Shown here: positions 1-64,000 of the stretch, in pieces | Layout of the letters: every line of letters begins with the position of its first letter | How positions within the stretch are numbered: position 1 is the first letter of the stretch | Assembly (NCBI RefSeq): GCF_001677475.2 | Contig: NZ_CP015229.1 | Length of the DNA stretch: 64,000 bases | Reading direction: 5' to 3' (one strand) | Source: Escherichia coli | GTDB lineage: Bacteria; Pseudomonadota; Gammaproteobacteria; Enterobacterales; Enterobacteriaceae | Notes under the pieces: model-generated | Database searches by the model: none | The model's input: only the letters and a program-made list of their open reading frames with translations | What the model was told of the DNA's origin: nothing | Made by a program: the position numbers and the translations under genes

Positions 1-1322
1 TATACATGTTGGCAGTTGGCCCACCGAGATCGGAAATTACGCCCGTAAAACCTGGAACGGTGTCGCGGATCGCTTCGATCTCATTGATGATCGAATCTTC
101 CGAACGGCTCTGAATAATGCGCCCTTCATGCTCGGTAATAGAACAGAAAGAACAGCCACCAAAGCAGCCACGCATAATGTTGACCGAGAAACGGATCATT
201 TCGTAAGCCGGAATACGAGCATTGCCATAGGCCGGATGCGGCACGCGCTTGTACGGCAGCGCAAAAACGCTGTCCATCTCTTCGGTAGAAAGCGGGATAG
301 CAGGCGGGTTGATCCACACATAGCGGTCGCCATGTTTTTGCATCAATGCGCGGGCGCAGCCTGGGTTAGTTTCGTGGTGCAGAATACGCGAAGCATGGGC
401 GTACAGCACTTTATCGCCCTTCACTTTCTCGAAAGAAGGCAGCAACACGTAGGTTTTTTCCCATGGTTTCGGGCGCGGCGGCTGCACAGTTACAGCTTTA
501 GCTTCCTGCTTTTTCGGGGCCACCGGTTTGTTATCCGCGCACGGCAGATCTTCGCCATACGGATGCGGGATTGGGTCGATTTTCCCTGGGGTATCAAGAC
601 GGGTGGAATCCACACCGCTCCAGCCAGGCAGCGCCTCTTTTACGATAATTGCGGTATTACGCACATCGCGGATTTCACTAATCGGCTCACCCATCGCCAG
701 ACGATGCGCCACCTCCACCAACGGACGCTCACCGTTACCGAACATCAGCATGTCGGCTTTCGAATCCACCAGCACGGAACGGCGCACGGTATCGGACCAG
801 TAATCATAATGCGCGGTACGGCGCAGACTAGCCTCAATACCGCCGAGGATCACCGGCACATCTTTCCACGCCTCTTTACAACGCTGGGTATAAACCAGTG
901 TGGCGCGATCCGGTCGCTTACCCGCGACGTTATCCGGCGTGTAGGCATCGTCATGACGTAAACGGCGATCGGCAGTGTAACGGTTGATCATCGAATCCAT
1001 GTTGCCAGCAGTAACACCAAAAAACAGATTCGGTTTACCCAGACGCATAAAGTCGTCTTTGCTGCTCCAGTCCGGCTGGGCGATGATCCCGACGCGAAAG
1101 CCCTGCGCTTCCAGCATACGACCGCAAATCGCCATCCCAAAGCTTGGGTGATCGACATACGCGTCGCCAGTAACCAAAATGATGTCGCAGCTATCCCAGC
1201 CAAGTTGATCCATCTCTTCACGAGACATCGGCAAAAACGGTGCCGGTCCAAAACAGGCGGCCCAGTACTGCGGCCAGGAGAACAGGTCGCGATCCGGTTG
1301 GATCAGGGAGATAGAGCTCATT
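1..1322 (-). CDS. ygiQ: Radical SAM protein YgiQ (UPF0313), N-terminal part only; gene runs off the window start
   Basis: Reverse-strand translation from 1322 reads [40 protein letters not shown]; open frame continues to position 1. Missing from the ORF track because it is truncated by the window edge. Confidence 0.8.
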
Positions 1323-1431
1323 TTGCTTCCAGAAATGATAAAAAAATAATCAAAGGCCGGGGATTATAAGCCGGAACGAAAGAGAAATCGAAAGGTATTC
1401 CATACTCGCCCTCCTCGGGCGAGTATGAAGA

Positions 1432-2844
1432 TTACGGTACCGGATTGACCAACAGTTGCCCAATCGAGCCACGGTCCGCCATTTCCAGCGTCTGACTGTT
1501 GAAGTAGAACGGGAAGTGCGCCCAGGAAGGCTGACCAAAATAAACAAGCAGCTCCACTTGTCCGTCAACCCAAACGGTATCTTTCCAGCCTCTGTCTTCC
1601 GGGAACGGCATCGCGCCATTCACGTTACGGATCTGGAACATCACGCCTTCAATATGGAACGCTTGCGGCTCGTCCGCGCGTACCGTCCAGCGTTCCCATG
1701 TTCCTTGCTGCGCGGTGACATCAATACGGTTGACGTCCCACAGCTGTCCATTAATACCCGGGTCATCACCCAGACTGATATCGCGACTGCGAATTGGCGA
1801 ACCAGCCATGATTTCAGTTGGCAGCAAGCGCATCGGAAGACTGTCTGTGACCAGCGGCAGAAGGCCGGTTGGGCGCAGCGTTAGCACCAGGGTAGAAACC
1901 AGAATGCTGGATGGCTCAAAGAAGCCACGAATACGATCAACAATGCTCGCCGCTTCGCCACAGGTGATCGACACTTCATCACCGTTGCTCATATCCACCA
2001 GAATCTCGCGGCGCTCGCCCGGTGCCAGCGAAAGTTGCTTCACCGATACAGGAGCAGGCAGGAATCCCTGATCGCCAGAAATCACATGTAACGGGCGACC
2101 ATCGCTCATCTGTAGTTGATAGCGACGAGAGTTCGACGCGTTCAGCAGTCGCAAGCGCACCCAGCCGCGCGAGACTTCAACGTACGGGCTTTGTACACCG
2201 TTAACCAGCAGCGTATCACCAACAAAGCCGCCGCTTCCCGGTTCGTTGTATTCTGGCGTACCAAAGTTATCCAGCCGTTTATCCTGGATAATGACCGGAA
2301 AATCATCCACACCATAATGGTTGGGGATAGGCAGCGACTTGCTGACTTCATCTTCCACCAGCCACATTCCGGCAAGGCCGTTATAGACCTGCTGAGCCGT
2401 GCGGTTGGGAGTATTGGCGTGATACCACAGAGTAGCTGCGTTCTGGCGAATAGGCAGTACGGGTGCCCAGTCAGCGTTTGGCGACATCATCCGTGCCGGA
2501 CCGCCCATCAGCGGGCCTGGTACCTGTAGCCCGGACACCGTCATTGAGACATTTTCTGTCAGGCGGTTGCTGTAAATAAGCTTAACATCGTCGCCTTTCC
2601 AGACGCGGATAGTCGGCCCCAGGTAACGACCATTGATTCCCCAAACCGACGCGCGTGTCCCTGGCGTAAATGACCAGTGCGCACGTTGTACAGTCATAAA
2701 CAGCGGTTGCCCACGGCGAGATTCAAGCAGCGGCGGAACGGGTAGCGGTTGCTGTTGCCCGGCTGCGCTGGCCTTCAGGGGAACAGCGCCTGCACAAAGT
2801 GCAATCCCCGATGCCTGAATGAACTGACGCCGACTGAGTGACAT
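1432..2844 (-). CDS. ftsP: Cell division protein FtsP (SufI), Tat-exported multicopper-oxidase-like
   Basis: 470 aa; N-terminal twin-arginine signal (SRRQFIQASG); position next to plsC/parC. Confidence 0.9.
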   Translation of the reverse strand: MSLSRRQFIQASGIALCAGAVPLKASAAGQQQPLPVPPLLESRRGQPLFMTVQRAHWSFTPGTRASVWGINGRYLGPTIRVWKGDDVKLIYSNRLTENVSMTVSGLQVPGPLMGGPARMMSPNADWAPVLPIRQNAATLWYHANTPNRTAQQVYNGLAGMWLVEDEVSKSLPIPNHYGVDDFPVIIQDKRLDNFGTPEYNEPGSGGFVGDTLLVNGVQSPYVEVSRGWVRLRLLNASNSRRYQLQMSDGRPLHVISGDQGFLPAPVSVKQLSLAPGERREILVDMSNGDEVSITCGEAASIVDRIRGFFEPSSILVSTLVLTLRPTGLLPLVTDSLPMRLLPTEIMAGSPIRSRDISLGDDPGINGQLWDVNRIDVTAQQGTWERWTVRADEPQAFHIEGVMFQIRNVNGAMPFPEDRGWKDTVWVDGQVELLVYFGQPSWAHFPFYFNSQTLEMADRGSIGQLLVNPVP

Positions 2845-2918
2845 ATTTGCTCCATGTAAAACTGGCTAAAGTAATACCGTGCAGGAAAGTGTTCCCCGCA
2901 AAAATACAGATTGCCGAC

Positions 2919-3656
2919 TTAAACTTTTCCGGCGGCTTCGCGCTCTGCGACTTCTTTATCGAGCTCGGCGATTTTTTGTTCCATTATCGAACGACAATGG
3001 GCAGCCAGCTCACGAACCTGATCTTTGCCATACTGACTGACGTCAATTGGCGGCAGCATTTCGACAATCACCAGACCGTTGTGCAGTCGATTAAGATTAA
3101 TCTTATTCGAAGTTGTAGAGACACACACGGGAATAATCGGGACGCCCGCCGCAATTGCCGCGTGAAATGCCCCGGTCTTGAACGGTAGCAGGCCGCGACC
3201 ACGGCTGCGGGTACCTTCCGGGAACATCCAGATGGAAATACGGCGTTTTTTGAAGTGATTCACTACTTCCGCAATAGTGCCGTGAGCTTTAGTGCGATTA
3301 TTTCTGTCGATCAATAAGTTGCCGGTTAACCAGTACAACTGCCCGAAGAAGGGGATCCACAGCAAGCTCTTTTTACCTACCGTCACCGTCGGCGGTTGCA
3401 CAATGTTCGATGCTGTCACCATGTCATAGTTGTTCTGGTGGTTAGCGATATAGATAGCATTGCCGTAGCTTTCAGCGTCTGCAGGTTTGCGGCACTCAAC
3501 TTTCAGGCCGAACAGCGGCGCAAGACGGCCAAACATATGCCCAAAGGTGGCCACATGTTTCGGGTTACGCGGGCTGAAAAGGCAGTAAATGGAGCCGAAT
3601 ACACAGACTAAGATGCTGTAAATCACGGTAATAATAAGACGAAAGATATATAGCAT
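2919..3656 (-). CDS. plsC: 1-acyl-sn-glycerol-3-phosphate acyltransferase
   Basis: 245 aa; NHQNNYD acyltransferase motif region; conserved position upstream of parC. Confidence 0.9.
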   Translation of the reverse strand: MLYIFRLIITVIYSILVCVFGSIYCLFSPRNPKHVATFGHMFGRLAPLFGLKVECRKPADAESYGNAIYIANHQNNYDMVTASNIVQPPTVTVGKKSLLWIPFFGQLYWLTGNLLIDRNNRTKAHGTIAEVVNHFKKRRISIWMFPEGTRSRGRGLLPFKTGAFHAAIAAGVPIIPVCVSTTSNKINLNRLHNGLVIVEMLPPIDVSQYGKDQVRELAAHCRSIMEQKIAELDKEVAEREAAGKV

Positions 3657-3888
3657 AACACCCTCTGAAGGTCTGAGAGACTGGCATTGTACGTCACCTG
3701 AAATCAGGTTAGGGCATTGTTAAAAGCCGCTCTCTGGAAAAGCGTATTGTTAATCGCAACGCATGAATAAACAACGGTTTCAAGGGAATTTTTATCGTTT
3801 CCGGGGGTTGAATACGCTGCCGGATGACGACTTAACGTTTCATCCGGCGTTCCTTGCAAGCGGGAGGAAACAGGCCCTCCCCGGCATA

Positions 3889-6147
3889 TTACTCTTCGCT
3901 ATCACCACTGCTGGCACGGCGAGGAGAGTCGATCTCAACACGATCGATACGCTGCAAACCGCGCATCAACGTACCGCGGCGTCCACGTTCGCCAGTGACT
4001 TTCTGTAGCTCTTCCGGACGCAGTTTAATTTTGCGTTTCCCAACATGAATGGTCAGCGTGCTTTGCGGCGGCAGAACGTACAGTTGCGCAAGACCATCTT
4101 CTCCACGCGCGGCTTCTGCCGATGGAATGTTGATAATCTTGTTGCCTTTGCCCTTCGACAGCTGCGGCAGATCGCTTACCGGGAACATCAACATACGGCC
4201 TGCCTGAGTGATTGCCAGCAGCATATCGGAAGCATCTTCAATCACCACCGGCGGCATAACATGGGCATTTTCCGGTAAGGTGATCAAAGCTTTACCTGCA
4301 CGGTTACGCGCCACCAGATCGTTAAAGGTGCAGACGAAACCGTAACCCGCATCGGAAGCCATCAGCAGTTTCTGATCGTCGCTTTCCATCAGCATATGGT
4401 CAACGGTCGCCCCAGGCGGCAACGTTAATTTGCCGGTGAGCGGTTCGCCCTGACCACGCGCCGACGGCAGCGTAATCGGGTCAATGGCATAGCTACGACC
4501 GGTGGAATCAACAAACACTACCGGTTGGTTGCTCTTACCTTTCACCGCCGCTTTGAAGCTATCACCCGCTTTATAATTCAGGCCCGGCGCGTCGATATCA
4601 TGGCCTTTAGCGCTGCGTACCCAGCCCATCTGCGACAGCACAATAGTGACAGGTTCAGACGGCAGCATGTCGTGCTCGCTCATCGCTTTCGCTTCTTCGC
4701 GTTCCTGCAACGGCGAACGACGATCGTCACCGTAGGCTTGCGCGTCTGCCTGCAGTTCTTTCTTCAGCAGGTTATTCATTTTACGCTCGGAAGCCAAAAT
4801 GCCCTGCAACTGGTCGCGCTCTTTTTCCAGCTCACTCTGCTCACCGCGAATCTTCATCTCTTCCAGTTTGGCAAGATGACGCAGTTTCAGTTCGAGGATC
4901 GCTTCCGCCTGGGTTTCCGTAAGGCCAAACCGCGACATCAGCGCCGGTTTCGGTTCATCTTCATTACGAATGATCTCAATCACTTCGTCGATATTGAGAA
5001 ACGCCACCAGCAAACCTTCGAGGATATGCAGGCGCTTGAGGACTTTCTCCAGACGATAGTTCAGTCGGCGGCGCACGGTATCGCGGCGGAACACCAGCCA
5101 TTCAGAGAGGATTTCCAGCAGGTTTTTCACCGCCGGACGACCATCCAGACCGATCATATTGAGATTAATGCGATAGCTCTTTTCCAGATCGGTGGTAGCG
5201 AAGAGGTGGTTCATCACCTGATCCATATCCACGCGGTTGGAACGCGGCACAATCACCAGACGGGTCGGGTTCTCGTGGTCAGATTCATCGCGCAGATCGT
5301 CAACCATCGGCAGCTTTTTGTTGCGCATTTGCGCAGCAATTTGCTCCAGTACGCGCGCACCTGAAACCTGATGCGGCAATGCGCTGATAACCACCGCACC
5401 ATCTTCTTTCTTCCACACCGCGCGCATACGCACTGAACCACGTCCGTTCTCGTAGATTTTACGGATCTCGGCGCGCGAAGTGATAATTTCCGCTTCAGTC
5501 GGATAATCCGGCCCCTGCACGATATCCAGCAGCTGATCGAGCGTGGTTTTCGGCTGGTCGATTAATGCGATTGCCGCCTGAGCCACTTCACGCAGGTTAT
5601 GCGGTGGAATATCGGTCGCCATGCCGACGGCAATACCGGTGGTACCGTTAAGCAAAATGTTTGGCAGACGGGCAGGTAGCATTTTCGGCTCCTGCAAAGT
5701 GCCGTCGAAGTTTGGTACCCAGTCAGCCGTCCCCTGCCCCAGCTCGCTCAATAGCAGCTCGGAATATTTCGACAACCGGGATTCGGTGTAACGCATTGCC
5801 GCGAACGATTTCGGATCGTCCGGCGCGCCCCAGTTCCCCTGACCATCAACCAGCGGATAACGGTAAGAGAACGGCTGCGCCATCAGGACCATCGCTTCAT
5901 AACAGGCGCTATCGCCGTGCGGATGGTATTTACCCAGTACGTCACCGACTGTACGGGCCGATTTTTTAAATTTGGCGCTGGCATTCAGGCCCAGCTCAGA
6001 CATCGCATACACAATGCGGCGCTGAACAGGTTTCAGACCATCACCAATAAACGGCAACGCACGGTCCATGATCACGTACATGGAGTAGTTTAAGTAGGCG
6101 TTTTCCGTAAATTCATGTAGCGCAAGGCGCTCTGCCATATCGCTCAT
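3889..6147 (-). CDS. parC: DNA topoisomerase IV subunit A
   Basis: 752 aa; GyrA/ParC N-terminal signature ([17 protein letters not shown]). Confidence 0.95.
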
Positions 6148-6284
6148 TAATTCTGATTCCTCAACTTATTCGCCAGCCTTCAAAGGGGCAATATTGCCGG
6201 AGATACTACATTATCTGCCGCGTCGAGTCACAGGAGATCAGCGTGAATAGCGCCGCCGGACGTGCTCCGACGGCGATAAAGGCA

Positions 6285-7892
6285 TCAATGTGCCTTGATA
6301 TACAACTCTTTGCTGTAGACATAATCCTGGGGATTATGCAGCGGAAAACCGCCAACGTAGGGTTTAAGCAGTTTGATTAACGGCTGATAGTAGATAGGAA
6401 TCAGCGGTGCCTGTTGGTTGATGATCACTTCTGCCTGCTGATACAACGCATTACGCTTTGTCGCATCAGTGATCTGCGTGGCCTGGTTTAGTAAGGCGTC
6501 ATACTGCGCATTTTTCCAGTGACCGACGTTTTCTTCACTATCGCTTTTGAGCGTGTTCAGGAAGCTGGAAGCATCATTGTACGTCGTATCCCACGACTGC
6601 CGAGACAGCATGAAATCACCGGCTCGTCGGGCATCAAGATAGGTTTTCCACTCCATTGTACGCAGCGTCACCTGTGCACCCAGCCATTTTTTCCATTCGG
6701 AAGACAACGCTATCGCGGTCTTTTCATGCAGATCGTACTTGTTGTAGAACAGCTCAAAGCGTAGCGGATGAGAGGCGTCGTATCCCGCCTGTTTCAGCAA
6801 GGCTTTTGCCATCGCGACGCGCTCACTCATTGGCTTTTGCAGTTCATCGAACGTCGTCGTGCTAAAGCCTTTTACCTCTGGCGGCGTCAGCGTGGTTGCG
6901 GGCGTTCTCAACCCCAGTACCTTTTGCGCAATAAGCTGTCGATCAACCGTAAGATATAGCGCCCGACGCACTCGCACATCGTTAAATGGCGGTTTCTCAA
7001 GGTTAAAGTTGTAATATTCGCTGTTCAGACGCGGGATAATTCGTAGCTCGCCAGGCAGTGATTTTTCAATGGCAGGAATTTGCTGCGCCGGAACCCAGGT
7101 GAGATCGACCTCTCCCGCGCGATAGCGGTTATAGCCGGTGACCGAATTATCCAGCGCCAGATACTCAACTTGTTGCAATACTGTATGTTGCGCATCGCGG
7201 TACTTTGGATTTTTGCGTGCAGTAATCTTTTCGTTAACTACCCACTGTTCAAGCACAAAGGCACCGTTGTAAACCATGTTCTCTGGCTTACTCCAGCTAT
7301 CGCCATGTTTAGCGATGACATGATGAGGAACCGGGAACAGCGTCGGCCAGGCGAGCATCGTCGTGAACCAAGGAACCGGCTGCTCAAGCGTAACTTCAAG
7401 AGTACGATCATCCGTCGCTTTGACACCCAGCGATGTAACATCTGCTTTACCCGCAACAATAGCCGCGGCATTGTTAATGTGCGCCTGTGCCAGATAGCCA
7501 GCAAAAGGGCTTGCCGTTTTCGGGTCAACCGCGCGCTGCCAGCCGAGGACAAAATCCTCTGCCGTCAAAGGCTGACCGTCTGACCACTGCAAACCGCTAC
7601 GCAGATGGAAAATATAGCGCTTGCCGCCGTCCAGTATCTCCCAGCGTTCAGCCTGAGCGGGCTGCACCTGGCCTTCACCGTCCATCCATACCAGACCTTC
7701 AAACAGATCCAGCACAATCTGCGCGGCAGTATTCTCCTCCACCTTTTGCGGGTCGAGCGTACCTGGGTCGCTATGATTGTTGTAACGAAAGACTTGTTGC
7801 GGGGCGAGCGGTGTGTTGGCGGGAACGTCAGCAGCGTAGAGAGGTGCCGCACTTACCAGGCTGACCAGCCATAATAAATTTCGCGTATACAT
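6285..7892 (-). CDS. ygiS: Periplasmic solute-binding protein of an ABC transporter (family 5, oligopeptide-type)
   Basis: ORF 6285-7955; likely start at the internal Met preceding a signal peptide (MYTRNLLWLVSLVSAAPLYA). Confidence 0.8.
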   Translation of the reverse strand: MYTRNLLWLVSLVSAAPLYAADVPANTPLAPQQVFRYNNHSDPGTLDPQKVEENTAAQIVLDLFEGLVWMDGEGQVQPAQAERWEILDGGKRYIFHLRSGLQWSDGQPLTAEDFVLGWQRAVDPKTASPFAGYLAQAHINNAAAIVAGKADVTSLGVKATDDRTLEVTLEQPVPWFTTMLAWPTLFPVPHHVIAKHGDSWSKPENMVYNGAFVLEQWVVNEKITARKNPKYRDAQHTVLQQVEYLALDNSVTGYNRYRAGEVDLTWVPAQQIPAIEKSLPGELRIIPRLNSEYYNFNLEKPPFNDVRVRRALYLTVDRQLIAQKVLGLRTPATTLTPPEVKGFSTTTFDELQKPMSERVAMAKALLKQAGYDASHPLRFELFYNKYDLHEKTAIALSSEWKKWLGAQVTLRTMEWKTYLDARRAGDFMLSRQSWDTTYNDASSFLNTLKSDSEENVGHWKNAQYDALLNQATQITDATKRNALYQQAEVIINQQAPLIPIYYQPLIKLLKPYVGGFPLHNPQDYVYSKELYIKAH

Positions 7893-8000
7893 GGTATTCC
7901 TTACCGGAGAAATTATAAGCCCAATAACAATACGCCTGTGGCATTGTTCGCTCAAACTTATCGCGAGTGATTTGGCTCACACTCCGGTAAAGATTCCCCA

Positions 8001-8483
8001 TCACGCTAACGGTACATAAACATCCGTTTCCAGTCGCTGCTCTGTCACCCCTTCGGCAAGATTGGTGTAGTGAAACAGAATCGGTGCTTTACGCATTTTC
8101 TCGCCGCTTGCAGGCAGCCAGTGGCGAATAATGCCCCATATCGTGTGTGAAATATCGTCCAGCTCGCCAACATGGCGGGTAACAGCATAACGCCCACCGG
8201 TAAGTTCGCCATTACTCACGCCATAACGATTATCGGGGATCGGTTCGCTAACGCTGCCGCAGATATCAAAGCGAAACGCTTCCGGTGCGGTGGTGGCAGG
8301 GTCGTCCCAGGCGACGCCAAAAGTCTGGCTTTGGTTAACAGGAGAAAGCCCCGTCTCTTTACGCCACATGATAAATTTCGCCACGCTGTAGTTGAGCAAC
8401 TCAGGGCTACAGCGGTGCGGCAACATCGCCACAGGGATTGATGGGAAATCGATAATATTTACATCCAGTGTCAGGTTTGTCAT
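8001..8483 (-). CDS. ygiV: GyrI-like small-molecule-binding domain protein / transcriptional regulator
   Basis: 160 aa; sequence and position between ygiS and ygiW. Confidence 0.7.
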   Translation of the reverse strand: MTNLTLDVNIIDFPSIPVAMLPHRCSPELLNYSVAKFIMWRKETGLSPVNQSQTFGVAWDDPATTAPEAFRFDICGSVSEPIPDNRYGVSNGELTGGRYAVTRHVGELDDISHTIWGIIRHWLPASGEKMRKAPILFHYTNLAEGVTEQRLETDVYVPLA

Positions 8484-8535
8484 TTTGCCTCCCTGCGAAA
8501 TTATTCCCGGGAACGCGTCCCGGGAGCGGTAACAA

Positions 8536-8928
8536 TTACGGATTTACTTTGCGGATCTGTTTGACGTCAATTTCAACAGAATTCCAGTCTTTATCGACTT
8601 CCCCCTGAATCTCAACCGTATCTTTCGGCGTCACCGTCACGCCGTTCCAGCGTTTGTGGTCGATATCAACATTGATAGTACCGCTGGCATCTTTGAACAC
8701 GTAGAGATCGTCAGAGATGCGTTCAACGATATTGCCGCGCAGGGTTACCCAGGTGTCGTCACGCAGGGATTTTGCGCTTTCTACAGTCGTTACGCTGCCA
8801 TTCGGCCCCTGGAATCCTCCGGCCTGACTTTGCGTTGCCGATGGGCCAGAAAAACCGCCCTGCTCTGCTGCCATCACCGGTGCGCTGCACAGGGCCATTA
8901 CTGCGATTACTGCTGCGAATTTTTTCAT
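8536..8928 (-). CDS. ygiW: Periplasmic OB-fold (BOF family) stress protein
   Basis: Signal peptide MKKFAAVIAVMALCSAPVMA; ATG at 8926-8928; divergent from qseBC. Confidence 0.75.
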   Translation of the reverse strand: MKKFAAVIAVMALCSAPVMAAEQGGFSGPSATQSQAGGFQGPNGSVTTVESAKSLRDDTWVTLRGNIVERISDDLYVFKDASGTINVDIDHKRWNGVTVTPKDTVEIQGEVDKDWNSVEIDVKQIRKVNP

Positions 8929-9079
8929 GTTTATTACTCCCTTTAATGTCTGTTTCCGAGCATTTAACAAGATAGTCCTTAACAACTTCTTAAGGGAAAA
9001 AAATAAAATTTAATGCTGTACAGAGCGCGTTACAACACGGTTTACTGGCAGCAAATACGGTTATCGCAGGGATGAAAAA

Positions 9080-9739
9080 ATGCGAATTTTACTGATAGAA
9101 GATGACATGCTGATTGGCGACGGCATCAAAACGGGCCTTAGTAAAATGGGTTTTAGCGTCGACTGGTTTACACAAGGTCGTCAGGGAAAAGAGGCGCTAT
9201 ACAGCGCACCTTATGATGCGGTGATCCTGGATTTAACCTTACCAGGCATGGATGGTCGCGATATTTTGCGCGAATGGCGAGAAAAAGGTCAGCGTGAGCC
9301 GGTATTGATCCTGACCGCGCGCGATGCGCTGGCGGAACGTGTAGAAGGGCTGCGTCTGGGAGCTGACGATTATCTGTGTAAACCTTTTGCGTTGATAGAA
9401 GTCGCCGCCAGGCTAGAAGCTCTGATGCGCCGAACCAACGGCCAGGCCAGCAACGAGCTGCGCCACGGCAACGTCATGCTCGACCCCGGCAAACGTATCG
9501 CCACACTGGCTGGCGAACCCTTAACGCTGAAACCAAAAGAATTTGCCCTGCTGGAATTACTGATGCGTAACGCTGGTCGGGTACTGCCGCGCAAACTGAT
9601 TGAAGAGAAACTGTATACCTGGGACGAAGAGGTCACCAGTAATGCCGTTGAAGTGCATGTGCATCATCTGCGACGCAAACTCGGCAGTGATTTTATTCGT
9701 ACCGTTCATGGTATTGGCTACACATTAGGTGAGAAATGA
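9080..9739 (+). CDS. qseB: Two-component response regulator QseB (OmpR family)
   Basis: 219 aa; receiver domain (MRILLIEDD) plus winged-helix C-terminus; 4-nt overlap with downstream kinase gene. Confidence 0.9.
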
Positions 9740-11085
9740 AATTTACCCAACGTCTTAGTCTGCGAGTCAGGCTGACGCTAATCTTTTTAATTCTGGCCTC
9801 GGTGACCTGGCTGCTTTCCAGCTTTGTCGCCTGGAAACAAACAACGGATAACGTCGATGAGTTGTTCGACACCCAACTGATGCTGTTTGCCAAACGGTTA
9901 AGTACGCTCGATCTCAACGAAATCAACGCGGCAGATCGCATGGCACAGACGCCAAATAAATTAAAACACGGTCATGTTGATGACGATGCGCTGACCTTTG
10001 CCATCTTTACCCACGACGGCAGAATGGTCCTTAACGATGGCGATAACGGAGAAGATATTCCCTATAGCTATCAGCGGGAAGGTTTTGCTGACGGGCAACT
10101 GGTCGGTGAAGACGATCCCTGGCGTTTTGTCTGGATGACCTCACCTGATGGCAAATATCGCATCGTTGTTGGTCAGGAATGGGAATACCGCGAAGACATG
10201 GCGCTGGCGATTGTTGCCGGGCAATTGATCCCGTGGCTGGTCGCACTGCCGATTATGTTAATCATCATGATGGTACTACTGGGTCGTGAACTCGCGCCGC
10301 TGAACAAACTGGCGCTGGCACTACGTATGCGTGACCCTGACTCGGAAAAACCACTAAACGCGACGGGCGTACCTAGCGAAGTGCGTCCACTGGTTGAGTC
10401 GTTGAATCAACTGTTCGCCCGCACACATGCGATGATGGTTCGTGAACGACGCTTTACCTCCGACGCAGCTCACGAACTACGTAGCCCGTTAACGGCGCTG
10501 AAAGTGCAAACCGAAGTTGCGCAGCTCTCTGACGATGATCCGCAGGCGCGGAAAAAAGCGCTGCTTCAATTACATTCCGGAATCGATCGCGCTACTCGTC
10601 TGGTTGATCAACTGCTCACGCTATCGCGGCTGGACTCACTGGATAACCTTCAGGACGTCGCGGAGATCCCGCTTGAAGATCTCCTGCAATCGTCGGTGAT
10701 GGATATTTACCACACGGCGCAGCAGGCGAAAATTGACGTGCGACTGACACTCAATGTCCAGGGCATCAAACGCACCGGACAACCGCTATTGCTAAGTTTG
10801 TTGGTGCGAAACCTTCTGGATAACGCCGTGCGTTACAGTCCACAGGGTAGCGTGGTAGACGTCACGCTGAATGCCGATAATTTCATCGTGAGGGATAACG
10901 GCCCCGGTGTGACGCCAGAGGCACTGGCGCGAATTGGCGAACGCTTCTATCGCCCACCCGGGCAAACCGCTACCGGCAGTGGACTTGGGCTATCGATTGT
11001 CCAGCGAATCGCCAAATTGCATGGCATGAATGTTGAGTTTGGGAATGCGGAACAAGGTGGATTTGAGGCGAAGGTAAGCTGGTAA
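9736..11085 (+). CDS. qseC: Sensor histidine kinase QseC
   Basis: 449 aa; two TM segments, H-box (AAHELRSPL), ATPase domain; translationally coupled to qseB. Confidence 0.9.
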
Positions 11086-11194
11086 GGGTAAGACTTTTGC
11101 TAAATTCGCAAAAGACTTTGCACATTTTGCTAATTTCACCGTACCGCTCTGTGACGTACTATAGTCGACAAACGTCTCACCTTGAGGTTAAAAA

Positions 11195-11776
11195 ATGAGC
11201 AACATCCTGATTATCAACGGCGCGAAAAAATTCGCCCACTCCAATGGTCAACTGAACGACACCCTGACCGAAGTCGCGGATGGCACACTGCGCGACCTCG
11301 GGCATGATGTCCGCATCGTTCGCGCCGACAGCGACTACGATGTCAAAGCGGAAGTACAAAACTTTCTCTGGGCTGATGTGGTGATCTGGCAGATGCCAGG
11401 CTGGTGGATGGGCGCGCCGTGGACAGTGAAAAAATACATTGATGATGTATTCACCGAAGGTCACGGGACTCTGTATGCCAGCGATGGTCGTACCCGCAAA
11501 GATCCGTCGAAAAAATACGGCTCCGGCGGCCTGGTACAGGGCAAAAAATATATGCTTTCTCTGACCTGGAACGCACCAATGGAAGCCTTCACCGAAAAAG
11601 ATCAGTTCTTCCACGGCGTTGGCGTTGACGGTGTGTATCTGCCGTTCCATAAAGCAAACCAATTCCTCGGTATGGAACCGCTGCCGACATTTATCGCTAA
11701 TGACGTGATAAAAATGCCTGATGTTCCCCGCTATACTGAAGAATATCGCAAGCATCTTGTGGAAATTTTTGGTTAA
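11195..11776 (+). CDS. mdaB: NADPH:quinone oxidoreductase MdaB
   Basis: 193 aa flavodoxin-like; MSNILIINGAKKFAHSNGQLN. Confidence 0.85.
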   Translation: MSNILIINGAKKFAHSNGQLNDTLTEVADGTLRDLGHDVRIVRADSDYDVKAEVQNFLWADVVIWQMPGWWMGAPWTVKKYIDDVFTEGHGTLYASDGRTRKDPSKKYGSGGLVQGKKYMLSLTWNAPMEAFTEKDQFFHGVGVDGVYLPFHKANQFLGMEPLPTFIANDVIKMPDVPRYTEEYRKHLVEIFG

Positions 11777-11806
11777 CTAGAGCTCAGGCTTTAGAAGGAG
11801 TTAACC

Positions 11807-12121
11807 ATGCTTACCGTAATCGCAGAAATCCGTACTCGTCCTGGTCAACATCACCGTCAGGCGGTATTGGATCAGTTTGCTAAAATCGTTCCAACCGTAC
11901 TGAAGGAAGAAGGTTGCCACGGCTATGCGCCGATGGTGGATTGCGCTGCTGGCGTGAGTTTCCAGTCTATGGCGCCGGACTCTATCGTGATGATTGAGCA
12001 GTGGGAAAGCATCGCGCATCTTGAAGCGCACTTGCAGACCCCGCACATGAAAGCGTACAGCGAGGCCGTAAAAGGCGATGTGCTGGAGATGAATATCCGC
12101 ATCCTGCAACCGGGGATTTAA
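11807..12121 (+). CDS. ygiN: Quinol monooxygenase YgiN (ABM domain)
   Basis: 104 aa; follows mdaB with RBS GGAG. Confidence 0.8.
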   Translation: MLTVIAEIRTRPGQHHRQAVLDQFAKIVPTVLKEEGCHGYAPMVDCAAGVSFQSMAPDSIVMIEQWESIAHLEAHLQTPHMKAYSEAVKGDVLEMNIRILQPGI

Positions 12122-12165
12122 CATTCCTGAAAAGAGGCCGGTGTTGCTACCGGCCTCAGGTCAGA

Positions 12166-13053
12166 TTAGCCATTCTTTCTTCCCGTTTTCAAACCCCGAT
12201 GGAAATCGTTAATTCGCTTAATGGTTTTAACCGCACGCTGCGGCATCGCGGAAGCCACCGACCAGACAATCATTTCCAGGCACAACAATACCGTACCATG
12301 TAGTGGCGTTTTCCCCTTTTCATCCCCGCGCGGAACATGAATCACGATACTGGCGTCTTTGCTAAAACGTGAATCCAGCGCGTTTGTCAGCAAAATAACA
12401 GGGATCCCCAGCCGCCTCGCCTCACGAAGCGTTGTCAGCCCTTCCCGGTGCGCAGATTTTTGCGCCATCATGATCAGAACATCGCCACGTTGAAGCGCGA
12501 TCAGTTGCTCGGCAAGGCCAATACCCGTACGGTTTAGTGCCGTGGCAGGCAAACCTATGCGGTTGAATAGTCGTGCGGTATAGTCCGCCAGAATACCCGA
12601 AGCGCCAATGCCAAAAATTGCGACTTGCCGTGCCTGCACCAACAACGCTACCGCTTGCGCAAGCGCGTGGCGGTTTTCAGGCTCTGACAGGACATTACAA
12701 GTATACAAATGCCCTTCAAGAACAAAGTCGATTGCGGTGTTAACATCGCTCGTCAAGTTACTCACCGTCGTAGACATCTTTTCGCTGGAACTAAGGGCTG
12801 GACCAAGCCACTGTTCCAGAGTGCGTCTCAGATCACGCAGCCCGGCAAACCCCAGAGCCTGTATAGCCCTGATAACTGTGGCATCGGAAGTGTTCAACGT
12901 GGCCGCAATTTCCATCGCCGTTTGCTCGAGTACCACTTCACGATGCTCATTAATGTAGCTTGCGACAGCTCTTAACCCAGGCGTTAACTGACTCGCGCGA
13001 GTGCGAAAACGCTCACCATAAATATCAACCCGCGTTTTGTCTTTCTGGATCAT
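12166..13053 (-). CDS. RpiR/MurR-family transcriptional regulator (HTH + SIS domain)
   Basis: 295 aa; N-terminal HTH and SIS-domain-like core; start codon overlaps stop of upstream binding-protein gene. Confidence 0.65.
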   Translation of the reverse strand: MIQKDKTRVDIYGERFRTRASQLTPGLRAVASYINEHREVVLEQTAMEIAATLNTSDATVIRAIQALGFAGLRDLRRTLEQWLGPALSSSEKMSTTVSNLTSDVNTAIDFVLEGHLYTCNVLSEPENRHALAQAVALLVQARQVAIFGIGASGILADYTARLFNRIGLPATALNRTGIGLAEQLIALQRGDVLIMMAQKSAHREGLTTLREARRLGIPVILLTNALDSRFSKDASIVIHVPRGDEKGKTPLHGTVLLCLEMIVWSVASAMPQRAVKTIKRINDFHRGLKTGRKNG

Positions 13054-13997
13054 TTAGCCTCCGGTAGAGGTCGTCCCGCAATTTGTGATTGTATCTGCGC
13101 AGCCATCAGCCCCAGAGATGCAAAGGAGTTAGAAATCGCCTCTTCACGAGAAATCAGCACATAGCGCCCGGAACGACAGGCCGTCAGAAACTGACACCAT
13201 CCCGGCATGACTTTTTCCATTGCTGCCAGCTCATCCTGAGGTTTACCACCGGTGTCACCGCGCCAGGTTGCAAAAACAAAATCGGCATCCAGTTCAGGTA
13301 AACGCTCTGCGCTCACATCCATTCGCCCACCTTCAGGAATGCTCTCAATCAGCGGCGGAAAGCGAAAACCAGCATCGCGTAATACCCGCCCCAGCGAATG
13401 ATAGCTATGCATCACATTAATTTTTCCCTGATTTGCCTGAATCACCGATACCGTTATTTTTTGGCTGTCCAGCGTCGCCTTCAGCGCATTGATTTGTGCC
13501 TGATAGCGGCGTTCAAGTATCGCCAGCTGCGACTGCGTTCCTGTAAGTTCTGCCAGCTTGCGGTAGATTTCTGGCGCGCCTCCTTTGAGATGATCAATGC
13601 TCACCGTGGGCGCAATTTTTTCCAGTTGTTCAATGGGCGTATTACGGGTCGGTTCTGTGATGATCAGGTCAGGCTTTGCCGCCACAATCGCTTCAATATC
13701 AATATCAGCGGTGCCAATAAAAGCGATCGATGAATTATCAAAGTCGACACCTGTCAATAACGCGCCTGATCGAATGAAATGGCTACCGTCAGGCCGGGTT
13801 CGCCCGTGGCTGGCGACAGGAGGTACACCGAGCTCAATCAGAGGAATAGTGATATCAAGATCGTGTAAAGAGACAATTCTCTTTGGATGAGCAGGAACAG
13901 TGACTTTGCGCCCTAAATCATCAGTAAAGACCTGAACAGGTTCTGTCGCGCGGGCAAAGAATGACAACAGTATCAGCAGAGAAAAAAATAAACGCAT
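13050..13997 (-). CDS. Periplasmic substrate-binding protein, siderophore/cobalamin type (FecB-like)
   Basis: ORF 13050-14060; probable start at Met preceding signal peptide MRLFFSLLILLSFFARA. Confidence 0.7.
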   Translation of the reverse strand: MRLFFSLLILLSFFARATEPVQVFTDDLGRKVTVPAHPKRIVSLHDLDITIPLIELGVPPVASHGRTRPDGSHFIRSGALLTGVDFDNSSIAFIGTADIDIEAIVAAKPDLIITEPTRNTPIEQLEKIAPTVSIDHLKGGAPEIYRKLAELTGTQSQLAILERRYQAQINALKATLDSQKITVSVIQANQGKINVMHSYHSLGRVLRDAGFRFPPLIESIPEGGRMDVSAERLPELDADFVFATWRGDTGGKPQDELAAMEKVMPGWCQFLTACRSGRYVLISREEAISNSFASLGLMAAQIQSQIAGRPLPEAK

Positions 13998-14007
13998 ATA
14001 ACTCCCA

Positions 14008-15057
14008 TTAAAAACTGTTCCTGCGCTGCCAGAGCAGTAGCAAAAAGAATGGTCCACCAATCAATGAAATAATGATTCCGGCAGGCAGTTGCAAAGGCAA
14101 AAAAGCCAAACGACCAATGCTATCCGCCAGGATGACTAACAACGCCCCCGATACGGCGCTCCCCAGCAGTAATGTCGTCTGCCCGCCACGTAGAATAAAA
14201 CGTGATATATGGGGTGCTATCAATCCGACAAAACCGATGTTACCAACACACGAAACGCAGACGGCTGTCAGGATTATTGGTGCGGCGACACGTAACAACG
14301 CCAGACGAGAACTATTCACCCCTAACCCGGTTGCAACCTGATGACCAAGCAGAGCGATATCCGCCGTCCTGGCGGTGAACAGCAATAAAAGAGCGGCTGG
14401 CAACATCCAACAGGCTGAAATACCGACTAACATCCAGTTAGCTGCATGCAGGCTTCCCGATAACCACATCAATGCAGTTTGTACATCTCGAACATCTGCA
14501 GTGGTCATAAATACACCGATACCGGCGGCGAAAAACCAGGAAACACCAATACCAATCAGAACAAATCGCGGGCGGGAAATATCGCGTGCACAAAAAATCA
14601 CGATTAAAGCCACCAACAAGCCACCAGCAAGACCAGCCACTGGACGCCAGAACATTCCCAGCATTGGAAACTGGAAGATCAGCCACAGCACCGCCACGCT
14701 ACATCCTTCTTTGACGCCGATTAAACCAGGATCGGCAAGGCCGTTACGCGCAATGGATTGCATCGCGGCCCCCGCCATACCTAACATGGCTCCGCATAGC
14801 AATGCCATGATGACTCTCGGCAAGCGAATATCCTGCACAATATAACGTGCGTCTGTGCTTACGTTTTCTGGAGCAAACAACGCTCGTCCTACTTCCGATG
14901 CCGGGACAGAAAAAGAACCATGCATCAGACCGAATATCAGTATTCCAACCGCAAACAGAAACAGCCCACCAAGCAACACCAGATTTTTAGGGCGTACCAG
15001 TGTCGAAAACTTACCAACACGTAGTGGACGTAGCCCGACGTTCATTATCCGACTCAT
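14008..15057 (-). CDS. ABC transporter permease, FecCD family
   Basis: 349 aa polytopic membrane protein. Confidence 0.75.
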   Translation of the reverse strand: MSRIMNVGLRPLRVGKFSTLVRPKNLVLLGGLFLFAVGILIFGLMHGSFSVPASEVGRALFAPENVSTDARYIVQDIRLPRVIMALLCGAMLGMAGAAMQSIARNGLADPGLIGVKEGCSVAVLWLIFQFPMLGMFWRPVAGLAGGLLVALIVIFCARDISRPRFVLIGIGVSWFFAAGIGVFMTTADVRDVQTALMWLSGSLHAANWMLVGISACWMLPAALLLLFTARTADIALLGHQVATGLGVNSSRLALLRVAAPIILTAVCVSCVGNIGFVGLIAPHISRFILRGGQTTLLLGSAVSGALLVILADSIGRLAFLPLQLPAGIIISLIGGPFFLLLLWQRRNSF

Positions 15058-16037
15058 TTGAACATCCTCGTCGCCATAATGACAAAAACAGGCGCACCAA
15101 CTAACGCCGTCATGACACCGGTCGCTAACTCATGGGGCGTGAAAAGCGTCCGAGCAATAATATCTGCCAGTAATAACAAAAGCGCGCCGACACAAGCTGA
15201 AAGAGGGAGCAGAACGCGCAGATCCGCTGATACCAGACGCCTGACAATCTGCGGTACTAGCAGGCCGACAAAACCAATGGGGCCAGCAATCGATACGGCT
15301 GCGCCACAGAGCAACGCGATCGCAAGCAGAGTGAATGTTCGCGTGCGGAGTACCGAGACGCCCAGCCCCTGCGCCATGCGATCACCCAGTGCCAACATGT
15401 TAAGAGAGGGCGCAAGGTAAATGGCTAACACAACCCCCCCCAGAGAAAACCAGGCGGACGTACCCAGCGTCGCCCAATCCTGCCCCGCTAAATCACCTGC
15501 TAGCCATGTCCGCATCGCCAGCAGTGTTTGTTCGTCAAGAATCAGGATTGCAGCCGTTATTGAGGACACGAACGCCGATAGCGCCACGCCGCATAAAGTA
15601 ACTTTCATTGGCGTTAACCCTGAACGCCCTGCGGAGGAAAGCAGCAATATCAACAGGAACAATAACGCGCCCCCCGTAGATGCCAGCAGTGGGCGTCCAA
15701 CCGGAAAGGCCAGTCCAAGCGCACTGGCGGCAACGACAGCAAGAGCGGCTCCGGCATTTAAGCCTAAAATATGTGGCTCCCCCAATGGGTTACGAATGAC
15801 AGCCTGCAACAAAGCACCAGCAACTCCAAGAGAAGCACCGGTAAGCAATGCTGCCGCTAAACGCGGCAAACGGAGTCTTACAATTACGTTGTGATCGAAG
15901 TTTTGCGGTTCAAAATGAAGAAATGCCTGCAACACCGTTTGTGGTGCAATAAATCGGGCACCAATCCCTGGATATACCACGCATCCCACCAGCAGTAAGG
16001 CGAGGAAAATTACAGTAACCAGCCCTGTGCGCATCAT
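15054..16037 (-). CDS. ABC transporter permease, FecCD family
   Basis: 327 aa polytopic membrane protein; overlaps neighbouring genes by 4 nt. Confidence 0.75.
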   Translation of the reverse strand: MMRTGLVTVIFLALLLVGCVVYPGIGARFIAPQTVLQAFLHFEPQNFDHNVIVRLRLPRLAAALLTGASLGVAGALLQAVIRNPLGEPHILGLNAGAALAVVAASALGLAFPVGRPLLASTGGALLFLLILLLSSAGRSGLTPMKVTLCGVALSAFVSSITAAILILDEQTLLAMRTWLAGDLAGQDWATLGTSAWFSLGGVVLAIYLAPSLNMLALGDRMAQGLGVSVLRTRTFTLLAIALLCGAAVSIAGPIGFVGLLVPQIVRRLVSADLRVLLPLSACVGALLLLLADIIARTLFTPHELATGVMTALVGAPVFVIMATRMFK

Positions 16038-16843
16038 ACTTTTTCTACACCACGAAACGGCATGAAGAACGGCTTTCCCGTCAGAGGATTTATTGATGCG
16101 TGAACATCAACGTCAAAGACAGCTTTTACCAGCTCAGGCGTGCAATGCTCCCCCTCATTCAACACACGCACCACTTTCCCCTGGCGTAAAAATATCAACG
16201 TATCGCCATAATTGACGGCAAAATTCAGATCATGCAACACCACGACGACTGTACGCCCGTGATGACGCGTTAAGTCATGTAATAACTCAAGAATTTCAAC
16301 CTGATAACGTAAATCAAGCCAGGTTGTGGGTTCATCCAGCAGGATATAAGGCGTCTTTTGCGCCAACACCATCGCAATCCAGCAACGCTGGCGCTGCCCA
16401 CCAGAGAGTTTTTCAACCGGTAAATGTGCAAACTCCTGCGTACCGGTTAATTTCAGGGCCTCTTCTACCGCCTGCTCGTCGGCGTCGCTCCATTGACGTA
16501 TGAAATTTTGCCAGGGAAAACGCCCACGCGACACCAGTTCATAAACGGTTAAGCCCTCCGGCAATAATGGCGACTGCGGCAAGATCCCAAGTCTACGGGA
16601 TAACGCTTTCGTTGGTTGCTCGTGAATCGCTTTACCATCCAGCAATATAGAGCCGCCCATAGGCTGCAAGATACGTGCAATGGTGCTGAGCAACGTCGAC
16701 TTTCCACAGCCGTTTGCCCCAACCAGAACGGTCATTTTTTCTGTGGGAACGGAGAAAGAAACACCATCAACAATGATCTTCTTGTGATACCCGGCAGAAA
16801 CATTGTCGAGGATCAGCCCCTGCCCTTTTGCGTTATGTGCCAC
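16034..16843 (-). CDS. ABC transporter ATP-binding protein (FecE-like)
   Basis: 269 aa; Walker A GANGCGKST, signature LSGGQRQR, Walker B ILLDEP. Confidence 0.8.
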   Translation of the reverse strand: MAHNAKGQGLILDNVSAGYHKKIIVDGVSFSVPTEKMTVLVGANGCGKSTLLSTIARILQPMGGSILLDGKAIHEQPTKALSRRLGILPQSPLLPEGLTVYELVSRGRFPWQNFIRQWSDADEQAVEEALKLTGTQEFAHLPVEKLSGGQRQRCWIAMVLAQKTPYILLDEPTTWLDLRYQVEILELLHDLTRHHGRTVVVVLHDLNFAVNYGDTLIFLRQGKVVRVLNEGEHCTPELVKAVFDVDVHASINPLTGKPFFMPFRGVEKV

Positions 16844-17216
16844 GTGTACGCCAACTTAATCAAAGACAAACAAAAATAAAACTCATTCTCTTTTGAGAGT
16901 TTGACGCCACAAAATGTAGTAGTCAAGAAGTTAAAATCCATACAAAAACAAGGTAAATAACAGGTGAAATATTTTTAAAGATAAAAATAAAATCATTAAA
17001 TATTAATAAATTACCATCAATTAAATTGCATTAACCTCTCATAAAAACACATGTAGCAATTTTTTGTTATTTCTCATTTACTACTACATTACCGCATGGT
17101 TGAATGATTCTCAATTACATATCCGATGGTGAAATAACAAACGGATAGTGCTTAGTGAGCAACAAGAAACAATTTTCACTCACGACAATCCGTGAGTTTT
17201 TGGGATAACAGACTAA

Positions 17217-19358
17217 ATGGCTAAGTTCACACCTTCATTCTCAGGAATCAAAGGTCGGGCGCTCTTTTCACTGCTCTTTGCAGCACCGATGATTCATGCA
17301 ACCGACACTGCAACGACCAAAGATGGCGAAACAATCACTGTTACAGCGGATGCAAATACCGCAACTGAGGCGACCGATGGTTATCAACCTCTGAGCACCT
17401 CCACGGCGACATTAACCGATATGCCGATGCTGGATATCCCGCAAGTGGTCAATACGGTTAGCGATCAGGTTCTGGAAAATCAGAATGCGACGACGCTGGA
17501 TGAGGCACTTTATAACGTCAGTAACGTGGTACAGACCAATACATTAGGCGGAACTCAGGACGCCTTTGTACGTCGTGGGTTTGGTGCTAACCGGGATGGC
17601 TCCATCCTGACCAACGGTCTGCGAACCGTACTTCCTCGCAGCTTCAACGCTGCAACAGAACGTGTGGAAGTGCTAAAAGGCCCGGCCTCCACGCTGTATG
17701 GCATTCTTGATCCTGGCGGACTGATTAACGTCGTGACAAAGCGCCCGGAAAAAACATTCCATGGTTCTGTATCAGCCACGTCCTCCAGTTTTGGCGGAGG
17801 CACTGGGCAACTGGATATCACAGGTCCCATTGAAGGCACTCAGCTGGCATACCGCCTGACGGGGGAAGTGCAGGATGAAGATTACTGGCGGAATTTCGGT
17901 AAAGAGCGCAGCACATTTATTGCCCCATCACTCACCTGGTTTGGTGATAATGCAACAGTAACCATGCTCTATTCACATCGGGATTATAAAACGCCGTTCG
18001 ATCGTGGAACGATTTTCGACCTTACGACGAAACAGCCCGTAAACGTTGATCGAAAAATACGTTTCGACGAACCGTTTAATATTACAGATGGTCAGTCCGA
18101 TCTGGCGCAACTCAACGCAGAATATCATCTCAATAGCCAGTGGACAGCGCGCTTTGATTACAGCTACAGCCAGGATAAATACAGCGATAATCAGGCTCGT
18201 GTTACCGCGTATGATGCAACGACAGGAACGCTGACACGGCGTGTTGATGCAACTCAGGGATCTACCCAGCGTATGCATTCTACTCGTGCGGATCTACAAG
18301 GGAATGTTGATATTGCTGGATTCTATAATGAGATTCTGGGTGGGGTGTCATATGAATATTATGATCTTCTGCGGACAGATATGATCCGCTGTAAAAACGC
18401 TAAAGATTTCAATATCTACAACCCTGTTTATGGCAATACCAGCAAATGCACAACGGTCTCGGCGTCGGACAGCGATCAGACGATCAAACAAGAGAGCTAC
18501 TCAGCATATGCGCAAGATGCGCTCTATCTGACCGATAACTGGATTGCCGTCGCTGGGATCCGCTATCAGTATTACACGCAGTATGCGGGTAAAGGCCGTC
18601 CTTTTAATGTCAATACTGACAGCCGCGATGAACAATGGACGCCCAAACTGGGGTTGGTCTACAAACTGACGCCATCGGTATCCTTATTTGCCAATTATTC
18701 GCAAACATTTATGCCGCAATCGTCAATTGCCAGCTACATTGGCGATCTTCCACCGGAATCATCTAATGCTTACGAAGTCGGGGCAAAAGTCGAGCTGTTC
18801 GATGGTATAACCGCAGATATTGCGCTGTTTGATATCCATAAACGTAACGTGTTGTATACCGAAAGTATTGGTGATGAAACCATCGCCAAAACGGCAGGCC
18901 GCGTTCGTTCAAGAGGGGTAGAAGTCGACCTTGCGGGAGCATTAACTGAAAACATTAATATCATTGCCAGCTACGGCTATACCGATGCTAAGGTTCTGGA
19001 AGATCCTGATTATGCAGGGAAACCATTGCCGAATGTTCCTCGTCATACCGGTTCGCTATTCCTGACCTATAACATTCATAACATGCCAGGCAATAACACA
19101 CTGACGTTTGGCGGTGGTGGACATGGCGTAAGCCGTCGTTCGGCAACCAATGGGGCTGACTATTATCTGCCAGGCTATTTCGTTGCCGATGCCTTCGCCG
19201 CATACAAAATGAAATTGCAGTATCCGGTCACACTGCAATTAAACGTCAAAAACCTATTTGATAAAACGTATTACACCTCTTCCATCGCCACAAATAATCT
19301 GGGGAATCAGATTGGCGATCCGCGTGAAGTGCAATTCACGGTGAAAATGGAATTTTGA
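17217..19358 (+). CDS. TonB-dependent outer-membrane receptor
   Basis: 713 aa; signal peptide, TonB-box-like ETITVTA, plug domain, C-terminal aromatic residue (ends MEF); divergent from the ABC operon across an AT-rich 370-bp region. Confidence 0.8.
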   Translation: MAKFTPSFSGIKGRALFSLLFAAPMIHATDTATTKDGETITVTADANTATEATDGYQPLSTSTATLTDMPMLDIPQVVNTVSDQVLENQNATTLDEALYNVSNVVQTNTLGGTQDAFVRRGFGANRDGSILTNGLRTVLPRSFNAATERVEVLKGPASTLYGILDPGGLINVVTKRPEKTFHGSVSATSSSFGGGTGQLDITGPIEGTQLAYRLTGEVQDEDYWRNFGKERSTFIAPSLTWFGDNATVTMLYSHRDYKTPFDRGTIFDLTTKQPVNVDRKIRFDEPFNITDGQSDLAQLNAEYHLNSQWTARFDYSYSQDKYSDNQARVTAYDATTGTLTRRVDATQGSTQRMHSTRADLQGNVDIAGFYNEILGGVSYEYYDLLRTDMIRCKNAKDFNIYNPVYGNTSKCTTVSASDSDQTIKQESYSAYAQDALYLTDNWIAVAGIRYQYYTQYAGKGRPFNVNTDSRDEQWTPKLGLVYKLTPSVSLFANYSQTFMPQSSIASYIGDLPPESSNAYEVGAKVELFDGITADIALFDIHKRNVLYTESIGDETIAKTAGRVRSRGVEVDLAGALTENINIIASYGYTDAKVLEDPDYAGKPLPNVPRHTGSLFLTYNIHNMPGNNTLTFGGGGHGVSRRSATNGADYYLPGYFVADAFAAYKMKLQYPVTLQLNVKNLFDKTYYTSSIATNNLGNQIGDPREVQFTVKMEF

Positions 19359-19359
19359 T

Positions 19360-19400
19360 CAAAAAAGCCCGGTATACACTTGTATACCGGGCTATGTTTT
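19360..19400. terminator. Bidirectional hairpin terminator between receptor gene and parE
   Basis: Stem-loop AGCCCGGTATACACTTGTATACCGGGCT flanked by A-run and T-rich run. Confidence 0.55.
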
Positions 19401-19421
19401 ATTCTTCTGGCGGGAGGATTA

Positions 19422-21317
<1,896 letters not shown>

Positions 21318-21342
21318 TTAAGTTAGCAATTCGAGTTGATCG

Positions 21343-21924
21343 TCAGAGATGGTGCAGACCAAGAAAATCGACGATCGGGTTGAAATAATCTTCGAAGCCC
21401 GTGAATGCGTGGTTGCCGCCTTCTATGACAGTCTGGCGGCAGGAAGCGTAGTACGCCACCGCCTGGCGGTAATCCAGCACTTCATCTCCCGTCTGTTGCA
21501 GCAGCCAGATCAAATCCGGCGCTTCCAGCGGGTCAATCTGCATGACTTTGAGATCGTAAATATGGCGTGACTCTAGCACATATTGCTGCCCGGTGTAGGG
21601 GTTCTCGTTCTGACCGAGATAGTCCGTCAGCAGTTCAAACGGGCGTACCGCCGGGTTTACCACCACTGCGGGCAGCATAAAACATTGCGACAACCAGGTG
21701 GCGTAATATCCCCCCAGTGACGAACCGACAATACCCAGCGAATCGCCGCCATGTTCCAGGACAATGGATTCCAGCAGTTCTGCCGCGTCGGAAGGATACG
21801 GCGGCAACTGCGGAATGATCATCTCTACGTCAGGGTGATGTTCCGCCAACCAGTTTTTTAACAAGCTCGCTTTTGCAGAGCGCGGCGAGCTGTTGAAACC
21901 GTGTAAATAAAGAAGCGTAGACAT
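21343..21924 (-). CDS. yqiA: Esterase YqiA (alpha/beta hydrolase)
   Basis: 193 aa; GSSLGG nucleophile elbow; conserved parE-yqiA-cpdA order. Confidence 0.8.
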
Positions 21925-22751
21925 CAGTAGCCTTCTGAAGCGGTATCAGGTTGGAAACGTGTGTCCGCCAGGCGATGCACCTCGGTGGTCAGCGTGCCAT
22001 CAGCATGTAACTCGAGAGTACGCCAGCCGGGCGCGATGGTGTCCAGCGTAAAGTTGGAACAGTGCGGCTTAAACTGCACACAGGTCGACGGTGTTGCCAG
22101 CAGGCGGCGACCGTTCCAGTCGAGATCCAGCTCCTGATGAATATGACCGCACAGCAAGTATTTGACGTGCGGAAACTTCGCCAGCACGGTATCCAGTTCG
22201 CCCGCATTACGCAGGCTGTGTTGGTCAAGCCAACTACAACCCGCAGGTAGCGGATGATGATGCAGCAGCAGCAACGTATGGCGTTCTGGCGCATCGGCCA
22301 GTTTACGTTCCAGCCACTCAAGCTGAAACTCGCTCAGCTCACCGTGCGGCACGCCAAACACCTGGCTATCCAGCAACAGGATTTGCCATTGCTCACCAAT
22401 AAACACCCGCTTCGCCGGGGAGATACCCGCATCCTGTAACGCGCTGTACATCGCGGGCTGGAAATCGTGGTTGCCCGGCAGCCAGACGCAGGGCGCACGA
22501 AAACTTGCGATGCCTTCAGCGAAATGCTGATAGGCCGCAGAGGATTGATCCTGCGCTAAATCACCTGTCGCGACAATCAGGTCGAATTCGTGCTGGTGTG
22601 GCCGAATCGCCTCCAGCACCGCCTGGTAGCTTTCCCAGGTGTTTACCCCTAACAGGGCTTCGTGCTTTTGCGCAAACAGGTGAGTGTCGGTAATTTGTAA
22701 AATCCTGACTCTGGCCTCACCAGCCAGAGGAAGGGTTAACAGGCTTTCCAA
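21924..22751 (-). CDS. cpdA: 3',5'-cyclic AMP phosphodiesterase
   Basis: 275 aa metallophosphoesterase (GDLAQD, GNHD motifs). Confidence 0.85.
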
Positions 22752-22775
22752 ATGGTGTCCTTAGGTTTCACGACG

Positions 22776-23198
22776 CTAGTAAACCGGAATCGCCATCGCT
22801 CCATGTGCTAAACAGTATCGCAACCAGTCCGCTAGAAACTGATTAATTTGATGCTTTTCGTCGCGTTGATGCAACTTTTTATTAGGATAATCATACCGCG
22901 CTTTGAAGCGAAAAATCTGCTGGCTTGAACACACTTCAGCCACCATCGCGTCATGATACAGACGCACCGTCATTGACGGAAGGCTCCAGTAACTGATAGC
23001 GGGCGCAGTCTGTTCTATTGTCACCAGGGTAGTGTATCGGGTCGATTCCACAATCGTTAGCCGATATTGTGCGTTTGCCACCTGATAGCTTACAGTTTCG
23101 CCGGGTGCGTCATTGCGCGGCAACAAACGGCGCAATTGTGAAAAGTTCATCTCGCACAGGCGCATCATTTCAGGAAAGTCAGGTGTGTAACGCTTCAT
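22776..23198 (-). CDS. yqiB: DUF1249 protein YqiB
   Basis: 140 aa; conserved position. Confidence 0.7.
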
Positions 23199-23828
23199 TT
23201 ATGCCCACTCATTTTTTAACGCTTGATGATGCAGCTGCAGCCATTGCAAAGCGATGACCGACGCTGCGTTGTCGATTTTCCCCTCTTCTACCCACTGGTA
23301 TGCCTGTTCCCGGCTTACCACATGAACGCGAATATCTTCGTTTTCATCAGCCAGACCGTGAATACCGCTTGCGGTCGTGGCGTCCACTTCGCCCACCATA
23401 ATTGACGAACGCTCACTGGTGCCCCCCGGGCTTGCCAGGAAACTTAACACCGGTTTGGTCCGTTTGACTATCAGTCCCGCCTCTTCAATCGCTTCGCGAC
23501 GGGCAACATCTTCCACACTTTCACCCTCTTCAATCATCCCGGCAACCATCTCCAGTAGCCAGGGGGTTTCGCTGGTGTCGTACGCGGCAATCCGAATCTG
23601 CTCAATCAGCACAACTTCATCACGCACTGGGTCAAAGGGTAGCAAGACTGCGGCGTGACCGCGCTCAAAAATTTCCCGCCGTACCTCATGACTCATTTGC
23701 CCGTTGAATAGACGATGACGAAATCTATAAAGATCTAATGAAAAAAAGCCGCGATAAAGTGTTTCTCGTGCAATAATTTCTACATCGTTTTTGCCAAATG
23801 TAACGGGCAGGTTGTCTGGCTTAAGCAT
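23199..23828 (-). CDS. nudF: ADP-ribose pyrophosphatase (Nudix)
   Basis: 209 aa; Nudix box ([22 protein letters not shown]). Confidence 0.85.
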
Positions 23829-24032
23829 TGTTAATGTCCTGGCACTAATAGTGAATTAAATGTGAATTTCAGCAACGTTTGACTGCCGTTTGAGCAGTCA
23901 TGTGTTAAATTGAGGCACATTAACGCCCTATGGCACGTAACGCCAACCTTTTGCGGTAGCGGCTTCTGCTAGAATCCGCAATAATTTTACAGTTTGATCG
24001 CGCTAAATACTGCTTCACCACAAGGAATGCAA

Positions 24033-25514
24033 ATGAAGAAATTGCTCCCCATTCTTATCGGCCTGAGCCTTTCTGGGTTCAGTTCGTTGAGCCAGGCCGA
24101 GAACCTGATGCAAGTTTATCAGCAAGCACGCCTTAGTAACCCGGAATTGCGTAAGTCTGCCGCCGATCGTGATGCTGCCTTTGAAAAAATTAATGAAGCG
24201 CGCAGTCCATTACTGCCACAGCTAGGTTTAGGTGCAGATTACACCTATAGCAACGGCTACCGCGACGCGAACGGCATCAACTCTAACGCGACCAGTGCGT
24301 CCCTGCAGTTAACTCAATCCATTTTTGATATGTCGAAATGGCGTGCGTTAACGCTGCAGGAAAAAGCAGCAGGGATTCAGGACGTCACGTATCAGACCGA
24401 TCAGCAAACCTTGATCCTCAACACCGCGACCGCTTATTTCAACGTGTTGAATGCTATTGACGTTCTTTCCTATACACAGGCGCAAAAAGAAGCGATCTAC
24501 CGTCAATTAGATCAAACCACCCAACGTTTTAACGTGGGCCTGGTAGCGATCACCGACGTGCAGAATGCCCGCGCACAGTACGATACCGTGCTGGCGAACG
24601 AAGTGACCGCACGTAATAACCTTGATAACGCGGTAGAGCAGCTGCGCCAGATCACCGGTAACTACTATCCGGAACTGGCGGCGCTGAATGTCGAAAACTT
24701 TAAAACCGACAAACCGCAGCCGGTTAACGCGCTGCTGAAAGAAGCCGAAAAACGCAACCTGTCGCTGTTACAGGCACGCTTGAGCCAGGACCTGGCGCGC
24801 GAGCAAATTCGCCAGGCGCAGGATGGTCACTTACCGACTCTGGATTTAACGGCTTCTACCGGGATTTCTGACACCTCTTATAGCGGTTCGAAAACCCGTG
24901 GTGCCGCTGGTACCCAGTATGACGATAGCAATATGGGCCAGAACAAAGTTGGCCTGAGCTTCTCGCTGCCGATTTATCAGGGCGGAATGGTTAACTCGCA
25001 GGTGAAACAGGCACAGTACAACTTTGTTGGTGCCAGCGAGCAACTGGAAAGCGCGCATCGTAGCGTCGTGCAAACCGTACGTTCCTCCTTCAACAACATT
25101 AATGCTTCTATCAGTAGTATTAACGCCTACAAACAAGCCGTAGTTTCCGCTCAAAGCTCATTAGACGCGATGGAAGCGGGCTACTCGGTCGGTACGCGTA
25201 CCATTGTTGATGTGTTGGATGCGACCACCACGCTGTACAACGCCAAGCAAGAGCTGGCGAATGCGCGTTATAACTACCTGATTAATCAGCTGAATATTAA
25301 GTCAGCCCTGGGTACGTTGAACGAGCAGGATCTGCTGGCACTGAACAATGCGCTGAGCAAACCGGTTTCCACTAACCCGGAAAACGTTGCCCCGCAAACG
25401 CCGGAACAGAATGCTATTGCTGATGGTTATGCACCTGATAGCCCGGCACCCGTCGTTCAGCAAACATCCGCACGCACTACCACCAGTAACGGTCATAACC
25501 CTTTCCGTAACTGA
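24033..25514 (+). CDS. tolC: Outer-membrane channel TolC
   Basis: ORF 23994-25514; start at ATG 24033 (MKKLLPILIGLSLSGFSSLSQA signal peptide). Confidence 0.95.
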   Translation: MKKLLPILIGLSLSGFSSLSQAENLMQVYQQARLSNPELRKSAADRDAAFEKINEARSPLLPQLGLGADYTYSNGYRDANGINSNATSASLQLTQSIFDMSKWRALTLQEKAAGIQDVTYQTDQQTLILNTATAYFNVLNAIDVLSYTQAQKEAIYRQLDQTTQRFNVGLVAITDVQNARAQYDTVLANEVTARNNLDNAVEQLRQITGNYYPELAALNVENFKTDKPQPVNALLKEAEKRNLSLLQARLSQDLAREQIRQAQDGHLPTLDLTASTGISDTSYSGSKTRGAAGTQYDDSNMGQNKVGLSFSLPIYQGGMVNSQVKQAQYNFVGASEQLESAHRSVVQTVRSSFNNINASISSINAYKQAVVSAQSSLDAMEAGYSVGTRTIVDVLDATTTLYNAKQELANARYNYLINQLNIKSALGTLNEQDLLALNNALSKPVSTNPENVAPQTPEQNAIADGYAPDSPAPVVQQTSARTTTSNGHNPFRN

Positions 25515-25661
25515 TGACGATGACGGGGCTTCGGCCCCGTCTGAACGTAAGGCAACGTAAAGATACGGGTTATCTGCCGCATTCTTCCCCCTTCTCGCTT
25601 CAATTTCGACCAGCCATCCTCTATTCTGATGGGTATTTACCACTGGTCCCGGAAGACAAAA

Positions 25662-26333
25662 ATGAAACGGACAAAATCCATACGCCACGCATCGTTCCGC
25701 AAAAACTGGAGCGCACGCCATCTGACACCAGTCGCTCTCGCGGTTGCCACTGTTTTTATGCTGGCTGGCTGTGAAAAGAGTGATGAAACAGTGTCTCTCT
25801 ATCAAAATGCTGACGACTGTTCAGCTGCAAACCCAGGCAAAAGCGCCGAATGTACCACTGCGTACAACAATGCGCTGAAAGAAGCCGAACGTACTGCGCC
25901 GAAATACGCCACCCGTGAAGACTGTGTTGCTGAATTTGGTGAAGGTCAGTGCCAGCAGGCACCAGCCCAGGCTGGTATGGCACCAGAAAACCAGGCGCAG
26001 GCCCAGCAATCCAGCGGAAGTTTCTGGATGCCGCTGATGGCCGGTTACATGATGGGGCGTCTGATGGGCGGCGGCGCGGGATTTGCACAGCAGCCGCTGT
26101 TCTCCTCGAAAAACCCAGCCAGCCCGGCTTACGGTAAATATACCGACGCGACGGGTAAAAACTATGGCGCAGCGCAGCCAGGCCGCACCATGACCGTACC
26201 GAAGACGGCAATGGCACCAAAACCGGCGACCACCACCACCGTTACTCGTGGCGGTTTTGGTGAATCTGTTGCCAAACAAAGCACTATGCAGCGTAGCGCA
26301 ACCGGCACCTCTTCTCGTTCAATGGGTGGCTGA
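25662..26333 (+). CDS. ygiB: DUF1190 lipoprotein-like protein YgiB
   Basis: Likely start at ATG 25662 (MKRTKSIRH); C-terminal Gly/Met-rich region. Confidence 0.7.
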
Positions 26334-26338
26334 TACCG

Positions 26339-27499
26339 ATGGAAAGAGTCAGTATTACCGAGCGCCCGGACTGGCGCGAAAAAGCCCACGAATACGGTTT
26401 CAATTTTCACACCATGTACGGCGAGCCGTACTGGTGTGAAGATGCTTACTACAAGTTGACCCTCGCCCAGGTTGAAAAGCTGGAAGAAGTCACCGCCGAA
26501 CTGCACCAGATGTGCCTGAAAGTGGTGGAAAAAGTGATCGCCAGCGATGAGCTGATGACCAAATTCCGCATTCCAAAACACACCTGGAGTTTTGTGCGCC
26601 AGTCATGGCTGACTCACCAGCCATCGCTTTATTCGCGTCTTGATCTGGCGTGGGATGGCACTGGCGAACCTAAACTTCTGGAAAATAACGCCGATACGCC
26701 AACGTCACTATACGAGGCGGCGTTCTTTCAGTGGATCTGGCTGGAAGATCAGCTTAACGCCGGTAACTTGCCGGAGGGCAGCGACCAGTTTAACAGTCTG
26801 CAAGAAAAACTGATCGATCGCTTCGTTGAGCTGCGTGAACAGTATGGCTTCCAGTTGCTGCATCTCACCTGCTGTCGCGACACGGTGGAAGATCGCGGAA
26901 CCATTCAGTATTTGCAGGACTGCGCGACAGAAGCTGAAATCGCTACTGAATTCCTCTACATCGACGATATCGGTTTAGGCGAAAAAGGTCAGTTCACGGA
27001 TTTACAGGACCAGGTGATTTCTAACCTGTTCAAGCTGTATCCGTGGGAATTTATGCTGCGTGAGATGTTCTCCACCAAGCTGGAGGATGCAGGCGTACGC
27101 TGGCTGGAACCGGCGTGGAAGAGCATTATCTCCAACAAAGCGCTTCTGCCGCTACTGTGGGAGATGTTCCCGAATCACCCGAATCTGCTGCCTGCTTATT
27201 TTGCGGAAGATGATCATCCGCAAATGGAAAAATATGTGGTTAAACCGATCTTCTCCCGTGAAGGCGCAAACGTGTCGATCATTGAGAACGGCAAAACCAT
27301 TGAAGCAGCGGAAGGTCCGTATGGCGAAGAAGGGATGATTGTTCAGCAATTCCACCCGTTACCGAAATTTGGCGACAGCTATATGCTGATTGGTAGCTGG
27401 CTGGTGAACGATCAACCTGCCGGAATTGGCATTCGTGAAGACCGTGCATTGATCACCCAGGATATGTCTCGGTTTTATCCACATATTTTTGTTGAATAA
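26339..27499 (+). CDS. ygiC: Glutathionylspermidine-synthase-like ATP-grasp protein YgiC
   Basis: 386 aa; position after ygiB. Confidence 0.8.
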
Positions 27500-27536
27500 G
27501 CCATGATACCGGATGGCACTCGCCATCCGGTAATTA

Positions 27537-28325
27537 TTAGCCTATCAGCACCGACAACATACTTAAACTGCCCATTTCTATACCATCGACCGGAATGGTA
27601 ATTGGCTCCTGCCCATCCCACGCACCTAAGACATACAACAACGGCAGATAGTGCTCTGGCGTTGGGTTCGATAACGCGCCACCTTCATGGTCGAGATAAT
27701 TCACCAGAGGATGCTGCTCTACCGGCCCTTGCCACGTCAGATTCGCTTTCACATACTCATTAAACGACGTCGCCCACGGATACGGTGAACTATCACCGTG
27801 CCACTTCACTGTGCGCAGGTTATGCACCACGTTACCGCTGGCGACCAACATTATTCCTTCATCCCGCAGCGCTGCCAGTTTGCGCCCCATTTCGAAATGC
27901 CAGGCAGCAGGTTTGCTACTGTCGATACTCAACTGCACCATCGGGATATCGGCGTCAGGATACATCTTAATCAGCACGCCCCACGAGCCGTGGTCAAAGC
28001 CCCAGGCTTCTTTATCCAGCGTCACCGGGACCGGCGCTAACAGCTCAACCAGATGCTGTGCCAGCGCAGGCGAACCCGGAGCAGGATAATGCGTGTCGTA
28101 CAGCGCCTGCGGGAAGCCACCAAAGTCATGAATCGTGGGCGGCGTCTCCATCGCGGTCACTCCTGTTCCACGGGTAAACCAGTGAGCCGAAACCACCACA
28201 ATCGCTTGCGGGCGTGGCAATGTCATCCCCAACTTCTGCCAGCTGCGGGTATACAAATTATCTTCCAGCACGTTCATCGGACTACCGTGACCTAAAAACA
28301 ATGCTGGCATACGTGTTGAAGACAT
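27537..28325 (-). CDS. ygiD: Extradiol (DOPA-type) ring-cleavage dioxygenase YgiD
   Basis: ORF 27537-28352; HGSP motif near N-terminus; start placement uncertain. Confidence 0.75.
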   Translation of the reverse strand: MSSTRMPALFLGHGSPMNVLEDNLYTRSWQKLGMTLPRPQAIVVVSAHWFTRGTGVTAMETPPTIHDFGGFPQALYDTHYPAPGSPALAQHLVELLAPVPVTLDKEAWGFDHGSWGVLIKMYPDADIPMVQLSIDSSKPAAWHFEMGRKLAALRDEGIMLVASGNVVHNLRTVKWHGDSSPYPWATSFNEYVKANLTWQGPVEQHPLVNYLDHEGGALSNPTPEHYLPLLYVLGAWDGQEPITIPVDGIEMGSLSMLSVLIG

Positions 28326-28467
28326 GATGATATCCTTAACTAAAGGTGTCATTTTGATATCCTCACAATACGCTTGTTTGGCGGAGTAAGAACCCGGATA
28401 ACAATGATGATGATCATCAGTTATTTTGACGATCTGCCTGAAGGTGAAGATTTATAAGGAGTTGTCG

Positions 28468-29241
28468 ATGTCAGTACCTCTCATTCTGACCATACTGGCG
28501 GGGGCAGCCACGTTTATTGGCGCGTTTCTCGGCGTTCTCGGGCAAAAACCCTCGAACCGCTTACTGGCGTTTTCGCTAGGATTTGCGGCGGGGATCATGT
28601 TGCTCATCTCATTAATGGAAATGCTTCCTGCCGCACTAGCAGCTGAAGGAATGTCGCCTGTGTTGGGTTATGGAATGTTTATCTTCGGTCTGCTTGGCTA
28701 TTTTGGCCTGGACCGCATGTTGCCACATGCGCATCCGCAGGATTTAATGCAAAAATCGGTGCAGCCGTTGCCAAAATCGATCAAGCGCACAGCCATTCTG
28801 CTCACTCTCGGCATCAGTCTGCATAACTTCCCGGAAGGGATTGCCACCTTTGTCACGGCGAGCAGCAACCTGGAGCTGGGCTTTGGCATCGCACTGGCCG
28901 TTGCGTTACACAATATTCCTGAAGGTCTGGCGGTTGCAGGCCCGGTTTACGCGGCAACGGGGTCTAAACGCACCGCGATTCTTTGGGCGGGGATTTCTGG
29001 ACTGGCAGAAATTCTTGGTGGTGTGCTGGCGTGGTTAATCCTCGGTAGCATGATTTCCCCGGTGGTCATGGCGGCAATCATGGCGGCGGTTGCAGGAATT
29101 ATGGTGGCGCTCTCGGTTGATGAATTAATGCCGCTCGCCAAAGAGATTGACCCTAATAATAACCCCAGCTATGGCGTACTATGTGGAATGTCAGTGATGG
29201 GATTCAGTTTAGTGCTGCTACAAACGGCGGGAATTGGTTAA
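28468..29241 (+). CDS. zupT: Zinc transporter ZupT (ZIP family)
   Basis: 257 aa from ATG 28468 ([16 protein letters not shown]); histidine-containing TM helices. Confidence 0.85.
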
Positions 29242-29298
29242 AAGCAACATCAGAAGTTGTCCAGCGCATGGACAACTTCTGCCAGCTTCACTAAAGCC

Positions 29299-29469
29299 TT
29301 ATTCTACCTTTTCGGCTGTCTCTTCTCTCGTACTGTTTAAGTATTTGTTCCGCGCTTCAAGCAGTGCGTCTCTGTCCTGGCGAAACGCCCGACAATAACG
29401 TTTCAAATGCAGGAAATAACCCACAACAACAAGAGCAATCAATACAATCCAGTACCAGGCGATAAACAT
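29299..29469 (-). CDS. Small single-pass membrane protein (hypothetical)
   Basis: ORF 29299-29493; hydrophobic N-terminal helix then charged tail; start uncertain. Confidence 0.35.
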   Translation of the reverse strand: MFIAWYWIVLIALVVVGYFLHLKRYCRAFRQDRDALLEARNKYLNSTREETAEKVE

Positions 29470-29730
29470 CCTTTTACCCTTAATATTTAACAATACTAAA
29501 CATTTAGCGCATAAATTTCACATATCCTTTTTCGGATATATTCATATGGTCGCATAATAACGGAACAATTATATGATTTTGATCATAATGAAAAAGAATG
29601 CCTGATATTAATGAAATTTTCTCATAGAAAGAGAAGCGGAATTAACATCTTGCATAGCAGGGAAAAATAAAAACCGAAGCCTGCTACAACTTCGGTTTCT
29701 TGATTAAGGCAGTAAATTAAGCAGCGGTTT

Positions 29731-30384
29731 TCAGCTGGCTTTACGCTCATGTGCCTGACGATATGCCACCAGGTCTTCAATAGTCACGAGCGCCATATTG
29801 TGTTTATTGGCAAACTCAATGCACTCTGGTGCACGCGCCATCGTGCCATCGTCATTAGTCAGCTCACACAGCACACCAGCCGGTTTAAAGCCTGCCAGCG
29901 TCATTAGATCAATAGTTGCCTCAGTATGACCGCCACGCGTCAGTACACCACCAGCCTGAGCGCGGAGTGGGAAAACGTGGCCCGGGCGATTCAGATCAGA
30001 AGGTTTTGCGCCATCGGCAATCGCTGCGCGAACGGTCGTAATACGGTCAGCGGCAGAAACACCGGTAGTCACACCTTCAGCCGCTTCAATGGTCACGGTA
30101 AAACCGGTGCCATAGGCGCTGGTGTTATTTTCTACCATCATTGGCAGATCGAGTTGTTTACGGCGATCTTCAGTAATGCACAGGCAAACAATACCGCTAC
30201 CGTGGCGAATGGTCAGCGCCATCTGCTCAACGGTCATGGTTTCTGCCGGGAAGATCATATCACCTTCGTTTTCACGGTCTTCATCATCAAGCACCATCAC
30301 ACCGCGTCCTTCACGCAGTGCAGCCAGTGCATTTTCAACACGTTCGAAAGGCGTACCAAAAGAGGAAAGTAGCGTCTGATTCAT
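29731..30384 (-). CDS. ribB: 3,4-dihydroxy-2-butanone-4-phosphate synthase
   Basis: 217 aa; RENEGD motif. Confidence 0.9.
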
Positions 30385-30419
30385 GGTAAAAAAACCTCAC
30401 TAAAATTATGGTTACCAGA

Positions 30420-30645
30420 ATCAGGGCAGTCTTAGGAGTGGCGGCATATAGCCAAAATAACGTGAGCGGGTCCATGCCCGACAGAATCGTTACTCTCTCC
30501 CATCCGGACTCTAACCGTCGGCCCCGGAATTACACCGGATCTGCTGTCCTTTGAGTTCGCACCCAAAGCGCTCGCGGGCTTTCAACTGAGTTGATTTACC
30601 GCCGGTGGGGAATTTCGCCCCGCCCTGAGAATAAGCGGATTCACT
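30420..30645 (-). promoter_or_regulatory. FMN riboswitch (RFN element) in the ribB leader
   Basis: Reverse strand contains GGGGCGAAATTCCCCACCGGCGGTAAA ... CCGGGGCCGACGGTTAGAGTCCGGATGGGAGAG, the conserved RFN aptamer blocks, just upstream of ribB. Confidence 0.8.
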
Positions 30646-30757
30646 ATAACGCTAATGATTAGCGGCAGCAACGCATAGCTTCACATAATTCTGGTTTATG
30701 ACTTACCCTTATCGCACTACAATGGCACTCAACACCTATCAGTACAGGGAAACTACA

Positions 30758-31057
30758 ATGATTGACCCGAAAAAAATTGAGCAAATCGCTCGCCAGGTTC
30801 ACGAATCAATGCCTAAAGGAATCAGGGAGTTCGGGGAAGATGTGGAGAAAAAAATCCGCCAAACCCTACAAGCACAGCTGACGCGTCTCGATCTGGTGAG
30901 CCGCGAAGAATTCGACGTACAGACGCAAGTCCTGTTACGGACTCGTGAAAAACTAGCTTTACTGGAGCAGCGCATCAGTGAACTGGAAGCGCGCAATAAT
31001 TCGGTAGCAGATCTTCAATCTCCTCCGGCTATCCCGCCTATTGATAAAGCAGAATAA
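30758..31057 (+). CDS. ubiK: Ubiquinone biosynthesis accessory factor UbiK (YqiC)
   Basis: Start at ATG 30758 ([16 protein letters not shown]); coiled-coil small protein. Confidence 0.75.
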
Positions 31058-31065
31058 AGCAACAC

Positions 31066-31088
31066 AAAAACGGGCCAGACGGCCCGTA
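31066..31088 (-). terminator. Rho-independent terminator downstream of glgS
   Basis: Reverse strand CGGGCCGTCTGGCCCG followed by TTTTT. Confidence 0.55.
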
Positions 31089-31091
31089 ATA

Positions 31092-31292
31092 TCAGTGTTC
31101 TAATTCAAGTTCTCTGGTTTGCATCATCTGTTGACAATACCAGGCATAACGTGCGCAAAACCAGGTTCTATGTTCTTCATCCATGTTACCAGTAACGGCC
31201 AAAATATCGACCGGGCGACCTTCTGCGTGCATTCTGGCAAAACTACGCGCGAGAAAATCGAAATTATTTAAAGAATTAAGACTATGATCCAT
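31092..31292 (-). CDS. glgS: Surface composition regulator GlgS
   Basis: 66 aa [21 protein letters not shown]... Confidence 0.85.
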
Positions 31293-31560
31293 AAGCACAT
31301 CCTCCGGTTATTGCATACCTTTTAAGGCCATATGCTTTTTCTGATTTCAGTATTCCCCAATCAGTGTAGTGCCTTTAAACATAACGTGCGTAAATATATT
31401 GTCCCCGATCACACTTTTTAGTGAAAAATAAAAAACCATATTAAAAGACTTTCTCTTCCAGAACTTCTCTAACATGTGTTATTATTAACAAAGATAAATG
31501 TAAGCAAGGAAACTATCCCAAAGTAAATATTGCGTCACTAAATGGACATTGGAGTGACAT

Positions 31561-32190
31561 ATGATTTTATTCGCCGACTATAATACCCCTTATCTTTTCG
31601 CTATTTCCTTTGTACTGTTGATCGGCCTTTTAGAAATTTTAGCGCTTATCTGCGGTCACATGCTCTCCGGTGCTCTTGATGCACATCTTGACCATTATGA
31701 TTCCATAACCACAGGTCATATTAGCCAGGCACTTCATTATCTCAATATCGGAAGATTGCCAGCTCTCGTCGTTCTATGCTTGCTGGCTGGTTTTTTTGGT
31801 CTTATTGGCATCCTGTTGCAGCATGCCTGCATCATGTTCTGGCAATCACCACTGTCGAACCTGTTCGTGGTTCCTGTCAGTTTTCTGTTTACGATTATTG
31901 CGGTGCATTATACCGGTAAAATAGTTGCGCCCTGGATTCCACGCGACCATAGTTCAGCTATTACAGAAGAAGAATATATTGGTAGCATGGCGTTAATTAC
32001 CGGTCATCAGGCCACTTCAGGTAATCCCTGCGAAGGAAAACTCACCGATCAATTTGGCCAAATACATTATTTACTACTGGAGCCTGAAGAAGGAAAAATT
32101 TTCACTAAAGGAGACAAAGTGTTAATTATTTGCCGACTTTCTGCAACGCGATATTTGGCGGAAAACAATCCCTGGCCCCAAATATTGTAA
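31561..32190 (+). CDS. yqiJ: Inner-membrane protein YqiJ (DUF1449)
   Basis: 209 aa; multi-TM; upstream of the flotillin-like gene. Confidence 0.75.
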
Positions 32191-32216
32191 TTTATTAATC
32201 AAAAGGAAATTTAATA

Positions 32217-33878
32217 ATGGATGATATTGTTAATTCTGTGCCCTCCTGGATGTTTACCGCAATTATTGCCGTATGCATTCTGTTTATTATTGGAATTATT
32301 TTCGCCAGGCTCTATCGTCGCGCTTCGGCAGAGCAAGCTTTTGTTCGTACTGGTTTAGGTGGGCAAAAAGTGGTAATGAGCGGTGGCGCAATCGTGATGC
32401 CGATCTTTCATGAAATAATCCCCATCAATATGAATACCCTGAAGCTGGAAGTCAGCCGCTCAACCATTGATAGCCTGATTACGAAAGATCGTATGCGCGT
32501 CGATGTAGTAGTCGCTTTCTTTGTGCGGGTAAAACCTTCAGTAGAAGGGATTGCCACCGCCGCCCAGACGCTGGGGCAACGCACCCTGTCGCCTGAAGAC
32601 TTACGTATGTTGGTTGAAGATAAATTTGTCGATGCCCTCCGTGCAACAGCTGCGCAAATGACCATGCATGAGTTACAGGATACCCGCGAGAACTTCGTGC
32701 AGGGAGTACAAAATACCGTAGCTGAAGATCTGTCGAAAAACGGCCTGGAACTGGAAAGCGTTTCACTTACCAACTTTAACCAGACGTCGAAAGAACATTT
32801 CAATCCTAACAACGCCTTTGACGCCGAAGGTTTAACCAAGCTGACGCAGGAGACGGAGCGCCGTCGTCGCGAACGTAACGAAGTTGAACAGGATGTAGAA
32901 GTTGCGGTGCGTGAGAAAAACCGTGATGCGCTTTCGCGGAAGCTGGAGATTGAACAACAAGAAGCGTTTATGACGCTTGAACAGGAGCAGCAGGTTAAAA
33001 CCCGTACCGCTGAGCAGAATGCGAAAATTGCAGCTTTTGAGGCCGAGCGTCGTCGGGAAGCAGAGCAGACGCGTATTCTGGCTGAACGACAGATTCAGGA
33101 AACAGAAATCGACCGCGAACAGGCCGTCCGCTCAAGAAAAGTTGAAGCTGAACGTGAAGTTCGCATTAAAGAGATCGAACAGCAGCAGGTCACCGAAATC
33201 GCTAACCAGACGAAATCGATCGCTATTGCCGCCAAATCGGAACAACAGTCCCAGGCAGAAGCGCGTGCTAATCTCGCACTTGCAGAAGCGGTAAGCGCCC
33301 AACAAAACGTAGAAACCACTCGCCAGACTGCCGAAGCCGATCGTGCTAAACAAGTTGCCCTAATCGCTGCCGCGCAGGATGCAGAAACCAAAGCGGTTGA
33401 ACTGACCGTGCGGGCGAAAGCAGAAAAAGAAGCCGCAGAGATGCAGGCGGCGGCTATCGTTGAGTTAGCCGAAGCTACACGTAAAAAGGGTCTGGCGGAA
33501 GCAGAAGCACAACGTGCGCTGAACGATGCTATCAACGTACTTTCTGATGAACAAACCAGCCTTAAATTCAAACTGGCCTTGTTGCAGGCGCTACCTGCGG
33601 TAATAGAGAAATCCGTTGAGCCGATGAAGTCTATCGACGGCATCAAGATTATTCAGGTCGATGGATTAAACCGAGGTGGTGCTGCGGGGAATGCGGCATC
33701 AGGCAGCGTTAGTGGCGGAAACCTGGCAGAACAGGCATTGTCTGCCGCCCTTTCTTACCGCACACAGGCACCACTGATTGACTCCTTGCTCAATGAAATC
33801 GGTGTTTCAGGCGGCTCACTGACGGCATTGACCTCACCCTTAACCTCAACAACTCCCGTCGAAGAAAAAGCAGAGTAA
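32217..33878 (+). CDS. yqiK: Flotillin/band-7 (SPFH) family protein YqiK
   Basis: 553 aa; N-terminal TM, SPFH domain, long Ala/Glu-rich coiled coil. Confidence 0.8.
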   Translation: MDDIVNSVPSWMFTAIIAVCILFIIGIIFARLYRRASAEQAFVRTGLGGQKVVMSGGAIVMPIFHEIIPINMNTLKLEVSRSTIDSLITKDRMRVDVVVAFFVRVKPSVEGIATAAQTLGQRTLSPEDLRMLVEDKFVDALRATAAQMTMHELQDTRENFVQGVQNTVAEDLSKNGLELESVSLTNFNQTSKEHFNPNNAFDAEGLTKLTQETERRRRERNEVEQDVEVAVREKNRDALSRKLEIEQQEAFMTLEQEQQVKTRTAEQNAKIAAFEAERRREAEQTRILAERQIQETEIDREQAVRSRKVEAEREVRIKEIEQQQVTEIANQTKSIAIAAKSEQQSQAEARANLALAEAVSAQQNVETTRQTAEADRAKQVALIAAAQDAETKAVELTVRAKAEKEAAEMQAAAIVELAEATRKKGLAEAEAQRALNDAINVLSDEQTSLKFKLALLQALPAVIEKSVEPMKSIDGIKIIQVDGLNRGGAAGNAASGSVSGGNLAEQALSAALSYRTQAPLIDSLLNEIGVSGGSLTALTSPLTSTTPVEEKAE

Positions 33879-34039
33879 ACCCTCTTCTAGGAATAATCCC
33901 TGGCCCAAAAAGCCGGGGATTTTTTATATCTGCGTTCCGCTAAAAAGTGTAAATGATCAGGTTGTTGCAGCGTTTTGCGTGACTGCTCGGGGAAGGCAAA
34001 ACTGCATCAGAGAAAGCATTGCGCGGGGTCTGGCGCTCA

Positions 34040-34190
34040 TCAACAATCGGGGAGTCAGTAAGGGGCTGAAACGGGAAAGCCCCTCCCGAAGAAGGGGCCT
34101 TATAGAAGGAAAGGGTTATGATGAAGTTCGTCATCATACTGATTGTGTTGTTACTGTTAAGTTTCCCGACTTACTAACAACTCATCAGAG
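34040..34190 (-). ncRNA. Sib-type antisense sRNA (antitoxin) overlapping the ibs ORF; boundaries approximate
   Basis: Inferred from the ibs ORF and flanking hairpins; ends cannot be fixed from sequence alone. Confidence 0.4.
34118..34177 (+). CDS. Ibs-type type I toxin peptide (19 aa, MMKFVIILIVLLLLSFPTY)
   Basis: Short hydrophobic ORF with upstream GGAAAGGG RBS; hallmark of ibs/sib loci in the yqiK-hldE intergenic region. Confidence 0.65.
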   Translation: MMKFVIILIVLLLLSFPTY

Positions 34191-34296
34191 GGGGGAGAAA
34201 TCCTCCCTTACCCTTGTTCCTTTACTTTAGGTTGAAAAAAAAACAGCGTCAATAGATCTGCCTGCTACGAAGCGAGATCTGTGAAGCGCTTTCCGG

Positions 34297-35730
34297 TTAG
34301 CCTTTTTTATCCTGTTGGATCTTCTTGATAATATTAGTGGTCGAGCAACCGTCTTCAAAGTTGAGCACCAACACTTCGCCGCCGTTGGCCCAGACTTCTT
34401 TACTCCCGGCAATCTCTTCTGGTTTATAATCGCCGCCTTTCACCAGCAGGTCTGGCAGGATACCGGCGATCAAGCGCTGCGGCGTGTCTTCTTCAAACGA
34501 CACCACCCAGTCGACCGCTTCCAGTGCGCCCAGCACAATCATACGCTGTTCGAGCGGGTTAACGGGGCGGGAATCCCCTTTCAGCCGTTTGGTGGAGGCA
34601 TCGCTGTTGACGGCGACAATCAAACGGTCACCCAGTTTACGGGCATTTGCCAGATAAGAGACGTGTCCGGCGTGCAGGATGTCAAAGACGCCATTGGTCA
34701 TCACCACTTTTTCACCGCGTTTACGCGCTGCCGCTACAGCAAGCTTCAGTTCCTCTTCGGTCATCACGCCAAAGCCGGTATCTGCACGTCCACGTACTGC
34801 GTTTTCCAGCTCGATCGGCGAAACCGTGGATGTCCCCAGTTTGCCGACCACCACACCAGCCGCCGCATTGGCAAAGAAGCAGGCTTCTTCCAGCGAATTA
34901 CCCGCTGCCAGCGTTGCCGCCAGGACACCAATCACCGTGTCGCCCGCACCGGTAACGTCATACACTTCCTGCGCCTGAGTTGGCATATGCAGCGGTGCTT
35001 TACCCGGTTGCAGCAGCGACATACCCTGTTCGGAACGGGTCACTAACAGAGCCGAGAGTTCGTAATCGGCAATCAGTTTCATGCCGCGCTCAACAATCTC
35101 TTCTTCGGTCTTACATTTACCGACAACAGCTTCAAATTCCGAGAGATTCGGCGTTAACAGCGTAGCGCCGCGGTAGCGCTCAAAATCGGTACCTTTTGGA
35201 TCAATCAGCACCGGAACACCCGCTTTACGCGCCAGTTGGATCATCTGCTGTACGCTTGCCAGCGCACCTTTGGCGTAGTCAGAAAGCACCAGCGCGCCAA
35301 TCGAACTCAGTGCCTGATTAATCCGCTCGTGCAGCGGCTGCGGATCAACCCCTTCAAAACCTTCTTCGAAATCCAGGCGGATCAGCTGTTGGTTACGGGA
35401 AAGCACTCGCAGTTTGGTAATAGTCGGATGCGTCGGTACAGAAACGAAGTCGCATTTTACGTTGACGTCCGCCAGTGATTTACTCAGCGCACGCGCCGCA
35501 TCATCAATACCGGTCAACCCGACCAGGCGAGCGTTAGCACCAAGAGAAGCGATGTTCATCGCCACGTTGGCTGCGCCGCCCGGACGTTCTTCAATGGTAT
35601 TAACTTTAACCACGGGCACCGGCGCTTCCGGCGAGATACGGCTGGTGGGACCGTACCAGTAACGATCCAGCATCACATCACCAACCACCATCACTCCTGC
35701 ACGTTCAAACTCTGGCAGCGTTACTTTCAT
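34297..35730 (-). CDS. hldE: Bifunctional heptose 7-phosphate kinase / heptose 1-phosphate adenylyltransferase
   Basis: 477 aa; N-terminal sugar kinase and C-terminal cytidylyltransferase-like domains. Confidence 0.9.
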
Positions 35731-35777
35731 TCCTGTCTCCTGAGAGATTCAAAATTTGCGCGCGATAATATCACACT

Positions 35778-38618
35778 TCATTCTTCCACCAGCCACTTCT
35801 GCCAGCTTGCCCGCACCAGTTCACGCTCTGCGGTGAAGCAATCCTCCGACACATGGCCCGGCAATTCCTGTAATGCCAGATGATGAAGTTCATCGCGCAG
35901 CGTCGTGTAAGCACGGGTCAGCGCCATCGCTTCCTGCTCTTCCATAATGTCGTTTTGCGCCAGTAGTTCCAGAATGCGCACGTTGTCTGACCAGCGCGTT
36001 AACTTCGGTTTTTCATGAGCGTAGCGCAACACCAGATATTGAGTAATAAATTCGATATCGGTAATTCCGCCTTCATCGGCTTTGATATCAAAGCGATCGC
36101 GATGTTTATTGCCGAGATGGGCACGCATTTTCTCGCGCATTTCCCGCACTTCTGTTTGCAGGGTTTTGCCTTCGCGCGGCAGCATCATAATTTCCCGACG
36201 CACCGCGTCAAAGTGCGCAGTGAGCTGTGGATCGCCATACACTACCCGCGCACGCACCAGCGCCTGATGCTCCCACGTCCAGGCCTCGTTTTTCTGATAA
36301 TCAGCAAACGCTTCAGCGGATGTCACGAGCATTCCCGCCGCCCCGGACGGACGCAGCCGCGCATCCACTTCGTACAAAATGCCGGAAGAAGTACGCGTAC
36401 TGAACAGATGCATAATGCGTTGCGCCAGACGCAGATAAAATTGCCGCCCGTCGATTTCCCGCTCGCCGTCGGTCATCACATCCATCGGGCAATCATGGAG
36501 GAAGATCAGGTCAAGATCGGAACTGTAACCTAACTCCCAACCGCCCAGCTTGCCGTAGCCGACCACCGCAAAACCACGGCCTTCGCGTTCGTTCAGGTGA
36601 TTTGGCTTACCGTAGCGGGCAACCATTTGAACCCACGCCTGCTGAACGACGGCGTCAATCATGGCTTCCGCCAGCCAGGTTAAGTGATCGCTCACTTTCA
36701 TCACCGGTAGCGTACCGGCGATATCCGCTGCCGCAATACGTAACAGTTGCGCCTGTTTGAACTGACGCAGCGCCTCAAGCTGTTGTTCTTCGTCATCTTC
36801 CGGCACGCGCAGTAAATACTGGCGCAGTTCATCACGGTAGGCATCCGTCGCCGTCGGCTGGTAGAGAGTGTTTGGATCGAGCAGTTCATCCAGCAATAAC
36901 GGATAACGCGCCAGTTGGCTGGCAATCATCGGCGATGCGGCACACAGAGAAATCAAATGTTTAAGCGCCGCGGGGAATTCACTGAGCAATTCTAAATAGG
37001 TGGTGCGGGTAACAATCCCCACCAGCAAGGCGGTAATGCGCGACAGCGTAACGGCAGCGTCTTCACGCGCACAGACATCACTTAGCAAATGTGGCATCAG
37101 ATGGTCGAGCACCTGACGTCCTCGCGGCCCGATGGTGCGCTTATCCAGCTCTTTGCGGAAATCGGCAATCAGCGTTAGCACCTGTTTGCGATCATCCTCG
37201 CTAAGATGCGCCAGCACTGGCGTGGTGTCATCTTCCTGCAACGCATCCTGCCACAGCTCACGCCACTGTTCCGACAGCGACTCTTCCTGAGTTTCGCTTT
37301 CGTCGTCGCCAATCAATTCGTTAAACACCCGGCGCACATTGGTCATATGTCCGGTCAGCTTCCCTGTTAGTTGCGACCAGTCAGCGAAATCCATTGCCCA
37401 CGCCAGCCGCGCACGATTAAGCTCATCAGAAGGAAGCGTCTGGGTTTGTTCGTCGTTAATGCTTTGCAGCAGGTTTTCCAGACGCCGCAGGAACAGATAC
37501 GCCACTCGCAATTGTTCAGCATCGTTTTCAGAAAGCAGATGCAGCGCGGCAATAGCGCTGAGCGTTGGTAGTAAAGAGCGCGATTGCAGCGACGGTTCAC
37601 GCCCGCCGCGAATAAGCTGGAATACCTGGACGATAAATTCAATTTCTCGAATGCCACCCGCGCCAAGTTTGATGTTGTCGGTCAAACCACGTCGACGCAC
37701 TTCGCGGGCAATCATCCCTTTCATGTTGCGCAGCGACTGGATGACGCTGAAATCGATGTAACGACGGAAAACAAACGGGCGCAGCATCGCACGCAACTCG
37801 TTAGCATAGACGCCTTCGCTATCGCCCATAATCCGCGCCTTGACCATCGCGTAACGCTCCCAGTCGCGCCCCTGCTCCTGGTAATAATCTTCCAGTGCCG
37901 CAAAGCTCAGCACCAGCGGGCCACTTTCGCCAAACGGACGCAGTCGCATATCCACGCGATAGACGAAACCATCCTGCGTTGGTTGATCCAGCACTTTAAT
38001 CAGCCGCTGCCCCATGCGGGTAAAAAACTGCGCGTTATCCATTTCCCGGCGTCCGCCCTGGGTACAACCATGTTCCGGCCAGGCAAAAATCAGATCGATA
38101 TCAGAGGAGAAATTCAGTTCCCCGCCGCCCAGCTTACCCATGCCTAAAATCAGCAGCGGTTGCGCTTCGCCCTGCGCATTGCACGGCGTTCCCCATTCGC
38201 GGCAGCAGGCGTCATACAGCCAGTCACGCGCCGCAACAATCAGCGTCTCCGCCAGATGACTGAGCTGCTGCAAAATGCTCTCTTCAGTAACCAGTGCCAG
38301 CGTTTGCGCCCAGGCGATGCGCACCATAATGCGCCGCCGGAATAGCCGCAGCTCGCGCATTACCCCGGCTTCGTCACTCACATTACTGAGCGCCTCCTGC
38401 AACCAGGCAGCGTAATGCTGCCATTCGTCGGCCTGCGGCGGTTGGCTTTCCAGTTCCGTCAGCCACTCTGGATGCGCAATCACGCTGTCCTGCACAAAAT
38501 CACTGAAAGTAAGTACTGACTTCGCCTGTGCGCTAAGTGATTCCTCGGCTAAAGGCTCTGGCAGCCGCTCAACAACGGTCTGCCAGTACTGCTGTAACGG
38601 TGAAGAGAGCGGCTTCAT
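35778..38618 (-). CDS. glnE: Glutamine synthetase adenylyltransferase/adenylyl-removing enzyme
   Basis: ORF 35778-38822; probable start at internal Met ([12 protein letters not shown]), giving about 946 aa; two nucleotidyltransferase domains. Confidence 0.9.
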
Positions 38619-38640
38619 TAGCGATTTTATCCTTGCCTGA

Positions 38641-39942
38641 TTAACGTTTTCCGCTGTGCAACCAGAACGGTTCCTGATTGTTTGCCTCATTACGGAAATG
38701 TTCAATTTCAATGCGTTGACCGGTCGCAATAGCGTGATGCAGCCCCTGCCAGTTCTCCAGCCAGGCTTGCGCGACGACAGGATTGTAGTAACCCGCCAGC
38801 AACAATATCGAATCAATATCACGCGTCAGGCGTGGCAACTGGTCATGGTAGCGATCGCCTAACGGCTGGCAGAAAACGCTTTTCAGTTCCGCGGCATGGC
38901 GGGAAAGATGGATATCGGCAAAGCGTTTGAAGGAATCGCTGATTTTGCCCTGCGCTTTGGCATCTAAAAACGGCTGCCAGGCTTTGCTTACCAGCCATTC
39001 GGTCAACGCCAGCTTCGCCATCGCCGTTTCGGTAGAGTAGACCGCCGTTACGGCAGACACCGCAGAAGCGATGGTCGCTTCGCATTGAGTCAGTAAATCA
39101 CGTAAGTGAGTGCTCGCTTTACGCGGCACAATGCCACCGAACAGCATCAGCGTATGGCGAACAAGGCCAATGGCTGCCAGCACCTGCTCTTTCGCCGCAT
39201 CGTTGCCGCGTACCCACAGTTCTTCATGATACTGCCATTGCGCTAACGCCAGCTCGAGCGCCGCTTCCAGCCCCTGTTCCACATCAGCTTTTGCCGCAAC
39301 ATGCAAAATGGTGGTCGGTTTGATTTCACGCGCGGGATTGCCCTGCGCCAGATGATAGCCACGCGCCGCTTTGCTCAGGCTGCCCTGGCGTAATCCGGTT
39401 TGCGATACCAGTTGGTTCGCCAGTTTCAGCACCGCGCGCGTGTCGCCGCTAAGCAGTTCCAGTTCCAGCTCGCAGATAGGTTCAGCAAATTCACCCGCTT
39501 TCACTTCCCCCTGGTCGAGGGCGATTTCAATTTGGCTACCATCAACCTCTACCAGCCACTTTTCGCGATAAAAATCGGTGCTGAACAGCGGTTGTACGCG
39601 GGAAGCAAGATCGGCAGGCAATTCGCCGTTCGGCCAGACTTCCGTCGGTAACTGCGCCAGGTCGAGCGTCGGTTCGCTCAACGCCACGTTATATTCCGGG
39701 CGCTGGTGTAAGCCGCCTGTCACTCTTCCTGCAACTTTCATGGTCATCTCATAGCGACCGTTTTCGCCACGAATACGCAAGCCCATGTCGTGCCCACGCA
39801 GCCAGTTATCCGGCGTTTCGTAGTAAATATTCAGCAACTGCACGGGGTCATGGTGCTCGCCGCCCAGCGTATTGAGATGGTCACGCAACGCCTCAACGGC
39901 ACTGTGATTAACAATAAACTTTAATTCGATTTCCTGAGCCAT
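38641..39942 (-). CDS. ygiF: Inorganic triphosphatase (CYTH domain) YgiF
   Basis: 433 aa; N-terminal EIELKF CYTH motif. Confidence 0.85.
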
Positions 39943-40183
39943 AGCCTTTACTTATCGGTTATGTCACATAAGTGACGATGAACGGCGAACTTAATGCGAT
40001 CTTTTTTGTCAGTAGATAGTATTTTGCGCCAAATTGCCATGCAACGGGCAATTTGACGGGCGTAAAAGTTTGAAGCAGTGGCAAGACCTGACACAGAGGA
40101 TTCCGATTGATGTCGAATGCTTTGCGTAGCGACACTGATGCCACTACTATCGTTCCACTTTCCATGACAATAACGACAGCCTG

Positions 40184-40804
40184 ATGCCAAAATTACGCCT
40201 GATCGGATTAACTTTACTCGCACTTAGCGCCACTGCCGTCTCACACGCTGAAGAAACGCGCTATGTTTCTGATGAACTGAATACCTGGGTCCGTAGCGGT
40301 CCGGGAGATCATTATCGCCTCGTGGGCACGGTTAACGCCGGCGAGGAAGTGACCTTATTACAAACTGACGCCAACACCAATTATGCCCAGGTGAAAGACA
40401 GCTCTGGCCGTACCGCCTGGATCCCGTTGAAACAACTTAGCACAGAGCCAAGCCTGCGCTCCCGTGTGCCAGATCTGGAAAATCAGGTCAAAACCCTGAC
40501 CGATAAGCTCACCAATATCGATAACACCTGGAATCAGCGCACCGCAGAAATGCAGCAAAAAGTGGCGCAGAGCGACAGCGTGATCAACGGGTTAAAAGAA
40601 GAAAATCAGAAACTGAAAAACGAGCTGATTGTCGCGCAGAAAAAGGTCGATGCCGCCAGCGTACAGCTGGATGACAAACAGCGCACCATCATCATGCAGT
40701 GGTTTATGTATGGCGGCGGCGTGCTGGGGCTTGGCTTGCTGCTCGGTCTGGTACTGCCGCACCTGATCCCAAGCCGCAAACGCAAAGATCGCTGGATGAA
40801 CTAA
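40184..40804 (+). CDS. ygiM: SH3-domain membrane-anchored protein YgiM
   Basis: 206 aa; signal peptide, coiled coil, C-terminal TM. Confidence 0.75.
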   Translation: MPKLRLIGLTLLALSATAVSHAEETRYVSDELNTWVRSGPGDHYRLVGTVNAGEEVTLLQTDANTNYAQVKDSSGRTAWIPLKQLSTEPSLRSRVPDLENQVKTLTDKLTNIDNTWNQRTAEMQQKVAQSDSVINGLKEENQKLKNELIVAQKKVDAASVQLDDKQRTIIMQWFMYGGGVLGLGLLLGLVLPHLIPSRKRKDRWMN

Positions 40805-40867
40805 ATCGCCTTCTTCGTTGCACTGTCTTATTATTAGGAATTGTGTATTTGACGAAGGGATGATGGC

Positions 40868-42106
40868 GTGAAGATTTATCTGGTCGGTGGTGCTGTTCGG
40901 GATGCATTGTTAGGGCTACCGGTCAAAGACAGAGATTGGGTGGTGGTCGGCAGTACGCCACAGGAGATGCTCGACGCGGGCTACCAGCAGGTAGGCCGCG
41001 ATTTTCCTGTTTTTCTGCATCCGCAAACGCATGAAGAGTATGCGCTGGCACGTACTGAACGGAAATCCGGTTCCGGTTACACCGGTTTTACCTGCTATGC
41101 CGCACCGGATGTCACGCTGGAAGATGATCTTAAGCGTCGCGATCTGACCATTAATGCGCTGGCCCAGGACGATAACGGCGAGATTATCGACCCGTACAAC
41201 GGTCTGGGCGATCTGCAAAATCGTCTGTTGCGCCATGTTTCCCCCGCTTTTGGCGAAGATCCGTTACGCGTATTGCGCGTGGCGCGTTTTGCTGCGCGTT
41301 ATGCCCACCTCGGTTTTCGTATTGCCGATGAAACTCTGGCACTGATGCGCGAGATGACCCATGCGGGTGAACTGGAACACCTGACGCCTGAACGGGTATG
41401 GAAAGAGACGGAAAGCGCCCTCACCACCCGCAATCCCCAAGTCTTCTTCCAGGTACTGCGCGATTGTGGTGCACTGCGCGTTTTATTCCCGGAAATTGAC
41501 GCCCTGTTTGGCGTTCCGGCCCCTGCCAAGTGGCATCCGGAAATCGACACGGGTATTCATACCTTAATGACGCTCTCAATGGCGGCGATGCTGAGTCCGC
41601 AGGTCGATGTCCGTTTCGCAACGCTATGCCACGATCTCGGTAAAGGACTGACGCCGCCAGAACTTTGGCCGCGTCATCATGGTCATGGCCCGGCGGGTGT
41701 TAAGTTAGTGGAACAACTCTGCCAGCGTCTGCGTGTGCCAAATGAAATTCGCGATTTAGCCAGACTGGTGGCTGAGTTTCACGATCTCATCCACACCTTC
41801 CCAATGCTGAACCCAAAAACCATCGTCAAATTATTTGATTCCATCGATGCCTGGCGTAAACCGCAGCGTGTCGAGCAACTGGCGCTGACCAGCGAGGCTG
41901 ACGTGCGCGGCAGAACCGGTTTTGAATCGGCGGACTACCCGCAAGGCCGCTGGTTGCGCGAAGCCTGGGAAGTGGCACAGTCAGTGCCGACAAAAGCCGT
42001 CGTTGAAGCGGGATTTAAAGGTGTGGAGATTCGCGAAGAGCTGACCCGACGGAGGATTGCGGCGGTAGCCAGCTGGAAGGAACAACGTTGCCCAAAGCCT
42101 GATTAA
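40868..42106 (+). CDS. cca: tRNA nucleotidyltransferase (CCA-adding enzyme)
   Basis: 412 aa; GGAVRD nucleotidyltransferase motif plus HD domain; GTG start. Confidence 0.9.
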
Positions 42107-42137
42107 CTTTTTAAATTCAGTATATTGCAGAAATCCT

Positions 42138-42176
42138 TTAGGTCGGATAAGACGCACAAGCGTCATATCCGACACT
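42138..42176. repeat. REP-like palindromic element between cca and uppP
   Basis: GTCGGATAAGACGC...GCGTCATATCCGAC imperfect palindrome. Confidence 0.4.
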
Positions 42177-42185
42177 ATCTCTCAA

Positions 42186-43010
42186 TCAAAAGAACACAAC
42201 GTACACCGCAGCTGCCACAATAAAGCGATAAATGGCGAACGGGATAAACGAAATGCGCTTAATCAGTTGCAGGAAGGTTTTAATCGCTATCAGTGCCACC
42301 ACAAAAGCGGTGATAAACCCAACGGCAAACATCGGGATATCGCCGGTTGTCAGGAAGCCCCAGCTTTTGTAGAGATCGAGCGCCGTTGCGCCCATCATCA
42401 TCGGCACCGCCAGCAGGAACGAGAACTCGGAAGCAGCGTAACGGCTCACGCCCATCAGCATCCCACCTGAAATGGTCGCCCCGGAACGGGAGAAACCCGG
42501 CCACAGCGCCAGACACTGGAAACAGCCAATCATAAACGCCTGACGATAGGTCATATCATCAAGACCCGGCGCACGCGGCTCTTTCGGCTTCAGGCATTCG
42601 GCGGCAATCAGCAACAAACCGCCAACGACCAGTGCATACATCACATTTATCGGGTTAAACAATGACTTAATCGTGTCGTGGAACAACAGCCCCAGTACCA
42701 CCGCCGGAATCATCCCCAGCAAAATGTGGATCAGCGTTAAACGACCTTTGCTTTCTCCTTCGTGCTGCAACGGGCGGCCAAAGTGGATGCCAATCAGGCC
42801 AAACAGACGCCGCCAGAACATCACTACTACCGCCAGAATTGATCCTAACTGGATCACAACTTCAAAGGTTTTCGCCGTGTCGCCCTCAAACCCCAACAAG
42901 TGACCGACAATAATCATATGGCCCGTGCTGGATACCGGCAGAAATTCTGTCAATCCTTCGACCACACCCAATATTGCCGCTATCAGCAGCGAGTGCATAT
43001 CGCTCATCAA
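42186..43010 (-). CDS. uppP: Undecaprenyl-diphosphate phosphatase
   Basis: 274 aa polytopic membrane protein (BacA family). Confidence 0.9.
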
Positions 43011-43097
43011 TAAACCCCTAAATTATTAAAATGTACCGCTTGTCCGAACTACTGCAGTATGACCAGGTTATAACCATTTGGTTTAACAGCTGTAAAA

Positions 43098-43466
43098 TTA
43101 ATTATTTTCTTTCAGATTATTGCCACGCTCAATGATTACGCCAACATTCGCCGCCCGCGCCACTGCGCCTGGCTTGCTGAGTTTGATACGCACCCACGGC
43201 GAGTTGAAGCGTGCTAACAGCAGCTCCGCCACCTCTTCAGCCACGCGCTCCACCAGCGCAAAACGCGCCCCCTCGACGTGGCTGACCACCGTTTCTGCAA
43301 TGTCAGCGTAACTGAGGCAATCCGCCACATCATCACTTTTCGCCGCTTTACGGTTATCCCATGCCATTTCGATATCGAACACTAACTTCTGTTCGATGGT
43401 CTGTTCCCAGTCGTAAACACCAATAGTGGTGATTACCGAAAGTTGCTCTATAAATACAATATCCAT
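43098..43466 (-). CDS. folB: Dihydroneopterin aldolase
   Basis: about 122 aa; MDIVFIEQLSVITTIGVYDWEQ. Confidence 0.85.
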   Translation of the reverse strand: MDIVFIEQLSVITTIGVYDWEQTIEQKLVFDIEMAWDNRKAAKSDDVADCLSYADIAETVVSHVEGARFALVERVAEEVAELLLARFNSPWVRIKLSKPGAVARAANVGVIIERGNNLKENN

Positions 43467-43570
43467 CACGTCCTGCCTGCTTTTTGGCTAACCGGATACC
43501 ACTTCCGGCGAAATGTGCGTATTATCCACAGATTCATCGTTGAACACGAATTTTCAAAACGGAACAGCTT

Positions 43571-44188
43571 ATGAGTGCAATCGCGCCTGGAATGATCCTC
43601 ATCGCGTACCTCTGCGGCTCCATTTCCAGTGCCATTCTGGTTTGCCGCTTGTGTGGGCTGCCCGATCCGCGAACCAGCGGCTCCGGCAATCCAGGCGCAA
43701 CCAATGTGTTACGTATCGGTGGCAAGGGAGCAGCCGTAGCAGTACTGATTTTCGACGTTCTGAAAGGAATGTTGCCCGTCTGGGGCGCGTATGAATTAGG
43801 TGTCAGCCCCTTCTGGCTAGGCTTAATTGCCATCGCCGCCTGTCTTGGACACATCTGGCCCGTTTTCTTCGGATTTAAAGGAGGAAAAGGCGTTGCTACC
43901 GCTTTTGGTGCCATCGCACCAATTGGCTGGGATCTCACCGGAGTAATGGCGGGAACCTGGTTACTGACCGTGCTATTGAGCGGATACTCGTCGCTGGGAG
44001 CGATTGTCAGCGCACTGATTGCTCCGTTTTATGTCTGGTGGTTTAAGCCACAATTCACCTTCCCGGTTTCGATGCTCTCTTGCCTGATCCTGCTGCGTCA
44101 TCATGACAACATCCAGCGTCTGTGGCGTCGTCAGGAGACAAAAATCTGGACGAAATTCAAAAGAAAGCGCGAAAAGGATCCCGAGTGA
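43571..44188 (+). CDS. plsY: Glycerol-3-phosphate acyltransferase PlsY
   Basis: 205 aa membrane protein; divergent from folB. Confidence 0.85.
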
Positions 44189-44200
44189 TTTCTGGTGGAT

Positions 44201-45133
44201 CTACATAACCTGATAGCCTTCGTCGGGCTTGCCCAGCCGTTGCTGGCACCATGCCGCCAGAAATTCCACGCAGACACGTAATTTCATGCTGCGATAGAGC
44301 GGCTCCCGGTAAACAGCCCAGATATTGGCGCTTTGTGCATACTCCGGCAATACTCGCACCAGTTTGCCACTCTCCAGAAACGGCAACACATCCCACTCGG
44401 AACGCAACATAATCCCTTTGCCCTCCAGCGCCCATTGCAACACTATCTCGCCGCTATTGGAGGAAAGATGCCCGCTTACCTTCACCGATTTTTTCTCCTG
44501 ACCGTTCCCCAACTCCCATATTCCGTGAGTCATATCGCGCTCTTTGGTCACCAGACAATCATGACGACTTAATTCCTGTAAGGATTGTGGCTGCGGATAT
44601 TTTTGCAGATACTCAGGTGCTGCGCATAATATTCTTTTATTTTTCGTTAACAGATGCGCAATATAATAATCAGGAATTTCGTCATTAATACGAATATCCA
44701 GATCAATATTATCCTGCACTAAATCAATTTGCCGATCGAACAATTCAAAATGCACCTGTAACTCAGGATAATTGCGCATCAGTTCGGTAATGGCTGGCGC
44801 AATATGGCTGCGCCCAAAACCAAAACTGCAACCAATACGAATCATCCCCTCCGGGCGCGTTTTGATTTGCGTGACGTCATCGACCAGTCGCTGATATTGG
44901 GTGAGGATTTCCAACGCATGTTCGTAACAACGTTGGCCACTTTCAGTCAGCGCCACGCCGCGAGCGGATCGGTTCAGCAGCGTTGTTGCCAGCGTATTTT
45001 CAAGGATTTGGATCCGCTTGGTGACAAATGCAGGCGTCTGCCCAAGCGTCGCCGCTGCGGCGCTAAAACTCTCGCTGTGGACGATTTCTACCAGTACCTG
45101 CAAATCTTTGGCTAAAGGCCAGCTATTCAGCAT
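44201..45133 (-). CDS. ttdR: LysR-type regulator of tartrate utilisation
   Basis: 310 aa; N-terminal HTH; divergent from ttdA. Confidence 0.8.
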
Positions 45134-45339
45134 CGTTAATTATCCGCAGTTGTGATAAGCGCAGTGTATTTCGCAAAACATTGCCATTCCCTGCTCTGGC
45201 GCAATATTCATTCTTATTTTCGCGTTGATTCACGAACTGTGAATTACATATTCACGGCGGCAAAAAATATAAAACCACATTTTTAGTGGTAGTTTGTGGC
45301 GGTGAATTTTTCCAGACAAATACATAAACTGGAGTTGCC

Positions 45340-46251
45340 ATGATGAGCGAAAGTAATAAGCAACAGGCAGTGAATAAGTTGACGGAGATTATCGCTAACT
45401 TTACCGCCATGATTTCTACCCGAATGCCCGATGACGTGGTGGACAAACTAAAACAGCTAAAGGATGCCGAAACGTCGTCGATGGGGAAAATCATCTACCA
45501 CACGATGTTCGACAACATGCAAAAAGCAATCGACCTGAATCGCCCGGCCTGCCAGGACACCGGCGAAATCATGTTTTTTGTTAAGGTCGGTTCCCGTTTC
45601 CCACTGCTTGGCGAGCTGCAAAGCATTCTTAAGCAAGCCGTGGAAGAGGCAACCGTCAAAGCGCCACTGCGTCACAATGCGGTAGAAATTTTTGACGAAG
45701 TGAACACCGGCAAAAATACCGGCAGCGGCGTACCGTGGGTCACCTGGGATATCGTCCCCGACGGTGACGATGCGGAAATCGAAGTTTACATGGCAGGCGG
45801 CGGCTGCACGTTGCCTGGTCGTTCGAAAGTGTTAATGCCGTCGGAAGGCTACGAAGGCGTAGTGAAATTCGTCTTCGAAAATATCTCCACCCTCGCCGTA
45901 AACGCCTGTCCACCGGTACTGGTAGGCGTGGGCATCGCCACCTCGGTGGAAACCGCCGCTGTGCTCTCACGTAAAGCCATTTTGCGCCCAATTGGCAGCC
46001 GCCACCCCAATCCGAAAGCGGCAGAGCTGGAGCTACGCCTGGAAGAAGGACTCAACCGTCTGGGGATTGGTCCACAAGGGCTGACTGGCAACAGTTCAGT
46101 GATGGGCGTACATATCGAATCTGCCGCCCGCCATCCGTCAACCATCGGCGTTGCTGTTTCTACAGGCTGCTGGGCGCATCGTCGCGGCACACTGCTGGTT
46201 CATGCCGATCTCACCTTTGAAAATCTGTCTCACACCCGGAGCGCGTTATGA
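45340..46251 (+). CDS. ttdA: L(+)-tartrate dehydratase alpha subunit
   Basis: 303 aa Fe-S hydro-lyase alpha chain. Confidence 0.85.
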
Positions 46252-46853
46252 AAAAGATCCTGACAACCCCGATCAAAGCTGAAGATCTGCAAGATATTCG
46301 CGTCGGCGATGTGATCTACCTGACCGGTACGCTGGTGACCTGTCGTGACGTTTGTCACCGTCGCTTGATCGAACTGAAACGTCCGATCCCTTACGATCTC
46401 AACGGCAAAGCGATTTTCCACGCTGGCCCCATCGTGCGCAAAAACGGCGACAAATGGGAGATGGTATCCGTCGGTCCGACAACCAGTATGCGTATGGAAA
46501 GTTTTGAACGTGAATTTATCGAACAGACCGGCGTGAAACTGGTGGTCGGCAAAGGCGGAATGGGGCCGCTGACCGAAGAAGGCTGCCAGAATTTCAAGGC
46601 GCTGCATGTGATTTTCCCGGCAGGCTGCGCAGTACTGGCGGCAACCCAGGTGGAAGAGATTGAAGAAGTGCACTGGACAGAACTCGGGATGCCGGAGTCG
46701 CTGTGGGTCTGCCGGGTCAAAGAGTTCGGTCCGCTGATTGTTTCTATTGATACCCACGGCAACAACCTGATAGCCGAAAACAAAAAGCTGTTCGCCGAAC
46801 GCCGCGATCCCATCGTGGAAGAGATTTGCGAGCACGTCCACTACATCAAATAA
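46248..46853 (+). CDS. ttdB: L(+)-tartrate dehydratase beta subunit
   Basis: 201 aa; 4-nt overlap with ttdA. Confidence 0.85.
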
Positions 46854-46901
46854 CCCTCCCGGAGAGGCTCACCCCCTCTCCTTTTTCGCAGGCATAACAC
46901 G

Positions 46902-48365
46902 ATGAAACCTTCCACTGAATGGTGGCGATACCTTGCGCCGCTGGCGGTCATCGCCATTATTGCTCTAATTCCGGTTCCCGCAGGGCTGGAGAGTCATACC
47001 TGGCTCTACTTTGCCGTTTTTACTGGCGTGATCGTTGGGCTGATCCTCGAACCCGTGCCGGGTGCCGTGGTGGCGATGGTGGGTATCTCCATTATCGCCA
47101 TTCTCTCGCCGTGGCTGCTGTTTAGCCCCGATCAACTCGCCCAGCCAGGCTTTAAGTTCACCGCCAAATCCCTCTCCTGGGCAGTTTCTGGTTTTTCTAA
47201 TTCGGTTATCTGGCTGATTTTCGCCGCCTTTATGTTTGGCACAGGCTATGAAAAAACCGGGCTGGGGCGACGTATCGCGCTGATTCTGGTGAAAAAGATG
47301 GGGCATCGCACGCTGTTTCTCGGCTATGCGGTGATGTTCTCCGAGCTGATCCTGGCACCTGTAACACCGTCCAACTCGGCGCGTGGTGCGGGAATTATCT
47401 ATCCCATCATCCGTAACCTGCCACCGCTCTATCAATCACAACCAAATGACAGCAGTTCACGCAGCATTGGCTCGTACATCATGTGGATGGGGATTGTTGC
47501 CGACTGCGTGACCAGCGCCATTTTCCTGACGGCGATGGCACCAAACTTGCTGTTAATTGGACTGATGAAAAGTGCATCTCACGCCACGCTGAGTTGGGGC
47601 GACTGGTTCCTCGGGATGTTGCCGCTCAGTATTTTACTGGTGCTGCTGGTTCCCTGGCTGGCTTACGTGCTGTACCCGCCGGTACTGAAGTCTGGCGATC
47701 AGGTGCCGCGCTGGGCAGAGACGGAACTGCAGGCAATGGGCCCGCTCTGTTCGCGTGAAAAACGGATGCTGGGGCTGATGGTAGGCGCGCTGGTGCTGTG
47801 GATTTTCGGCGGTGATTATATCGATGCCGCGATGGTCGGTTACAGCGTGGTGGCGCTGATGCTGCTTCTGCGCATTATCAGTTGGGACGACATTGTCAGT
47901 AATAAAGCGGCGTGGAACGTTTTCTTCTGGCTGGCCTCGCTTATCACCCTCGCTACCGGACTCAACAACACCGGTTTTATTAGCTGGTTTGGCAAACTGT
48001 TAGCAGGCAGCTTAAGCGGTTATTCGCCGACGATGGTGATGGTGGCGTTGATTGTGGTCTTTTATCTGCTGCGCTACTTTTTTGCCAGCGCCACGGCGTA
48101 TACCTCCGCCCTCGCACCGATGATGATTGCCGCTGCGCTGGCGATGCCGGAAATCCCGCTGCCGGTGTTCTGCCTGATGGTTGGTGCGGCAATTGGTCTG
48201 GGGAGCATTCTTACACCATATGCCACCGGCCCCAGTCCGATTTACTACGGCAGTGATTATCTGCCAACGGCGGATTACTGGCGACTGGGGGCGATTTTTG
48301 GGCTGATATTCCTCGTATTGCTGGTGATTACCGGCTTACTGTGGATGCCCGTGGTGTTGCTTTAA
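46902..48365 (+). CDS. ttdT: Tartrate/succinate antiporter (DASS family)
   Basis: 487 aa polytopic transporter. Confidence 0.85.
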   Translation: MKPSTEWWRYLAPLAVIAIIALIPVPAGLESHTWLYFAVFTGVIVGLILEPVPGAVVAMVGISIIAILSPWLLFSPDQLAQPGFKFTAKSLSWAVSGFSNSVIWLIFAAFMFGTGYEKTGLGRRIALILVKKMGHRTLFLGYAVMFSELILAPVTPSNSARGAGIIYPIIRNLPPLYQSQPNDSSSRSIGSYIMWMGIVADCVTSAIFLTAMAPNLLLIGLMKSASHATLSWGDWFLGMLPLSILLVLLVPWLAYVLYPPVLKSGDQVPRWAETELQAMGPLCSREKRMLGLMVGALVLWIFGGDYIDAAMVGYSVVALMLLLRIISWDDIVSNKAAWNVFFWLASLITLATGLNNTGFISWFGKLLAGSLSGYSPTMVMVALIVVFYLLRYFFASATAYTSALAPMMIAAALAMPEIPLPVFCLMVGAAIGLGSILTPYATGPSPIYYGSDYLPTADYWRLGAIFGLIFLVLLVITGLLWMPVVLL

Positions 48366-48407
48366 GTAAGGACGGTGCCGGAAGTAACTCTCCGGCACCC
48401 GATAGTT

Positions 48408-49421
48408 TTACGCAGCCGGTAACTCCGCCAGCGGCCAGCGCGGACGCACGCTAACGCCGAGATCCGCCGTCGCGCCTGCTTTAAACCGCACCATTCCGGC
48501 ATAGGCGATCATCGCACCGTTATCGGTACAAAACTCCGGACGCGCGTAGAACACTTCGCCGCGGCGTTTTTTCATCATTTCAGCCAGCTTCGCCCGTAAC
48601 GTGCGGTTAGCACTCACGCCGCCTGCCATGACCAGTCGCTTAAAGCCAGTCTGATCCAGCGCTCGCTTACACTTAATCATCAACGTATCGACCACCGCAT
48701 CTTCAAAGGCACGGGCGATATCAGCACGCGTCTGGTCGTCGGTGCCGTTGTCACGAATGGTATTTGCCGCGAAGGTTTTCAGGCCGGAGAAGCTGAAATC
48801 CAGCCCCGGACGGTCGGTCATCGGACGCGGGAAGACAAAGCGCCCGGCAGTACCCTGAGCCGCCATTTTCGACAGCAGCGGCCCGCCTGGATAATCCAGC
48901 CCCAGCAGCTTCGCGGTTTTATCAAACGCTTCACCAGCGGCATCATCAATGGACTCGCCGAGCAGCTCATACTGACCAATGCCGGTAACGCTGATTAACT
49001 GCGTATGACCGCCGGAAACCAGCAGCGCGACAAACGGAAATTCCGGTGGGTTATCTTCCAGCATCGGCGCTAACAGATGCCCTTCCATATGGTGTACCGG
49101 GATTGCCGGAACGTCCCAGGCAAATGCCAGAGAACGCCCCACGGTCGCGCCAACCAACAGCGCGCCGACTAATCCAGGGCCTGCGGTATAGGTCACTGCG
49201 TCAATGTCTTTTGCCGTTAAACCAGACTCCTTTAGCGCCGCCTGGATCAACGGTACGGTTTTACGCACATGATCGCGGGAGGCCAGCTCAGGCACTACAC
49301 CGCCGTAGTCAGCGTGCAATTTCACCTGACTATACAATTGGTTGGCTAACAAACCTTTTTCATCGTCGTAAATGGCGATGCCGGTTTCATCGCAGGAAGT
49401 TTCAATACCCAGTACACGCAT
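48408..49421 (-). CDS. tsaD: tRNA N6-threonylcarbamoyladenosine synthase TsaD
   Basis: 337 aa; [19 protein letters not shown]. Confidence 0.9.
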
Positions 49422-49619
49422 GACTTGTTTTACCTCGCTTTATTACCGCGCAGTGTAGGACCAATGCGGGTTGATGTAAAACTTTGTTCGCCCCTGGAGA
49501 AAGCCTCGTGTATACTCCTCACCCTTATAAAAGTCCCTTTCAAAAAAGGCCGCGGTGCTTTACAAAGCAGCAGCAATTGCAGTAAAATTCCGCACCATTT
49601 TGAAATAAGCTGGCGTTGA

Positions 49620-49874
<255 letters not shown>

Positions 49875-49984
49875 TTCCCCGAGAGCGTTGCTCTCCGATC
49901 AGACTGAGTTGTAGTTGTAAGGCCGTGCTTCCGAAAGGAATGCGCGGCTTATTTTCGTTTATGAATTGCTAAAAATCGGGGCCT

Positions 49985-51730
49985 ATGGCTGGACGAATCC
50001 CACGCGTATTCATTAATGATCTGCTGGCACGCACCGACATCGTCGATCTGATCGATGCCCGTGTGAAGCTGAAAAAGCAGGGCAAGAATTTCCACGCGTG
50101 TTGTCCATTCCACAACGAGAAAACCCCATCATTCACCGTTAACGGTGAGAAACAGTTTTACCACTGCTTTGGATGTGGCGCGCACGGCAACGCGATCGAC
50201 TTCCTGATGAACTACGACAAGCTTGAGTTCGTCGAAACGGTCGAAGAGCTGGCAGCAATGCACAATCTTGAAGTGCCATTTGAAGCAGGTAGCGGCCCCA
50301 GCCAGATCGAGCGCCATCAGCGGCAAACGCTTTATCAGTTGATGGACGGTCTGAATACGTTTTACCAACAATCTTTACAGCAACCTGTTGCCACGTCTGC
50401 GCGCCAGTATCTGGAAAAACGCGGATTAAGCCACGAGGTTATCGCCCGCTTTGCGATTGGTTTTGCCCCCCCTGGCTGGGACAACGTCCTGAAGCGGTTT
50501 GGCGGCAATCCAGAAAATCGCCAGTCATTGATTGATGCGGGCATGTTGGTCACTAACGATCAGGGGCGCAGTTACGACCGTTTCCGCGAGCGGGTGATGT
50601 TCCCCATTCGCGATAAACGCGGTCGGGTGATTGGTTTTGGCGGGCGTGTGCTGGGCAACGATACCCCCAAATACCTGAACTCGCCGGAAACAGACATTTT
50701 CCATAAAGGCCGCCAGCTTTACGGTCTTTATGAAGCGCAGCAGGATAACGCTGAACCCAATCGTCTGCTTGTGGTCGAAGGCTATATGGACGTGGTGGCG
50801 CTGGCGCAATACGGCATTAATTACGCCGTTGCGTCGTTAGGTACGTCAACCACCGCCGATCACATACAACTGTTGTTCCGCGCGACCAACAATGTCATTT
50901 GCTGTTATGACGGCGACCGTGCAGGCCGCGATGCCGCCTGGCGAGCGCTGGAAACGGCGCTGCCTTACATGACAGACGGTCGTCAGCTACGTTTTATGTT
51001 TTTGCCTGATGGCGAAGACCCTGACACGCTGGTACGAAAAGAAGGTAAAGAAGCGTTTGAAGCGCGGATGGAGCAGGCGATGCCACTCTCCGCATTTCTG
51101 TTTAACAGTCTGATGCCGCAAGTTGATCTGAGTACCCCTGACGGGCGCGCACGTTTAAGTACGCTGGCACTGCCATTGATATCGCAAGTGCCGGGCGAAA
51201 CGCTGCGAATATATCTTCGTCAGGAATTAGGCAACAAATTAGGCATACTTGATGACAGCCAGCTTGAACGATTAATGCCAAAAGCGGCAGAGAGCGGCGT
51301 TTCTCGCCCTGTTCCGCAGCTAAAACGCACGACCATGCGTATACTTATAGGGTTGCTGGTGCAAAATCCAGAATTAGCGACGTTGGTCCCGCCGCTTGAG
51401 AATCTGGATGAAAATAAGCTCCCTGGACTTGGCTTATTCAGAGAACTGGTCAACACTTGTCTCTCCCAGCCAGGTCTGACCACCGGGCAACTTTTAGAGC
51501 ACTATCGTGGTACAAATAATGCTGCCACCCTTGAAAAACTGTCGATGTGGGACGATATAGCAGATAAGAATATTGCTGAGCAAACCTTCACCGACTCACT
51601 CAACCATATGTTTGATTCGCTGCTTGAACTGCGCCAGGAAGAGTTAATCGCTCGTGAGCGCACGCATGGTTTAAGCAACGAAGAACGCCTGGAGCTCTGG
51701 ACATTAAACCAGGAGCTGGCGAAAAAGTGA
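49985..51730 (+). CDS. dnaG: DNA primase
   Basis: 581 aa; zinc-binding CCPFHNEKTPSF, TOPRIM domain. Confidence 0.95.
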   Translation: MAGRIPRVFINDLLARTDIVDLIDARVKLKKQGKNFHACCPFHNEKTPSFTVNGEKQFYHCFGCGAHGNAIDFLMNYDKLEFVETVEELAAMHNLEVPFEAGSGPSQIERHQRQTLYQLMDGLNTFYQQSLQQPVATSARQYLEKRGLSHEVIARFAIGFAPPGWDNVLKRFGGNPENRQSLIDAGMLVTNDQGRSYDRFRERVMFPIRDKRGRVIGFGGRVLGNDTPKYLNSPETDIFHKGRQLYGLYEAQQDNAEPNRLLVVEGYMDVVALAQYGINYAVASLGTSTTADHIQLLFRATNNVICCYDGDRAGRDAAWRALETALPYMTDGRQLRFMFLPDGEDPDTLVRKEGKEAFEARMEQAMPLSAFLFNSLMPQVDLSTPDGRARLSTLALPLISQVPGETLRIYLRQELGNKLGILDDSQLERLMPKAAESGVSRPVPQLKRTTMRILIGLLVQNPELATLVPPLENLDENKLPGLGLFRELVNTCLSQPGLTTGQLLEHYRGTNNAATLEKLSMWDDIADKNIAEQTFTDSLNHMFDSLLELRQEELIARERTHGLSNEERLELWTLNQELAKK

Positions 51731-51924
51731 TTTAACGGCTTAAGTGCCGAAGAGCGATCGGGAAGCCCCCGACAGCCGCACTGAGAGGCAGCGGCAAATA
51801 TATAAGTACGCCCTCGTAATTATCGTTGGCGGTAAACAACCGTTGGATTTCAGCGTTAACGGCTGAAGGACATCGGGTCAATCGCCCAACACCAACCTCA
51901 TGAAATAAGTGTGGATACCGTCTT

Positions 51925-53766
<1,842 letters not shown>

Positions 53767-53844
53767 TCGGTAGGCCGGATCAGGTGTTACGCCGCACCCG
53801 GCACTAGTCCCTCCGCACAAACGCTACCTTTTCGGTGGCGTTTT

Positions 53845-54351
53845 TTATCGCCCACGCACTACCAGCGCCTGGTCCAGCTCGCGATACGCTTCAACCAGTT
53901 TCTCCAGTGAAACGCGACTTAAACCGCTGGGATTTGGCAGCACCCAAATCTGCGTCGAACCAATGGTGAGCGTTTGTTTCCCCCACTGTGCACCGCGCTG
54001 GCTGAATCCCTGTTCATATGCTTGTTTGCCCAGAATCGCCAACGCCTGCGGCTGATAATCTTCAATTTTTTCAATCAGCTTACGCCCGCCTGCGTGTAGT
54101 TCTTGCTTTGAAACTTCATTGGCTTGCACCGTTGGACGGTCTACCAGTTTGGTGACGCCACAACGATAATCCAGCAGATGCTGTGCCTCCTGCGGCTTCA
54201 ACTGACGGTCGGTAAACCCGGCCTGATATATCACCTTCCAGAAGCGATTTGCCGGATGAGCAAAGGGAAAACCAGTCCCGGCGGATGAAAGCCCAGGGTT
54301 GATACCGCAAAACACGACCCGTAACCCTGGAGCCAAAATATCCTCAACCAT
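53845..54351 (-). CDS. mug: G/U mismatch-specific uracil-DNA glycosylase
   Basis: 168 aa; GINPG motif. Confidence 0.9.
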
Positions 54352-54475
54352 ATTTACTCCTTTCTAACATCACCAGGAAAAGTATAACGAATTGAAAATA
54401 CATTGTTTATAAAAACAGCAGGCGCGCGGTAATGGCTGGATTGCGACACGGAGTTACTTTATAATCCGCTACCAT

Positions 54476-54551
54476 GGCCCCTTAGCTCAGTGGTTAGAGC
54501 AGGCGACTCATAATCGCTTGGTCGCTGGTTCAAGTCCAGCAGGGGCCACCA
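54476..54551 (+). tRNA. ileX: tRNA-Ile2 (anticodon CAU, lysidine-modified), ileX-type
   Basis: 76-nt cloverleaf GGCCCCTTAGCTCAGTGGTTAGAGCAGGCGACTCATAATCGC...GGGGCCACCA with CAT anticodon and encoded CCA; differs from both Met tRNAs. Confidence 0.85.
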
Positions 54552-54765
54552 GATTTCAATGAATTACAGATGTATCCAAACTATCTTGCTTTACCAGGAT
54601 ACTTATAGGATACCTCTGAGAAGTATTAACAAGTAAGAATTGGCTCATGCCTACAGAACAGTTGGGTCGTAGCAGCCGTTCACCTGCGAACAAGAAAGTG
54701 CTACGGGTCTGAACTTTTGCCCCCAACTCTCCAAGAGACCGGCAAAAACCCTGACGGAGGTATCA

Positions 54766-54909
54766 ATGGATACTTTAAGAAAGGGCTCAGACCTGCTGTC
54801 TGCACGTGTGATTGCCGTTACAGGTTTAATCGCAGCACTTGGCAATTTAGGTCTATGCCCAATAGCCGTAGTGCTAGTATGTATAGCTTTAGTTATCATG
54901 CTGAAGTAA
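54766..54909 (+). CDS. Candidate 47-aa small membrane peptide (MDTLRKGSDLLSARVIAVTGLIAALGNLGLCPIAVVLVCIALVIMLK)
   Basis: ATG preceded by GGAGG at correct spacing; followed by GGCCCAGCtttcGCTGGGCC hairpin; rare codons (TTA, AGA, CTA, ATA); below the ORF-track size cutoff. Confidence 0.35.
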   Translation: MDTLRKGSDLLSARVIAVTGLIAALGNLGLCPIAVVLVCIALVIMLK

Positions 54910-55652
54910 TGACAGCGTAACAAGCTCGGCCCAGCTTTCGCTGGGCCTCCCATTTCTACCTCCCAAAATCTATTAGAAACAATAAGCCACTAAAGAAAGA
55001 GCTTTTGCTGGCTACAATACTCACATACAAACAATTTTTATTTTTCGCGGGCGTAAAAAAACGATGGGGCTGGCAGTCCGGAAGACGTCAGGGTACAGAG
55101 ATTTGTACCCGCCTCTCCCTGTGCATGAGCACAATAAGTAACCGAAGGCGGAATTCCGCCCTCGGTACTCACATATGAGAAACGATATTTCTTCCACCGA
55201 TACCCTTTATTTGGGTATCGCGAGTAAGCCCCAAAATCTGGGTGTTACTCTTACTACCCAAACTACGGGTAGTTTCCGTAGTTTCATGGTCGAGTTGCAG
55301 ATCTGCAACTCACCCACCAGCCAACGCAATTTTGCGTTATCGGGAATATCAGCAAGTTACCGCCGCAGTCGTTCCGGCTTCTTCCACTGGTAAGTATTTT
55401 TCGCGCTCTCCCTCCGTTGTTGAGAACGGCGACGGTATGCCAGCAACTCAAGGACTCTGATCCGTATGTCGCGCATATCCACGCCGTTAAGCTCGATACC
55501 GTCACGGCGCATCATCTCTGCCACCACACGCGCGTAATTTTCGGCTATCACGCTGTCCGGCTGCGTGGCCTCCTATTTGCTTGATGGTTGTTTGATTCCG
55601 GTAACGCGGCGGATTAATCCCAGCAATTCAGATTCTGTCATAGTGCGCTACG

Positions 55653-55992
55653 TTACTTGTCTTTATTCGGCTGCAACTTATCCGGCACATTTCCGGTAGT
55701 TTCCATCAGGTAATCAGCCAGTATCTGTGGGAGGTTGTCGGCAACTCTGGCACTGGCATTACAGGCTTTAACCACTTCCCTTTTAAGCCCATCCAGCATA
55801 GCGGGGGTAATGTGTGGGAAGCTCCTTTGCATAGTAAGCGGGAGGCTGTCCATGATTGATGAAATCTGACTCGCCAGTTTTGAAAGCGCGTACATGCAAA
55901 ACTCTGTATCAATCACGTCACCGCGATCGCGCTCGTTTTTAAGTTCCTGCGCCTCCGCCTGTGCTGTCAGTAATCTGATCCTGACTCGTAAG
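55653..55992 (-). pseudogene. Nu1-like small terminase subunit, C-terminal fragment (gene split by IS insertion)
   Basis: Translation ...LLTAQAEAQELKNERDRGDVIDTEFCMYALSKLASQISSIMDSLPLTMQRSF... resembles the lambda Nu1 C-terminal half; frame is open up to the IS boundary. Confidence 0.7.
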
Positions 55993-56085
55993 TATGAGAC
56001 GACAATAACTCAGTCCGCCTGGCGCCGATTATTCTGGCCGGTTTTGTAACCTGAGTGTCATTTACATGATCCAACAGGAAATGGC

Positions 56086-57465
56086 GTGACGCTCAATACT
56101 TCTCAGGTCAGTTACTATATGACTCAGCGTAAGAAAGGTATAACTCAGCATATCTCGGCCATGAAGGCTGGTATCTCAGTCCGTTCTGGTCGTCGGATCG
56201 AAAAAGGAGAGTGGGCAAAAAACAGTGTTCGGCACTGGCGCACACGCAAAGATCCTCTGGAAGCTGTGTGGGACAGCATGCTTGTTCCTCTGTTGAAAGA
56301 GAGGCCGGCTCTGACACCAACAACTCTACTGGAGATGCTACAGGATAAATATCCCGGCCAGTACCCCAACAGCCTTCGAAGAACAATGCAACGGCGGGTT
56401 CGCGAATGGAAACTACAGTATGGTACAGAGCAGGAGGTCATGTTCCGCCAGCAACATCAGCCCGGCCTGCGAGGCCTGTCGGACTTTACTGAACTGAAAG
56501 GTGTAGTTGTCACCATCGCCGGTAAGTTGTTGGCGCATAAGTTGTATCACTTCCGTCTGGAATGGAGCCACTGGAGCTGGATGCGGGTTGTTCTGGGTGG
56601 TGAGAGCTTCTCTGCTCTGGCTGAAGGCCTGCAGGAAGCCCTCGGACAACTGGGCGGAGTGCCGGTAGAACATAAAACGGACAGCCTGAGGGCAGCATGG
56701 AAACAACAGGGCGAAGATGGACGCCGCGAGCTGACTGAGCGTTATGCTACTCTCTGTCAGCACTACGGAATGCAGGGCGTACACAATAATGCCGGTCGGG
56801 GCCACGAAAATGGCTCGGTTGAAAGTGCCCACGGACATCTGAAAAGGCGTATCTGTCAGGCGCTGATACTGCGGGGCAGTAACGACTTCAGCACCATAGA
56901 AGAATATCAGGCCTTCATCACTCAGCAGGTTATGCGGCACAACCGTAACAATCAGGATCTGGTCAAGGAAGAACGTCTTCATCTGAAACCGCTGCCGCTT
57001 CGTCGCAGTGCTGACTATGATGAGCTGACTGTGAGGGTTAGTCGCAGCAGTACCATCAATGTGAAGCACGTCGTCTACAGCGTACCTTCCCGGCTTGTAG
57101 GTCAACTGTTACGGGTCAGGTTATGGGACGATCGTCTGAGCTGTTACGTTGGCAGCAGCGAGGTCATGAGCTGCCCTCGCGTCAGACCAGAAAAAGGGAA
57201 GACGCGGGCCCGTCGTATCGACTTCCGACATGTGATCGACAGTCTGGCAAAAAAGCCCGGTGCGTTCTGCCATGCAACGCTGAGAAATGACATCCTGCCG
57301 GACGATGAATGGCGGAGGCTGTGGCGTCGCTTATGTAATCATCTGGAGCCCGATATGGCAGGAAGGCTGATGGTACATGCCGGGAAACGTGGATCTGCAC
57401 CGGCTGATGCGCTTCCTGGGTATAAAAGAAAAGGCGTTGCCGGTAGTCAATGTGATACAGCATAA
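56086..57465 (+). CDS. istA: IS21-family transposase IstA
   Basis: 459-aa ORF (GTG 56086; ATG at 56119 also possible); N-terminal HTH-like region and DDE-type catalytic core typical of IstA. Confidence 0.8.
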   Translation: MTLNTSQVSYYMTQRKKGITQHISAMKAGISVRSGRRIEKGEWAKNSVRHWRTRKDPLEAVWDSMLVPLLKERPALTPTTLLEMLQDKYPGQYPNSLRRTMQRRVREWKLQYGTEQEVMFRQQHQPGLRGLSDFTELKGVVVTIAGKLLAHKLYHFRLEWSHWSWMRVVLGGESFSALAEGLQEALGQLGGVPVEHKTDSLRAAWKQQGEDGRRELTERYATLCQHYGMQGVHNNAGRGHENGSVESAHGHLKRRICQALILRGSNDFSTIEEYQAFITQQVMRHNRNNQDLVKEERLHLKPLPLRRSADYDELTVRVSRSSTINVKHVVYSVPSRLVGQLLRVRLWDDRLSCYVGSSEVMSCPRVRPEKGKTRARRIDFRHVIDSLAKKPGAFCHATLRNDILPDDEWRRLWRRLCNHLEPDMAGRLMVHAGKRGSAPADALPGYKRKGVAGSQCDTA

Positions 57466-57510
57466 CCTGAGCAGTTATGAGCAACTACTGCGTGGCAAGG
57501 GAGGTTCGCA

Positions 57511-58266
57511 GTGAGCAATATCCATCACCTTGAACATAGCCTGCGTAAACTACGCCTGACACGAGTTGGAGCTGAATGGCACGCTCTGGAAAAACGAGCG
57601 CTGGCAGAAGGCTGGACACCATCGCGCTATCTTCTGACGCTATGCAATGAAGAACTCCTGTGGCGCGAGAGTGAAAAACTGCGTCGTTATAAAAAGGAGG
57701 CCCGGTTGCCAGTTGCCAAAACGCTGAGCGAATACGACTTCAGTCAGGTGCCGGAACTGAATGGAGCTCAGTTCCGGCAACTCTGTGAAACGACAGACTG
57801 GGTTGATGCAGGAGAAAACGTTCTGCTGTTCGGAGCCAGCGGGTTGGGGAAAAGCCATCTGGCGGCAGCGATCGTGGATGGCGTAGTAGGTCAGGGCTAC
57901 CGGGCCCGGTTCTACAGCGCAGGAGAGCTGTTGCAGGAACTACGTAAAGCCAGAGCTCAGTTGAAACTGAATGAGCTGCTACTGAAACTGGATCGCTACC
58001 GGGTGATAGTGGTGGATGATCTTGGCTATGTCAAACGCGATAGTGCCGAAACGGGTGTGCTGTTCGAGTTAATAGCGCATCGCTATGAACGTGGGAGCCT
58101 GGTGATAACCAGTAACCATCCGTTCAGCATGTGGGGCAGCATCTTCGTGGATGAGACTATGGCGGTGGCTGCGGCAGACAGGCTGATCCATCACGGATAT
58201 ATGTTCGAACTGAAAGGGGAAAGCTACAGGAAAAAGACAGCGAAGGCAGTAACAAGCGCGACTTGA
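57511..58266 (+). CDS. istB: IS21-family helper ATPase IstB
   Basis: 251 aa; Walker A FGASGLGKSHLA and Walker B VIVVDDLGY; GTG start with GGAGG RBS. Confidence 0.85.
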   Translation: MSNIHHLEHSLRKLRLTRVGAEWHALEKRALAEGWTPSRYLLTLCNEELLWRESEKLRRYKKEARLPVAKTLSEYDFSQVPELNGAQFRQLCETTDWVDAGENVLLFGASGLGKSHLAAAIVDGVVGQGYRARFYSAGELLQELRKARAQLKLNELLLKLDRYRVIVVDDLGYVKRDSAETGVLFELIAHRYERGSLVITSNHPFSMWGSIFVDETMAVAAADRLIHHGYMFELKGESYRKKTAKAVTSAT

Positions 58267-58331
58267 TGTCGCCCTGAAGGGTGCGGCCAGTATAGTTGGC
58301 GCGAGTCGGCAAAACTAGTTGACGTCTAATA

Positions 58332-58544
58332 TCGTAAGAGTTCATCATCATCAATCTCGCCTTTGTCGTTTGTAAGCTGGCTAATTGCATTGTTAACCCT
58401 ATTGTCTATCACGCTGGCAACATCATAAAACGCCTCACGGCCTTTACGTTCAACGGGAGTCACTCCCCACTTGTCGAATGCTGTAGCACTTACCCGGCAG
58501 CTTTGCGCCATGGTTTTTTTGTTCATCAGGTGCGATTTCATCAA
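58332..58544 (-). pseudogene. Nu1-like small terminase subunit, N-terminal fragment (gene split by IS insertion)
   Basis: MNKKTMAQSCRVSATAFDKWGVTPVERKGREAFYDVASVI... resembles lambda Nu1 N-terminal winged-helix region; frame runs into the IS and stops two codons inside it. Confidence 0.7.
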
Positions 58545-58639
58545 TATCCCAACTTGGTCAAGGTTTCAGGTTGGTGTGTTGGTGTTATCTTTCCCTTTTT
58601 ATTCATGGAGATAGAGCAAACAACAAAACCACCACCACC

Positions 58640-58725
58640 CCCCTGAAAAAGCTCATAAATAGCGAAAAACCGCGAGGTCGCCGCCCCGTAACGGGTCCAT
58701 ATGCCGGAAAGGACCCGTAAAAAAA
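58640..58725 (-). other. Lambda-type cos site (cosQ-cosN-cosB); cosN 12-nt cohesive-end sequence at 58675-58686
   Basis: Reverse strand reads ACGGGTCCTTTCCGGCATATGGACCCGTTACG-GGGCGGCGACCT-CGCGGTTTTTCGCTATTTATGAGC, near-identical to the lambda cos region as recalled; lies immediately upstream of the Nu1-like gene as in lambda. Confidence 0.7.
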
Positions 58726-58741
58726 GCCGGATTTCTCCGGC
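58719..58741 (-). terminator. Rho-independent terminator after the capsid operon
   Basis: Reverse strand stem GGCCGGAGAAATCCGGC followed by TTTTTTT. Confidence 0.5.
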
Positions 58742-58747
58742 CTTGTC

Positions 58748-59161
58748 TCAGATGGTTTTCAGTATGCGATCGATGTCGCCATCATCGCCCGGGTTTCTGC
58801 CAGCGTATGCCATACCAGCTGATACGGCTTTCGGGCTGTGCATGTCCATAAAGTTTTCAAAGGCTGCGGTAAGCTCTGGTGCAACCTTCTGGCGTTCCTG
58901 CTCTATGGTCATGCTAAGGATGCTTTTAGCCGTACCAACATCGATACAAGGCACGTTTGCCATTGCACGTAACAGCGGCTGATAGTCGCCAGATTCATCA
59001 AGCGCCATAATCGCATCAGAGCGCGGCTTGTCCTTCTCTTCCAGGCTGTTAAGTTGATATACGGCCTCGTAGGTTGATAAACCTCTGTCAGCCATTGCCC
59101 GCGCTTCGGCCTTAAATTTACTCGCCAGCGGTAGCGTCATGATGCTTTCATTCGTTGCCAT
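58748..59161 (-). CDS. Hypothetical 137-aa protein, last gene of the capsid operon
   Basis: Tightly packed 12 nt downstream of the D-like gene; no family recognised. Confidence 0.5.
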   Translation of the reverse strand: MATNESIMTLPLASKFKAEARAMADRGLSTYEAVYQLNSLEEKDKPRSDAIMALDESGDYQPLLRAMANVPCIDVGTAKSILSMTIEQERQKVAPELTAAFENFMDMHSPKAVSAGMAYAGRNPGDDGDIDRILKTI

Positions 59162-59173
59162 CGTTCCCTCTGC

Positions 59174-59509
59174 TTATCGGGCCAGTGGCTGAACGGATAC
59201 GCCAGAACCCGCAAAGGCGGCGCATTTTTTCGCATCGGTGTCGACGCTCTCAGGCCAGTTAACGGCGGCGATATTAAATATCCCCGTCTTATAGCACTGT
59301 GCTGATTTCTGCGTCGACGTGTCAACGGGGTACGAGGTCAGATAAACAGCCTTGCCAGATTCCTGACCATCCCACGGCTTAAACTCGCCATTTTCCGCCA
59401 GCATCAGCGGGGTAAATTCCTGAATAACTCCAGCATCAGCGGCAAAATGTACCAGCGTCGTGGATACCTGCTGACTGCCTGCAAATAACTCAATGTATGG
59501 AGTGTTCAT
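59174..59509 (-). CDS. Head decoration protein, lambda gpD-like
   Basis: 111 aa; shared blocks with lambda D as recalled (TPLML, WDG, YKxGxF, WPE, KKxAAFAG); size matches (lambda D 110 aa). Confidence 0.7.
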   Translation of the reverse strand: MNTPYIELFAGSQQVSTTLVHFAADAGVIQEFTPLMLAENGEFKPWDGQESGKAVYLTSYPVDTSTQKSAQCYKTGIFNIAAVNWPESVDTDAKKCAAFAGSGVSVQPLAR

Positions 59510-59520
59510 AGAATCCCCCG

Positions 59521-60576
59521 TTAAGCAATTTTGACGGTAACAAATTTGCGAATATCTGCCGGTACCGGCTGCGGTGCGCTGTGCGTCTGCACGTACTCAA
59601 TCGCCGGATCGCCATCCTCAATCCAGTTTTTCGGGTAGTACATGTTTTGCGTTGCGCCAGTTCTTACCGCTTCCGGATCCATAATCGCACCATAGGCCAC
59701 CAGCCCTTTATTGTTAGTGTTGCCCAGGACAAGCAAATCAGGCTCAAGGAAATATTTTTCGGTGCCATCGCTGTCGGTGTATTTGCCGGAATAGACGATA
59801 AGGGCCAGATCACCCAGATAGCCTTTAAAGCTCACCACTTCGCCCAGGTTTTTACAGGCCAGCTCTGCGGCGGATTCTGAACCACGGGAAAGATCGTACA
59901 GTTCACGGAATTTTTTAAAGCTGCGTAACGTGCGCCATACCTCAGCGCCCATAATCATGACGTTGGCGGGGCAACCAGCCTGATCGGTGTATAGTTCGAT
60001 GTCATAGATTGGATCGTGTGTTTCCTTATCTGCCTCAGACCACTTTTTGCCCGATCCCTGCGTAATGATGTTTTTAGTCGGGATTTTCCAGTCGATTTCG
60101 TATCTATTTATTCCTTCGCCCTCAATGATGTTTTTTCCGGTCGTGACCGCATTCACCGCCAGCCATTCTATGCGAGCTTTAATAGCGTTTACCTGGCGGC
60201 GCATGTTGCCAGTAATCAGGCGCATACGGCGATAAGTTGGATCGTTAAGCTGTGCCGGATCTTCTCCAGCCATGCGCATGATGGTTTTTGATGGATCGAT
60301 TTCGTGTTTTGGTTTCATATAGCCAGGGCGGATAGTGCTTGTTTCGTACCCTTTATCGCGCTGAACCTGACTCCCCACCATAGGCGAACAAAAAGCCGAC
60401 ATGGTGACTTCTTCAATATCCAGGGTATCTAACATGATGTCCTGCGTGTTGAAGGTTGCCACGTTCGGGAAAAACAGCGACGTAAACAGCGGACTGAATT
60501 TAAATTCCGAAATATCCCCACGATTCAGGTACGCGAAAAGCTGGTTAGTGTTAAGTGCCGTTGCTTTGCCTGTCAT
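59521..60576 (-). CDS. Major capsid protein, lambda gpE-like
   Basis: 351 aa; blocks FKFSPLFTSLFF and PGYMKPKHEIDP, YPKNWIEDGDPA, SAPQP match lambda E motifs (FKFDPLFLRLFF, PGYVKPKHEVNP, YPKNWVTTGDPA, SAPLM) as recalled; similar length. Confidence 0.85.
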   Translation of the reverse strand: MTGKATALNTNQLFAYLNRGDISEFKFSPLFTSLFFPNVATFNTQDIMLDTLDIEEVTMSAFCSPMVGSQVQRDKGYETSTIRPGYMKPKHEIDPSKTIMRMAGEDPAQLNDPTYRRMRLITGNMRRQVNAIKARIEWLAVNAVTTGKNIIEGEGINRYEIDWKIPTKNIITQGSGKKWSEADKETHDPIYDIELYTDQAGCPANVMIMGAEVWRTLRSFKKFRELYDLSRGSESAAELACKNLGEVVSFKGYLGDLALIVYSGKYTDSDGTEKYFLEPDLLVLGNTNNKGLVAYGAIMDPEAVRTGATQNMYYPKNWIEDGDPAIEYVQTHSAPQPVPADIRKFVTVKIA

Positions 60577-60782
60577 TATTCACCCCCATGAGTCTGATTC
60601 ATGCCCAGCGCCGCGCGTAAATAGGCGCGTACCTGCCAGCCTGTTGACGGCTCAACCATCGCCAGCGGCTCAAGTCCTGCCGCAATGCCTGCTTTTACGT
60701 TCTGCTGGTGGCGTTCCTTGAGCGCCTCCACGATGTCTGGGCTTATGTAAACTGTCACCCCGCCTTTTTTCTCTTCTGCCAT
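60576..60782 (-). CDS. Hypothetical 68-aa protein, first gene of the capsid operon, translationally coupled to the capsid gene
   Basis: ORF 60576-60815 from GTG; better start at internal ATG (MAEEKKGG) with AGAGGA RBS; stop TAA overlaps capsid ATG by 1 nt. Confidence 0.45.
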   Translation of the reverse strand: MAEEKKGGVTVYISPDIVEALKERHQQNVKAGIAAGLEPLAMVEPSTGWQVRAYLRAALGMNQTHGGE

Positions 60783-60820
60783 AGTCGGAAATTCCTCTTT
60801 GACGTTAAAAATCACAACTG

Positions 60821-60852
60821 GATGTTCATCCAGTTGTGATTATAATCATGAT
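60821..60852. promoter_or_regulatory. Perfect 14-bp-arm palindrome upstream of the capsid operon (candidate operator; contains CTG-N10-CAG)
   Basis: AATCACAACTGGATG-TTCA-TCCAGTTGTGATT about 40-70 bp upstream of the operon start. Confidence 0.4.
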
Positions 60853-60993
60853 TTCATTTTACGCAATAATGTTGAGTTGTGTTGCAAATTGTGAAATGAT
60901 TTCCGGCAACAGTAGTCACCATACTGTTAGATAAAAGCCTCATATGCAAAAGCCCGATAAGACCCTCTGACCTTATCGGGCTTTTTTTGGGGC

Positions 60994-61018
60994 ATAAAAA
61001 AGCCGGACTTCTCCGGCT
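60994..61018 (-). terminator. Rho-independent terminator after the SSB-like gene
   Basis: Reverse strand AGCCGGAGAAGTCCGGCT followed by TTTTTT; adjacent second hairpin (60952-60988) with T-run on the + strand. Confidence 0.5.
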
Positions 61019-61033
61019 TCTGTTACTCGTTGC

Positions 61034-61456
61034 TTAAAACGGTATGTTATCCCCGTACGGATCATCGTTACCCGCCTGTTGTTTTGCCCTGTTCAGTGCG
61101 TCAGTAGCCTGCCCTTGCTGGCCTTTTTTGCCGCCCGGTCGCGCCGTTCTCGCACTGATTACGCTGTCTGCGATAACCTGCCAGCCCTGCCGCGTTTCGC
61201 CGTTCTGGCCTGTCCACTGGCTTACCTGCATGTTACCCGCCACGCTCACCAGTTCGCCTTTGTGGTGTTTTGCCAGTGCGTCGGCCTGTCTGCCAAACGC
61301 CAGGACGGATAACCACATCGTCGCCGTTCCGTCATCTGCCTGGCTGCACGGAAGGGGGACCGCCATACTAGCCATCGTCATTTGTGTACCCTTGCTGGTG
61401 GTCTTTAACTGCGGGTCAGCCACCAGCCGCCCGTAAGCCGCTATCTGTGCTGTCAT
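61034..61456 (-). CDS. SSB-like single-stranded-DNA-binding protein (divergent OB fold with conserved acidic C-terminal tail)
   Basis: 140 aa; Gly/Gln-rich linker and C-terminus DDPYGDNIPF resembling the SSB tail (DFDDDIPF). Confidence 0.55.
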   Translation of the reverse strand: MTAQIAAYGRLVADPQLKTTSKGTQMTMASMAVPLPCSQADDGTATMWLSVLAFGRQADALAKHHKGELVSVAGNMQVSQWTGQNGETRQGWQVIADSVISARTARPGGKKGQQGQATDALNRAKQQAGNDDPYGDNIPF

Positions 61457-61698
61457 GCTGTCTGCTCTCCGGTTTTAACGTTGATGGTTGTCACCTGTTC
61501 CGCTTCGGCAATCTCCCGTTCTGTCAGCGTGGCAAAGTTTGCAGCTGCCGTTGTCATGAATGCGCTAATCAGTTCGGGATGTGCTTTCGCATATCCTTCC
61601 CCGGCGTTGCGGTCGATGATTTTTATCGACACCCTTAACCAGTGTTCCGTCAAATCAAGGGCGTGCGATTGTGATTTTTTTGTGTGCTTCGCTGTCAT
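61453..61698 (-). CDS. Hypothetical 81-aa protein, 4-nt overlap with the SSB-like gene
   Basis: ORF begins just downstream of the iteron array and overlaps the SSB-like start; no family recognised. Confidence 0.4.
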   Translation of the reverse strand: MTAKHTKKSQSHALDLTEHWLRVSIKIIDRNAGEGYAKAHPELISAFMTTAAANFATLTEREIAEAEQVTTINVKTGEQTA

Positions 61699-61740
61699 AG
61701 GCTTTATCTCACAGCAGTAAATTAAAATTTTTGCGTTTTA

Positions 61741-61980
61741 ACCCTTCACCTGTTCACCTTTTGATATTTTCCATTTAAATTCATACTGTTAAGGGGTGAA
61801 CAGTTTCACAAAAACTATTCACCAACTGTTCACCACTGTTCACCCTTGAAGCTCAATAAACAACCAAAAAGGTGAACAGTGAATAGTTTGGTGAATAGTT
61901 CATAAATAACTGTTCACCCTATAATATACTGATATAAAAGATATTTATGACAGGGTGAACAGTGGTGAACAGTTATTCCA
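61741..61980. repeat. Iteron array: at least 8 perfect copies of TGTTCACC (both orientations) plus degenerate copies; candidate replication origin
   Basis: Direct reading: CCTGTTCACC, GGGGTGAACAGT, ACTGTTCACCACTGTTCACCC, AGGTGAACAGT, ACTGTTCACCC, GGGTGAACAGTGGTGAACAGT in AT-rich context between the helicase and SSB genes. Confidence 0.75.
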
Positions 61981-61985
61981 TAAGT

Positions 61986-63818
61986 TTAATTTTTGCTATC
62001 GTCATTAGTGACTGATACACATGATGGCATCCAGTCTTCTGATTCCTCCGTCAGTGTCACGTTTGAACGTAAACCGTGCTTCGTTTTCCGTTTTATATAC
62101 TCCCTGCCATATTCCGCCATTGCCCCAGGCATATCTTTACCGAAGCGCGTCAGTGTTACAGGTTTACCAAACCCATGAGCCCTCATATAAGCCAGATAGG
62201 CATGATAGAGATACCTGCGCGGGCTGAATGGCACAATTTCAGCATTACCCACTAACAGGCCATCACACATTACCGACGCCATGAGATAGCCGCAGAAGTC
62301 CACCAGCGAATCCCCCTCTCGCTTTATCGCCAGTGCTTCTTCAGATTTCTGCTGCTCATATAACAGGCGTCTGGCTTCGTCCTGGTCAGCAAACCTTGTA
62401 AGCAGATGGCGAATCACTACCGCCAGCTCACCTTCTATTTTTTCCGCCAGCATCGGATCGCGTTCGTTCTCCGGTACAACTTCCGAAAAATTGAATATCA
62501 CCCGACGACGTGAGATCCCCCCGCTGCGGTCACTGAATGACATGGCGTTATTGTTAACCGCCAGCACTACTGCCGGAATACGCGTTGAGTAGGGGGCTTT
62601 GTGTTTCGGGTCAATTGCCACCTTGTCACCGCCTGTAATGGCCTTAATTCCTGCCCCATCACCAGCGTAGCGGGTCATATCCGGCATGATAATCAGCGAA
62701 AAGCCAACCACTAACGCGCGTTCCCTTGCATCTTCCAGCGCCTTCATGCTTGCCGATACTGTGTTGGCCTTACCCGCCAGCATGGTGCAAATCTCCGCCA
62801 TCACGCTTTTACCACTTCCCCCTGGACCTGTTACCTCAATGAATAACTGCCAGTCGTACCGGTTCGCCAGCACCATGAATAATGCAGCCAGTACGCGATC
62901 CGCCTTGCGGTCATTCTCAGCCACCGAACGGCGTAACCACTTCCAGAAATTCGGCGCATGTGTTGCCAGCGTTTCCCCCTCTGCTGGTGGGCTGAAAGGT
63001 AATTCACTGGCAATTAACAACCAGTCGTTTTTGTTATGCTCCCGAAAATTACCTGTTCTGGTATCAAATACCCCGTTACTGAATCCAATCAGGTTACGGG
63101 CTGTATTCCCCATTACAGGCAAACTTAACTTCATGGTATCGACCGCCGATTTAATGGCGTTCTGCGAATAGCTGATCTCCGCATCAATGAAAATCTGCGC
63201 CATAGCACGCTGTAACTCTTTATCCTGAACCGGCTCCCATACAACGCCGTTGTAATGGTGAACAGTGTCAGAGTCAGCATGAATCGCCAGTTCACCGCCA
63301 TAATGTGCCAGGAGAACTTCGCCGCGTTGACTTGCTCCCATCTGGTTAAGCGCCAGTGATGAAGCGTTATCGTCTTTTACCCGCTCTTTTTTCTTTACAG
63401 GCAGTTCAACTACCTTTTTCTTTTCCGCCAGCTCTGCCCGTTCACGTTCCAGATATTCGCGCCAGTTCTCCCGTTTCTGGCTGTGCATTCCTTCAGGATA
63501 ATAATCAGCATCCCTGACACCTGCCGCTGCCAGTTTCTGCCCGATGGTATTAACAAGCCCCGGACGCAATAACCCCGCCTGGTAGAGACGCACACGATAG
63601 CGTCCGTCCGGTACGATTTGCAGGTTGTCCAGTTCGGCAAGTTGTTGCTCTCCAAGCCAGACAGGAGGCACGTTATCGCCAGCCAGTCGCCCGTCCTGTT
63701 CCTGCCACTGCTTCGCATGTGCCCACGCATCACTACCCGCAAAAATGATGACTTCCGTCATTTTGTCACGTGGCTGGTGTTTTAAATTTGGCGCTTTTTT
63801 CATTTCTGCTCTCTCCAC
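61986..63818 (-). CDS. Replication initiator/helicase, SF3 (D5-like) family, P4 alpha-type
   Basis: 610 aa; Walker A GPGGSGKS in a D5/SF3-helicase-like core; sits next to the iteron array; start may be at a downstream Met. Confidence 0.75.
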   Translation of the reverse strand: MERAEMKKAPNLKHQPRDKMTEVIIFAGSDAWAHAKQWQEQDGRLAGDNVPPVWLGEQQLAELDNLQIVPDGRYRVRLYQAGLLRPGLVNTIGQKLAAAGVRDADYYPEGMHSQKRENWREYLERERAELAEKKKVVELPVKKKERVKDDNASSLALNQMGASQRGEVLLAHYGGELAIHADSDTVHHYNGVVWEPVQDKELQRAMAQIFIDAEISYSQNAIKSAVDTMKLSLPVMGNTARNLIGFSNGVFDTRTGNFREHNKNDWLLIASELPFSPPAEGETLATHAPNFWKWLRRSVAENDRKADRVLAALFMVLANRYDWQLFIEVTGPGGSGKSVMAEICTMLAGKANTVSASMKALEDARERALVVGFSLIIMPDMTRYAGDGAGIKAITGGDKVAIDPKHKAPYSTRIPAVVLAVNNNAMSFSDRSGGISRRRVIFNFSEVVPENERDPMLAEKIEGELAVVIRHLLTRFADQDEARRLLYEQQKSEEALAIKREGDSLVDFCGYLMASVMCDGLLVGNAEIVPFSPRRYLYHAYLAYMRAHGFGKPVTLTRFGKDMPGAMAEYGREYIKRKTKHGLRSNVTLTEESEDWMPSCVSVTNDDSKN

Positions 63819-64000
63819 GCGGCAATCATGTTTTTCAGTTCCTGTAGTTTTTTATCAACATCCATACATGACACATGGTTATTTCTGGAAGGCGGGATTT
63901 CCCGCCGGAATCTGCAAATAAAGATCTCCACGTTCAGCGAGCTATGAAATGAATAGCCATCACGAATAAAATACACACGGTCAAACATTATCGATTTTAC

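Follow-up and report, generated by a model that had tools for sequence, protein, structure and literature searches.

An mqsRA-free ygiS-ygiV junction in Escherichia coli: the unoccupied, probably ancestral form of the K-12 toxin-antitoxin site

The window analysed here is a stretch of 64,000 nucleotides (64 kb) of Escherichia coli DNA in which ygiS and ygiV are direct neighbours (Table 1). Gene identities were assigned with NCBIfam and Pfam models and by synteny with annotated RefSeq genomes. The product of ygiS matched its family model over the whole length (1-535/535), above the curated cut-off of 1098 bits, and is 99.4% identical to K-12 YgiS at the amino acid level. The gene starts at an ATG at 7892 and the stop codon of ygiV occupies 8001-8003. 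A first-pass annotation of this DNA had put the gap between the two genes at 50-110 bp. The larger figure agrees with the distance measured from this ATG, while the value of about 50 bp stems from a TTG at 7955, the start of a longer mechanically called ORF that is supported neither by the family model nor by the RefSeq annotation of syntenic strains. It had also reported no ORFs between the genes, which is right in substance. Two mechanical ORFs overlap the spacer (7891-8019, plus strand, 42 aa; 7828-8004, minus strand, 58 aa), and both were rejected as small genes, since neither matches Pfam. A stop codon cuts the 42-aa frame short in three relatives, namely CFSAN018748, E. whittamii and SCPM-O-B-8794. 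The spacer presumably holds the leader of ygiS.

Table 1. Features of the ygiS-ygiV region, in coordinates of the window
Feature	Position	Strand	Description
parC	3889-6147	-	DNA topoisomerase IV subunit A (context); TIGR01062 parC_Gneg, 1425.7 bits; syntenic with K-12
ygiS	6285-7892	-	periplasmic ABC-transporter substrate-binding protein, 535 aa; NCBIfam PRK09755, 1287.9 bits
ygiV-ygiS spacer	7893-8000	-	108 bp; aligned to K-12 and two other empty-site strains
spacer inverted repeat, 3' arm	7893-7909	-	17 nt, 82% complementary; overlaps ygiS Shine-Dalgarno region (UAAGGAAUACC-AUG)
spacer inverted repeat, 5' arm	7982-7998	-	immediately downstream of ygiV stop
TTCCC (coding strand GGGAA)	7994-7998		5 bp that the ~922-bp mqsRA cassette replaces in K-12
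ygiV	8001-8483	-	GyrI-like domain protein, 160 aa; Pfam PF06445, E = 3.4e-36; annotated ygiV in syntenic genomes
ygiW	8536-8928	-	OB-fold stress protein (context); TIGR00156, 219 bits; 100% amino acid identity to K-12 (130 aa)
qseB-qseC	9080-11085	+	two-component system (context); NF007663 QseB, 468 bits; synteny

In the MqsR/MqsA type II system, the antitoxin gene mqsA lies directly downstream of the toxin gene, and its product combines a zinc-binding N-terminal domain with an HTH. Neither gene was found. The ORFs of the spacer matched neither the Pfam model of the mqsR toxin (about 98 aa, PF15723 MqsR_toxin) nor that of the mqsA antitoxin (131 aa, PF15731 MqsA_antitoxin), the K-12 controls scoring E = 5.5e-35 and E = 7.2e-56, respectively. 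In tblastn searches of all 64 kb, K-12 MqsR and MqsA had no homologue (best E = 0.83 and 0.57), and blastn with the 922-bp K-12 cassette matched nothing over the same 64 kb. The operator palindrome ACCT-N3-AGGT, present in two copies upstream of mqsR in K-12, is absent from the ygiS-ygiV site; its one match in the window, at 19966 inside parE, is at chance level (0.57 expected). No cassette remnants (operator palindromes, terminator or gene fragments) were found in the spacer. The pair is thus missing between ygiS and ygiV, as the first-pass annotation had proposed, and the homologues elsewhere in the window that could have overturned that reading do not exist.

The locus was compared with its K-12 counterpart, ygiS-mqsA-mqsR-ygiV (b3020-b3023). 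The K-12 order given in the first-pass annotation is correct, and all four genes lie on one strand (K-12 annotation; table in PMC5120126). Both genomes have parC, ygiS, ygiV, ygiW and qseBC in the same order and orientation, with flanks 98-99% identical, but the TTCCC of the window corresponds to about 922 bp in K-12. In the alignment, 1-7993 and 7999-11085 of the window fall on either side of the cassette. Against K-12 (DH10B), the match is gapless over 4600-7993 (99.2%, 28 mismatches in 3,394 bp) and again over 7999-10071 (98.3%, 36 mismatches in 2,073 bp). The K-12 segment comprises the mqsA terminator, mqsA, mqsR and a 204-bp operator-promoter region with two ACCTAAAAGGT palindromes. It begins 2 nt downstream of the ygiV stop codon and has a GC content of 41%, against 52-53% in ygiS and ygiV. 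Neither a target-site duplication nor flanking inverted repeats were present at the K-12 cassette ends, and the direct repeats or microhomologies found there are short and at chance level, supporting no mechanism. The 3' end of mqsA weakly resembles that of ygiV (CCGTTAAT.TAATGGAAA vs CCGTTAGCGTGATGGGGA). On these alignments the change is better seen as an exchange, with the cassette taking the place of 5 bp, than as a clean insertion, and the spacer at 7893-8000 is the unoccupied form of the K-12 mqsRA site.

The arrangements were counted directly in 5,426 complete E. coli genomes. The cassette is present in 2,299 of them (42%), always on the chromosome and with at least 99% identity in all carriers, whereas the flanks vary between 95 and 99%. 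Contiguous ygiS and ygiV, as in the window, were found in 1,754 (32%), and in a further 1,354 (25%) mqsRA is missing and 236 bp stand in place of most of ygiS. Together these make 5,407 genomes, nearly the whole set. One or the other of the two mqsRA-free arrangements is found in 57% of the complete genomes, and mqsRA is missing from 58%. The earlier statement that this strain lacks the pair at its usual site therefore holds for the K-12 position, but the word usual is K-12-centred, since the cassette occupies that position in only 42%. In the empty allele, the ygiV stop and the ygiS start are contiguous and about 108-113 bp apart, and the window agrees with this in spacing as well as in its junction, GGTAAAGA-TTCCC-CATCACGC. 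An identical junction was read in two unrelated strains, CFSAN061770 with an empty site and 2012C-4227 with ygiS deleted. Strains of the empty-site haplotype such as CFSAN061770 and CFSAN018748 also share the 108-bp spacer, but the window is only 98.3-98.7% identical to them overall. The ygiS-deleted haplotype (1,354 genomes, e.g. 2012C-4227) has the TTCCC junction beside ygiV and no mqsRA, but there the counterpart of window 6327-7870, most of ygiS, is swapped for 236 bp of unrelated DNA, while ygiS in the window is intact. In strain 2012C-4227 this replacement lies at 2765-3000 of the retrieved locus. In one other genome, strain 203740 (NZ_CP025913.1, 417609-419388), the annotation places an IS1 transposase inside the mqsRA match and lists mqsR twice, which suggests that mqsR is split by IS1.

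Related species were scanned with YgiV, using one genome per GTDB species, and five Escherichia loci outside the main E. coli cluster were obtained: E. albertii, E. whittamii, Escherichia sp. E1V33, Escherichia sp. MOD1-EC7003 and SCPM-O-B-8794. In all five of these non-coli representatives, MqsR and MqsA were absent from the 3-5 kb downstream of ygiV. An intact ygiS begins 111-113 bp after ygiV in E. albertii, E. whittamii and SCPM-O-B-8794, and the spacers of these three are collinear with the window spacer from end to end. Between ygiV and parC, E1V33 and MOD1-EC7003 have only fragments of ygiS. The outgroup state also includes the filler GGGA or GGGAA directly after the ygiV stop, which was observed in E. 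albertii, E. whittamii and SCPM-O-B-8794 and is lost or absent in K-12. A deletion in place could not regenerate this filler, and the empty site is therefore read as ancestral and K-12 as derived. We consider it very probable that the window carries an unoccupied allele of the ancestral type and that mqsRA of K-12 is a derived, horizontally acquired insertion.

The near-identity of the cassette across its carriers, its low GC content and the existence of MqsR-family pairs on plasmids suggest, by inference, that it was gained horizontally in one event, and relatively recently. Pairs of the MqsR/MqsA family with 60-68% identity were found on plasmids of Rahnella, Rouxiella, Pectobacterium, Burkholderia and others. 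Among the plasmid records of the MqsR family, 30 of 73 are conjugative, such as pRAHAQ02, where the pair lies next to ardA. The cassette of the E. coli type had no homologue in the phage collection, and within the complete E. coli genome set it was not found on any record labelled plasmid. In PLSDB there are two E. coli matches, NZ_MG591698.1 and NZ_CP141089.1, and both were rejected as plasmid carriers. The first (353 kb) carries the chromosomal order parC-ygiS-mqsA-mqsR-ygiV-ygiW-qseBC-ygiZ and the second is 4.9 Mb long; they appear to be mislabelled or misassembled. On this reading mqsRA is not a core E. coli pair but a self-contained low-GC cassette of about 0.92 kb with operator-promoter, mqsR, mqsA and terminator. 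In the history proposed here, it would have inserted once, 2 nt past the ygiV stop and in exchange for 5 bp, in an ancestor shared by some E. coli strains, K-12 among them. In the lineage of the window nothing would have been deleted in place, and ygiV would be followed by the native, structured ygiS leader and then by ygiS.

Other histories were weighed against this one. The window could descend from a lineage that carried mqsRA and then took the empty allele back from DNA of an mqsRA-free strain, through homologous recombination that crossed over close to the junction. In favour of this, the left flank with ygiS resembles K-12 (28 mismatches in 3,394 bp), and the ygiV side does so less (36 in 2,073 bp) and is somewhat closer there to the empty-site strain CFSAN061770. 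By sequence comparison, this contrast between a K-12-like ygiS and a less K-12-like ygiV side leaves room for a recombinational history at the junction. However, it is slight and of a kind usual in the mosaic genomes of E. coli, the window has no positive trace of a former cassette, and it is not near any one haplotype, being at most 98.7% identical to any complete genome. We regard secondary loss as unlikely. Among the 5,426 complete genomes, the highest identity is 98.7% for window positions 1-20000 and 98.5% for the core genes from bacA to mug (42200-54500), and the window seems to come from a lineage without a complete genome labelled E. coli in the collection. A public draft, GCA_019140065.1, is 100% identical to it over 7.6 kb with the same gene order, and an exact-protein look-up placed identical YgiS on contigs in about 60 blocks of the collection.

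The strain could also have mqsRA elsewhere, on the chromosome or on a plasmid beyond the 64-kb window. This is very improbable. The window itself has no copy, and once the empty-site and ygiS-deleted genomes are set aside, 2,318 are left, nearly all of them taken up by the 2,299 carriers, which leaves almost no room in E. coli for mqsRA at a second site. Moreover, no carrier among the 5,426 genomes is labelled plasmid, and the two PLSDB records of E. coli are unconvincing. A deletion of mqsRA in place from a K-12-like ancestor has the K-12-like ygiS allele in its favour and nothing else; it is effectively refuted, because it cannot recreate TTCCC/GGGAA, which is missing from K-12 but present in E. 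albertii, E. whittamii and SCPM-O-B-8794, and because the same junction is found in 1,754 genomes and in the ygiS-deleted haplotype. An assembly artefact that collapsed the region is refuted by the occurrence of the junction in 1,754 complete genomes and in the independent, 100% identical draft.

With the unoccupied ancestral-type allele as the preferred reading, the spacer itself may be considered. Folded as minus-strand RNA (7885-8003), it gives a long predicted hairpin (-41.9 kcal/mol; z = -4.78 relative to shuffled sequences). In a 12-bp closing stem (UCUUUACCGGAG / CUCCGGUAAGGA), the sequence after the ygiV stop is predicted to pair with the Shine-Dalgarno region of ygiS. In K-12 all 12 bp of this stem are preserved, with the cassette lying directly against its 5' foot. 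The closing stem is retained in other Escherichia species (E. albertii and E. whittamii) with wobble changes only. Across six Escherichia sequences, none of the 38 pairs has a compensatory change, and three G-U wobble changes fall in the outer and adjacent stems; the hairpin therefore stays a prediction. A scan of 7700-8200 matched no Rfam family, a sigma-70 promoter scan found nothing, and only a weak terminator-like hairpin came up, at 7944-7932. From these foldings one could suppose that the spacer (about 108 nt) acts in cis as a regulatory leader whose closing stem sequesters the ygiS Shine-Dalgarno, and that the translation of ygiS, or its coupling to upstream transcription, could differ with and without mqsRA. 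We consider this role unlikely. If true, it may be relevant to the contested claims that deleting mqsRA affects ygiS and deoxycholate tolerance.

The empty site is a real, ordinary and common polymorphism, and variable presence of mqsRA and ygiS has already been published. Type II toxin-antitoxin systems belong to the accessory genome, and no TA system is common to MG1655, W, EDL933 and UTI89 (PMC7167474). Studies cited in that review, as it reports them, describe an uneven distribution of TA modules among phylogroups and their horizontal transfer. The B2 strain NRG857c has no MqsRA (PMC7232551). In a pan-genome table of mastitis- versus commensal-associated genes, which lists mqsA, mqsR and ygiS (PMC11390585), the paired fractions are about 0.27 and 0.64 for mqsA/mqsR and 0.33 and 0.69 for ygiS. 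As a small self-contained intergenic module with presence/absence polymorphism in the core genome, the cassette resembles other type II TA cassettes that sit on the chromosome between core genes in a subset of E. coli strains (Ramisetty & Santhosh 2016; Fiedoruk et al. 2015; as cited in PMC7167474 and PMC5120126), and, as far as the citing papers describe them, it shares with these a low GC content and plasmid-borne relatives. Unlike the 'minimal' modules of Ramisetty & Santhosh 2016 and Fiedoruk et al. 2015, as summarised there, it has its own terminator. K-12 should not be taken as the reference for the species at this site. Since mqsRA, which ranks among the best-studied chromosomal toxin-antitoxin pairs, is missing from 58% of complete E. 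coli genomes and from all five other Escherichia representatives, no physiological role proposed for it can hold across the species. A precise junction map may help those who build or interpret mqsRA deletions, because polar effects of such deletions on ygiS are debated (PMC6918082).

Several other differences from K-12 were noted in the window. At 11086-11090 it is without the K-12 gene ygiZ (about 590 bp, between qseC and mdaB), and at 30989-31060, between ubiK and glgS, it is without the ygiL-yqiGHI fimbrial operon (about 6.6 kb in K-12, including IS2). A segment of about 360 bp at 33896-34252 aligns with about 96% identity to two adjacent K-12 positions near two type I toxin genes of the Ibs family (one of them ibsE), which indicates a difference in repeat copy number or arrangement. 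Between ygiN and parE the window has a 7.3-kb cluster (12122-19425) that K-12 does not have. Its products are a MurR/RpiR regulator, a TonB-dependent siderophore receptor and an iron-siderophore ABC transporter made up of a binding protein, two FecCD permeases and an ATPase. The cluster is common to pig ETEC/O139:H1 strains such as CFSAN018748, which resembles the window both in this cluster and in the absence of ygiZ. A siderophore permease that is frameshifted in CFSAN018748 is a full-length ORF in the window (15054-16037). Finally, an island at 54476-64000 stands in place of the K-12 nfeF/nfeR/aer region, directly following a tRNA gene (54476-54551; anticodon CAT) whose K-12 equivalent is annotated as tRNA-Ile. 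Its best match covers only 71% of it. Genes for integrase, primase, small terminase subunit, major capsid protein and head-tail connector are found in the annotated E. coli regions that match the island, which suggests a capsid-encoding phage satellite or a small prophage.

What the first reader, a model, noticed from the sequence alone, without database searches (positions are those of the whole stretch)
12166..19400. Accessory TonB-dependent uptake locus inserted between ygiN and parE, co-transcribed with an RpiR/SIS-family regulator
In K-12 as I recall it, ygiN is followed directly by parE. Here about 7.2 kb is inserted: a FecBCDE-like ABC importer operon whose last gene is an RpiR-type regulator (start codon overlapping the binding-protein stop), plus a divergent TonB-dependent receptor across an AT-rich 370-bp region containing a weak Fur-box-like sequence (GAATGATTCTCAATTAC around 17102-17118). 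The gene set resembles fit-type iron loci reported in some E. coli, but a sugar-phosphate-sensing SIS-domain regulator embedded in a siderophore-type transporter operon is unusual and may indicate a glycosylated or non-iron substrate.
Basis: partly seen in the sequence, partly recalled or inferred. Interest (0 to 1): 0.5.

Follow-up and report, generated by a model that had tools for sequence, protein, structure and literature searches.

The report
Known E. coli fit iron-uptake locus
This stretch is the already published "fit" iron-uptake gene cluster of pathogenic-type E. coli, including its own repressor FitR, so the finding is real but not new; only the transported compound and the signal FitR senses remain unknown.

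Summary
Between ygiN and parE lie a TonB-dependent receptor gene (17217-19358, +) and, divergent across a 373-bp region of about 34% G+C, an operon on the minus strand. That operon encodes an ATPase, two FecCD permeases, a binding protein and an RpiR-type regulator (16843 down to 12166). The regulator's ATG overlaps the binding-protein stop codon.

It is the published E. coli fit locus (fitA / fitBCDER; Ouyang and Isaacson 2006, 2008). All 18 published fit primer sequences map to the expected genes with 0-3 mismatches. FitE matches PDB 3BE5/3BE6 at E = 2e-195. The whole locus is present in 1870 of 5426 complete E. coli genomes and absent from HB101, a laboratory strain that I recall to be a K-12/B hybrid.

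The "unusual" regulator is FitR. It was shown experimentally to be an autorepressor that binds the fitA-fitB intergenic DNA and acts independently of Fur.

New here:
- The six-gene cassette is conserved in seven other loci of Enterobacterales.
- Both promoters carry an invariant TTKACTACTACA, whose core is the RccR-type half-site TGTAGT. This is the likely FitR operator.
- Synteny with Lelliottia suggests that K-12-type strains lost the locus rather than that this strain gained it.

Low interest; already known.

The parts
12134..12157 (.). G+C-rich hairpin (GAGGCCGG..CCGGCCTC) between the convergent genes ygiN and fitR; probable bidirectional terminator
   Evidence: Read from the sequence in the alignment. 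Its function is inferred.
12166..13053 (-). fitR: MurR/RpiR-family repressor, 295 aa, with HTH_6 at residues 15-81 and SIS at residues 138-247
   Evidence: The ORF is and the Pfam domains. Published fitR primers map at 12863-12886, 12927-12950, 12979-12996 and 12169-12186. Published work shows it is an autorepressor that binds fit promoter DNA.
13050..13997 (-). fitE: periplasmic siderophore-type binding protein (Peripla_BP_2), 315 aa with a signal peptide
   Evidence: E = 2e-195 to PDB 3BE5/3BE6. The start codon and ribosome-binding site are, the ATGA overlap with fitR, and the primers.
14008..15057 (-). fitD: FecCD-family permease (RefSeq uses the ATG at 15045 as the start)
15054..16037 (-). 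fitC: FecCD-family permease
16034..16843 (-). fitB: ABC ATPase with a GTG start; closest named relative is FecE
16868..16894 (-). Conserved block GAGAATGAG-TTTATTTTT-TTT just downstream of the predicted fitB -10; contains the best Fur-consensus match in the spacer (13 of 19, at 16872-16890). Candidate Fur site for PfitB.
   Evidence: Conservation in alignment A1 and consensus scoring. Fur regulation is published; the site assignment is inferred.
16898..16926 (-). Predicted PfitB: -35 TTGACT (16921-16926), 17-nt spacer, -10 CAAACT (16898-16903). The invariant 12-mer TTGACTACTACA (16915-16926) is the candidate FitR operator half-site.
   Evidence: Invariant in eight genera. There are exactly two copies per fit locus and none elsewhere. 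The core equals the RccR half-site ACTACA/TGTAGT. Inferred, not footprinted.
17077..17105 (+). Predicted PfitA: -35 TTTACT (17077-17082), 17-nt spacer, -10 TTGAAT (17100-17105). The invariant 12-mer TTTACTACTACA (17077-17088) is the second candidate FitR half-site, inverted relative to the first and about 150 bp from it.
17100..17120 (+). Candidate Fur site for PfitA.
   Evidence: Invariant in all eight genera. It matches 12 of 19 consensus positions, which is not above chance on its own.
17178..17197 (+). Hairpin ACTCACG-N6-CGTGAGT in the fitA leader, about 20 nt upstream of the AUG
   Evidence: A hairpin lies at the same position, with a different sequence, in six of the seven sequences folded. 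The statistics are weak and the function is unknown.
17217..19358 (+). fitA: TonB-dependent siderophore receptor, 713 aa
   Evidence: TIGR01783 scores 369 bits against a cutoff of 223.5. The nearest solved structures are the enantio-pyochelin receptor, FoxA and FhuA at about 1e-48. The orthologues' precomputed Pfam families are Plug plus barrel only, with no N-terminal signalling domain.
19366..19393 (.). 12-bp-stem hairpin between the convergent genes fitA and parE; bidirectional terminator-like

Best explanation
This is the E. coli fit locus, made up of fitA and the fitBCDER operon.

Proposed mechanism:
- FitA is a TonB-energised outer-membrane receptor. It takes up a ferric chelate, probably a xenosiderophore whose identity is still unknown.
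- FitE carries the chelate across the periplasm, and FitCD with FitB import it.
- The two divergent promoters are repressed independently by Fur-Fe2+ and by FitR, the last gene of the operon. Both of these steps are published.

Steps inferred here:
- FitR probably acts as an oligomer, as its relatives RccR and MurR are tetramers. It would bind the two invariant inverted TGTAGTAGT/ACTACTACA elements that overlap the -35 regions of PfitA and PfitB.
- Fur would bind the conserved GAATGA-containing boxes at the -10/+1 regions.
- Repression by FitR would be relieved by a cytoplasmic ligand that need not be a phosphosugar.

The locus is a presence/absence polymorphism within E. coli. Its position next to parE is probably ancestral.
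For: Identity with fit:
- All 18 published fit primer sequences (the gene-specific part of each) map to the expected genes and orientations with 0-3 mismatches (primers from PMC2593036).
- The published gene order is reproduced: receptor, then ATPase, permease, permease, binding protein, regulator.
- FitE matches PDB 3BE5/3BE6 at E = 2e-195, and another paper labels 3BE6 as Ec-FitE.

Regulation (published):
- A fitR knockout derepresses fit, and overexpression or complementation represses it.
- Purified FitR shifts the intergenic fragment, which corresponds to window 16837-17195 by the primers.

Distribution:
- 1870 of 5426 complete genomes carry the locus; HB101 lacks it.
- fitA is a marker of phylogroup B2 and adherent-invasive strains.

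Conserved module:
- The same cassette occurs in all seven orthologue contexts examined.

Cis-elements:
- Alignment A1 shows the conserved blocks.
- The 12-mer occurs only at fit promoters.
- The TGTAGT/ACTACA half-site is the one defined for RccR, the closest solved relative of FitR.
Against: - The transported substrate is unknown. Later papers say enterobactin is not the substrate, so "ferric xenosiderophore" rests on family membership and on Fur/iron regulation.
- The Fur boxes are weak consensus matches, not above chance by score alone.
- The FitR operator assignment has not been footprinted. The 12-mer overlaps the -35 hexamer, so part of its conservation could be promoter function.
- No FitR-less cassette was examined as a control.
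- I could not read the 2006 founding paper.
Confidence: 0.9

Rival explanations
1. One reading: the SIS regulator senses a sugar phosphate, so the transporter handles a glycosylated siderophore or a non-iron, sugar-containing substrate.
For: - FitR has a genuine SIS domain (Pfam, E = 1.3e-13).
- All ligands so far characterised for the RpiR-family regulators NanR, MurR and RccR are phosphosugars.
- The first phosphate-loop serine (S152) and two basic residues (R161, R165) are kept. They align with the RccR ligand-contact positions S139, H148 and R152.
Against: - Three of the four conserved phosphate-binding Ser/Thr positions (RccR S183, S185, S188) are A197, K199 and H202 in FitR, and these are conserved throughout the FitR clade.
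- The locus is strongly controlled by Fur and iron.
- FitA passes only the siderophore-receptor model.
- No sugar-processing or kinase gene travels with the cassette in the seven contexts examined.
Confidence: 0.1
2. FitR has no small-molecule ligand. Its degenerate SIS domain serves only for oligomerisation, and FitR simply damps fit expression by negative autoregulation.
For: - The published effect is modest, 2- to 5-fold, and no inducer was reported.
- The canonical phosphate loop is lost.
Against: The replacement loop QKS-HREG and many pocket-region residues are invariant across genera whose FitR proteins are 68-80% identical overall. This suggests a pocket that is kept under selection.
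Confidence: 0.2
3. The invariant TTKACTACTACA is only a promoter element (the -35 plus adjacent bases, or the site of another factor), and FitR binds the other invariant block, ATGTAATTGAGAATCATTCAA.
For: - The 12-mer starts with a good -35 hexamer, 17 nt from a plausible -10, in both directions.
- The 21-mer is just as invariant and contains TGTAAT, one mismatch from TGTAGT.
- The Fur match of that block is weak.
Against: - The 21-mer has no equally invariant counterpart at PfitB, yet FitR represses both promoters.
- The six bases beyond the -35 (ACTACA) are an exact RccR half-site and are invariant at both promoters.
- The block near PfitB shares GAATGA with the 21-mer and carries the best Fur match. 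This fits Fur acting at both promoters.
Confidence: 0.25
4. The locus is a recent horizontally acquired island inserted into a K-12-like ygiN-parE junction.
For: - It is patchily distributed, in 34% of genomes.
- Other genera carry the cassette at different chromosomal sites.
Against: - No integrase, transposase, tRNA or flanking direct repeats are present.
- The G+C content of the genes, 48-58%, is like that of the backbone.
- Lelliottia has the cassette at the same parE junction in the same orientation, with ygiN-mdaB-qseCB beyond it.
- Fit proteins are 75-89% identical between E. coli and Lelliottia, the same range as the syntenic neighbours at 70-95%.
Confidence: 0.25

Closest known systems
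[quoted passage not shown]
   Same: It has the same six genes in the same order and orientation. All published primers match, and the intergenic promoter fragment is the same. FitE equals PDB 3BE5/3BE6.
   Different: Nothing essential differs. There are a few allelic differences: 1-3 mismatches in 7 of the 18 primer sequences, and at most 98.8% nucleotide identity to any complete genome in the collection.
Fhu (ferric hydroxamate) and Fec (ferric dicitrate) uptake systems of E. coli K-12
   Same: They share the architecture of a TonB-dependent receptor, a Peripla_BP_2 binding protein, FecCD permeases and an ATPase, and both are under Fur control. FitA, FitB, FitC and FitD have their best named NCBIfam matches to FhuA, FecE, FecC and FhuB (with FecD close behind).
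   Different: All matches lie far below the equivalog cutoffs, for example FhuA at 229 bits against 803 and FecE at 285 against 375, so these are not orthologues. The precomputed Pfam families of the FitA orthologues show only Plug and barrel, with no FecA-type N-terminal signalling domain. There is no FecIR pair; instead a cytoplasmic RpiR-type repressor is present.
RccR, HexR, NanR and MurR (MurR/RpiR-family one-component regulators with HTH_6 and SIS domains)
   Same: The domain architecture is the same. FitR represses its own operon, as these do. RccR is the closest solved relative (8JU9/8K3B, E about 1e-14). The RccR half-site TGTAGT/ACTACA is the core of the invariant fit promoter motif.
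   Different: FitR scores below every NCBIfam equivalog cutoff, at best 77.5 bits against a cutoff of 920. Three of the four phosphate-binding Ser/Thr residues are replaced by Ala or Gly, Lys and His. It controls a siderophore-type importer, not sugar catabolism. The two candidate half-sites are about 150 bp apart, rather than forming a 15- or 28-bp palindrome.

Membership tests
E. coli fit locus (fitA / fitBCDER) | Six genes in this arrangement: an outer-membrane receptor gene divergent from an operon encoding ATPase, permease, permease, binding protein and regulator | tested here: met
   The ORFs and RefSeq annotation match the published description.
E. coli fit locus (fitA / fitBCDER) | Sequence identity with the published locus | tested here: met
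   All 18 published primer sequences map to the cognate genes with 0-3 mismatches. FitE matches 3BE5/3BE6 at E = 2e-195. The deposited i484 sequence itself was not available for comparison.
E. coli fit locus (fitA / fitBCDER) | Repression by Fur/iron and by FitR, with FitR binding to the intergenic DNA | not testable with these tools
   Shown experimentally for strain i484. It is inferred for this allele from near-identity.
MurR/RpiR family transcriptional regulators | An N-terminal HTH_6 domain plus a C-terminal SIS domain | tested here: met
   Pfam gives HTH_6 at residues 15-81 (E = 1.3e-9) and SIS at residues 138-247 (E = 1.3e-13).
MurR/RpiR family transcriptional regulators | Four conserved Ser/Thr residues that bind the phosphate of the sugar-phosphate effector (RccR S139, S183, S185, S188) | tested here: not met
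   Only S152, which aligns with S139, is retained. A197, K199 and H202 replace the other three. K199 and H202 are invariant in ten FitR orthologues, and position 197 is Ala or Gly.
MurR/RpiR family transcriptional regulators | Orthology to a named member (MurR, HexR, AlsR/RpiR and others) | tested here: not met
   All NCBIfam equivalog scores are far below their cutoffs, at best 77.5 bits against 920 and 75 against 378.
TonB-dependent siderophore receptors (TIGR01783) | A score above the curated cutoff, with Plug and beta-barrel domains | tested here: met
   369.3 bits against a cutoff of 223.5. Plug plus TonB_dep_Rec are the precomputed Pfam families of the orthologues.
TonB-dependent siderophore receptors (TIGR01783) | Assignment to a receptor of known substrate (FhuA, FoxA, FhuE, Fiu, FecA and others) | tested here: not met
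   All equivalog models score far below their cutoffs. The nearest solved structures are at about 1e-48 and have differing ligands. The literature states that the substrate is unknown.
Siderophore/B12-type ABC importers (FecCD permeases with a Peripla_BP_2 binding protein) | Two FecCD permeases, one ATPase and one Peripla_BP_2 binding protein in a single operon | tested here: met
   NCBIfam matches. PF01032 and PF01497 are recorded for the orthologues. Gene junctions overlap or are 10 nt apart.
Fur-regulated promoters | A Fur box matching GATAATGATAATCATTATC better than chance | tested here: inconclusive
   The best matches are 13 of 19 and 12 of 19, and about 77% of shuffles of the spacer reach at least 12. 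Both candidate boxes are nonetheless conserved across eight genera, and Fur control is published.

The most novel reading that the evidence does not exclude
FitR would be an RpiR/SIS regulator whose ligand pocket has been rebuilt. The loop reads A/G-Q-K-S-x-H-R-E in place of S-Q-S-G-x-S. With this pocket it would sense something other than a phosphosugar, for instance the imported siderophore, its iron-free form or a breakdown product. That would give substrate-induced derepression of a siderophore importer on top of Fur control. FitR would bind as an oligomer bridging two TGTAGTAGT half-sites about 150 bp apart, over both -35 regions. It would be the first SIS-domain siderophore sensor, and its ligand would identify the long-unknown Fit substrate.
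Probability: 0.3. Interest if true: 0.5.

Novelty: already known. Interest (0 to 1): 0.15.

Why it matters
The locus is a known accessory iron-uptake system. It is enriched in extraintestinal, B2 and adherent-invasive E. coli and is used as a marker. Recognising it here adds nothing new in kind.

What remains open after nearly twenty years is which compound Fit imports and what FitR senses.
- a specific operator prediction, the paired TGTAGTAGT elements;
- the observation that FitR has lost most of the phosphosugar-binding signature;
- evidence that the six-gene cassette is an old, conserved module of Enterobacterales, and probably ancestral at the parE junction.

These leads could shorten the route to the substrate, but they do not change how iron uptake is understood.

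Tried and rejected
- I could not read the 2006 founding paper, because PMC1698097 is not held. What it says is taken second-hand from the 2008 and 2018 papers.
- One literature search with poorly chosen terms returned only noise.
- Searches for a later identification of the substrate found none. One apparent hit was an author named Fita.
- Scoring the spacer against the Fur consensus does not distinguish it from shuffled AT-rich sequence. I therefore do not count the score itself as evidence.
- The generic sigma-70 scan did not pick up the promoters I propose, because their -10 hexamers are weak, and it found fewer sites than shuffles do. The promoter assignment rests on cross-genus conservation of hexamers at 17-nt spacing.
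- The Rfam scan of 11700-19700 found nothing credible, only two microRNA models far below threshold. No known riboswitch or small RNA is present.
- I considered a mobile-island origin. No mobility genes or flanking direct repeats were found.
- I did not run structure prediction. The tool returns no coordinates, so it could not test the ligand pocket.
- I did not look for fit-like cassettes that lack FitR. These would be the natural control for the operator assignment, but I judged the large database scan not worth its cost for a locus that is already known.


Full report
**1. What is in the sequence**

After qseC (9736-11085), mdaB (11195-11776) and ygiN (11807-12121), all on the plus strand, come five minus-strand genes:
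- a 295-aa regulator, 12166-13053;
- a binding protein, 13050-13997;
- two permeases, 14008-15057 and 15054-16037;
- an ATPase, 16034-16843.

A 373-bp spacer follows, then a 713-aa receptor on the plus strand (17217-19358), and then parE (19422-21314, minus strand).

The gene junctions in the operon are tight:
- The ATPase and first permease overlap by 4 nt, as do the two permeases.
- A 10-nt gap containing a GGGAG ribosome-binding site precedes the binding-protein ATG at 13997.
- The binding-protein stop and the regulator start overlap as ATGA.

The 500-bp composition window spanning the spacer has about 34% G+C, against 48-58% in the genes. The quoted GAATGATTCTCAATTAC is at 17102-17118. G+C-rich hairpins sit between the convergent pairs ygiN/fitR (12134-12157) and fitA/parE (19366-19393).

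**2. Absence from K-12-type strains and distribution**

Megablast of 11800-19450 against 5426 complete E. coli genomes finds the whole stretch in 1870 of them, at 97-98.8% identity in the rows listed. The rest match only the ygiN end. HB101, a laboratory strain that I recall to be a K-12/B hybrid, has ygiN followed directly by parE with a 47-bp spacer. The flanking housekeeping genes are up to 99.2% identical to E. coli, so the window is E. coli. RefSeq annotates the six genes as:
- TonB-dependent siderophore receptor
- ABC transporter ATP-binding protein
- two FecCD family permeases
- iron-siderophore ABC transporter substrate-binding protein
- MurR/RpiR family transcriptional regulator.

**3. 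It is the published fit locus**

A literature search returned Ouyang and Isaacson 2008 (PMC2593036). That paper describes the fit system as:
- fitA, the outer-membrane receptor;
- fitB, the ATPase;
- fitC and fitD, the permeases;
- fitE, the periplasmic binding protein;

I mapped the gene-specific part of all 18 published primers onto the window. Each lands in the expected gene, in the expected orientation, with 0-3 mismatches; eleven match exactly. The promoter primers span 16837-17195, which is the fitA-fitB spacer. FitE matches PDB 3BE5/3BE6 at E = 2e-195, and another paper labels 3BE6 as Ec-FitE. The identification is therefore direct, not a resemblance.

**4. What is already known about how it works**

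All of the following comes:
- Overexpressing FitR represses the fitA and fitB reporters about threefold.
- A fitR knockout derepresses them, and complementation restores repression.
- Purified FitR shifts the intergenic fragment, and unlabelled fragment competes for binding.
- Iron chelation still induces fit in the fitR mutant.

Fur and FitR are therefore independent repressors. The authors left the exact binding sites open. A 2018 paper states that the Fit substrate is unknown and is not enterobactin. A 2022 paper uses fitA as a marker of B2 and adherent-invasive E. coli. I found no later identification of the substrate.

**5. Family placement**

- FitA passes only the general siderophore-receptor model TIGR01783 (369 bits against a cutoff of 223.5). 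It falls far below every receptor model of known specificity.
- Its nearest solved relatives are the enantio-pyochelin receptor, FoxA and FhuA, at about 1e-48.
- The ABC components resemble Fec and Fhu proteins but score below their equivalog cutoffs.
- FitR has HTH_6 (residues 15-81) and SIS (residues 138-247) domains. It is below all named RpiR-family equivalog cutoffs.
- Its closest solved relatives are P. aeruginosa RccR (8JU9; 8K3B has an almost identical alignment) and 4IVN, a chain labelled only "Transcriptional regulator" that I recall to be V. vulnificus NanR. These match at about 1e-14.

**6. The cassette is a conserved module**

FitR orthologues of 69-80% identity occur in Lelliottia, Kosakonia, Enterobacter, Raoultella, Serratia, Erwinia, Sodalis and Tatumella. 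In all seven contexts I fetched, FitR is the last gene of the same operon, divergent from a TonB-dependent receptor.

There are two variants:
- One locus has three extra genes between fitE and fitR: a PepSY_TM membrane protein and two PBP_like_2 proteins.
- In Sodalis the receptor is only 38% identical, while the other five proteins are 61-75% identical.

**7. Position: gain or loss?**

In Lelliottia the cassette abuts parE in the same convergent arrangement. The genes ygiN, mdaB, qseC and qseB lie beyond fitR, after an extra 5-kb sugar-utilisation module. Between E. coli and Lelliottia the Fit proteins are 75-89% identical. The syntenic neighbours span the same range:

| Protein | Identity (%) |
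|---|---|
| QseC | 69.5 |
| YgiN | 84 |
| MdaB | 86.5 |
| YqiA | 86.5 |
| ParE | 95 |

. There are no mobility genes and no flanking direct repeats. The single hairpin in the HB101 spacer resembles both terminators that flank the cassette here. I infer that the position is old and that K-12-like lineages lost the cassette. This is not proven.

**8. Cis-elements (new here, inferred)**

I aligned the spacers of eight genera (A1). Mean column identity is 56%, but three blocks stand out.

a. TTKACTACTACA is invariant and occurs twice, in inverted orientation:
- window 16915-16926 on the minus strand (TTGACTACTACA);
- window 17077-17088 on the plus strand (TTTACTACTACA).

Each copy starts with a -35-like hexamer placed 17 nt from a conserved -10-like hexamer. 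That hexamer is CAAACT, CATGAT or TAAGAT toward fitB, and TTGAAT toward fitA.

b.

c. A conserved block, GAGAATGAG-TTTATTTTT-TTT (16868-16894), lies just downstream of the fitB -10.

The 12-mer occurs exactly twice in each of the eight fit loci. It occurs nowhere else in those 12.7-21 kb stretches, nowhere else in the 64-kb window even with one mismatch allowed, and not in the HB101 locus. Its core, TGTAGT/ACTACA, is the half-site defined experimentally for RccR (PMC5489143), which is FitR's closest solved relative. RccR and MurR are tetramers.

I therefore propose that FitR binds the two elements over both -35 regions, possibly bridging them, and that Fur binds blocks (b) and (c). By consensus score alone the Fur matches (13 of 19 and 12 of 19) are not better than shuffles of this AT-rich spacer. 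Their support is conservation plus the published genetics.

**9. Does the SIS domain sense a sugar phosphate?**

In RccR the phosphate of KDPG is held by S139, S183, S185 and S188. The authors state that four conserved Ser/Thr residues do this job in NanR, MurR and RccR. The pairwise alignment maps these positions to FitR as follows:

| RccR | FitR |
|---|---|
| S139 | S152 |
| S183 | A197 |
| S185 | K199 |
| S188 | H202 |

FitR thus reads MMAQKSAHRE where RccR reads CISQSGRSKD. In ten FitR orthologues from different genera, Q198, K199, S200, H202, R203, E204 and G205 are invariant, and position 197 is Ala or Gly.

FitR therefore keeps one of the four phosphate ligands and has a different loop that is itself conserved. 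This argues against a canonical phosphosugar effector. It is compatible with a different, possibly anionic, ligand, or with no ligand at all.

**10. Other checks**

- Rfam finds no credible RNA family in 11700-19700.
- A short hairpin lies about 20 nt upstream of the fitA AUG in six of the seven sequences folded, with unrelated sequences. The folding statistics are weak except in Serratia (z = -4).

**11. Verdict**

But the locus, its Fur control and its RpiR-type autorepressor have been in the literature since 2006-2008, and FitE has a solved structure. Novelty is "already known" and interest is low. The open points are the substrate and the FitR signal. The operator prediction and the loss of the phosphate signature found here are modest, testable leads.

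Noticed in passing
window 11086-11194: ygiZ is missing. Only 109 bp separate qseC from mdaB. HB101 has ygiZ there, and strain U1 has ygiZ plus a hypothetical gene and an Hcp (type VI secretion) gene. The same junction without ygiZ occurs in other E. coli at 99.5% identity, and a similarly short spacer occurs in Lelliottia.
   Followed up: partly
window 17178-17197, and the equivalent positions in L003, L005, L006, L007 and L008: A 6-11 bp hairpin lies about 20 nt upstream of the fitA start codon in six of the seven sequences folded. Its sequence is not conserved, and it is absent in Sodalis, where fitA has been replaced. It could be a leader structure affecting mRNA stability or translation. 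The folding z-scores are mostly unremarkable.
   Followed up: partly
L004 7007-10004: One fit cassette has three extra genes between fitE and fitR: a PepSY_TM membrane protein and two PBP_like_2 proteins. PepSY_TM is the family that I recall includes FoxB-type siderophore reductases. The record is labelled Pseudomonas cerasi, but its flanks resemble those of the Serratia locus L008.
   Followed up: no
L009 2476-4602: In Sodalis the receptor next to the fit operon is only 38% identical to FitA, while FitB-R are 61-75% identical and both promoter motifs are retained. This suggests a receptor swap within a conserved regulatory frame.
   Followed up: no
L002 3323-3369 compared with window 12122-12165 and 19359-19421: The single hairpin in the HB101 ygiN-parE spacer (GCCCGGCC..CCGGGC) resembles both terminators that flank the fit cassette here. 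This fits a deletion between them, but the polarity is not established.
   Followed up: partly
L006 9995-15333: Lelliottia carries an extra module of about 5 kb between fitR and ygiN. It encodes an AraC regulator, a BcGHD/DUF2264 protein, a LacY-type permease and a GH88 glycoside hydrolase. This junction is therefore a hotspot for accessory content.
   Followed up: no
window 32504-32512: A third copy of the 9-mer TGTAGTAGT lies outside the fit locus. It does not have the full 12-mer, even with one mismatch allowed. Its context was not examined.
   Followed up: no

Follow-up and report, generated by a model that had tools for sequence, protein, structure and literature searches.

An ancestral empty site between ubiK and glgS in an Escherichia coli chromosome segment, at the position of the K-12 fimbrial operon ygiL-yqiGHI

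Yqi-family operons and the ubiK-glgS locus

Escherichia coli MG1655 encodes ygiL-yqiGHI as one of its 12 chaperone-usher operons (PMC8174762). In K-12 strain J53, the locus consists, in order, of ubiK, ygiL, IS2, the usher gene (yqiG, disrupted by the IS2), yqiH, yqiI and glgS. Related fimbriae named ‘Yqi’ and ‘Yqi-like’ are encoded at different loci and are mutually exclusive (Wurpel et al. 2013; PMC3559732). The K-12 operon is of the Yqi-like type. The ‘Yqi’ operon of ExPEC, EA/I, is a cluster of 4,975 bp that is found neither in K-12 nor in O157 (Antão et al. 2009; PMC2771359); its four genes lie between yqiD and ribB. The proteins of the K-12 and EA/I operons shared 38–59% amino acid identity.

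The window analysed here, a stretch of 64,000 nucleotides of an E. coli chromosome, contained ygiC, ygiD, zupT, yqiD, ribB, an FMN riboswitch, ubiK, glgS, yqiJ, yqiK, an ibs/Sib module and hldE in this order. The names of ubiK, glgS and yqiJ were taken from the RefSeq annotation of near-identical genomes. The identities of ubiK and glgS were supported by the Pfam families BMFP and GlgS, which are annotated on a draft contig whose sequence matches that of the window at 99.987% identity. The features of the locus were as follows:

29588-29732, no strand: empty site of the EA/I (‘Yqi’ of ExPEC) operon, just downstream of ribB, located with blastn against the O18 locus
30488-30636, minus strand: FMN riboswitch (Rfam)
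30758-31057, plus strand: ubiK (yqiC), an open reading frame of 99 amino acids with an ancestral-type C-terminal tail; the TAA stop codon ends at 31057
30989-31060, plus strand: segment without BLAST homology to K-12, 72 bp, comprising the final 23 ubiK codons with the stop codon, and 3 bases beyond it
31058-31091, no strand: spacer between the convergent genes ubiK and glgS, exactly 34 bp, the empty site of the K-12-type ygiL-yqiGHI operon
31070-31087, minus strand: predicted intrinsic-terminator hairpin ACGGGCC-GUCU-GGCCCGU followed by UUUUUGUGUU on the glgS transcript (terminator scan)
31092-31292, minus strand: glgS, an open reading frame of 66 amino acids, an allele linked to the empty site; the TGA stop codon is at 31092-31094

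The whole window was compared with 90 kb of K-12 by local BLAST (blastn). Homology ended at 30988 and resumed at 31061, so that 72 bp of the window stood opposite 6,637 bp of K-12, approximately 1.3 kb of the latter being IS2. The break fell within ubiK rather than 3' of it, and UbiK was 99 amino acids long with an ancestral tail in the window and 96 amino acids long with a different tail in K-12. The glgS alleles differed as well. The K-12-type locus and the window had ribB, the FMN riboswitch, ubiK, glgS, yqiJ and yqiK in common, and the glgS terminator hairpin at the right-hand junction of the K-12 operon was the same as that of the window, which had 34 bp in place of an operon of ~5.3 kb (6.6 kb with IS2). 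The first-pass annotation had placed an operon of several kb at this position in K-12, had reported it missing from the window and had proposed a K-12 alignment across yqiC-glgS as the check. This alignment, together with the J53 gene order, bore the claim out: the two genes are not adjacent in K-12.

Between ubiK and glgS the window contained no genes for an usher, a chaperone, a major subunit or an adhesin. No homologues of YgiL, YqiG, YqiH or YqiI were detected across the 64-kb window (tblastn, E ≤ 1e-3), nor were homologues of the EA/I proteins. With all eight Yqi-like and EA/I proteins negative, relocation of the operon to another part of the window was rejected.

The second site was likewise empty. 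The window had 145 bp where O18 had 5,482 bp (O18 locus 3930-9411; blastn), and the 4,975-bp cluster between yqiD and ribB was missing. ExPEC strains of B2/ST95 with EA/I, such as O18, share with the window the adjacency of ubiK and glgS and the 34-bp spacer, whereas they carry the related four-gene operon between yqiD and ribB, at a distance of ~1.3 kb. A known layout is the O157:H7 type (zupT-yqiD-ribB-ubiK-glgS-yqiJ), which agreed with the window in gene order, in the 99-amino-acid UbiK and in having neither a Yqi-like nor an EA/I operon, although sequence identity between the window and such genomes was only ~98.5–99%.

Polarity of the site and origin of the K-12 insertion

Relatives of UbiK were scanned in one genome per species (at least 80 loci, with neither E. 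fergusonii nor a cryptic Escherichia clade explicitly represented), and each listed locus was searched for ribB, ubiK, glgS, yqiJ and the four K-12 fimbrial proteins. Among the loci listed, all that carried glgS (E. albertii, a second Escherichia lineage, eight Citrobacter, Salmonella enterica arizonae, Superficieibacter, Raoultella, Klebsiella and Pseudocitrobacter) had ubiK and glgS side by side and facing each other, and none had a fimbrial gene between the two. From the 3' end of ubiK through the spacer and its hairpin, the window was collinear, base for base, with E. albertii, the second Escherichia lineage, Citrobacter werkmanii and S. enterica arizonae. The UbiK tail of the window was of the PAPAIPPVDPQE type, as in Salmonella, Citrobacter and Enterobacter. 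The motif PAIPP(V/I)D was found in the tails of the window, Salmonella, Citrobacter, Enterobacter and Kosakonia, but not in that of K-12. Since gene adjacency in the outgroups, the collinear spacer and the outgroup-like UbiK tail agree, the empty site is the ancestral state, and the derived one is that of K-12, with the operon inserted. Alignment, UbiK tails and outgroup gene order all place the window in the ancestral empty-site haplotype of ubiK-glgS. We give a probability of about 0.88 to the reading in which the window has this haplotype and the operon of K-12 came in once, by horizontal transfer, as a low-GC insertion of ~5.3 kb. The operon had earlier been called ‘absent’, which holds in that it is not in the window; no loss is implied, and ‘absent’ ought not to be taken as ‘deleted’, since the empty site is ancestral.

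The K-12 insert had a GC content of 32–47%, against ~51% in its flanks. A search for direct or inverted repeats flanking it returned only the inverted repeats of IS2 and chance matches, by which a deletion scar and mobile-element ends were rejected as candidates; the result thus lends no support to site-specific integration or excision. In the left flank, the mismatches that separate the window from K-12 climbed towards the junction (0, 5, 9, 19 and 42 per 100 bp), and in the right flank they dropped away from it (16, 6, 3, 2 and 1 per 100 bp). These differences were fixed by haplotype class, with K-12 and APEC E19057 on one side and the window, N3 and O18 on the other, and the 3' end of glgS in the window showed haplotype-specific differences from the K-12 allele.

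The left and right junctions were identical in 4/4 of the Yqi-like-positive genomes examined (K-12, APEC O78:H4, O111:H8 and the blood isolate PS00260.4), which represented different yqiHI allele classes, and all four encoded the 96-amino-acid UbiK. UbiK had 99 amino acids in the four empty-site E. coli examined. The two UbiK tails are thus linked to the two states of the site: the isoform of the window is the ancestral one, and the 96-amino-acid isoform would be the imported one. The K-12 insertion overwrote the last 23 codons of ubiK. The tail found there in K-12 resembles a diverged UbiK tail, yet it had no close match among the 80 outgroup loci listed, the best being Buttiauxella with 52% identity over 21 amino acids.

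The Yqi-like operon probably entered one E. coli lineage on a single occasion, most likely by homologous recombination with a donor in which the operon already followed ubiK. Crossovers in ubiK and near glgS would have exchanged the final 23 ubiK codons, leaving the divergence gradient in both flanks. That the mechanism was recombination, and that the donor contributed its own ubiK end, is what the similarity of the tail and the gradient point to. We see about an even chance that a single import from an enterobacterial donor, which brought the 3' end of its own ubiK, created the two UbiK isoforms, apparently fully linked to the presence or absence of the operon.

Two other explanations for the empty site were weighed. 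An ancestor of the strain could have carried ygiL-yqiGHI and later lost it, either by deletion or by recombination with an empty-site allele of another E. coli lineage. E. coli recombines frequently; the flanks in the window are mosaic, with best-matching complete genomes that vary by segment and never exceed 99.1% identity; and the operon is often decaying (IS2, IS1, frameshifts, stop codons), so that losing it would not be costly. A simple deletion, however, cannot restore the ancestral ubiK 3' end, spacer and hairpin that align with those of E. albertii, Citrobacter and Salmonella, and both flanks carry the variants of the empty haplotype rather than those of the K-12 type. With simple deletion excluded, allelic replacement is the sole remaining route of loss. 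We consider secondary loss improbable. For the strain of the window, vertical inheritance and the regaining of an empty allele by recombination after an operon-bearing ancestor predict the same sequence and cannot be told apart.

The remaining explanation, an assembly collapse or mis-join that hides a real operon, is already refuted; nothing spoke in its favour, and we regard it as having next to no chance of being correct. A total of 2,067 complete genomes showed the identical contiguous arrangement, as did several other genera and an independent draft assembly, 99.987% identical over 7.6 kb. This draft (GCA_019140065.1) was found by exact-protein look-up. The closest complete RefSeq E. coli genomes reached at most 98.6–99.1% identity (window 7000-21000 and 28426-32190). 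The existence of a near-identical draft indicates that the window sequence is real and that its lineage is poorly represented among complete genomes.

The terminator hairpin between ubiK and glgS

The description of the 34-bp spacer as essentially one terminator hairpin, made in the first-pass annotation, was upheld by both a terminator scan and folding. The scan found a 7-bp stem with 6 GC pairs and a 4-nt loop, followed on the minus strand by TTTTTGTGTT. The hairpin folded with −18.0 kcal/mol (z −4.4) on the minus strand and −16.2 kcal/mol (z −4.9) on the plus strand; 0/200 shuffles folded as well. In the alignment, the core stem CGGGCC/GGCCCG was invariant across genera and the loop was variable. 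A hidden RNA gene was rejected: when the complete window was scanned with Rfam at gathering thresholds, the only matches were the FMN riboswitch, a single Sib RNA and a single tRNA, with nothing at 31058-31091.

On the glgS strand the GC-rich stem-loop and the U-run immediately after it have the form of a Rho-independent (intrinsic) terminator, and the hairpin is best read as the predicted intrinsic terminator of glgS. In the ancestral arrangement it lies 12 nt past the ubiK stop codon, and it probably serves ubiK as well. Like shared (bidirectional) intrinsic terminators, it is a single GC-rich hairpin between converging stop codons, flanked by an A-rich and a T-rich run, one to each side; in contrast to them, it has a good U-tract on the glgS side only. 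On the plus strand, the ubiK side, the U-tract was poor (UAAUAUCA), the stem was followed by TAATATCA, and the scan called no terminator. Because of this poor U-tract, bidirectional action is unproven; the hairpin is predicted to terminate glgS efficiently and ubiK more weakly.

Distribution, other differences in the window and significance

Frequencies were determined in 5,426 complete E. coli genomes. The empty site, that is, contiguous ubiK-glgS, was present in 2,067 (38%), including O157:H7 and B2 strains. K-12-type yqiHI was detected at ≥80% coverage in ~3,267 (60%) and the EA/I operon in 994 (18%). Neither operon was present in 1,114 genomes (20.5%), O157:H7 included, in which zupT to yqiJ was uninterrupted as in the window. 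The sum of 3,267, 994 and 1,114 is 5,375, which fits the mutual exclusivity of Yqi-like and EA/I operons. The state of the window is an ordinary presence/absence polymorphism, which has already been described (Wurpel et al. 2013).

Where present, Yqi-like operons were often broken. IS2 had inserted at two different places in K-12 and APEC E19057, yqiH was frameshifted in O111:H8, the usher gene of PS00260.4 had an internal stop codon, and others carried IS1 insertions.

At the ribB-side site, related four-gene operons were observed in Klebsiella spallanzanii, Enterobacter, Lelliottia, Citrobacter and Pseudocitrobacter (loci listed, at ~3000-7900), with ushers 42–71% identical to the EA/I usher. 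Because related operons occupy the same position in other genera, the sequences make this locus look either old and repeatedly lost, or a hotspot. The ygiD-zupT-yqiD flank of the window (27534-29587) was 92.6% identical to that of the O18 locus (1871-3929), far under the usual level between E. coli strains.

The first-pass annotation had taken the empty site, together with missing mqsRA, an extra iron locus and an island, as the mark of a clearly non-K-12 strain. The empty site does exclude K-12, but it is weakly diagnostic, as 38% of complete E. coli share this state. The three other differences proved real. Compared with K-12 by blastn, 928 bp with mqsR-mqsA were missing at 7993-7999. An iron-siderophore uptake locus of 7.3 kb, not found in K-12, lay between ygiN and parE (12122-19425) and encoded an RpiR-family regulator, a substrate-binding protein, two FecCD-type permeases, an ATPase and a TonB-dependent receptor; the locus is similar to the Fit system. 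A 14-kb query that includes the locus was present to at least 80% in 1,869/5,426 complete genomes. A tRNA with the anticodon CAT (54476-54551; tRNA-Ile, ileX, in the K-12 annotation) was followed from 54555 to 64000 by DNA not found in K-12, with the IS21 genes istA/istB at 56086-58266 and a P4-family primase at 61986-63818.

Further differences from K-12 were observed in the window. A segment of 593 bp with ygiZ was missing at 11085-11091. One ibs/Sib toxin-antitoxin repeat was present at 33896-34252 (Sib RNA at 34103-34252, minus strand), compared with two in K-12, ibsD and ibsE. Two patches of yqiK (32657-33100 and 33607-33800) differed from K-12 at as many as 14 and 27 positions per 100 bp while their surroundings were almost identical, a pattern that suggests recombinant segments or a variable C-terminal region.

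In itself the finding matters little: it is a correct strain-typing remark on a cryptic, often-decayed fimbrial operon whose patchy distribution has been published. It is of use for annotating the window and for guarding against the over-reading of differences from K-12. What is added here is the polarity of the site, the rewritten 3' end of ubiK in K-12-type strains, and a window without either of the Yqi-family operons. Should the tail have an effect on UbiK-UbiJ function, the fimbrial polymorphism would be hitch-hiking with a difference in a factor of ubiquinone biosynthesis.

What the first reader, a model, noticed from the sequence alone, without database searches (positions are those of the whole stretch)
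34040..34190. Single ibs/sib type I toxin-antitoxin copy in the yqiK-hldE intergenic region
One 19-aa Ibs-like ORF (MMKFVIILIVLLLLSFPTY) is present, with the antisense Sib RNA inferred. As I recall, K-12 carries two tandem copies (sibD and sibE) at this locus, so copy number differs here.
Basis: partly seen in the sequence, partly recalled or inferred. Interest (0 to 1): 0.3.

Follow-up and report, generated by a model that had tools for sequence, protein, structure and literature searches.

The report
Single ibs/sib toxin-antitoxin copy beside hldE
The stretch holds one intact copy of a well-known small toxin gene (ibs) and its antisense RNA antidote (Sib), where the laboratory strain K-12 has two in tandem; about a quarter of complete E. 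coli genomes share the one-copy arrangement, so it is ordinary.

Summary
The observation and its interpretation both hold. A 19-codon ORF at 34118-34177 (+) encodes exactly MMKFVIILIVLLLLSFPTY. The opposite strand matches Rfam SIB_RNA (RF00113) over its full length at 144.8 bits (gathering score 56). It is the only Sib/ibs unit in the 64 kb window.

K-12 carries sibD/ibsD and sibE/ibsE between yqiK and hldE. Its spacer is 794 bp against 418 bp here, a difference of exactly one 376-bp repeat period.

The copy-number difference is not unusual. About 1,325 of 5,425 complete E. coli genomes have the same single-copy layout, including the type strain ATCC 11775 and UTI89.

The surviving unit is of the E type. 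Citrobacter, Kluyvera, Phytobacter and Salmonella have one copy at this locus. E. albertii has two copies that pair one-to-one with K-12's D and E. In a neighbour-joining (NJ) tree all single copies fall inside the E clade (bootstrap 0.90). The D unit was therefore most likely lost secondarily by recombination between repeats.

The promoters, terminator, ribosome-binding site and both Sib target-recognition sites look intact.

Verdict: an already known type I toxin-antitoxin module at its known locus, in a known polymorphic state. Low interest.

The parts
32217..33878 (+). yqiK (flotillin-family protein), upstream flank of the locus
   Evidence: 553-aa ORF. Annotated yqiK in matching E. coli records. 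Pfam Band_7/Flot on the identical product.
33895..33931 (+). yqiK intrinsic terminator (10-bp stem plus T-run). In K-12 this element is part of the 376-bp duplicated unit.
   Evidence: Terminator scan. The sequence ATCCCTGGCCCAAAAAGCCGGGGATTTTTT occurs twice in the K-12 spacer and once here.
34019..34047 (+). Putative weak ibs promoter: -35 TTGCGC (34019-34024), 17-nt spacer, -10 AACAAT (34042-34047). Inferred, not shown.
   Evidence: Read from the sequence. AACAATCG and the TTG of the -35 are conserved in Escherichia, Citrobacter, Kluyvera and Phytobacter units. The position gives an mRNA of about 160 nt, matching the 159-163 nt ibsC/ibsD mRNAs of Han et al. 2010 (PMC2943612). It is below the simple promoter scan's threshold.
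34100..34120 (+). ibs translation-initiation region (SD-like AAGGAAAGGG plus AUG), the target of Sib recognition domain TRD2
   Evidence: Sequence. TRD2 targets the TIR according to PMC2943612. The MFE fold of the predicted mRNA sequesters the SD and AUG.
34118..34177 (+). ibs toxin ORF, 19 aa, MMKFVIILIVLLLLSFPTY (E-type)
   Evidence: Translation. Differs from K-12 IbsE at 2 residues (L4F, V9I) and from the ATCC 11775 Ibs at 1 (V9I). Identical to the hldE-proximal Ibs of E. albertii. The identical product in a sister contig carries Pfam PF13956 Ibs_toxin.
34150..34171 (+). Target of Sib recognition domain TRD1 within the ORF (GTTACTGTTAAGTTTCCCGACT); identical to K-12 ibsE here
   Evidence: Alignment with K-12 units. 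TRD1 definition from PMC2943612.
34074..34217 (-). Sib antitoxin RNA (about 144 nt), fully antisense to ibs
   Evidence: Rfam RF00113 at 144.8 bits. Ends transferred from the annotated K-12 sibE by alignment. 95.8% identical to SibE and 90.5% to SibD over an alignment that includes the promoter. MFE -53.7 kcal/mol, z -4.69. The consensus structure over 13 Sib homologues has 10 pairs with compensatory changes.
34076..34101 (-). Sib terminator hairpin (GC-rich core 34080-34099); the run UUUCCCGUUU overlaps the last paired bases of its 3' arm and continues beyond it
   Evidence: Fold. Conserved with compensatory changes across homologues.
34224..34252 (-). Sib promoter: -35 TTGACG, 17 nt, -10 TAAAGT
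   Evidence: Promoter scan, 9 of 12. Aligned with the K-12 sibD/sibE promoters. Covered by the 5' part of the Rfam model.
34297..35730 (-). hldE, downstream flank; co-directional with sib
   Evidence: 477-aa ORF. Annotated hldE in the matching records.

Best explanation
The yqiK-hldE spacer of this Escherichia coli-like genome holds one intact ibs/sib type I toxin-antitoxin module of the IbsE/SibE type.

Mechanism, taken from work on the K-12 paralogues and not tested here:
- A weakly transcribed, highly structured ibs mRNA of about 160 nt encodes a 19-aa hydrophobic membrane peptide that is toxic when overproduced.
- The Sib RNA of about 144 nt is transcribed from the opposite strand from a near-consensus promoter and is perfectly complementary to the ibs mRNA.
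- Sib nucleates pairing through two recognition domains: TRD1 within the ORF and TRD2 at the ribosome-binding site.
- Pairing blocks translation and triggers mRNA decay.

Relative to K-12 the locus lacks exactly one 376-bp repeat period, the one that carries sibD/ibsD. This single-copy state is a common natural polymorphism, seen in about a quarter of complete E. coli genomes.

The single-copy state most likely arose by loss of the D unit through homologous recombination between the tandem repeats. The tandem D/E duplication already existed in the common ancestor of E. coli and E. albertii. The confidence of 0.9 applies to the identity and single-copy status of the module; the direction of change (secondary loss of D) I put at about 0.7.
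For: Identity of the module:
- Full-length Rfam SIB_RNA hit on the minus strand, 144.8 bits against a gathering score of 56.
- The ORF translates to an Ibs peptide 2 residues from K-12 IbsE. Pfam Ibs_toxin is recorded on the identical product.
- Same yqiK/hldE synteny as the annotated K-12 sibD/sibE and as the RefSeq 'ibsE' of single-copy strains.

Integrity:
- Sib promoter TTGACG-17-TAAAGT.
- Sib terminator hairpin and multibranch fold, z -4.69.
- 10 covarying pairs across 13 homologues.
- The ibs mRNA fold hides the SD and AUG, z -4.16.
- The TRD1 target is identical to K-12 ibsE.

Copy number:
- One SIB_RNA hit and one ibs motif in 64 kb. No direct repeats in the spacer.
- Spacer of 418 bp against 794 bp in K-12, a gap of 376 bp equal to the repeat period.

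Frequency:
- 1,325 of 5,425 genomes align collinearly over at least 80% of an 801-nt query spanning the locus. Most of the rest give two places.
- Single-copy strains include ATCC 11775, UTI89, S88 and APEC O1.

Direction of change:
- The hldE-adjacent unit is single in Citrobacter, Kluyvera, Phytobacter and Salmonella arizonae. It is double with 376-bp spacing in E. albertii and Escherichia sp. E1V33.
- The NJ tree of the 195-nt core groups K12_E, E. albertii E and all single copies, including the window (bootstrap 0.90). It groups K12_D with E. albertii D (0.89).
- E-type units and single copies share derived states (CCCGACT, CAACTCA) relative to the outgroups, and D lacks them.

Literature:
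- The number of type I loci varies between strains, and O157 Sakai has seven ibs genes (PMC2887945).
- TRD1/TRD2 mechanism (PMC2943612).
Against: No expression or toxicity data exist for this strain.

The ibs promoter is inferred only from conservation and transcript length, and it fails the simple consensus scan.

The direction of change (loss versus never duplicated) rests on a 195-nt NJ tree with moderate support. Gene conversion between repeats and recombination between Escherichia lineages could distort it.

The single copies share features seen in neither K-12 unit: F4, and the TIR variant TTATAGAAGG. A divergent Escherichia lineage (SCPM-O-B-8794, hldE about 93% identical) carries the same single-copy type. 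The haplotype is therefore old, and its history may not be a simple recent deletion.
Confidence: 0.9

Rival explanations
1. The single copy is the retained ancestral state. This lineage never had the tandem duplication, and D arose (or was acquired) only in other lineages.
For: All non-Escherichia genera examined have a single unit next to hldE. The single-copy haplotype is shared by this window, B2-type strains and a divergent Escherichia lineage, and it has its own TIR variant. In the left half of the unit the window mostly carries states that are also ancestral.
Against: E. albertii, which lies outside E. coli, has D and E units that pair one-to-one with K-12 D and E (bootstrap 0.89 and 0.90). 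The single copies nest inside the E clade rather than outside D plus E. D keeps outgroup-like states (CAG.CAA) that E and the single copies have lost. D is therefore unlikely to be a later copy of a single-type unit.
Confidence: 0.2
2. The single copy is an assembly artefact: two about 90%-identical 376-bp tandem units collapsed into one.
For: Tandem repeats can collapse in short-read assemblies. The provenance of the window is unknown.
Against: The same arrangement is present in about 1,325 complete genomes, including finished reference strains. An independent NCBI contig (GCA_019140065.1) matches 7,661 of 7,662 bases across the locus with the same single unit, and 23 further contigs with similar gene neighbourhoods were grouped with it and not shown. 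The junctions are clean, with no chimeric or ambiguous sequence.
Confidence: 0.02
3. The unit is a decaying relic that no longer works as a toxin-antitoxin pair.
For: Some homologues do decay. The hldE-locus ibs of Citrobacter sp. MGH106 has lost its reading frame. K-12 annotation calls IbsD only 'putative'.
Against: The ORF, SD, both promoters, the Sib terminator and the Sib structure are all intact and near-identical to the K-12 E unit. The peptide is identical to that of E. albertii despite about 9% divergence at hldE, which suggests purifying selection.
Confidence: 0.05

Closest known systems
E. coli K-12 ibsE/sibE (b4666/b4611)
   Same: Same locus (hldE-proximal unit between yqiK and hldE) and same orientation. 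Sib is 95.8% identical including the promoter. The TRD1 target is identical and the C-terminal half of the peptide (LLLLSFPTY) is identical.
   Different: Peptide differs by L4F and V9I. The TIR/TRD2 region reads TTATAGAAGG instead of TTGTATAAGG. The Sib -10 is TAAAGT instead of TAGAGT. There is no neighbouring D unit.
Single-copy 'ibsE' of E. coli ATCC 11775, UTI89 and similar strains (WP_001387082.1)
   Same: Same single-copy architecture with a spacer of about 418 bp (its ORF and hldE sit at the same offsets from yqiK), and the same F4 and TIR variant. The 211-nt unit is 98.1% identical.
   Different: One residue (V9I) and a handful of substitutions. Several sites in the left half of the unit differ (GCATCAGAG/GTCTGG here against GCCTCTGGG/GTCCGG).
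E. albertii hldE-proximal Ibs/Sib unit
   Same: Identical 19-aa peptide and the same E clade.
   Different: In E. albertii it sits in a two-copy array with a D unit whose peptide is identical to K-12 IbsD.
K-12 ibsD/sibD, ibsC/sibC, ibsA/sibA, ibsB/sibB
   Same: Same family, same antisense architecture, same RNA fold.
   Different: Sib identity is 90.5% (D) and 67-69% (A, B, C). The TRD1/TRD2 sequences differ, so they are not expected to be cognate (PMC2943612).

Membership tests
Ibs toxin family (Pfam PF13956) | 18-19 aa hydrophobic peptide with the MMK/R-x-V-I-I-L ... SF-x-x-Y pattern | tested here: met
   The translation aligns without gaps to K-12 IbsA, C, D and E. The identical peptide on a sister contig is recorded with a PF13956 hit. 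At 19 aa the peptide is too short for the hmmscan tool, so there was no direct scan.
Sib antitoxin RNA (Rfam RF00113) | Score at or above the Rfam gathering threshold, over the full length, on the strand opposite ibs | tested here: met
   144.8 bits against 56, model positions 1-147 of 147, minus strand. The plus-strand hit of 32.5 bits is below threshold and reflects the mirror-image structure.
Sib antitoxin RNA (Rfam RF00113) | Conserved multibranch secondary structure with a terminator hairpin | tested here: met
   MFE z -4.69. Consensus fold of 13 homologues: 40 pairs, 10 with compensatory changes.
ibs/sib type I toxin-antitoxin system | Own promoter and terminator for the antisense RNA, which is fully overlapping (cis-encoded) | tested here: met
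   TTGACG-17-TAAAGT promoter. Terminator hairpin. Sib at 34074-34217 fully covers the ORF at 34118-34177.
ibs/sib type I toxin-antitoxin system | Orthologous genomic position (yqiK-hldE spacer, D/E locus) | tested here: met
   Flanking genes and the K-12 and RefSeq annotations.
ibs/sib type I toxin-antitoxin system | Ibs overproduction is toxic, and the cognate Sib represses ibs | not testable with these tools
   Known for the K-12 paralogues from the literature (PMC2943612).
ibs/sib type I toxin-antitoxin system | Sib and ibs transcripts actually expressed in this strain | not testable with these tools
   No transcriptome data are available.

The most novel reading that the evidence does not exclude
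The one-copy and two-copy arrangements at yqiK-hldE could be an old polymorphism that crosses species boundaries. The one-copy haplotype is shared by this lineage, B2 E. coli and a divergent Escherichia lineage. The two-copy haplotype is shared by K-12-like E. coli, E. albertii and E1V33. If both have been maintained or repeatedly exchanged since before the E. coli/E. albertii split, that would point to selection on type I toxin-antitoxin dosage rather than neutral gain and loss.
Probability: 0.1. Interest if true: 0.35.

Novelty: already known. Interest (0 to 1): 0.08.

Why it matters
It matters little beyond correct annotation. The 19-codon ibs gene and the Sib RNA are easily missed by gene callers, and the locus should be labelled ibsE/sibE-type, single copy.

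The comparative result has modest value for understanding how tandem type I toxin-antitoxin arrays expand and collapse: the single copy is ancestral in the family, the duplication dates to early Escherichia, and the D unit was probably lost in about a quarter of E. coli genomes. It adds no new biology.

Tried and rejected
1. D-left/E-right hybrid. A first three-way alignment suggested that the window's unit is a crossover product, with a K-12 D-like left half and an E-like right half. Adding E. albertii, E1V33, SCPM-O-B-8794 and the outgroups showed that most 'D-like' sites in the left half are simply ancestral states, while K-12 E and B2 share derived ones. I therefore do not claim a mapped crossover point. 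I claim only that exactly one 376-bp period is missing and that the surviving core is E-type.

2. Second Rfam hit. The plus-strand hit (32.5 bits) is below the gathering score and overlaps the same unit. It is the mirror image of the real hit, not a second gene.

3. Papers. Fozo et al. 2008 and the 2008 MMBR review could not be retrieved under the PMC ids I recalled, and one recalled id was an unrelated paper. Statements about toxicity therefore rest on Han et al. 2010 and Fozo et al. 2010 plus general knowledge.

4. K-12 query census. The K-12 two-copy query did not separate one-copy from two-copy genomes by coverage, because the pieces are joined. The census relies.

5. Spurious ORFs. The 65-aa minus-strand ORF (33940-34137) and the 83-aa plus-strand ORF (33979-34230) overlapping the unit are treated as spurious, because they run through the RNA structure and the promoters.

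6. Source organism. The source genome is not among the species representatives scanned. It was found only as a near-identical draft contig.

Full report
**What is in the sequence**

The window is Escherichia coli-like. yqiJ and yqiK lie on the + strand (yqiK 32217-33878). hldE (34297-35730) and glnE lie on the - strand. The yqiK-hldE spacer is 418 bp (33879-34296).

The opposite strand matches Rfam SIB_RNA (RF00113) over all 147 model positions at 144.8 bits against a gathering score of 56, E 1.5e-31. A weaker plus-strand hit (32.5 bits) is below threshold. It reflects the mirror-image fold of the sense transcript.

At gathering threshold the whole 64 kb contains one SIB_RNA hit. An ibs motif with 22 specified bases occurs once even with 3 mismatches allowed, and never in shuffles. 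The spacer region contains no direct repeats. There is therefore exactly one unit.

**Comparison with K-12**

The RefSeq annotation of NC_000913.3 shows sibD/ibsD and sibE/ibsE between yqiK and hldE, 376 bp apart, in a 794-bp spacer.

A global alignment of the two spacers places a single 376-bp gap in the window, exactly one repeat period. That gap removes the whole sibD/ibsD unit. The repeat unit in K-12 includes a second copy of the yqiK terminator.

**Which unit survives**

- The window's Sib, including its promoter, is 95.8% identical to K-12 SibE, 90.5% to SibD and 67-69% to SibA, B and C.
- The peptide differs from K-12 IbsE by L4F and V9I.
- It differs from the RefSeq 'ibsE' product of single-copy strains (WP_001387082.1, MMKFVIILVVLLLLSFPTY) by V9I.
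- It is identical to the hldE-proximal Ibs of E. albertii.

**Anatomy and likely function**

- *Sib promoter.* On the minus strand, -35 TTGACG (34252-34247), 17 nt, -10 TAAAGT (34229-34224). This aligns with the K-12 sibD/sibE promoters.
- *Sib RNA.* By homology to the annotated K-12 ends, Sib spans 34074-34217. It folds into a closed multibranch structure plus a GC-rich terminator hairpin, at -53.7 kcal/mol, z -4.69.
- *Structure conservation.* A consensus fold of 13 diverse Sib homologues collected here keeps 40 pairs, 10 of them with compensatory changes.
- *ibs promoter (inferred).* On the plus strand, a weak promoter (TTGCGC-17-AACAAT, 34019-34047) is inferred from conservation across genera. 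It would give a transcript of about 160 nt, as reported for ibsC and ibsD (PMC2943612).
- *ibs mRNA.* That transcript folds with the SD and AUG sequestered, z -4.16.
- *Recognition domains.* Han et al. 2010 showed that Sib recognises its cognate mRNA through TRD1 (within the ORF) and TRD2 (at the TIR). Here the TRD1 target (34150-34171) is identical to K-12 ibsE. The TRD2 region (34100-34120) is a variant shared by all single-copy genomes. Because Sib is cis-encoded, cognate pairing is automatic.

The mechanism is antisense pairing that blocks translation and destabilises the mRNA of a small membrane toxin. This is transferred from the K-12 paralogues. It is not shown for this strain.

**How unusual is one copy?**

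It is not unusual. An 801-nt query spanning the locus aligned collinearly (at least 80% in one place) in 1,325 of 5,425 complete E. coli genomes. Most of the others gave two overlapping places, as expected for two units. The total number of places (9,570) is consistent with about 1,300 single-copy genomes.

Single-copy genomes include the species type strain ATCC 11775, UTI89, S88, APEC O1, IHE3034 and NU14. From general knowledge these are phylogroup B2 strains. IAI39 and O157:H7 EDL933 have two units.

Fozo et al. 2010 already noted that the number of type I loci varies greatly between strains. For example, O157 Sakai has seven ibs genes (PMC2887945).

**Origin of the one-copy state**

A DNA-pattern scan of one genome per species gave 52 loci. 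I sorted them by flanking genes.

| hldE-adjacent unit | Lineages |
|---|---|
| Single | Five Citrobacter species, Kluyvera sichuanensis, Phytobacter ursingii, Salmonella enterica subsp. arizonae, and a divergent Escherichia lineage labelled E. coli SCPM-O-B-8794 (hldE about 93% identical to E. coli) |
| Double, 376-bp spacing | E. albertii and Escherichia sp. E1V33 |

A single copy is therefore ancestral for the family, and the duplication arose within Escherichia.

An NJ tree of the 195-nt core gives two groupings:
- K-12 E, E. albertii E and all single copies, including the window (bootstrap 0.90).
- K-12 D with E. albertii D (bootstrap 0.89).

E-type units and single copies share derived states that are absent from D and from the outgroups.

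The most economical reading has three steps. The D/E duplication predates the E. coli/E. albertii split. The window's unit descends from E. D was then lost, most simply by homologous recombination between the tandem repeats.

I put about 0.7 on this direction. The tree is short, and gene conversion or recombination between lineages could mislead it. My first impression of a D-left/E-right hybrid did not survive the wider alignment.

**Provenance and artefact check**

No complete E. coli genome is closer than 97.9-98.7% over three sections of 22-24 kb each. None has an identical Sib unit; the best is 98.1%.

The exact YqiK protein occurs on many public contigs. One of them (GCA_019140065.1) matches 7,661 of 7,662 bases across the locus and has the same single unit. 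Together with the 1,325 complete genomes, this excludes assembly collapse as the explanation.

**Verdict**

This is a correctly observed and correctly interpreted feature, but an ordinary one. It is a known type I toxin-antitoxin module at its known locus, in a common and already annotated copy-number state.

Noticed in passing
window 30488-30636 (-): FMN riboswitch (RF00050, 120.9 bits) upstream of a DHBP-synthase (ribB-like) gene. An expected, known element.
   Followed up: no
window 54476-54551 (+) and downstream, within 40000-64000: A tRNA with anticodon CAT (probably ileX, from general knowledge) lies near genes annotated in matching records as tyrosine integrase, DNA-primase-family protein and, in one record, a prohead protease/capsid fusion. 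Only 2 of 5,425 genomes cover at least 80% of this 24-kb stretch. It looks like a variable integrated element at the tRNA.
   Followed up: partly
whole window: The source lineage has no close relative among 5,426 complete E. coli genomes (best 97.9-98.7% identity). It does exist in draft assemblies: GCA_019140065.1 shows 1 mismatch in 7,662 bases.
   Followed up: partly
window 22000-46000 against the best E. coli hits: The best-matching genomes span about 27.6 kb for this 24-kb query, in two pieces. They therefore carry about 3.6 kb that the window lacks somewhere in this stretch. The position was not located.
   Followed up: no
window 34218-34296: hldE and sib are co-directional. The hldE stop codon is only about 45 nt upstream of the sib -35, and the scan found no terminator-like site between them. 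hldE read-through could therefore run into sib. The same layout exists in K-12.
   Followed up: no
L034 (Citrobacter sp. MGH106), about 5902-6093: The hldE-adjacent ibs homologue has lost its frame (it translates to MMKRVIILGAVTDKFPGSLTVNQRG), an example of a decaying unit at the same locus.
   Followed up: no
NZ_CP158187.1 (E. coli EC0900), hits H40/H92: This complete genome matches only the hldE part of the locus queries. The yqiK end and the sib units appear to be missing or displaced.
   Followed up: no
L018 (SCPM-O-B-8794, serA locus): Two SibC-type units about 390 bp apart lie next to serA, where K-12 has a single sibC. Tandem duplication has therefore also happened at the C locus in another lineage.
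   Followed up: no

Follow-up and report, generated by a model that had tools for sequence, protein, structure and literature searches.

What occupies the 9.4 kb that follow the tRNA-Ile2 gene (54552-64000) in a 64,000-nucleotide stretch of Escherichia coli DNA (the window, at its full length), and is it a satellite of a new kind? The first-pass annotation read this segment as a helper-dependent satellite in which P4-type replication is combined with lambda-type capsid and packaging determinants, and could not place the combination in any described family. The helper-dependent reading is borne out by synteny with EcCICFT073, the prototype Gram-negative PICI (Fillol-Salom 2018), and by a closely related island in strain TUM1886. 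The claim of novelty fails, since the same architecture is found in EcCICFT073 (PMC6092414) and in the Type A PICI (PMC10085698). The segment very probably represents 9.4 kb, on the tRNA side, of a classical Gram-negative PICI of the EcCICFT073 type, inserted in ileX. The satellite family to which it is thus assigned is already described (the classical E. coli PICIs, typified by EcCICFT073), and the gene combination is not new; in this copy, ISEc10 splits the satellite's own packaging gene, terS.

The insertion site is the tRNA-Ile2 gene (ileX, CAT anticodon; 54476..54551, plus strand), located by ARAGORN and Rfam; ARAGORN labels it tRNA-Met (CAT), and the identical gene is annotated as tRNA-Ile in RefSeq. 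The attL core (54506-54553) consists of the last 46 bp of the tRNA and 2 bp beyond, and is repeated with 100% identity, as a 48-bp attR, just past the integrase gene of the TUM1886 island (positions 20326-20373 of the extract taken from that genome). The latter island (NZ_CP128970, 744-756 kb) also lies in ileX, has the same att site, TerS, capsid block and replicon, is 99.9% identical to the window over 58332-64000, and measures about 11.2 kb between its 48-bp att repeats. Beyond the equivalent of the window's end it carries genes for a DUF4222 protein, an Icd-like protein, an alpA-type HTH protein (extract positions 17663-17872) and a tyrosine integrase (18724-20145), followed by attR. In the window itself attL is the only att site, and the position of alpA, int and attR past base 64000 is deduced from this near-identical relative, which supports the earlier expectation for int and attR. 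Within the 489-bp attL-proximal segment (54552..55040, no strand assigned) lies a hydrophobic ORF of 47 aa that is unannotated (54766-54909, plus strand). The segment is 100% identical in 28 genomes, none of which has a feature annotated there, and is common only to sibling islands at ileX, being absent from TUM1886 and present in a sibling island of the CFSAN064035 type; a PADLOC search of this segment gave no match.

The replication module lies towards the right end of the window. The gene pri-rep (61986..63818, minus strand) encodes a P4 alpha-type primase-family protein with an SF3 helicase (phrog_864 at 6e-192), recognized by the Pfam domains D5_N, DUF5906 (the SF3 core) and Pox_D5 and by TIGR01613 ('P4 family'); the RefSeq start gives a protein of 605 aa, with the gene ending at 63803. 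This protein is 49% identical to the EcCICFT073 primase, and a 473-bp part of its gene matches P4 alpha with 68.8% nucleotide identity. Directly 3' of pri-rep is the replication origin, an iteron array (61751..61971, both strands) with eight exact copies of TGTTCACC, against 1.56 expected in the whole window. Groups of TGTTCACC and degenerate copies alternate with AT-rich stretches, and the GC content is about 0.40. The array matches the Gram-negative PICI origin, described as iteron-bearing, AT-rich and placed immediately 3' of the primase-replicase gene (PMC6092414). Then come genes for an 81-aa conserved PICI protein (61453..61698, minus strand; phrog_1231), 87.5% identical to its CFT073 homologue, and for a single-stranded DNA-binding protein (SSB; 61034..61456, minus strand; phrog_44), 71% identical to that of EcCICFT073. 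On the other side of pri-rep, the 3' part of a DUF4222 gene (63800..64000, minus strand) is cut by the window end, and the island continues beyond it; an ORF there (63800-63988) corresponds to the C-terminal end of the DUF4222 protein of TUM1886.

Next to the replication module stands a block of four genes, all on the minus strand. The first (60576..60782; phrog_3255) encodes a 68-aa protein, 92.6% identical to its CFT073 homologue and with a dN/dS of 0.21. The second (59521..60576; phrog_29 at 5e-110) encodes a lambda E-like major capsid protein (MCP), homologous to c1499, with 43% identity to lambda E (E=4e-93) and 94.3% to the CFT073 protein, a dN/dS of 0.10 and a best phage match of only 47%. 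The third (59174..59509; phrog_49) encodes a lambda D-like head decoration protein, homologous to c1500, with 37% identity to lambda D (E=9e-13) and 95.5% to the CFT073 protein. The fourth product, a 137-aa protein (58748..59161) 94.9% identical to its CFT073 homologue, makes the earlier statement that the island has no scaffold gene doubtful. It has no match in Pfam or NCBIfam, and is a homologue of the C-terminus of the lambdoid scaffold (Nu3/gpC): residues 49-131 match the phage 21 scaffold/Nu3 C-terminus by BLASTP (E=3e-10, 36% over 83 aa), tblastn finds only Nu3/scaffold genes, and the C-terminus of phrog_53 is matched at 1.3e-8. The order of the capsid genes is E then D, whereas that of lambda is D then E, and among 50,697 records no phage protein reaches 50% identity to the products of the capsid and packaging genes. 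The block is present in 597 of 5,426 complete E. coli genomes (about 1 in 9), and its capsid genes are under purifying selection (dN/dS 0.10-0.21); the module is conserved and selected among PICIs. Deletion of c1499 and c1500 in published work affected neither lambda interference nor transfer by the resident prophages, so that the block has no demonstrated role, and EcCICFT073 DNA was found in phage-sized capsids. A capsid block that includes a homologue of a scaffold C-terminus, and that is under purifying selection in roughly one in nine E. coli genomes, may be of interest to specialists.

The packaging region follows. A cos site (58618..58716, minus strand) can be aligned with those of lambda and N15 and with cos1 of EcCICFT073, and the cos region is about 84% identical to lambdoid phage cos regions. 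It comprises a cosQ-like box (58704-58716, minus strand), a cosN whose cohesive-end 12-mer is identical to that of lambda (58675-58686, minus strand), and an island-specific cosB with no evident R2/R1/IHF array. The cosB contains a candidate R3 motif, TTGTTGTTT (58618-58626, minus strand), whose distance from cosN exceeds that in N15 by about 10 bp. Beyond cos, the terS gene is in two pieces. The 5' fragment (58332..58544, minus strand; phrog_57, terminase small subunit) covers codons 1 to about 70 and is 100% identical to residues 1-70 of TUM1886 TerS. The 3' fragment (55653..55992, minus strand) covers about codons 68-180, with 96.5% nucleotide identity to TUM1886 (extract 10231-10571) and 94% amino-acid identity to the C-terminal part of TerS. 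Between them lies ISEc10, of the IS21 family (55993..58331, plus strand; 2.3 kb), with PHROG transposase and IstB-type matches and the genes istA (56086-57465) and istB (57511-58266), both on the plus strand. It is flanked by a 7-bp duplication, TCGTAAG (55986-55992 and 58332-58338), with breakpoints set against the empty site of TUM1886; it is 98-99.7% identical to annotated copies spanning 2410 bp, and has a deletion of roughly 70 bp inside istA, mapped against the CFT073 copy. The first-pass annotation had described a compact block entirely on the minus strand; this orientation is correct for the other visible island genes, but the plus-strand insertion sequence had been missed. On the 3' side of the packaging gene, the homologue of a conserved 93-aa PICI ORF (55357..55641, minus strand) is interrupted at codon 23 by an in-frame TAG, as its translation shows beside the proteins of TUM1886 and a sibling island, and is probably a pseudogene; an ORF of 64 aa survives, with 72% identity to the 93-aa CFT073 protein. 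In TUM1886, unlike this copy, terS and the 93-aa ORF are intact and there is a second, inverted cosN. With terS split by ISEc10, a stop in the adjacent ORF and the second cos missing, the present copy probably has a reduced ability to direct its own packaging.

The intact TerS is a 180-aa protein of the Nu1 family, 36% identical to Nu1 over the full length (to residue 180; E=6e-33). The 5' fragment encodes an N15-type winged-helix DNA-binding domain, 51% identical to N15 gp1 and 26-28% to the lambda or phage 21 proteins. BLASTP gave no match between the island TerS and RppA, and the PDB, RppC included, held no match to it. Rpp proteins lack the TerL-binding C-terminus (PMC9026076); members of that subgroup have 144-153 aa, a wHTH and a dimerisation helix but no TerL-binding region, and the 180-aa TerS falls outside it. 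Judged by sequence, the island belongs to the commoner PICI subgroup, which has a full-length Nu1-family TerS instead of Rpp; terS of the island is present in 767 of the 5,426 genomes (about 14%).

Taken together, the listed components are real: the P4-type primase/SF3 helicase, iterons, SSB, four-gene capsid block, lambda-type cos and Nu1-like terS. Genes for portal, protease, TerL, tail and lysis functions are found neither in the window nor in the complete TUM1886 island, as the first-pass annotation held for the former; at about 11.2 kb, the latter also lies within the size range of classical Gram-negative PICIs, about 10-15 kb. The island fits the five-component Type A PICI of SatelliteFinder (int, alpA, pri-rep, capsid and terS), 97% of which come from E. 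coli (PMC10085698), and for EcCICFT073 a capsid protein (c1499), a decoration protein (c1500) and lambda-like cos sites have been reported (PMC6092414).

Other readings of the locus were weighed against this assignment. That it is a capsid-forming PICI (cfPICI), or a degraded one, building its own small capsids and stealing only tails, would agree with its own MCP, decoration protein, scaffold-like protein and TerS, and with the int, alpA and rep modules common to cfPICIs and PICIs; for example, EcCIEDL933 shares the int/alpA/rep backbone logic and also has its own capsid protein and TerS. However, cfPICIs build small capsids of their own and carry, in addition, genes for portal, protease, head-tail connectors, HNH and TerL; these, with the head-tail adaptor, are absent from the window, TUM1886 and EcCICFT073, while EcCICFT073 DNA travels in phage-sized capsids; this origin is improbable. 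Still less can be said for a previously undescribed family, joining a P4-type replicon to lambda-type capsid and packaging determinants. In its favour, the replicon is similar to P4 alpha and the lambda-like genes stay below 50% identity to phage proteins; but this reading is refuted by the architecture published in 2018 for EcCICFT073, with a capsid block 92-95% identical in protein by direct comparison, as well as by the Type A fit and by presence in 11-14% of complete E. coli genomes. Equally hard to sustain is an ordinary lambdoid prophage that has decayed and lost most of its morphogenesis genes. The lambda-type cos and the Nu1-, E-, D- and Nu3-like genes could be its remains, and the IS insertion and the nonsense mutation are signs of some decay. 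On the other hand, what recurs in hundreds of genomes is a compact, att-bounded island of about 11 kb with identical gene lengths, whose capsid genes have a dN/dS of 0.10-0.21 and an order unlike that of lambda, and which has no phage protein match above 47% identity. Its replicon is of the P4/PICI type and not lambda O/P, and from the lambda-type head-tail-lysis set and O/P region only E-, D-, Nu3-C- and Nu1-like genes were found. A P4-like satellite of P2-type helpers, to which the alpha-like helicase domain (TIGR01613), the size of about 11 kb, tRNA integration, helper cos packaging and the Icd-like gene of TUM1886 might point, can be practically dismissed, because such satellites are defined by the psu-delta-sid operon, epsilon (ash) and a P2-type cos in addition to int, alpA and alpha (PMC10085698), and here psu, delta, sid and epsilon are annotated in none of the window, TUM1886 and EcCICFT073, the cos is lambda-type and not P2/P4-type, and the capsid genes are E/D-type capsid homologues and not an external scaffold.

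If the locus is a PICI of the EcCICFT073 type, a life cycle can be proposed. For EcCICFT073, helper-dependent induction, packaging, high-frequency transfer and interference have been demonstrated with lambda and phi80 (PMC6092414, PMC6739421). By the published biology of the family, a lambdoid cos helper phage would activate the alpA-controlled rightward operon, the integrase would excise the island, and the P4-alpha-type Pri-Rep helicase would fire the iteron origin 3' of its own gene. The resulting concatemers would be cut at cos, of which cosQ and cosN match lambda and cosB is island-specific, and the DNA would be packaged into heads and tails made by the helper. In the most likely mechanism, the island TerS would bind the cosB of the island and thereby offer the lambda-type cosN to the helper TerL. 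Over its last 40 residues the island TerS has only 18-22% identity to the TerS of lambda, phage 21 or N15, so direct binding to the helper TerL is not assured. The N15-like domain and the matching cosB motif provide a directly testable packaging model for a TerS-bearing subgroup that is less dissected in the literature than the Rpp subgroup. Sibling islands at the same att site swap whole capsid, packaging and cos modules, a pattern that suggests they are matched to helpers of different types. We tentatively put forward a joint reading, on balance somewhat doubtful: PICIs of the TerS type may package by a non-Rpp route, in which TerS, through its N15-like domain, binds the R3-like site in a chimeric cos and recruits the helper TerL directly, which would free transfer from any need for the helper's TerS, and the four-gene block may also act with particular helpers. 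Its role there may be, for example, in capsid building or remodelling, or in poisoning helper assembly, and it would escape the EcCICFT073 assays performed with lambda and resident prophages.

Comparison with known systems places these features in context. In the Gram-positive islands SaPI1 and SaPIbov1, likened here by description, the satellite's own TerS turns the helper TerL to satellite DNA (PMC6739421, PMC6092414). SaPIbov5, also likened by description, is a cos SaPI with an MCP homologue, Ccm (PMC6739421, PMC6092414); Ccm leads to small capsids, in contrast to the phage-sized capsids of EcCICFT073, for whose capsid genes no phenotype is known. Phage N15, with gp1 as its TerS and a single-R3 cosB, also has TTGTTGTTT in its R3 region (bp 48-60), but its cosN is GGGCGGCGTCCG, whereas the island has the lambda 12-mer GGGCGGCGACCT; the island also differs from N15 in having no TerL. 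EcCICFT073 differs in its packaging protein (a 144-aa RppA against the 180-aa TerS), in a segment of about 44 bp in cosB, in its integrase (23% identical), in its att site (the roxA-phoQ region against ileX), in its PerC gene, of which the island has none, and in its two cos sites, against the single cos and split terS of this copy. The order of genes is nevertheless the same: int, alpA, the Icd-like gene, DUF4222, P4-type pri-rep, iteron origin, a hypothetical gene and SSB, and then the 68-aa protein, MCP, decoration protein, 137-aa protein, cos, packaging protein and 93-aa ORF, with cosQ and cosN identical between the two islands.

The element that adjoins the tRNA gene in the window is of a known kind: a classical EcCICFT073-type PICI, in a variant that carries a small terminase (TerS) and is integrated at ileX. 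The E. coli rpoD-mug-tRNA backbone is present in the window, and the island (54552-64000 within the window) begins next to its single tRNA gene (54476-54551, CAT anticodon by ARAGORN), which ARAGORN labels Met (CAT) and RefSeq labels, for the identical gene, tRNA-Ile, of the lysidine-modified ileX type. Downstream of the tRNA, the minus strand carries a primase-family/SF3 helicase of 610 aa (61986-63818), an 81-aa ORF, an SSB gene, a capsid block formed by a 68-aa ORF, a major capsid protein (MCP, 351 aa), a decoration protein (111 aa) and a 137-aa ORF, and the 5' part (~70 codons, 58332-58544) of a small-terminase gene. An Rfam scan of the island returned the tRNA alone, besides an artefact below threshold, an antisense 'Plastid-ycf2' match to the tRNA bases, and a promoter and terminator scan gave no more sites than were found in shuffled sequence. 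The helicase has D5_N, DUF5906 and Pox_D5 domains (Pfam) and a P4-family primase C-terminal domain (NCBIfam), and its gene shares 68.8% identity with P4 alpha over ~470 bp. Directly 3' of this gene, in AT-rich surroundings, lies a cluster of the repeat TGTTCACC, with eight of the 10 copies in the window falling within 61751-61971 (1.56 expected over the whole window).

An intact relative is found at ileX in E. coli TUM1886 (NZ_CP128970), which is 99.9% identical to window 58332-64000 and in which the element measures ~11.2 kb. Its order is tRNA-Ile, a 93-aa ORF, terS (543 bp), the 137-aa gene, decoration protein, MCP, the 68-aa gene, SSB, the 81-aa gene and primase, followed by DUF4222, a hypothetical gene, an Icd-like gene, two small divergent ORFs, an alpA-type HTH gene, another hypothetical gene, a tyrosine integrase and the chromosomal nfeF; just beyond the integrase, 48 bp of the tRNA 3' end are repeated without a mismatch. 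Portal, protease, large terminase (TerL), tail and lysis genes, a contiguous set of which the first-pass annotation had regarded as incompatible with a satellite, are all absent from this element. The satellite interpretation of that annotation is right, and its suggestion that int and attR lie outside the window is supported. The readings as a prophage remnant, a cfPICI or a P4-like satellite were rejected.

For the prototype Gram-negative PICI, EcCICFT073, Fillol-Salom et al. (ISME J 2018, PMC6092414) describe c1499, putatively a capsid protein, and c1500, a head decoration protein; this element contains two cosN sequences resembling those of lambda and phi80, and both phages mobilise it (PMC6092414). 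When located in CFT073, it proved to be syntenic with the island gene for gene, with protein identities of 92.6% (68 aa), 94.3% (MCP), 95.5% (decoration), 94.9% (137 aa), 87.5% (81 aa), 71% (SSB) and 49% (primase); the Icd-like proteins of TUM1886 and CFT073, encoded beyond the window end, are 89% identical. The PICI model of SatelliteFinder has five core components, namely integrase, AlpA-type regulator, primase-replicase, capsid morphogenesis and small terminase, and PICIs with all five (Type A) are reportedly 97% from E. coli (PMC10085698). Among 5,426 complete E. coli genomes, the capsid block is present in 597, Nissle 1917 and O157:H7 strains included, the terS of the island in 767, and rppA, which encodes the packaging protein of EcCICFT073, in 97. 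EcCIMP1 represents another PICI lineage, without a capsid/terS module. A new satellite family was rejected on the basis of the synteny with EcCICFT073, the Type A model and the prevalence in E. coli, and the earlier claim that this combination of genes belongs to no described family was mistaken.

The island MCP is 43% identical to lambda E over its full length (E=4e-93), and the decoration protein 37% identical to lambda D over 76 aa (E=9e-13). The nearest phage MCPs among 50,697 records (Gifsy-1 and phage 21) are 47% identical and the closest phage TerS, N15 gp1, 45.5%, which indicates island-specific lineages and not recent captures. Comparison of the alleles of the window with those of CFT073 gave dN/dS values of 0.21 (68 aa), 0.10 (MCP), 0.14 (decoration) and 0.21 (137 aa), so that all four genes of the block are under purifying selection. 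No NCBIfam match was found for TerS, MCP, the decoration protein or the 137-, 68-, 81- and 93-aa proteins, nor any Pfam match for the 137-aa protein even at E<=10, and BLASTP of the latter against lambda Nu3, C, FI, FII and W gave nothing significant. Because a deep protein search with the 137-aa protein returned only homologues from E. coli islands, at 61% identity or more, the set was too shallow for profile building; a three-sequence Nu3 alignment served solely for viewing repeat structure. A tie to scaffolds was seen only with those of the phage-21 type: residues 49-131 align with the end of the phage 21 scaffold (its last ~80 residues, the Nu3/gpC C-terminus; E=3e-10, 36% identity), the C-terminus of a PHROG protease/scaffold family is matched at 1.3e-8, and tblastn against phages matched Nu3/scaffold genes only. 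An identical scaffold C-terminus is encoded by the resident lambdoid prophage of CFT073. Deletion of c1499 or c1500 left both lambda interference and resident-prophage transfer unchanged, and EcCICFT073 DNA was found packaged in phage-sized capsids (PMC6092414). The conserved capsid block is a remaining point of interest. Just upstream of it, where EcCICFT073 has a PerC-family gene, a 32-bp sequence (60810-60841) matches its own reverse complement, as seen from inverted self-hits in the comparisons with TUM1886 and with E. coli A33 (NZ_CP028742); a promoter-like site lies at 60895-60866 (minus strand), and the 32-bp sequence may serve the late operon as an operator or terminator.

The first-pass annotation was right in its individual lambda homology calls (MCP with E, decoration protein with D, TerS with Nu1, and the lambda-type cos site). 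Its block is, though, interrupted by a plus-strand ISEc10 (IS21 family, istA and istB; 55993-58331), and its statement that there is no scaffold needs qualifying in view of the scaffold matches; the observation was largely right, and incomplete in that the IS and the scaffold-like gene were missed. Comparison with the uninterrupted relative places the insertion within terS, of which the 3' part occupies 55653-55992, with a 7-bp duplication, TCGTAAG, on both sides. This ISEc10 copy, at 2339 bp, is shorter than reference copies (2410 bp) through a loss of ~70 bp near the istA 3' end, and its IstA is 459 aa long, where that of the CFT073 copy has 499 aa; the element may have lost the capacity for autonomous transposition. 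In the conserved 93-aa ORF that follows terS (55357-55641, minus strand), codon 23 is an in-frame TAG, and the ORF has one codon more than its homologues; together with the split terS, this suggests that the packaging end is decaying. No complete E. coli genome among the 5,426 shows the same IS-split arrangement of terS, and self-directed packaging is probably impaired in this copy.

TUM1886 lacks the 489 bp adjoining the tRNA (54552-55040), which are 100% identical in 28 genomes. This segment contains an unannotated, strongly hydrophobic 47-aa ORF on the plus strand (54766-54909; MDTLRKGSDLLSARVIAVTGLIAALGNLGLCPIAVVLVCIALVIMLK), followed by a GC-rich hairpin and likewise 100% conserved in the 28 genomes; PADLOC gave no match for small ORFs including this one, nor did Rfam near it, and it could encode a small membrane peptide or toxin. 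One of these genomes, E. coli CFSAN064035 (NZ_CP031134; locus coordinates 13000-24000), harbours an ileX island with the same int/alpA/Icd/DUF4222/primase backbone, 96.5% identical to the window over 54400-55641 and 97.8% over 61723-63988. The place of the lambda-type module is taken by genes for a ClpP-like protease/MCP fusion, for a DUF1441 protein and, on the plus strand, for a HEPN-domain protein, the last possibly defence cargo; the lambda cosN 12-mer was not found in this island. The shared flanks and different middle indicate that ileX islands exchange capsid, packaging and cos modules as units, and such whole-module swapping suggests that islands are matched to different helpers. At ileX in A33 (locus coordinates 9000-24686), two island copies lie in tandem with a degenerate att repeat (87% identity) between them; the annotation marks many of the genes as frameshifted, which may reflect true decay or an error in assembly.

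The intact TerS (180 aa) is 36% identical to Nu1 (E=6e-33, residues 6-166 against 3-180). In the N-terminal DNA-binding part it shares 51% identity with N15 gp1 and only 26-28% with lambda or phage-21-type TerS, its central part is ~50% identical to lambda, phage-21-type and N15 proteins alike, and its last 40 residues are poorly conserved (18-22%). A PDB sequence search gave nothing at E<=0.01, so the protein is not close to RppC or to the Nu1 N-terminal domain, and BLASTP against RppA gave no match. On the minus strand the cos reads GGGTCCTTTCCGG...GTTACGGGGCGGCGACCTCGCGGTTTTTCGCTATTTATGA, essentially the lambda cosQ box, 12-nt cohesive end and right flank, and lambdoid phage cos regions are ~84% identical to it. 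Past the shared cosN flank, TerS-type islands have ~44 bp of cosB that are absent from EcCICFT073; this segment holds TTGTTGTTT (58618-58626), which aligns with GTTGTTGTTT in the left end of N15 (bp 51-60), within the stretch mapped as the R3-N15 site, bp 48-60. We infer a packaging route, the other remaining point of interest, in which the island TerS would bind the candidate site TTGTTGTTT and bring helper TerL to the lambda-type cosN. In the TUM1886 and CFT073 islands a further cosN 12-mer in inverted orientation, the cos2 of the 2018 paper (PMC6092414), is situated past the packaging gene and before the 93-aa ORF (locus coordinates 10041-10052 and 16298-16309, respectively).

Unlike both of these islands, the window has one cosN, the ~250 bp that hold the second being absent near the 55646/55652 junction. 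Relative to N15, the island motif lies ~10 bp farther from cosN. The EcCICFT073 RppA (144 aa) forms a heterodimer with helper TerS and redirects it to the island cosB (PMC6739421), and Murialdo and Feiss argue that, for want of a C-terminal TerL-binding region, Rpps need helper TerS as a bridge (PMC9026076). EcCICFT073 is no longer transferred by a helper from which terS has been deleted. Where the prototype has RppA, the present element has a full-length TerS of the Nu1 family; its integrase shares 23% identity with the EcCICFT073 enzyme, and its att site is ileX and not the roxA-phoQ interval.

What the first reader, a model, noticed from the sequence alone, without database searches (positions are those of the whole stretch)
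54766..54909. Unannotated 47-aa hydrophobic peptide gene between the tRNA and the island packaging genes
A short ORF with a strong GGAGG RBS, an N-terminal polar segment followed by a single long hydrophobic helix, AT-rich rare codons and a downstream hairpin. These features resemble small membrane toxins of type I toxin-antitoxin systems or phage-encoded membrane peptides. It falls below the ORF-track cutoff.
Basis: inference. Interest (0 to 1): 0.45.

Follow-up and report, generated by a model that had tools for sequence, protein, structure and literature searches.

The report
Conserved small membrane-protein gene, folded mRNA
The 47-codon ORF next to the ileX tRNA is a real, unannotated and uncharacterised small membrane-protein gene carried at the chromosome-proximal end of phage satellites in enterobacteria, and its mRNA folds like those of small RNA-controlled membrane toxins, though toxicity and an antitoxin are unproven.

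Summary
ORF 54766-54909(+) encodes 47 aa, with a GGAGG 5 nt before the ATG, GC3 of 35%, rare codons and a -16.7 kcal/mol hairpin after the stop.

It is a real gene. About 49 protein clusters (47-48 aa) occur across Enterobacterales. In 9 variants dN/dS is mostly 0.2-0.4, third-position changes dominate and indels are in frame.

It is not annotated in any of the 28 of 5426 complete E. coli genomes that carry it. It matches nothing in Pfam, NCBIfam, PHROGs, PADLOC or Rfam.

It always lies 100-245 nt downstream of a tRNA(CAT) or tmRNA gene, at the integrase-distal end of different satellites or prophages. Homology stops right after the hairpin.

A ~290-nt RNA module (54659-54947) is conserved with covariation in 20 variants:
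- the 5' end pairs with the 3' end;
- the leader pairs with codons 8-10;
- the SD sits in a hairpin;
- the invariant 5' segment can alternatively pair with the hairpin's 5' arm.

Best reading (about 0.4): a new family of type I-toxin-like membrane peptide held silent by its mRNA fold. No antitoxin RNA, no promoter and no homology to known toxins were found.

The parts
54476..54551 (+). tRNA-Ile2 gene ileX (anticodon CAT). This is the attachment site of the island. Its 3' 46 nt (54506-54551, plus GAT) form the att core, which is repeated at the far end of the island.
   Evidence: ARAGORN; Rfam tRNA, 73 bits; PGAP names it tRNA-Ile; the core repeat is seen at L001 22637-22685.
54596..54613 (+). 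Tandem AGGATAC-N4-AGGATAC repeats, read as integrase arm-type sites (P' arm). They are not part of the peptide module.
   Evidence: The same tandem pair lies next to int at the other end of the island (L001 22510-22527). There are 6 matches against 1.4 expected. The repeats are absent from the ssrA and other-tRNA variants L030 and L034, which still carry the module.
54659..54947 (+). Conserved ~290-nt RNA module (leader, ORF and terminal hairpin). Homology between loci begins at CAGTTGGG and ends right after the hairpin.
   Evidence: Alignment A2 of 20 distinct variants; flanks are unrelated between loci.
54659..54677 (+). Invariant 5' segment CAGTTGGGTCGTAGC(A/G)GCC. GGGT (54664-54667) pairs with GCTC (54924-54927) as helix P1. 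Alternatively, GTTGGGTCG (54661-54669) pairs with the hairpin's 5' arm (54927-54935).
   Evidence: 18 of 19 positions are invariant in 20 variants. P1 is 100% paired. The alternative helix is 100% paired in 20/20, and 5 of its 9 pairs change only by wobble-compatible transitions. The MFE of each variant pairs the 5' end with the 3' end.
54668..54705 (+). Helix P2, a leader stem-loop: CGTAGCA (54668-54674) pairs with TGCTACG (54699-54705); the interior is variable.
   Evidence: 7 bp, including one compensatory pair (A-U in 12 variants, G-C in 8).
54706..54793 (+). P3 domain: leader GGTCTG (54706-54711) pairs with codons 8-10, CAGACC (54788-54793), enclosing the SD and the start codon.
   Evidence: 6 bp, 100% paired. 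There is a compensatory G-C to A-U change in L030, L034 and L035, where the ORF side is the synonymous GAC to GAT.
54756..54760 (+). Shine-Dalgarno GGAGG, held in a local hairpin with codons 2-4; the AUG sits in the loop.
   Evidence: Sequence. The local hairpin folds at -7.4 kcal/mol. SD pairing probability is at least 0.7 in 16 of 20 variants, median 0.90.
54766..54909 (+). Gene for the 47-aa small membrane protein (family motif KGSDLLS-x-R ... G-L-x-P ... L-K/RK).
54781..54800 (+). AAGGGCTCAGACCTGCTGTC, invariant or nearly so at the nucleotide level, synonymous sites included. It contains the P3 and P4 strands. On the minus strand it reads as a -35-like xTGACA.
54794..54917 (+). Helix P4: ORF TGCTGT (54794-54799) pairs with ACAGCG (54912-54917) just after the stop codon, closing the body of the ORF.
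   Evidence: 6 bp, 99% paired, with one-sided wobble changes only.
54928..54947 (+). Terminal hairpin GGCCCAGC-TTTC-GCTGGGCC. It marks the boundary with the variable cargo region. There is no U tract on the + strand. The minus-strand tail is CTTGTTA here and T5-6 in some variants.
   Evidence: -16.7 kcal/mol. Four pairs carry compensatory changes. It is not called a terminator.

Best explanation
A real gene encodes a 47-aa membrane peptide: a polar N-terminus, then two short hydrophobic helices joined at a conserved G-L-x-P, with basic residues at both ends. It is carried on a compact, self-closing ~290-nt mRNA at the tRNA-proximal end of a phage satellite, opposite the integrase.

Shown: coding selection; RNA helices with covariation; position next to att sites of several kinds; no known family.

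Inferred mechanism: the mRNA is kept translationally silent. The SD is locked in a hairpin inside a domain closed by leader-to-codon 8-10 pairing, and the 5' end is tied to the 3' end. The invariant 5' segment can instead pair with the 5' arm of the terminal hairpin. That gives a two-state fold which processing or a trigger could flip to allow translation. The peptide would then act on the inner membrane as a type I-toxin-like effector, serving island maintenance or abortive infection.

This would be a new, hok-like-in-logic but unrelated-in-sequence family. Its RNA antitoxin, if there is one, has not been found.
For: - Coding: dN/dS is 0.13-0.6, differences are ordered pos3 > pos1 > pos2, and indels are in frame only. 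There are 49 clusters in Klebsiella, Citrobacter, Morganella, Raoultella, Erwinia, Salmonella and others.
- RNA: RNAalifold gives 42 pairs, 7 of them compensatory. In the five core helices 99.2% of cells are paired, against 29-40% when the partners are slid, and 6 pairs carry double changes.
- The alternative 5'/hairpin-arm helix is paired in 20/20 variants. The G-U pairs it needs only work as + strand RNA.
- The SD is paired in 16 of 20 variants, and the 5' end pairs with the 3' end in every single-sequence MFE. The z-score is -3.6.
- Codons 7-13 are frozen at synonymous sites.
- The module is autonomous: the same module follows ileX, ssrA (L030) and another tRNA (L034), next to different satellites and prophages.
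- The peptide resembles type I toxins: under 60 aa, hydrophobic, with a basic C-terminus.
Against: - No homology to Hok, Ldr, Ibs, TisB or other families.
- No Rfam sRNA.
- The antisense promoter-like site is strong only in one subgroup (TTGACA-18-TAGAGT). In the window it is weak (CAGACA-19-TAAAGT), and no antisense terminator is present.
- There is no complementary stretch of 11 nt or more elsewhere in the island.
- No sigma-70 promoter was found for the mRNA, so its ends are assumed rather than mapped.
- Much of the covariation comes from a few lineages.
- The invariant KGSDLLS-x-R motif could mean a specific protein partner rather than generic membrane damage, or it could be a by-product of the RNA constraint.
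- In many loci a cargo gene follows on the same strand, which fits a leader or operon role.
Confidence: 0.4

Rival explanations
1. A benign accessory ('moron') small membrane protein of satellites and prophages. Possible roles are superinfection exclusion, modulation of a host or helper-phage membrane protein, or tuning of lysis timing. In this reading the mRNA fold gives stability and low, regulated translation, not toxin silencing.
For: The N-terminal motif KGSDLLS-x-R and the G-L-x-P are nearly invariant, which suggests a specific interaction. No antitoxin was found. The gene sits at the edge of a variable cargo slot that elsewhere holds HEPN/DUF4145, DUF3892 and WYL-type genes. It is retained in a decayed island (L028).
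Against: An mRNA architecture this elaborate, with covariation support, a 5'-3' closure and a sequestered SD, is typical of toxic peptides and unusual for ordinary small proteins. The invariant N-terminal codons are frozen at synonymous sites, so the motif may reflect RNA rather than protein constraint. There is no hit to any PHROG or PADLOC family.
Confidence: 0.3
2. A translated leader or attenuator. The small ORF and the alternative pairing (5' segment against the hairpin's 5' arm) would control read-through of the hairpin into cargo genes inserted downstream. In this window the cargo has been lost, so the leader would be vestigial.
For: The terminator-like hairpin has a perfectly conserved alternative partner. 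Same-strand genes start 70-95 nt after the stop in L021, L025 and L028-L032, leaving little room for a promoter.
Against: The peptide sequence is under purifying selection along its whole length, whereas a leader needs only to be translated. The hairpin lacks a U tract. About half of the variants, including the window, have no downstream + strand gene. The would-be anti-terminator lies about 270 nt upstream.
Confidence: 0.12
3. The conservation is at the DNA level (attP arm, recombination-factor sites, cos or an origin), and the ORF is a chance by-product. Alternatively, the true gene is the 100-aa antisense ORF 54651-54953 or the overlapping ORF 54717-54920.
For: The module abuts the integrase arm-type repeats. 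The antisense ORF is open in the window.
Against: The codon-position pattern and in-frame indels point to the 47-aa frame. The module persists with three different att and arm contexts. The helices need G-U pairs, which exist only in + strand RNA. The antisense ORF has stops in 13 of 20 variants, and the overlapping frame is also interrupted.
Confidence: 0.05

Closest known systems
hok/sok (Hok_Gef) type I toxin-antitoxin loci of plasmid R1 and enterobacterial chromosomes
   Same: A ~50-aa membrane peptide on a ~300-400-nt mRNA whose 5' end pairs with its 3' end (tac/fbi-like). The SD is sequestered, alternative folds are possible, and the locus is found on mobile elements.
   Different: No sequence similarity (no Hok_Gef hit). 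The hydrophobic part is C-terminal rather than N-terminal, and there is no conserved periplasmic Cys domain. There is no mok-like overlapping frame. No conserved Sok-like antisense gene could be shown.
Chromosomal E. coli type I toxins with long processed leaders (tisB/istR-1, zorO/orzO, shoB/ohsC, dinQ/agrB)
   Same: A small hydrophobic peptide with a basic C-terminus, a >100-nt structured 5' UTR that blocks ribosome access, and nucleotide-level conservation of the pairing segments.
   Different: Those systems have a divergently encoded sRNA with 18-20 nt of complementarity. None was found within the island or in Rfam. There is no protein homology.
Helicobacter pylori aapA1/IsoA1
   Same: The toxin mRNA is locked by a long-distance 5'-3' interaction and by SD-sequestering hairpins.
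   Different: Unrelated organism and sequence. IsoA1 is a clear cis-antisense RNA, and no equivalent is shown here.
Accessory or defence cargo hotspots at the ends of P4-like satellites, PICIs and cf-PICIs (from my own knowledge of the field; SatelliteFinder paper PMC10085698 listed, not read)
   Same: The locus sits at the att-proximal end of satellites, beside a slot whose content varies between elements.
   Different: The peptide module is the constant flank of the slot, not variable cargo. It matches no PADLOC model.

Membership tests
Type I toxin-antitoxin system (general) | Toxin is a small (<60 aa) hydrophobic membrane peptide | tested here: met
   47 aa. The hydrophobic stretch of ~33 residues is predicted as two helices, and basic residues flank it.
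Type I toxin-antitoxin system (general) | RNA antitoxin (cis-antisense or nearby sRNA) complementary to the toxin mRNA | tested here: inconclusive
   No Rfam hit. A minus-strand promoter-like site at the translation start scores 10/12 in one subgroup but is weak in the window. There is no complementarity of 11 nt or more elsewhere in the island. RNA-seq is needed.
Type I toxin-antitoxin system (general) | Toxin mRNA intrinsically silenced by structure (sequestered SD, long leader) | tested here: met
   Computational only. Helices P1-P4 and the terminal hairpin are supported by covariation, and the SD is paired in 16 of 20 variants. The transcript ends are assumed.
Type I toxin-antitoxin system (general) | Growth arrest or membrane damage on expression | not testable with these tools
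   Needs an experiment.
Hok/Sok (Pfam Hok_Gef) | Hok_Gef domain | tested here: not met
   0 Pfam families at E<=10.
Hok/Sok (Pfam Hok_Gef) | Overlapping mok-type reading frame coupling translation | tested here: not met
   The other + frames carry stops in most variants.
Hok/Sok (Pfam Hok_Gef) | 5'-3' fold-back pairing (tac/fbi) with alternative conformers | tested here: met
   An analogous feature, not a homologous one. P1 and the alternative 9-bp helix are both 100% paired in 20 variants.
Ldr, Ibs, TisB, ShoB, Zor, DinQ toxin families | Sequence membership | tested here: not met
   No Pfam or NCBIfam hit. The profile search returns only 47-53-aa uncharacterised relatives.
Leader-peptide transcription attenuator | Terminator and anti-terminator alternatives upstream of a same-strand gene, with the peptide sequence itself dispensable | tested here: not met
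   An alternative pairing exists. However, the hairpin has no U tract, the window has no downstream + strand gene, and the peptide is under purifying selection.
Phage holin or lysis peptide | Sits in a lysis cassette and belongs to a holin family | tested here: not met
   No PHROG hit, no tblastn match in 50,697 phage records, and no lysis genes nearby.

The most novel reading that the evidence does not exclude
This is a previously unrecognised family of fold-back-regulated membrane-toxin cassettes. They are specific to the attachment-site edge of phage satellites (cf-PICI-like and lambda-capsid-type) and some prophages. Their expression is wired to the element's state. When the element is integrated, the cassette lies just downstream of a strong stable-RNA promoter (ileX or ssrA), and in the E. 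coli variant the replacement tRNA terminator is missing. On excision the cassette is cut off from that promoter. The cassette would act without a classical antisense antitoxin, through a 5'-3' RNA switch, to stabilise the island or to abort helper or competitor phage infection.
Probability: 0.15. Interest if true: 0.75.

Novelty: new variant of a known kind. Interest (0 to 1): 0.55.

Why it matters
Small proteins are systematically missed by annotation. This one is absent from the RefSeq annotation of every E. coli genome that carries it, yet it is conserved across Enterobacterales, including common Klebsiella lineages, at the edge of phage satellites that move between species. If it is a toxin-like effector, it adds a maintenance or abortive-infection function to cf-PICI-type satellites. 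It would also add a new, sequence-unrelated example of hok-style mRNA fold-back control, and one that can be tested with compensatory mutants. It also marks the constant flank of a cargo slot that elsewhere holds HEPN/DUF4145 and other defence-like genes. That makes it useful for locating such cargo.

Tried and rejected
- Family searches of the peptide in Pfam, NCBIfam, PHROGs and PADLOC gave no hits.
- Rfam at E<=1 on 54300-56200 found only the tRNA.
- tblastn found nothing in 50,697 phage records. Among plasmids it gave one weak hit, in a 728-kb Salmonella record.
- A sigma-70 promoter scan found no + strand promoter between the tRNA and the ORF. The -10-like TATTAA box belongs to a motif (AGGATACC-N-AGAAGTATT) that recurs on the other att arm, so it is more likely a recombination site.
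- An antisense promoter is not robustly conserved.
- A search of the island for a trans sRNA found only chance 11-12-mers.
- The antisense 100-aa ORF and the overlapping 67-aa ORF are both interrupted in other variants.
- A link between ATA codons and ileX is not conserved across variants (codon table).
- The idea that IMG/VR contigs L013, L032 and L033 show an excised attP form was dropped. L031 shows the same junction as a tandem prophage-plus-satellite insertion.
- Literature searches (cf-PICI; type I toxin with phage satellite; ileX island; the peptide motif) found nothing on this gene.
- A genome-contig scan with a 35-nt degenerate pattern found only one species representative, Citrobacter sp. 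NCU1.

Full report
**Context.** The window is E. coli chromosome: rpoD (51925-53766), mug (53845-54351, minus strand) and the tRNA-Ile2 gene ileX (54476-54551).
- An island begins at the 3' end of the tRNA. In strain KC-Dl-1, which is 100% identical over 54552-55200, it runs for about 10.6 kb to a P4-type integrase and an att repeat of the tRNA's last 46 nt.
- The island encodes lambda-type gpE capsid and gpD decoration proteins, a D5-type primase and an Icd-like protein, so it is a phage satellite. In the window it also carries a ~2.6-kb IS21 insertion.

**Observation.**
- The ORF is 54766-54909 and encodes 47 aa. GGAGG lies at 54756-54760, 5 nt before the ATG.
- The N-terminus is polar and a ~33-residue hydrophobic stretch follows.
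- GC3 is 35% against 61% in rpoD. Codons AGA, CTA and ATA are present.
- A -16.7 kcal/mol hairpin lies at 54928-54947.
- The hairpin has no U tract and is not scored as a terminator.
- No PGAP annotation covers the ORF in any of the 28 of 5426 complete E. coli genomes that carry this DNA. All 28 copies are about 100% identical.

**Is it a gene?** Yes.
- A sequence search found five homologues at 72-100% identity. A profile search found 49 clusters of 47-48 aa in Klebsiella, Citrobacter, Morganella, Raoultella, Erwinia, Salmonella and Pseudocitrobacter, all labelled hypothetical. An exhaustive HMMER search added only three more distant relatives of 48-53 aa.
- In nine DNA variants the pairwise dN/dS is 0.13-0.63, mostly 0.2-0.4. 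Differences follow pos3 > pos1 > pos2, and the only indels are whole codons.
- The antisense 100-aa ORF and the overlapping + frame are interrupted in most variants.
- AlphaFold2 with 29 homologues predicts helix 3-28, a break at the conserved G-L-x-P, and helix 32-46, with pLDDT 73. Basic residues sit at both ends, so a re-entrant helical hairpin is possible. That last point is inference.

**Where it sits.**
- In every locus examined the gene lies 100-245 nt downstream of a stable-RNA gene, in the same orientation. That gene is usually ileX after rpoD-mug, once ssrA (Erwinia, L030) and once another tRNA(CAT) (L034).
- It is at the end of the element opposite the integrase.
- The elements differ. 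Some are cf-PICI-like satellites with TerL, portal and HNH. Others are protease-capsid satellites, the lambda-capsid satellite of the window, a P2-like prophage, and a decayed remnant.
- Homology starts at CAGTTGGGTCGTAGC (54659) and stops immediately after the hairpin.
- The AGGATAC-N4-AGGATAC repeats upstream (54596-54613) recur beside int at the other end, so they are integrase arm sites and not part of the module. They are absent from the ssrA variant.
- DNA beyond the hairpin is a variable cargo slot. It often holds a ~261-aa HEPN/DUF4145-like gene on the same strand, which is absent from the window.
- The peptide is not found in 50,697 phage records.

**RNA architecture.** Twenty distinct variants were aligned (A2).
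- RNAalifold and explicit pair counting give five helices.
  - P1: 5' GGGU with GCYC just before the hairpin.
  - P2: the leader stem CGUAGCR/YGCUACG, with A-U in 12 variants and G-C in 8.
  - P3: leader GGUCUG with codons 8-10, CAGACC. It carries a G-C to A-U double change whose ORF side is a synonymous GAC to GAT.
  - P4: ORF UGCUGU with ACAGCG just after the stop.
  - The terminal hairpin, in which four pairs have compensatory changes.
- Overall 99.2% of cells are paired, against 29-40% when the partners are slid by 1-3 columns.
- The 19-nt 5' segment is invariant at 18 positions. Codons 7-13 are frozen at synonymous sites, although dS exceeds 1 elsewhere in the ORF.
- The invariant GUUGGGUCG can also pair with the 5' arm of the hairpin in all 20 variants. 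The arm varies (CGGCCCAGC, CGGCCCGGC, CGACCCGGC, CGGCCUAAC) only in ways that keep both partners paired through G-U wobble. That pattern is what is expected of a two-state RNA, and it only works on the + strand transcript.
- Single-sequence folds reproduce the 5'-3' closure in every variant. They place the SD in a hairpin with codons 2-4 (pairing probability at least 0.7 in 16 of 20) and the AUG in the loop.
- Caveats: the transcript ends are assumed from where conservation begins and ends, and the variants represent only a handful of independent lineages.

**What could not be found.**
- There is no sigma-70 promoter for the mRNA.
- Most variants carry a hairpin plus U tract just after the tRNA or tmRNA gene, replacing the native terminator that integration displaces to attR. 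The window variant does not (-1.3 kcal/mol). Read-through from the ileX promoter is therefore possible here, but it cannot be the general rule.
- On the minus strand the frozen ORF segment reads as a -35 (TTGACA, CTGACA, or CAGACA in the window). One subgroup has TTGACA-18-TAGAGT aimed at the translation start, a Sok-like arrangement. In the window it is only CAGACA-19-TAAAGT, and no antisense terminator is evident.
- No complementary segment exists elsewhere in the island, and there is no Rfam family.

**Interpretation.** A peptide this small and hydrophobic, on an mRNA this elaborately closed, most resembles a type I toxin held silent by its own fold. In logic it is like hok, tisB, zorO or aapA1. 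The att-edge location on mobile elements fits a role in maintenance or abortive infection. I give this about 0.4.
- It is not a member of any known toxin family, it has no mok-like frame, and the defining RNA antitoxin is unproven.
- A benign accessory membrane protein gets about 0.3. A translated leader for downstream cargo gets about 0.12.
- A purely DNA-level explanation is largely excluded.

**Novelty.** This is an uncharacterised and mostly unannotated protein family together with an undescribed conserved RNA structure. Four literature searches found nothing on it. I rate it a new variant of a known kind: a small membrane peptide under mRNA-fold control, on a mobile element.

Noticed in passing
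window 55035-55200: A 166-nt segment is shared at 88-96% identity with about 390 further E. coli genomes that lack the peptide module. In strain CREC-629 it lies at the end of a related capsid/decoration/terS satellite next to clpS. It contains a minus-strand terminator-like hairpin (55166-55141). It may be a cos/pac region or a 3' UTR of the satellite family.
   Followed up: partly
window 56086-58266: IS21-family element: istA is 459 aa, and istB is 251 aa with an IstB_IS21 hit at E 9e-62. It accounts for a ~2.6-kb insertion relative to the otherwise identical island of strain KC-Dl-1.
   Followed up: partly
L021 8221-9003; L028-L032, L034 (not in window): In many loci a ~261-aa gene follows the peptide gene on the same strand, 70-90 nt after its stop. 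UniRef calls relatives HEPN or DUF4145 domain proteins. It has 2310 homologues, reaching Acinetobacter, Marinobacter and Sulfuricurvum, so it is far more widespread than the peptide. It is probably independent defence-like cargo.
   Followed up: partly
L001 22690-22725 versus window 54552-54595: Integration displaces the native ileX terminator (GGCTGACG...CGTCAGCC followed by a T run) to the attR end. Most module variants supply a replacement hairpin plus U tract right after the tRNA, but the E. coli variant in the window has essentially none (-1.3 kcal/mol). ileX transcription may therefore read into the island here.
   Followed up: partly
window 54596-54629 and L001 22510-22545: The motif AGGATAC-N4-AGGATACC-N-AGAAGTATT occurs on both att arms. 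These are probably binding sites for the P4-type integrase or accessory factors. The integrase is 76% identical between E. coli and Klebsiella islands that carry peptides only 53% identical.
   Followed up: partly
L031 5741-9001; L013, L032, L033: Tandem occupancy of the ileX site: a 186/P2-like prophage (int, CI, AIPR gene), then a half-tRNA junction, then a satellite carrying the peptide module. The IMG/VR 'viral' contigs with a half tRNA upstream of the module probably reflect this arrangement rather than an excised attP.
   Followed up: partly
window ORF 54766-54909 and variants L002, L005: ATA codons are read only by tRNA-Ile2, the product of the attachment-site gene. They make up 2 of 5 Ile codons in the window, 5-6 codons in L002 and L005, and none in the Klebsiella variants. 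The pattern is not conserved, so it is probably compositional.
   Followed up: yes
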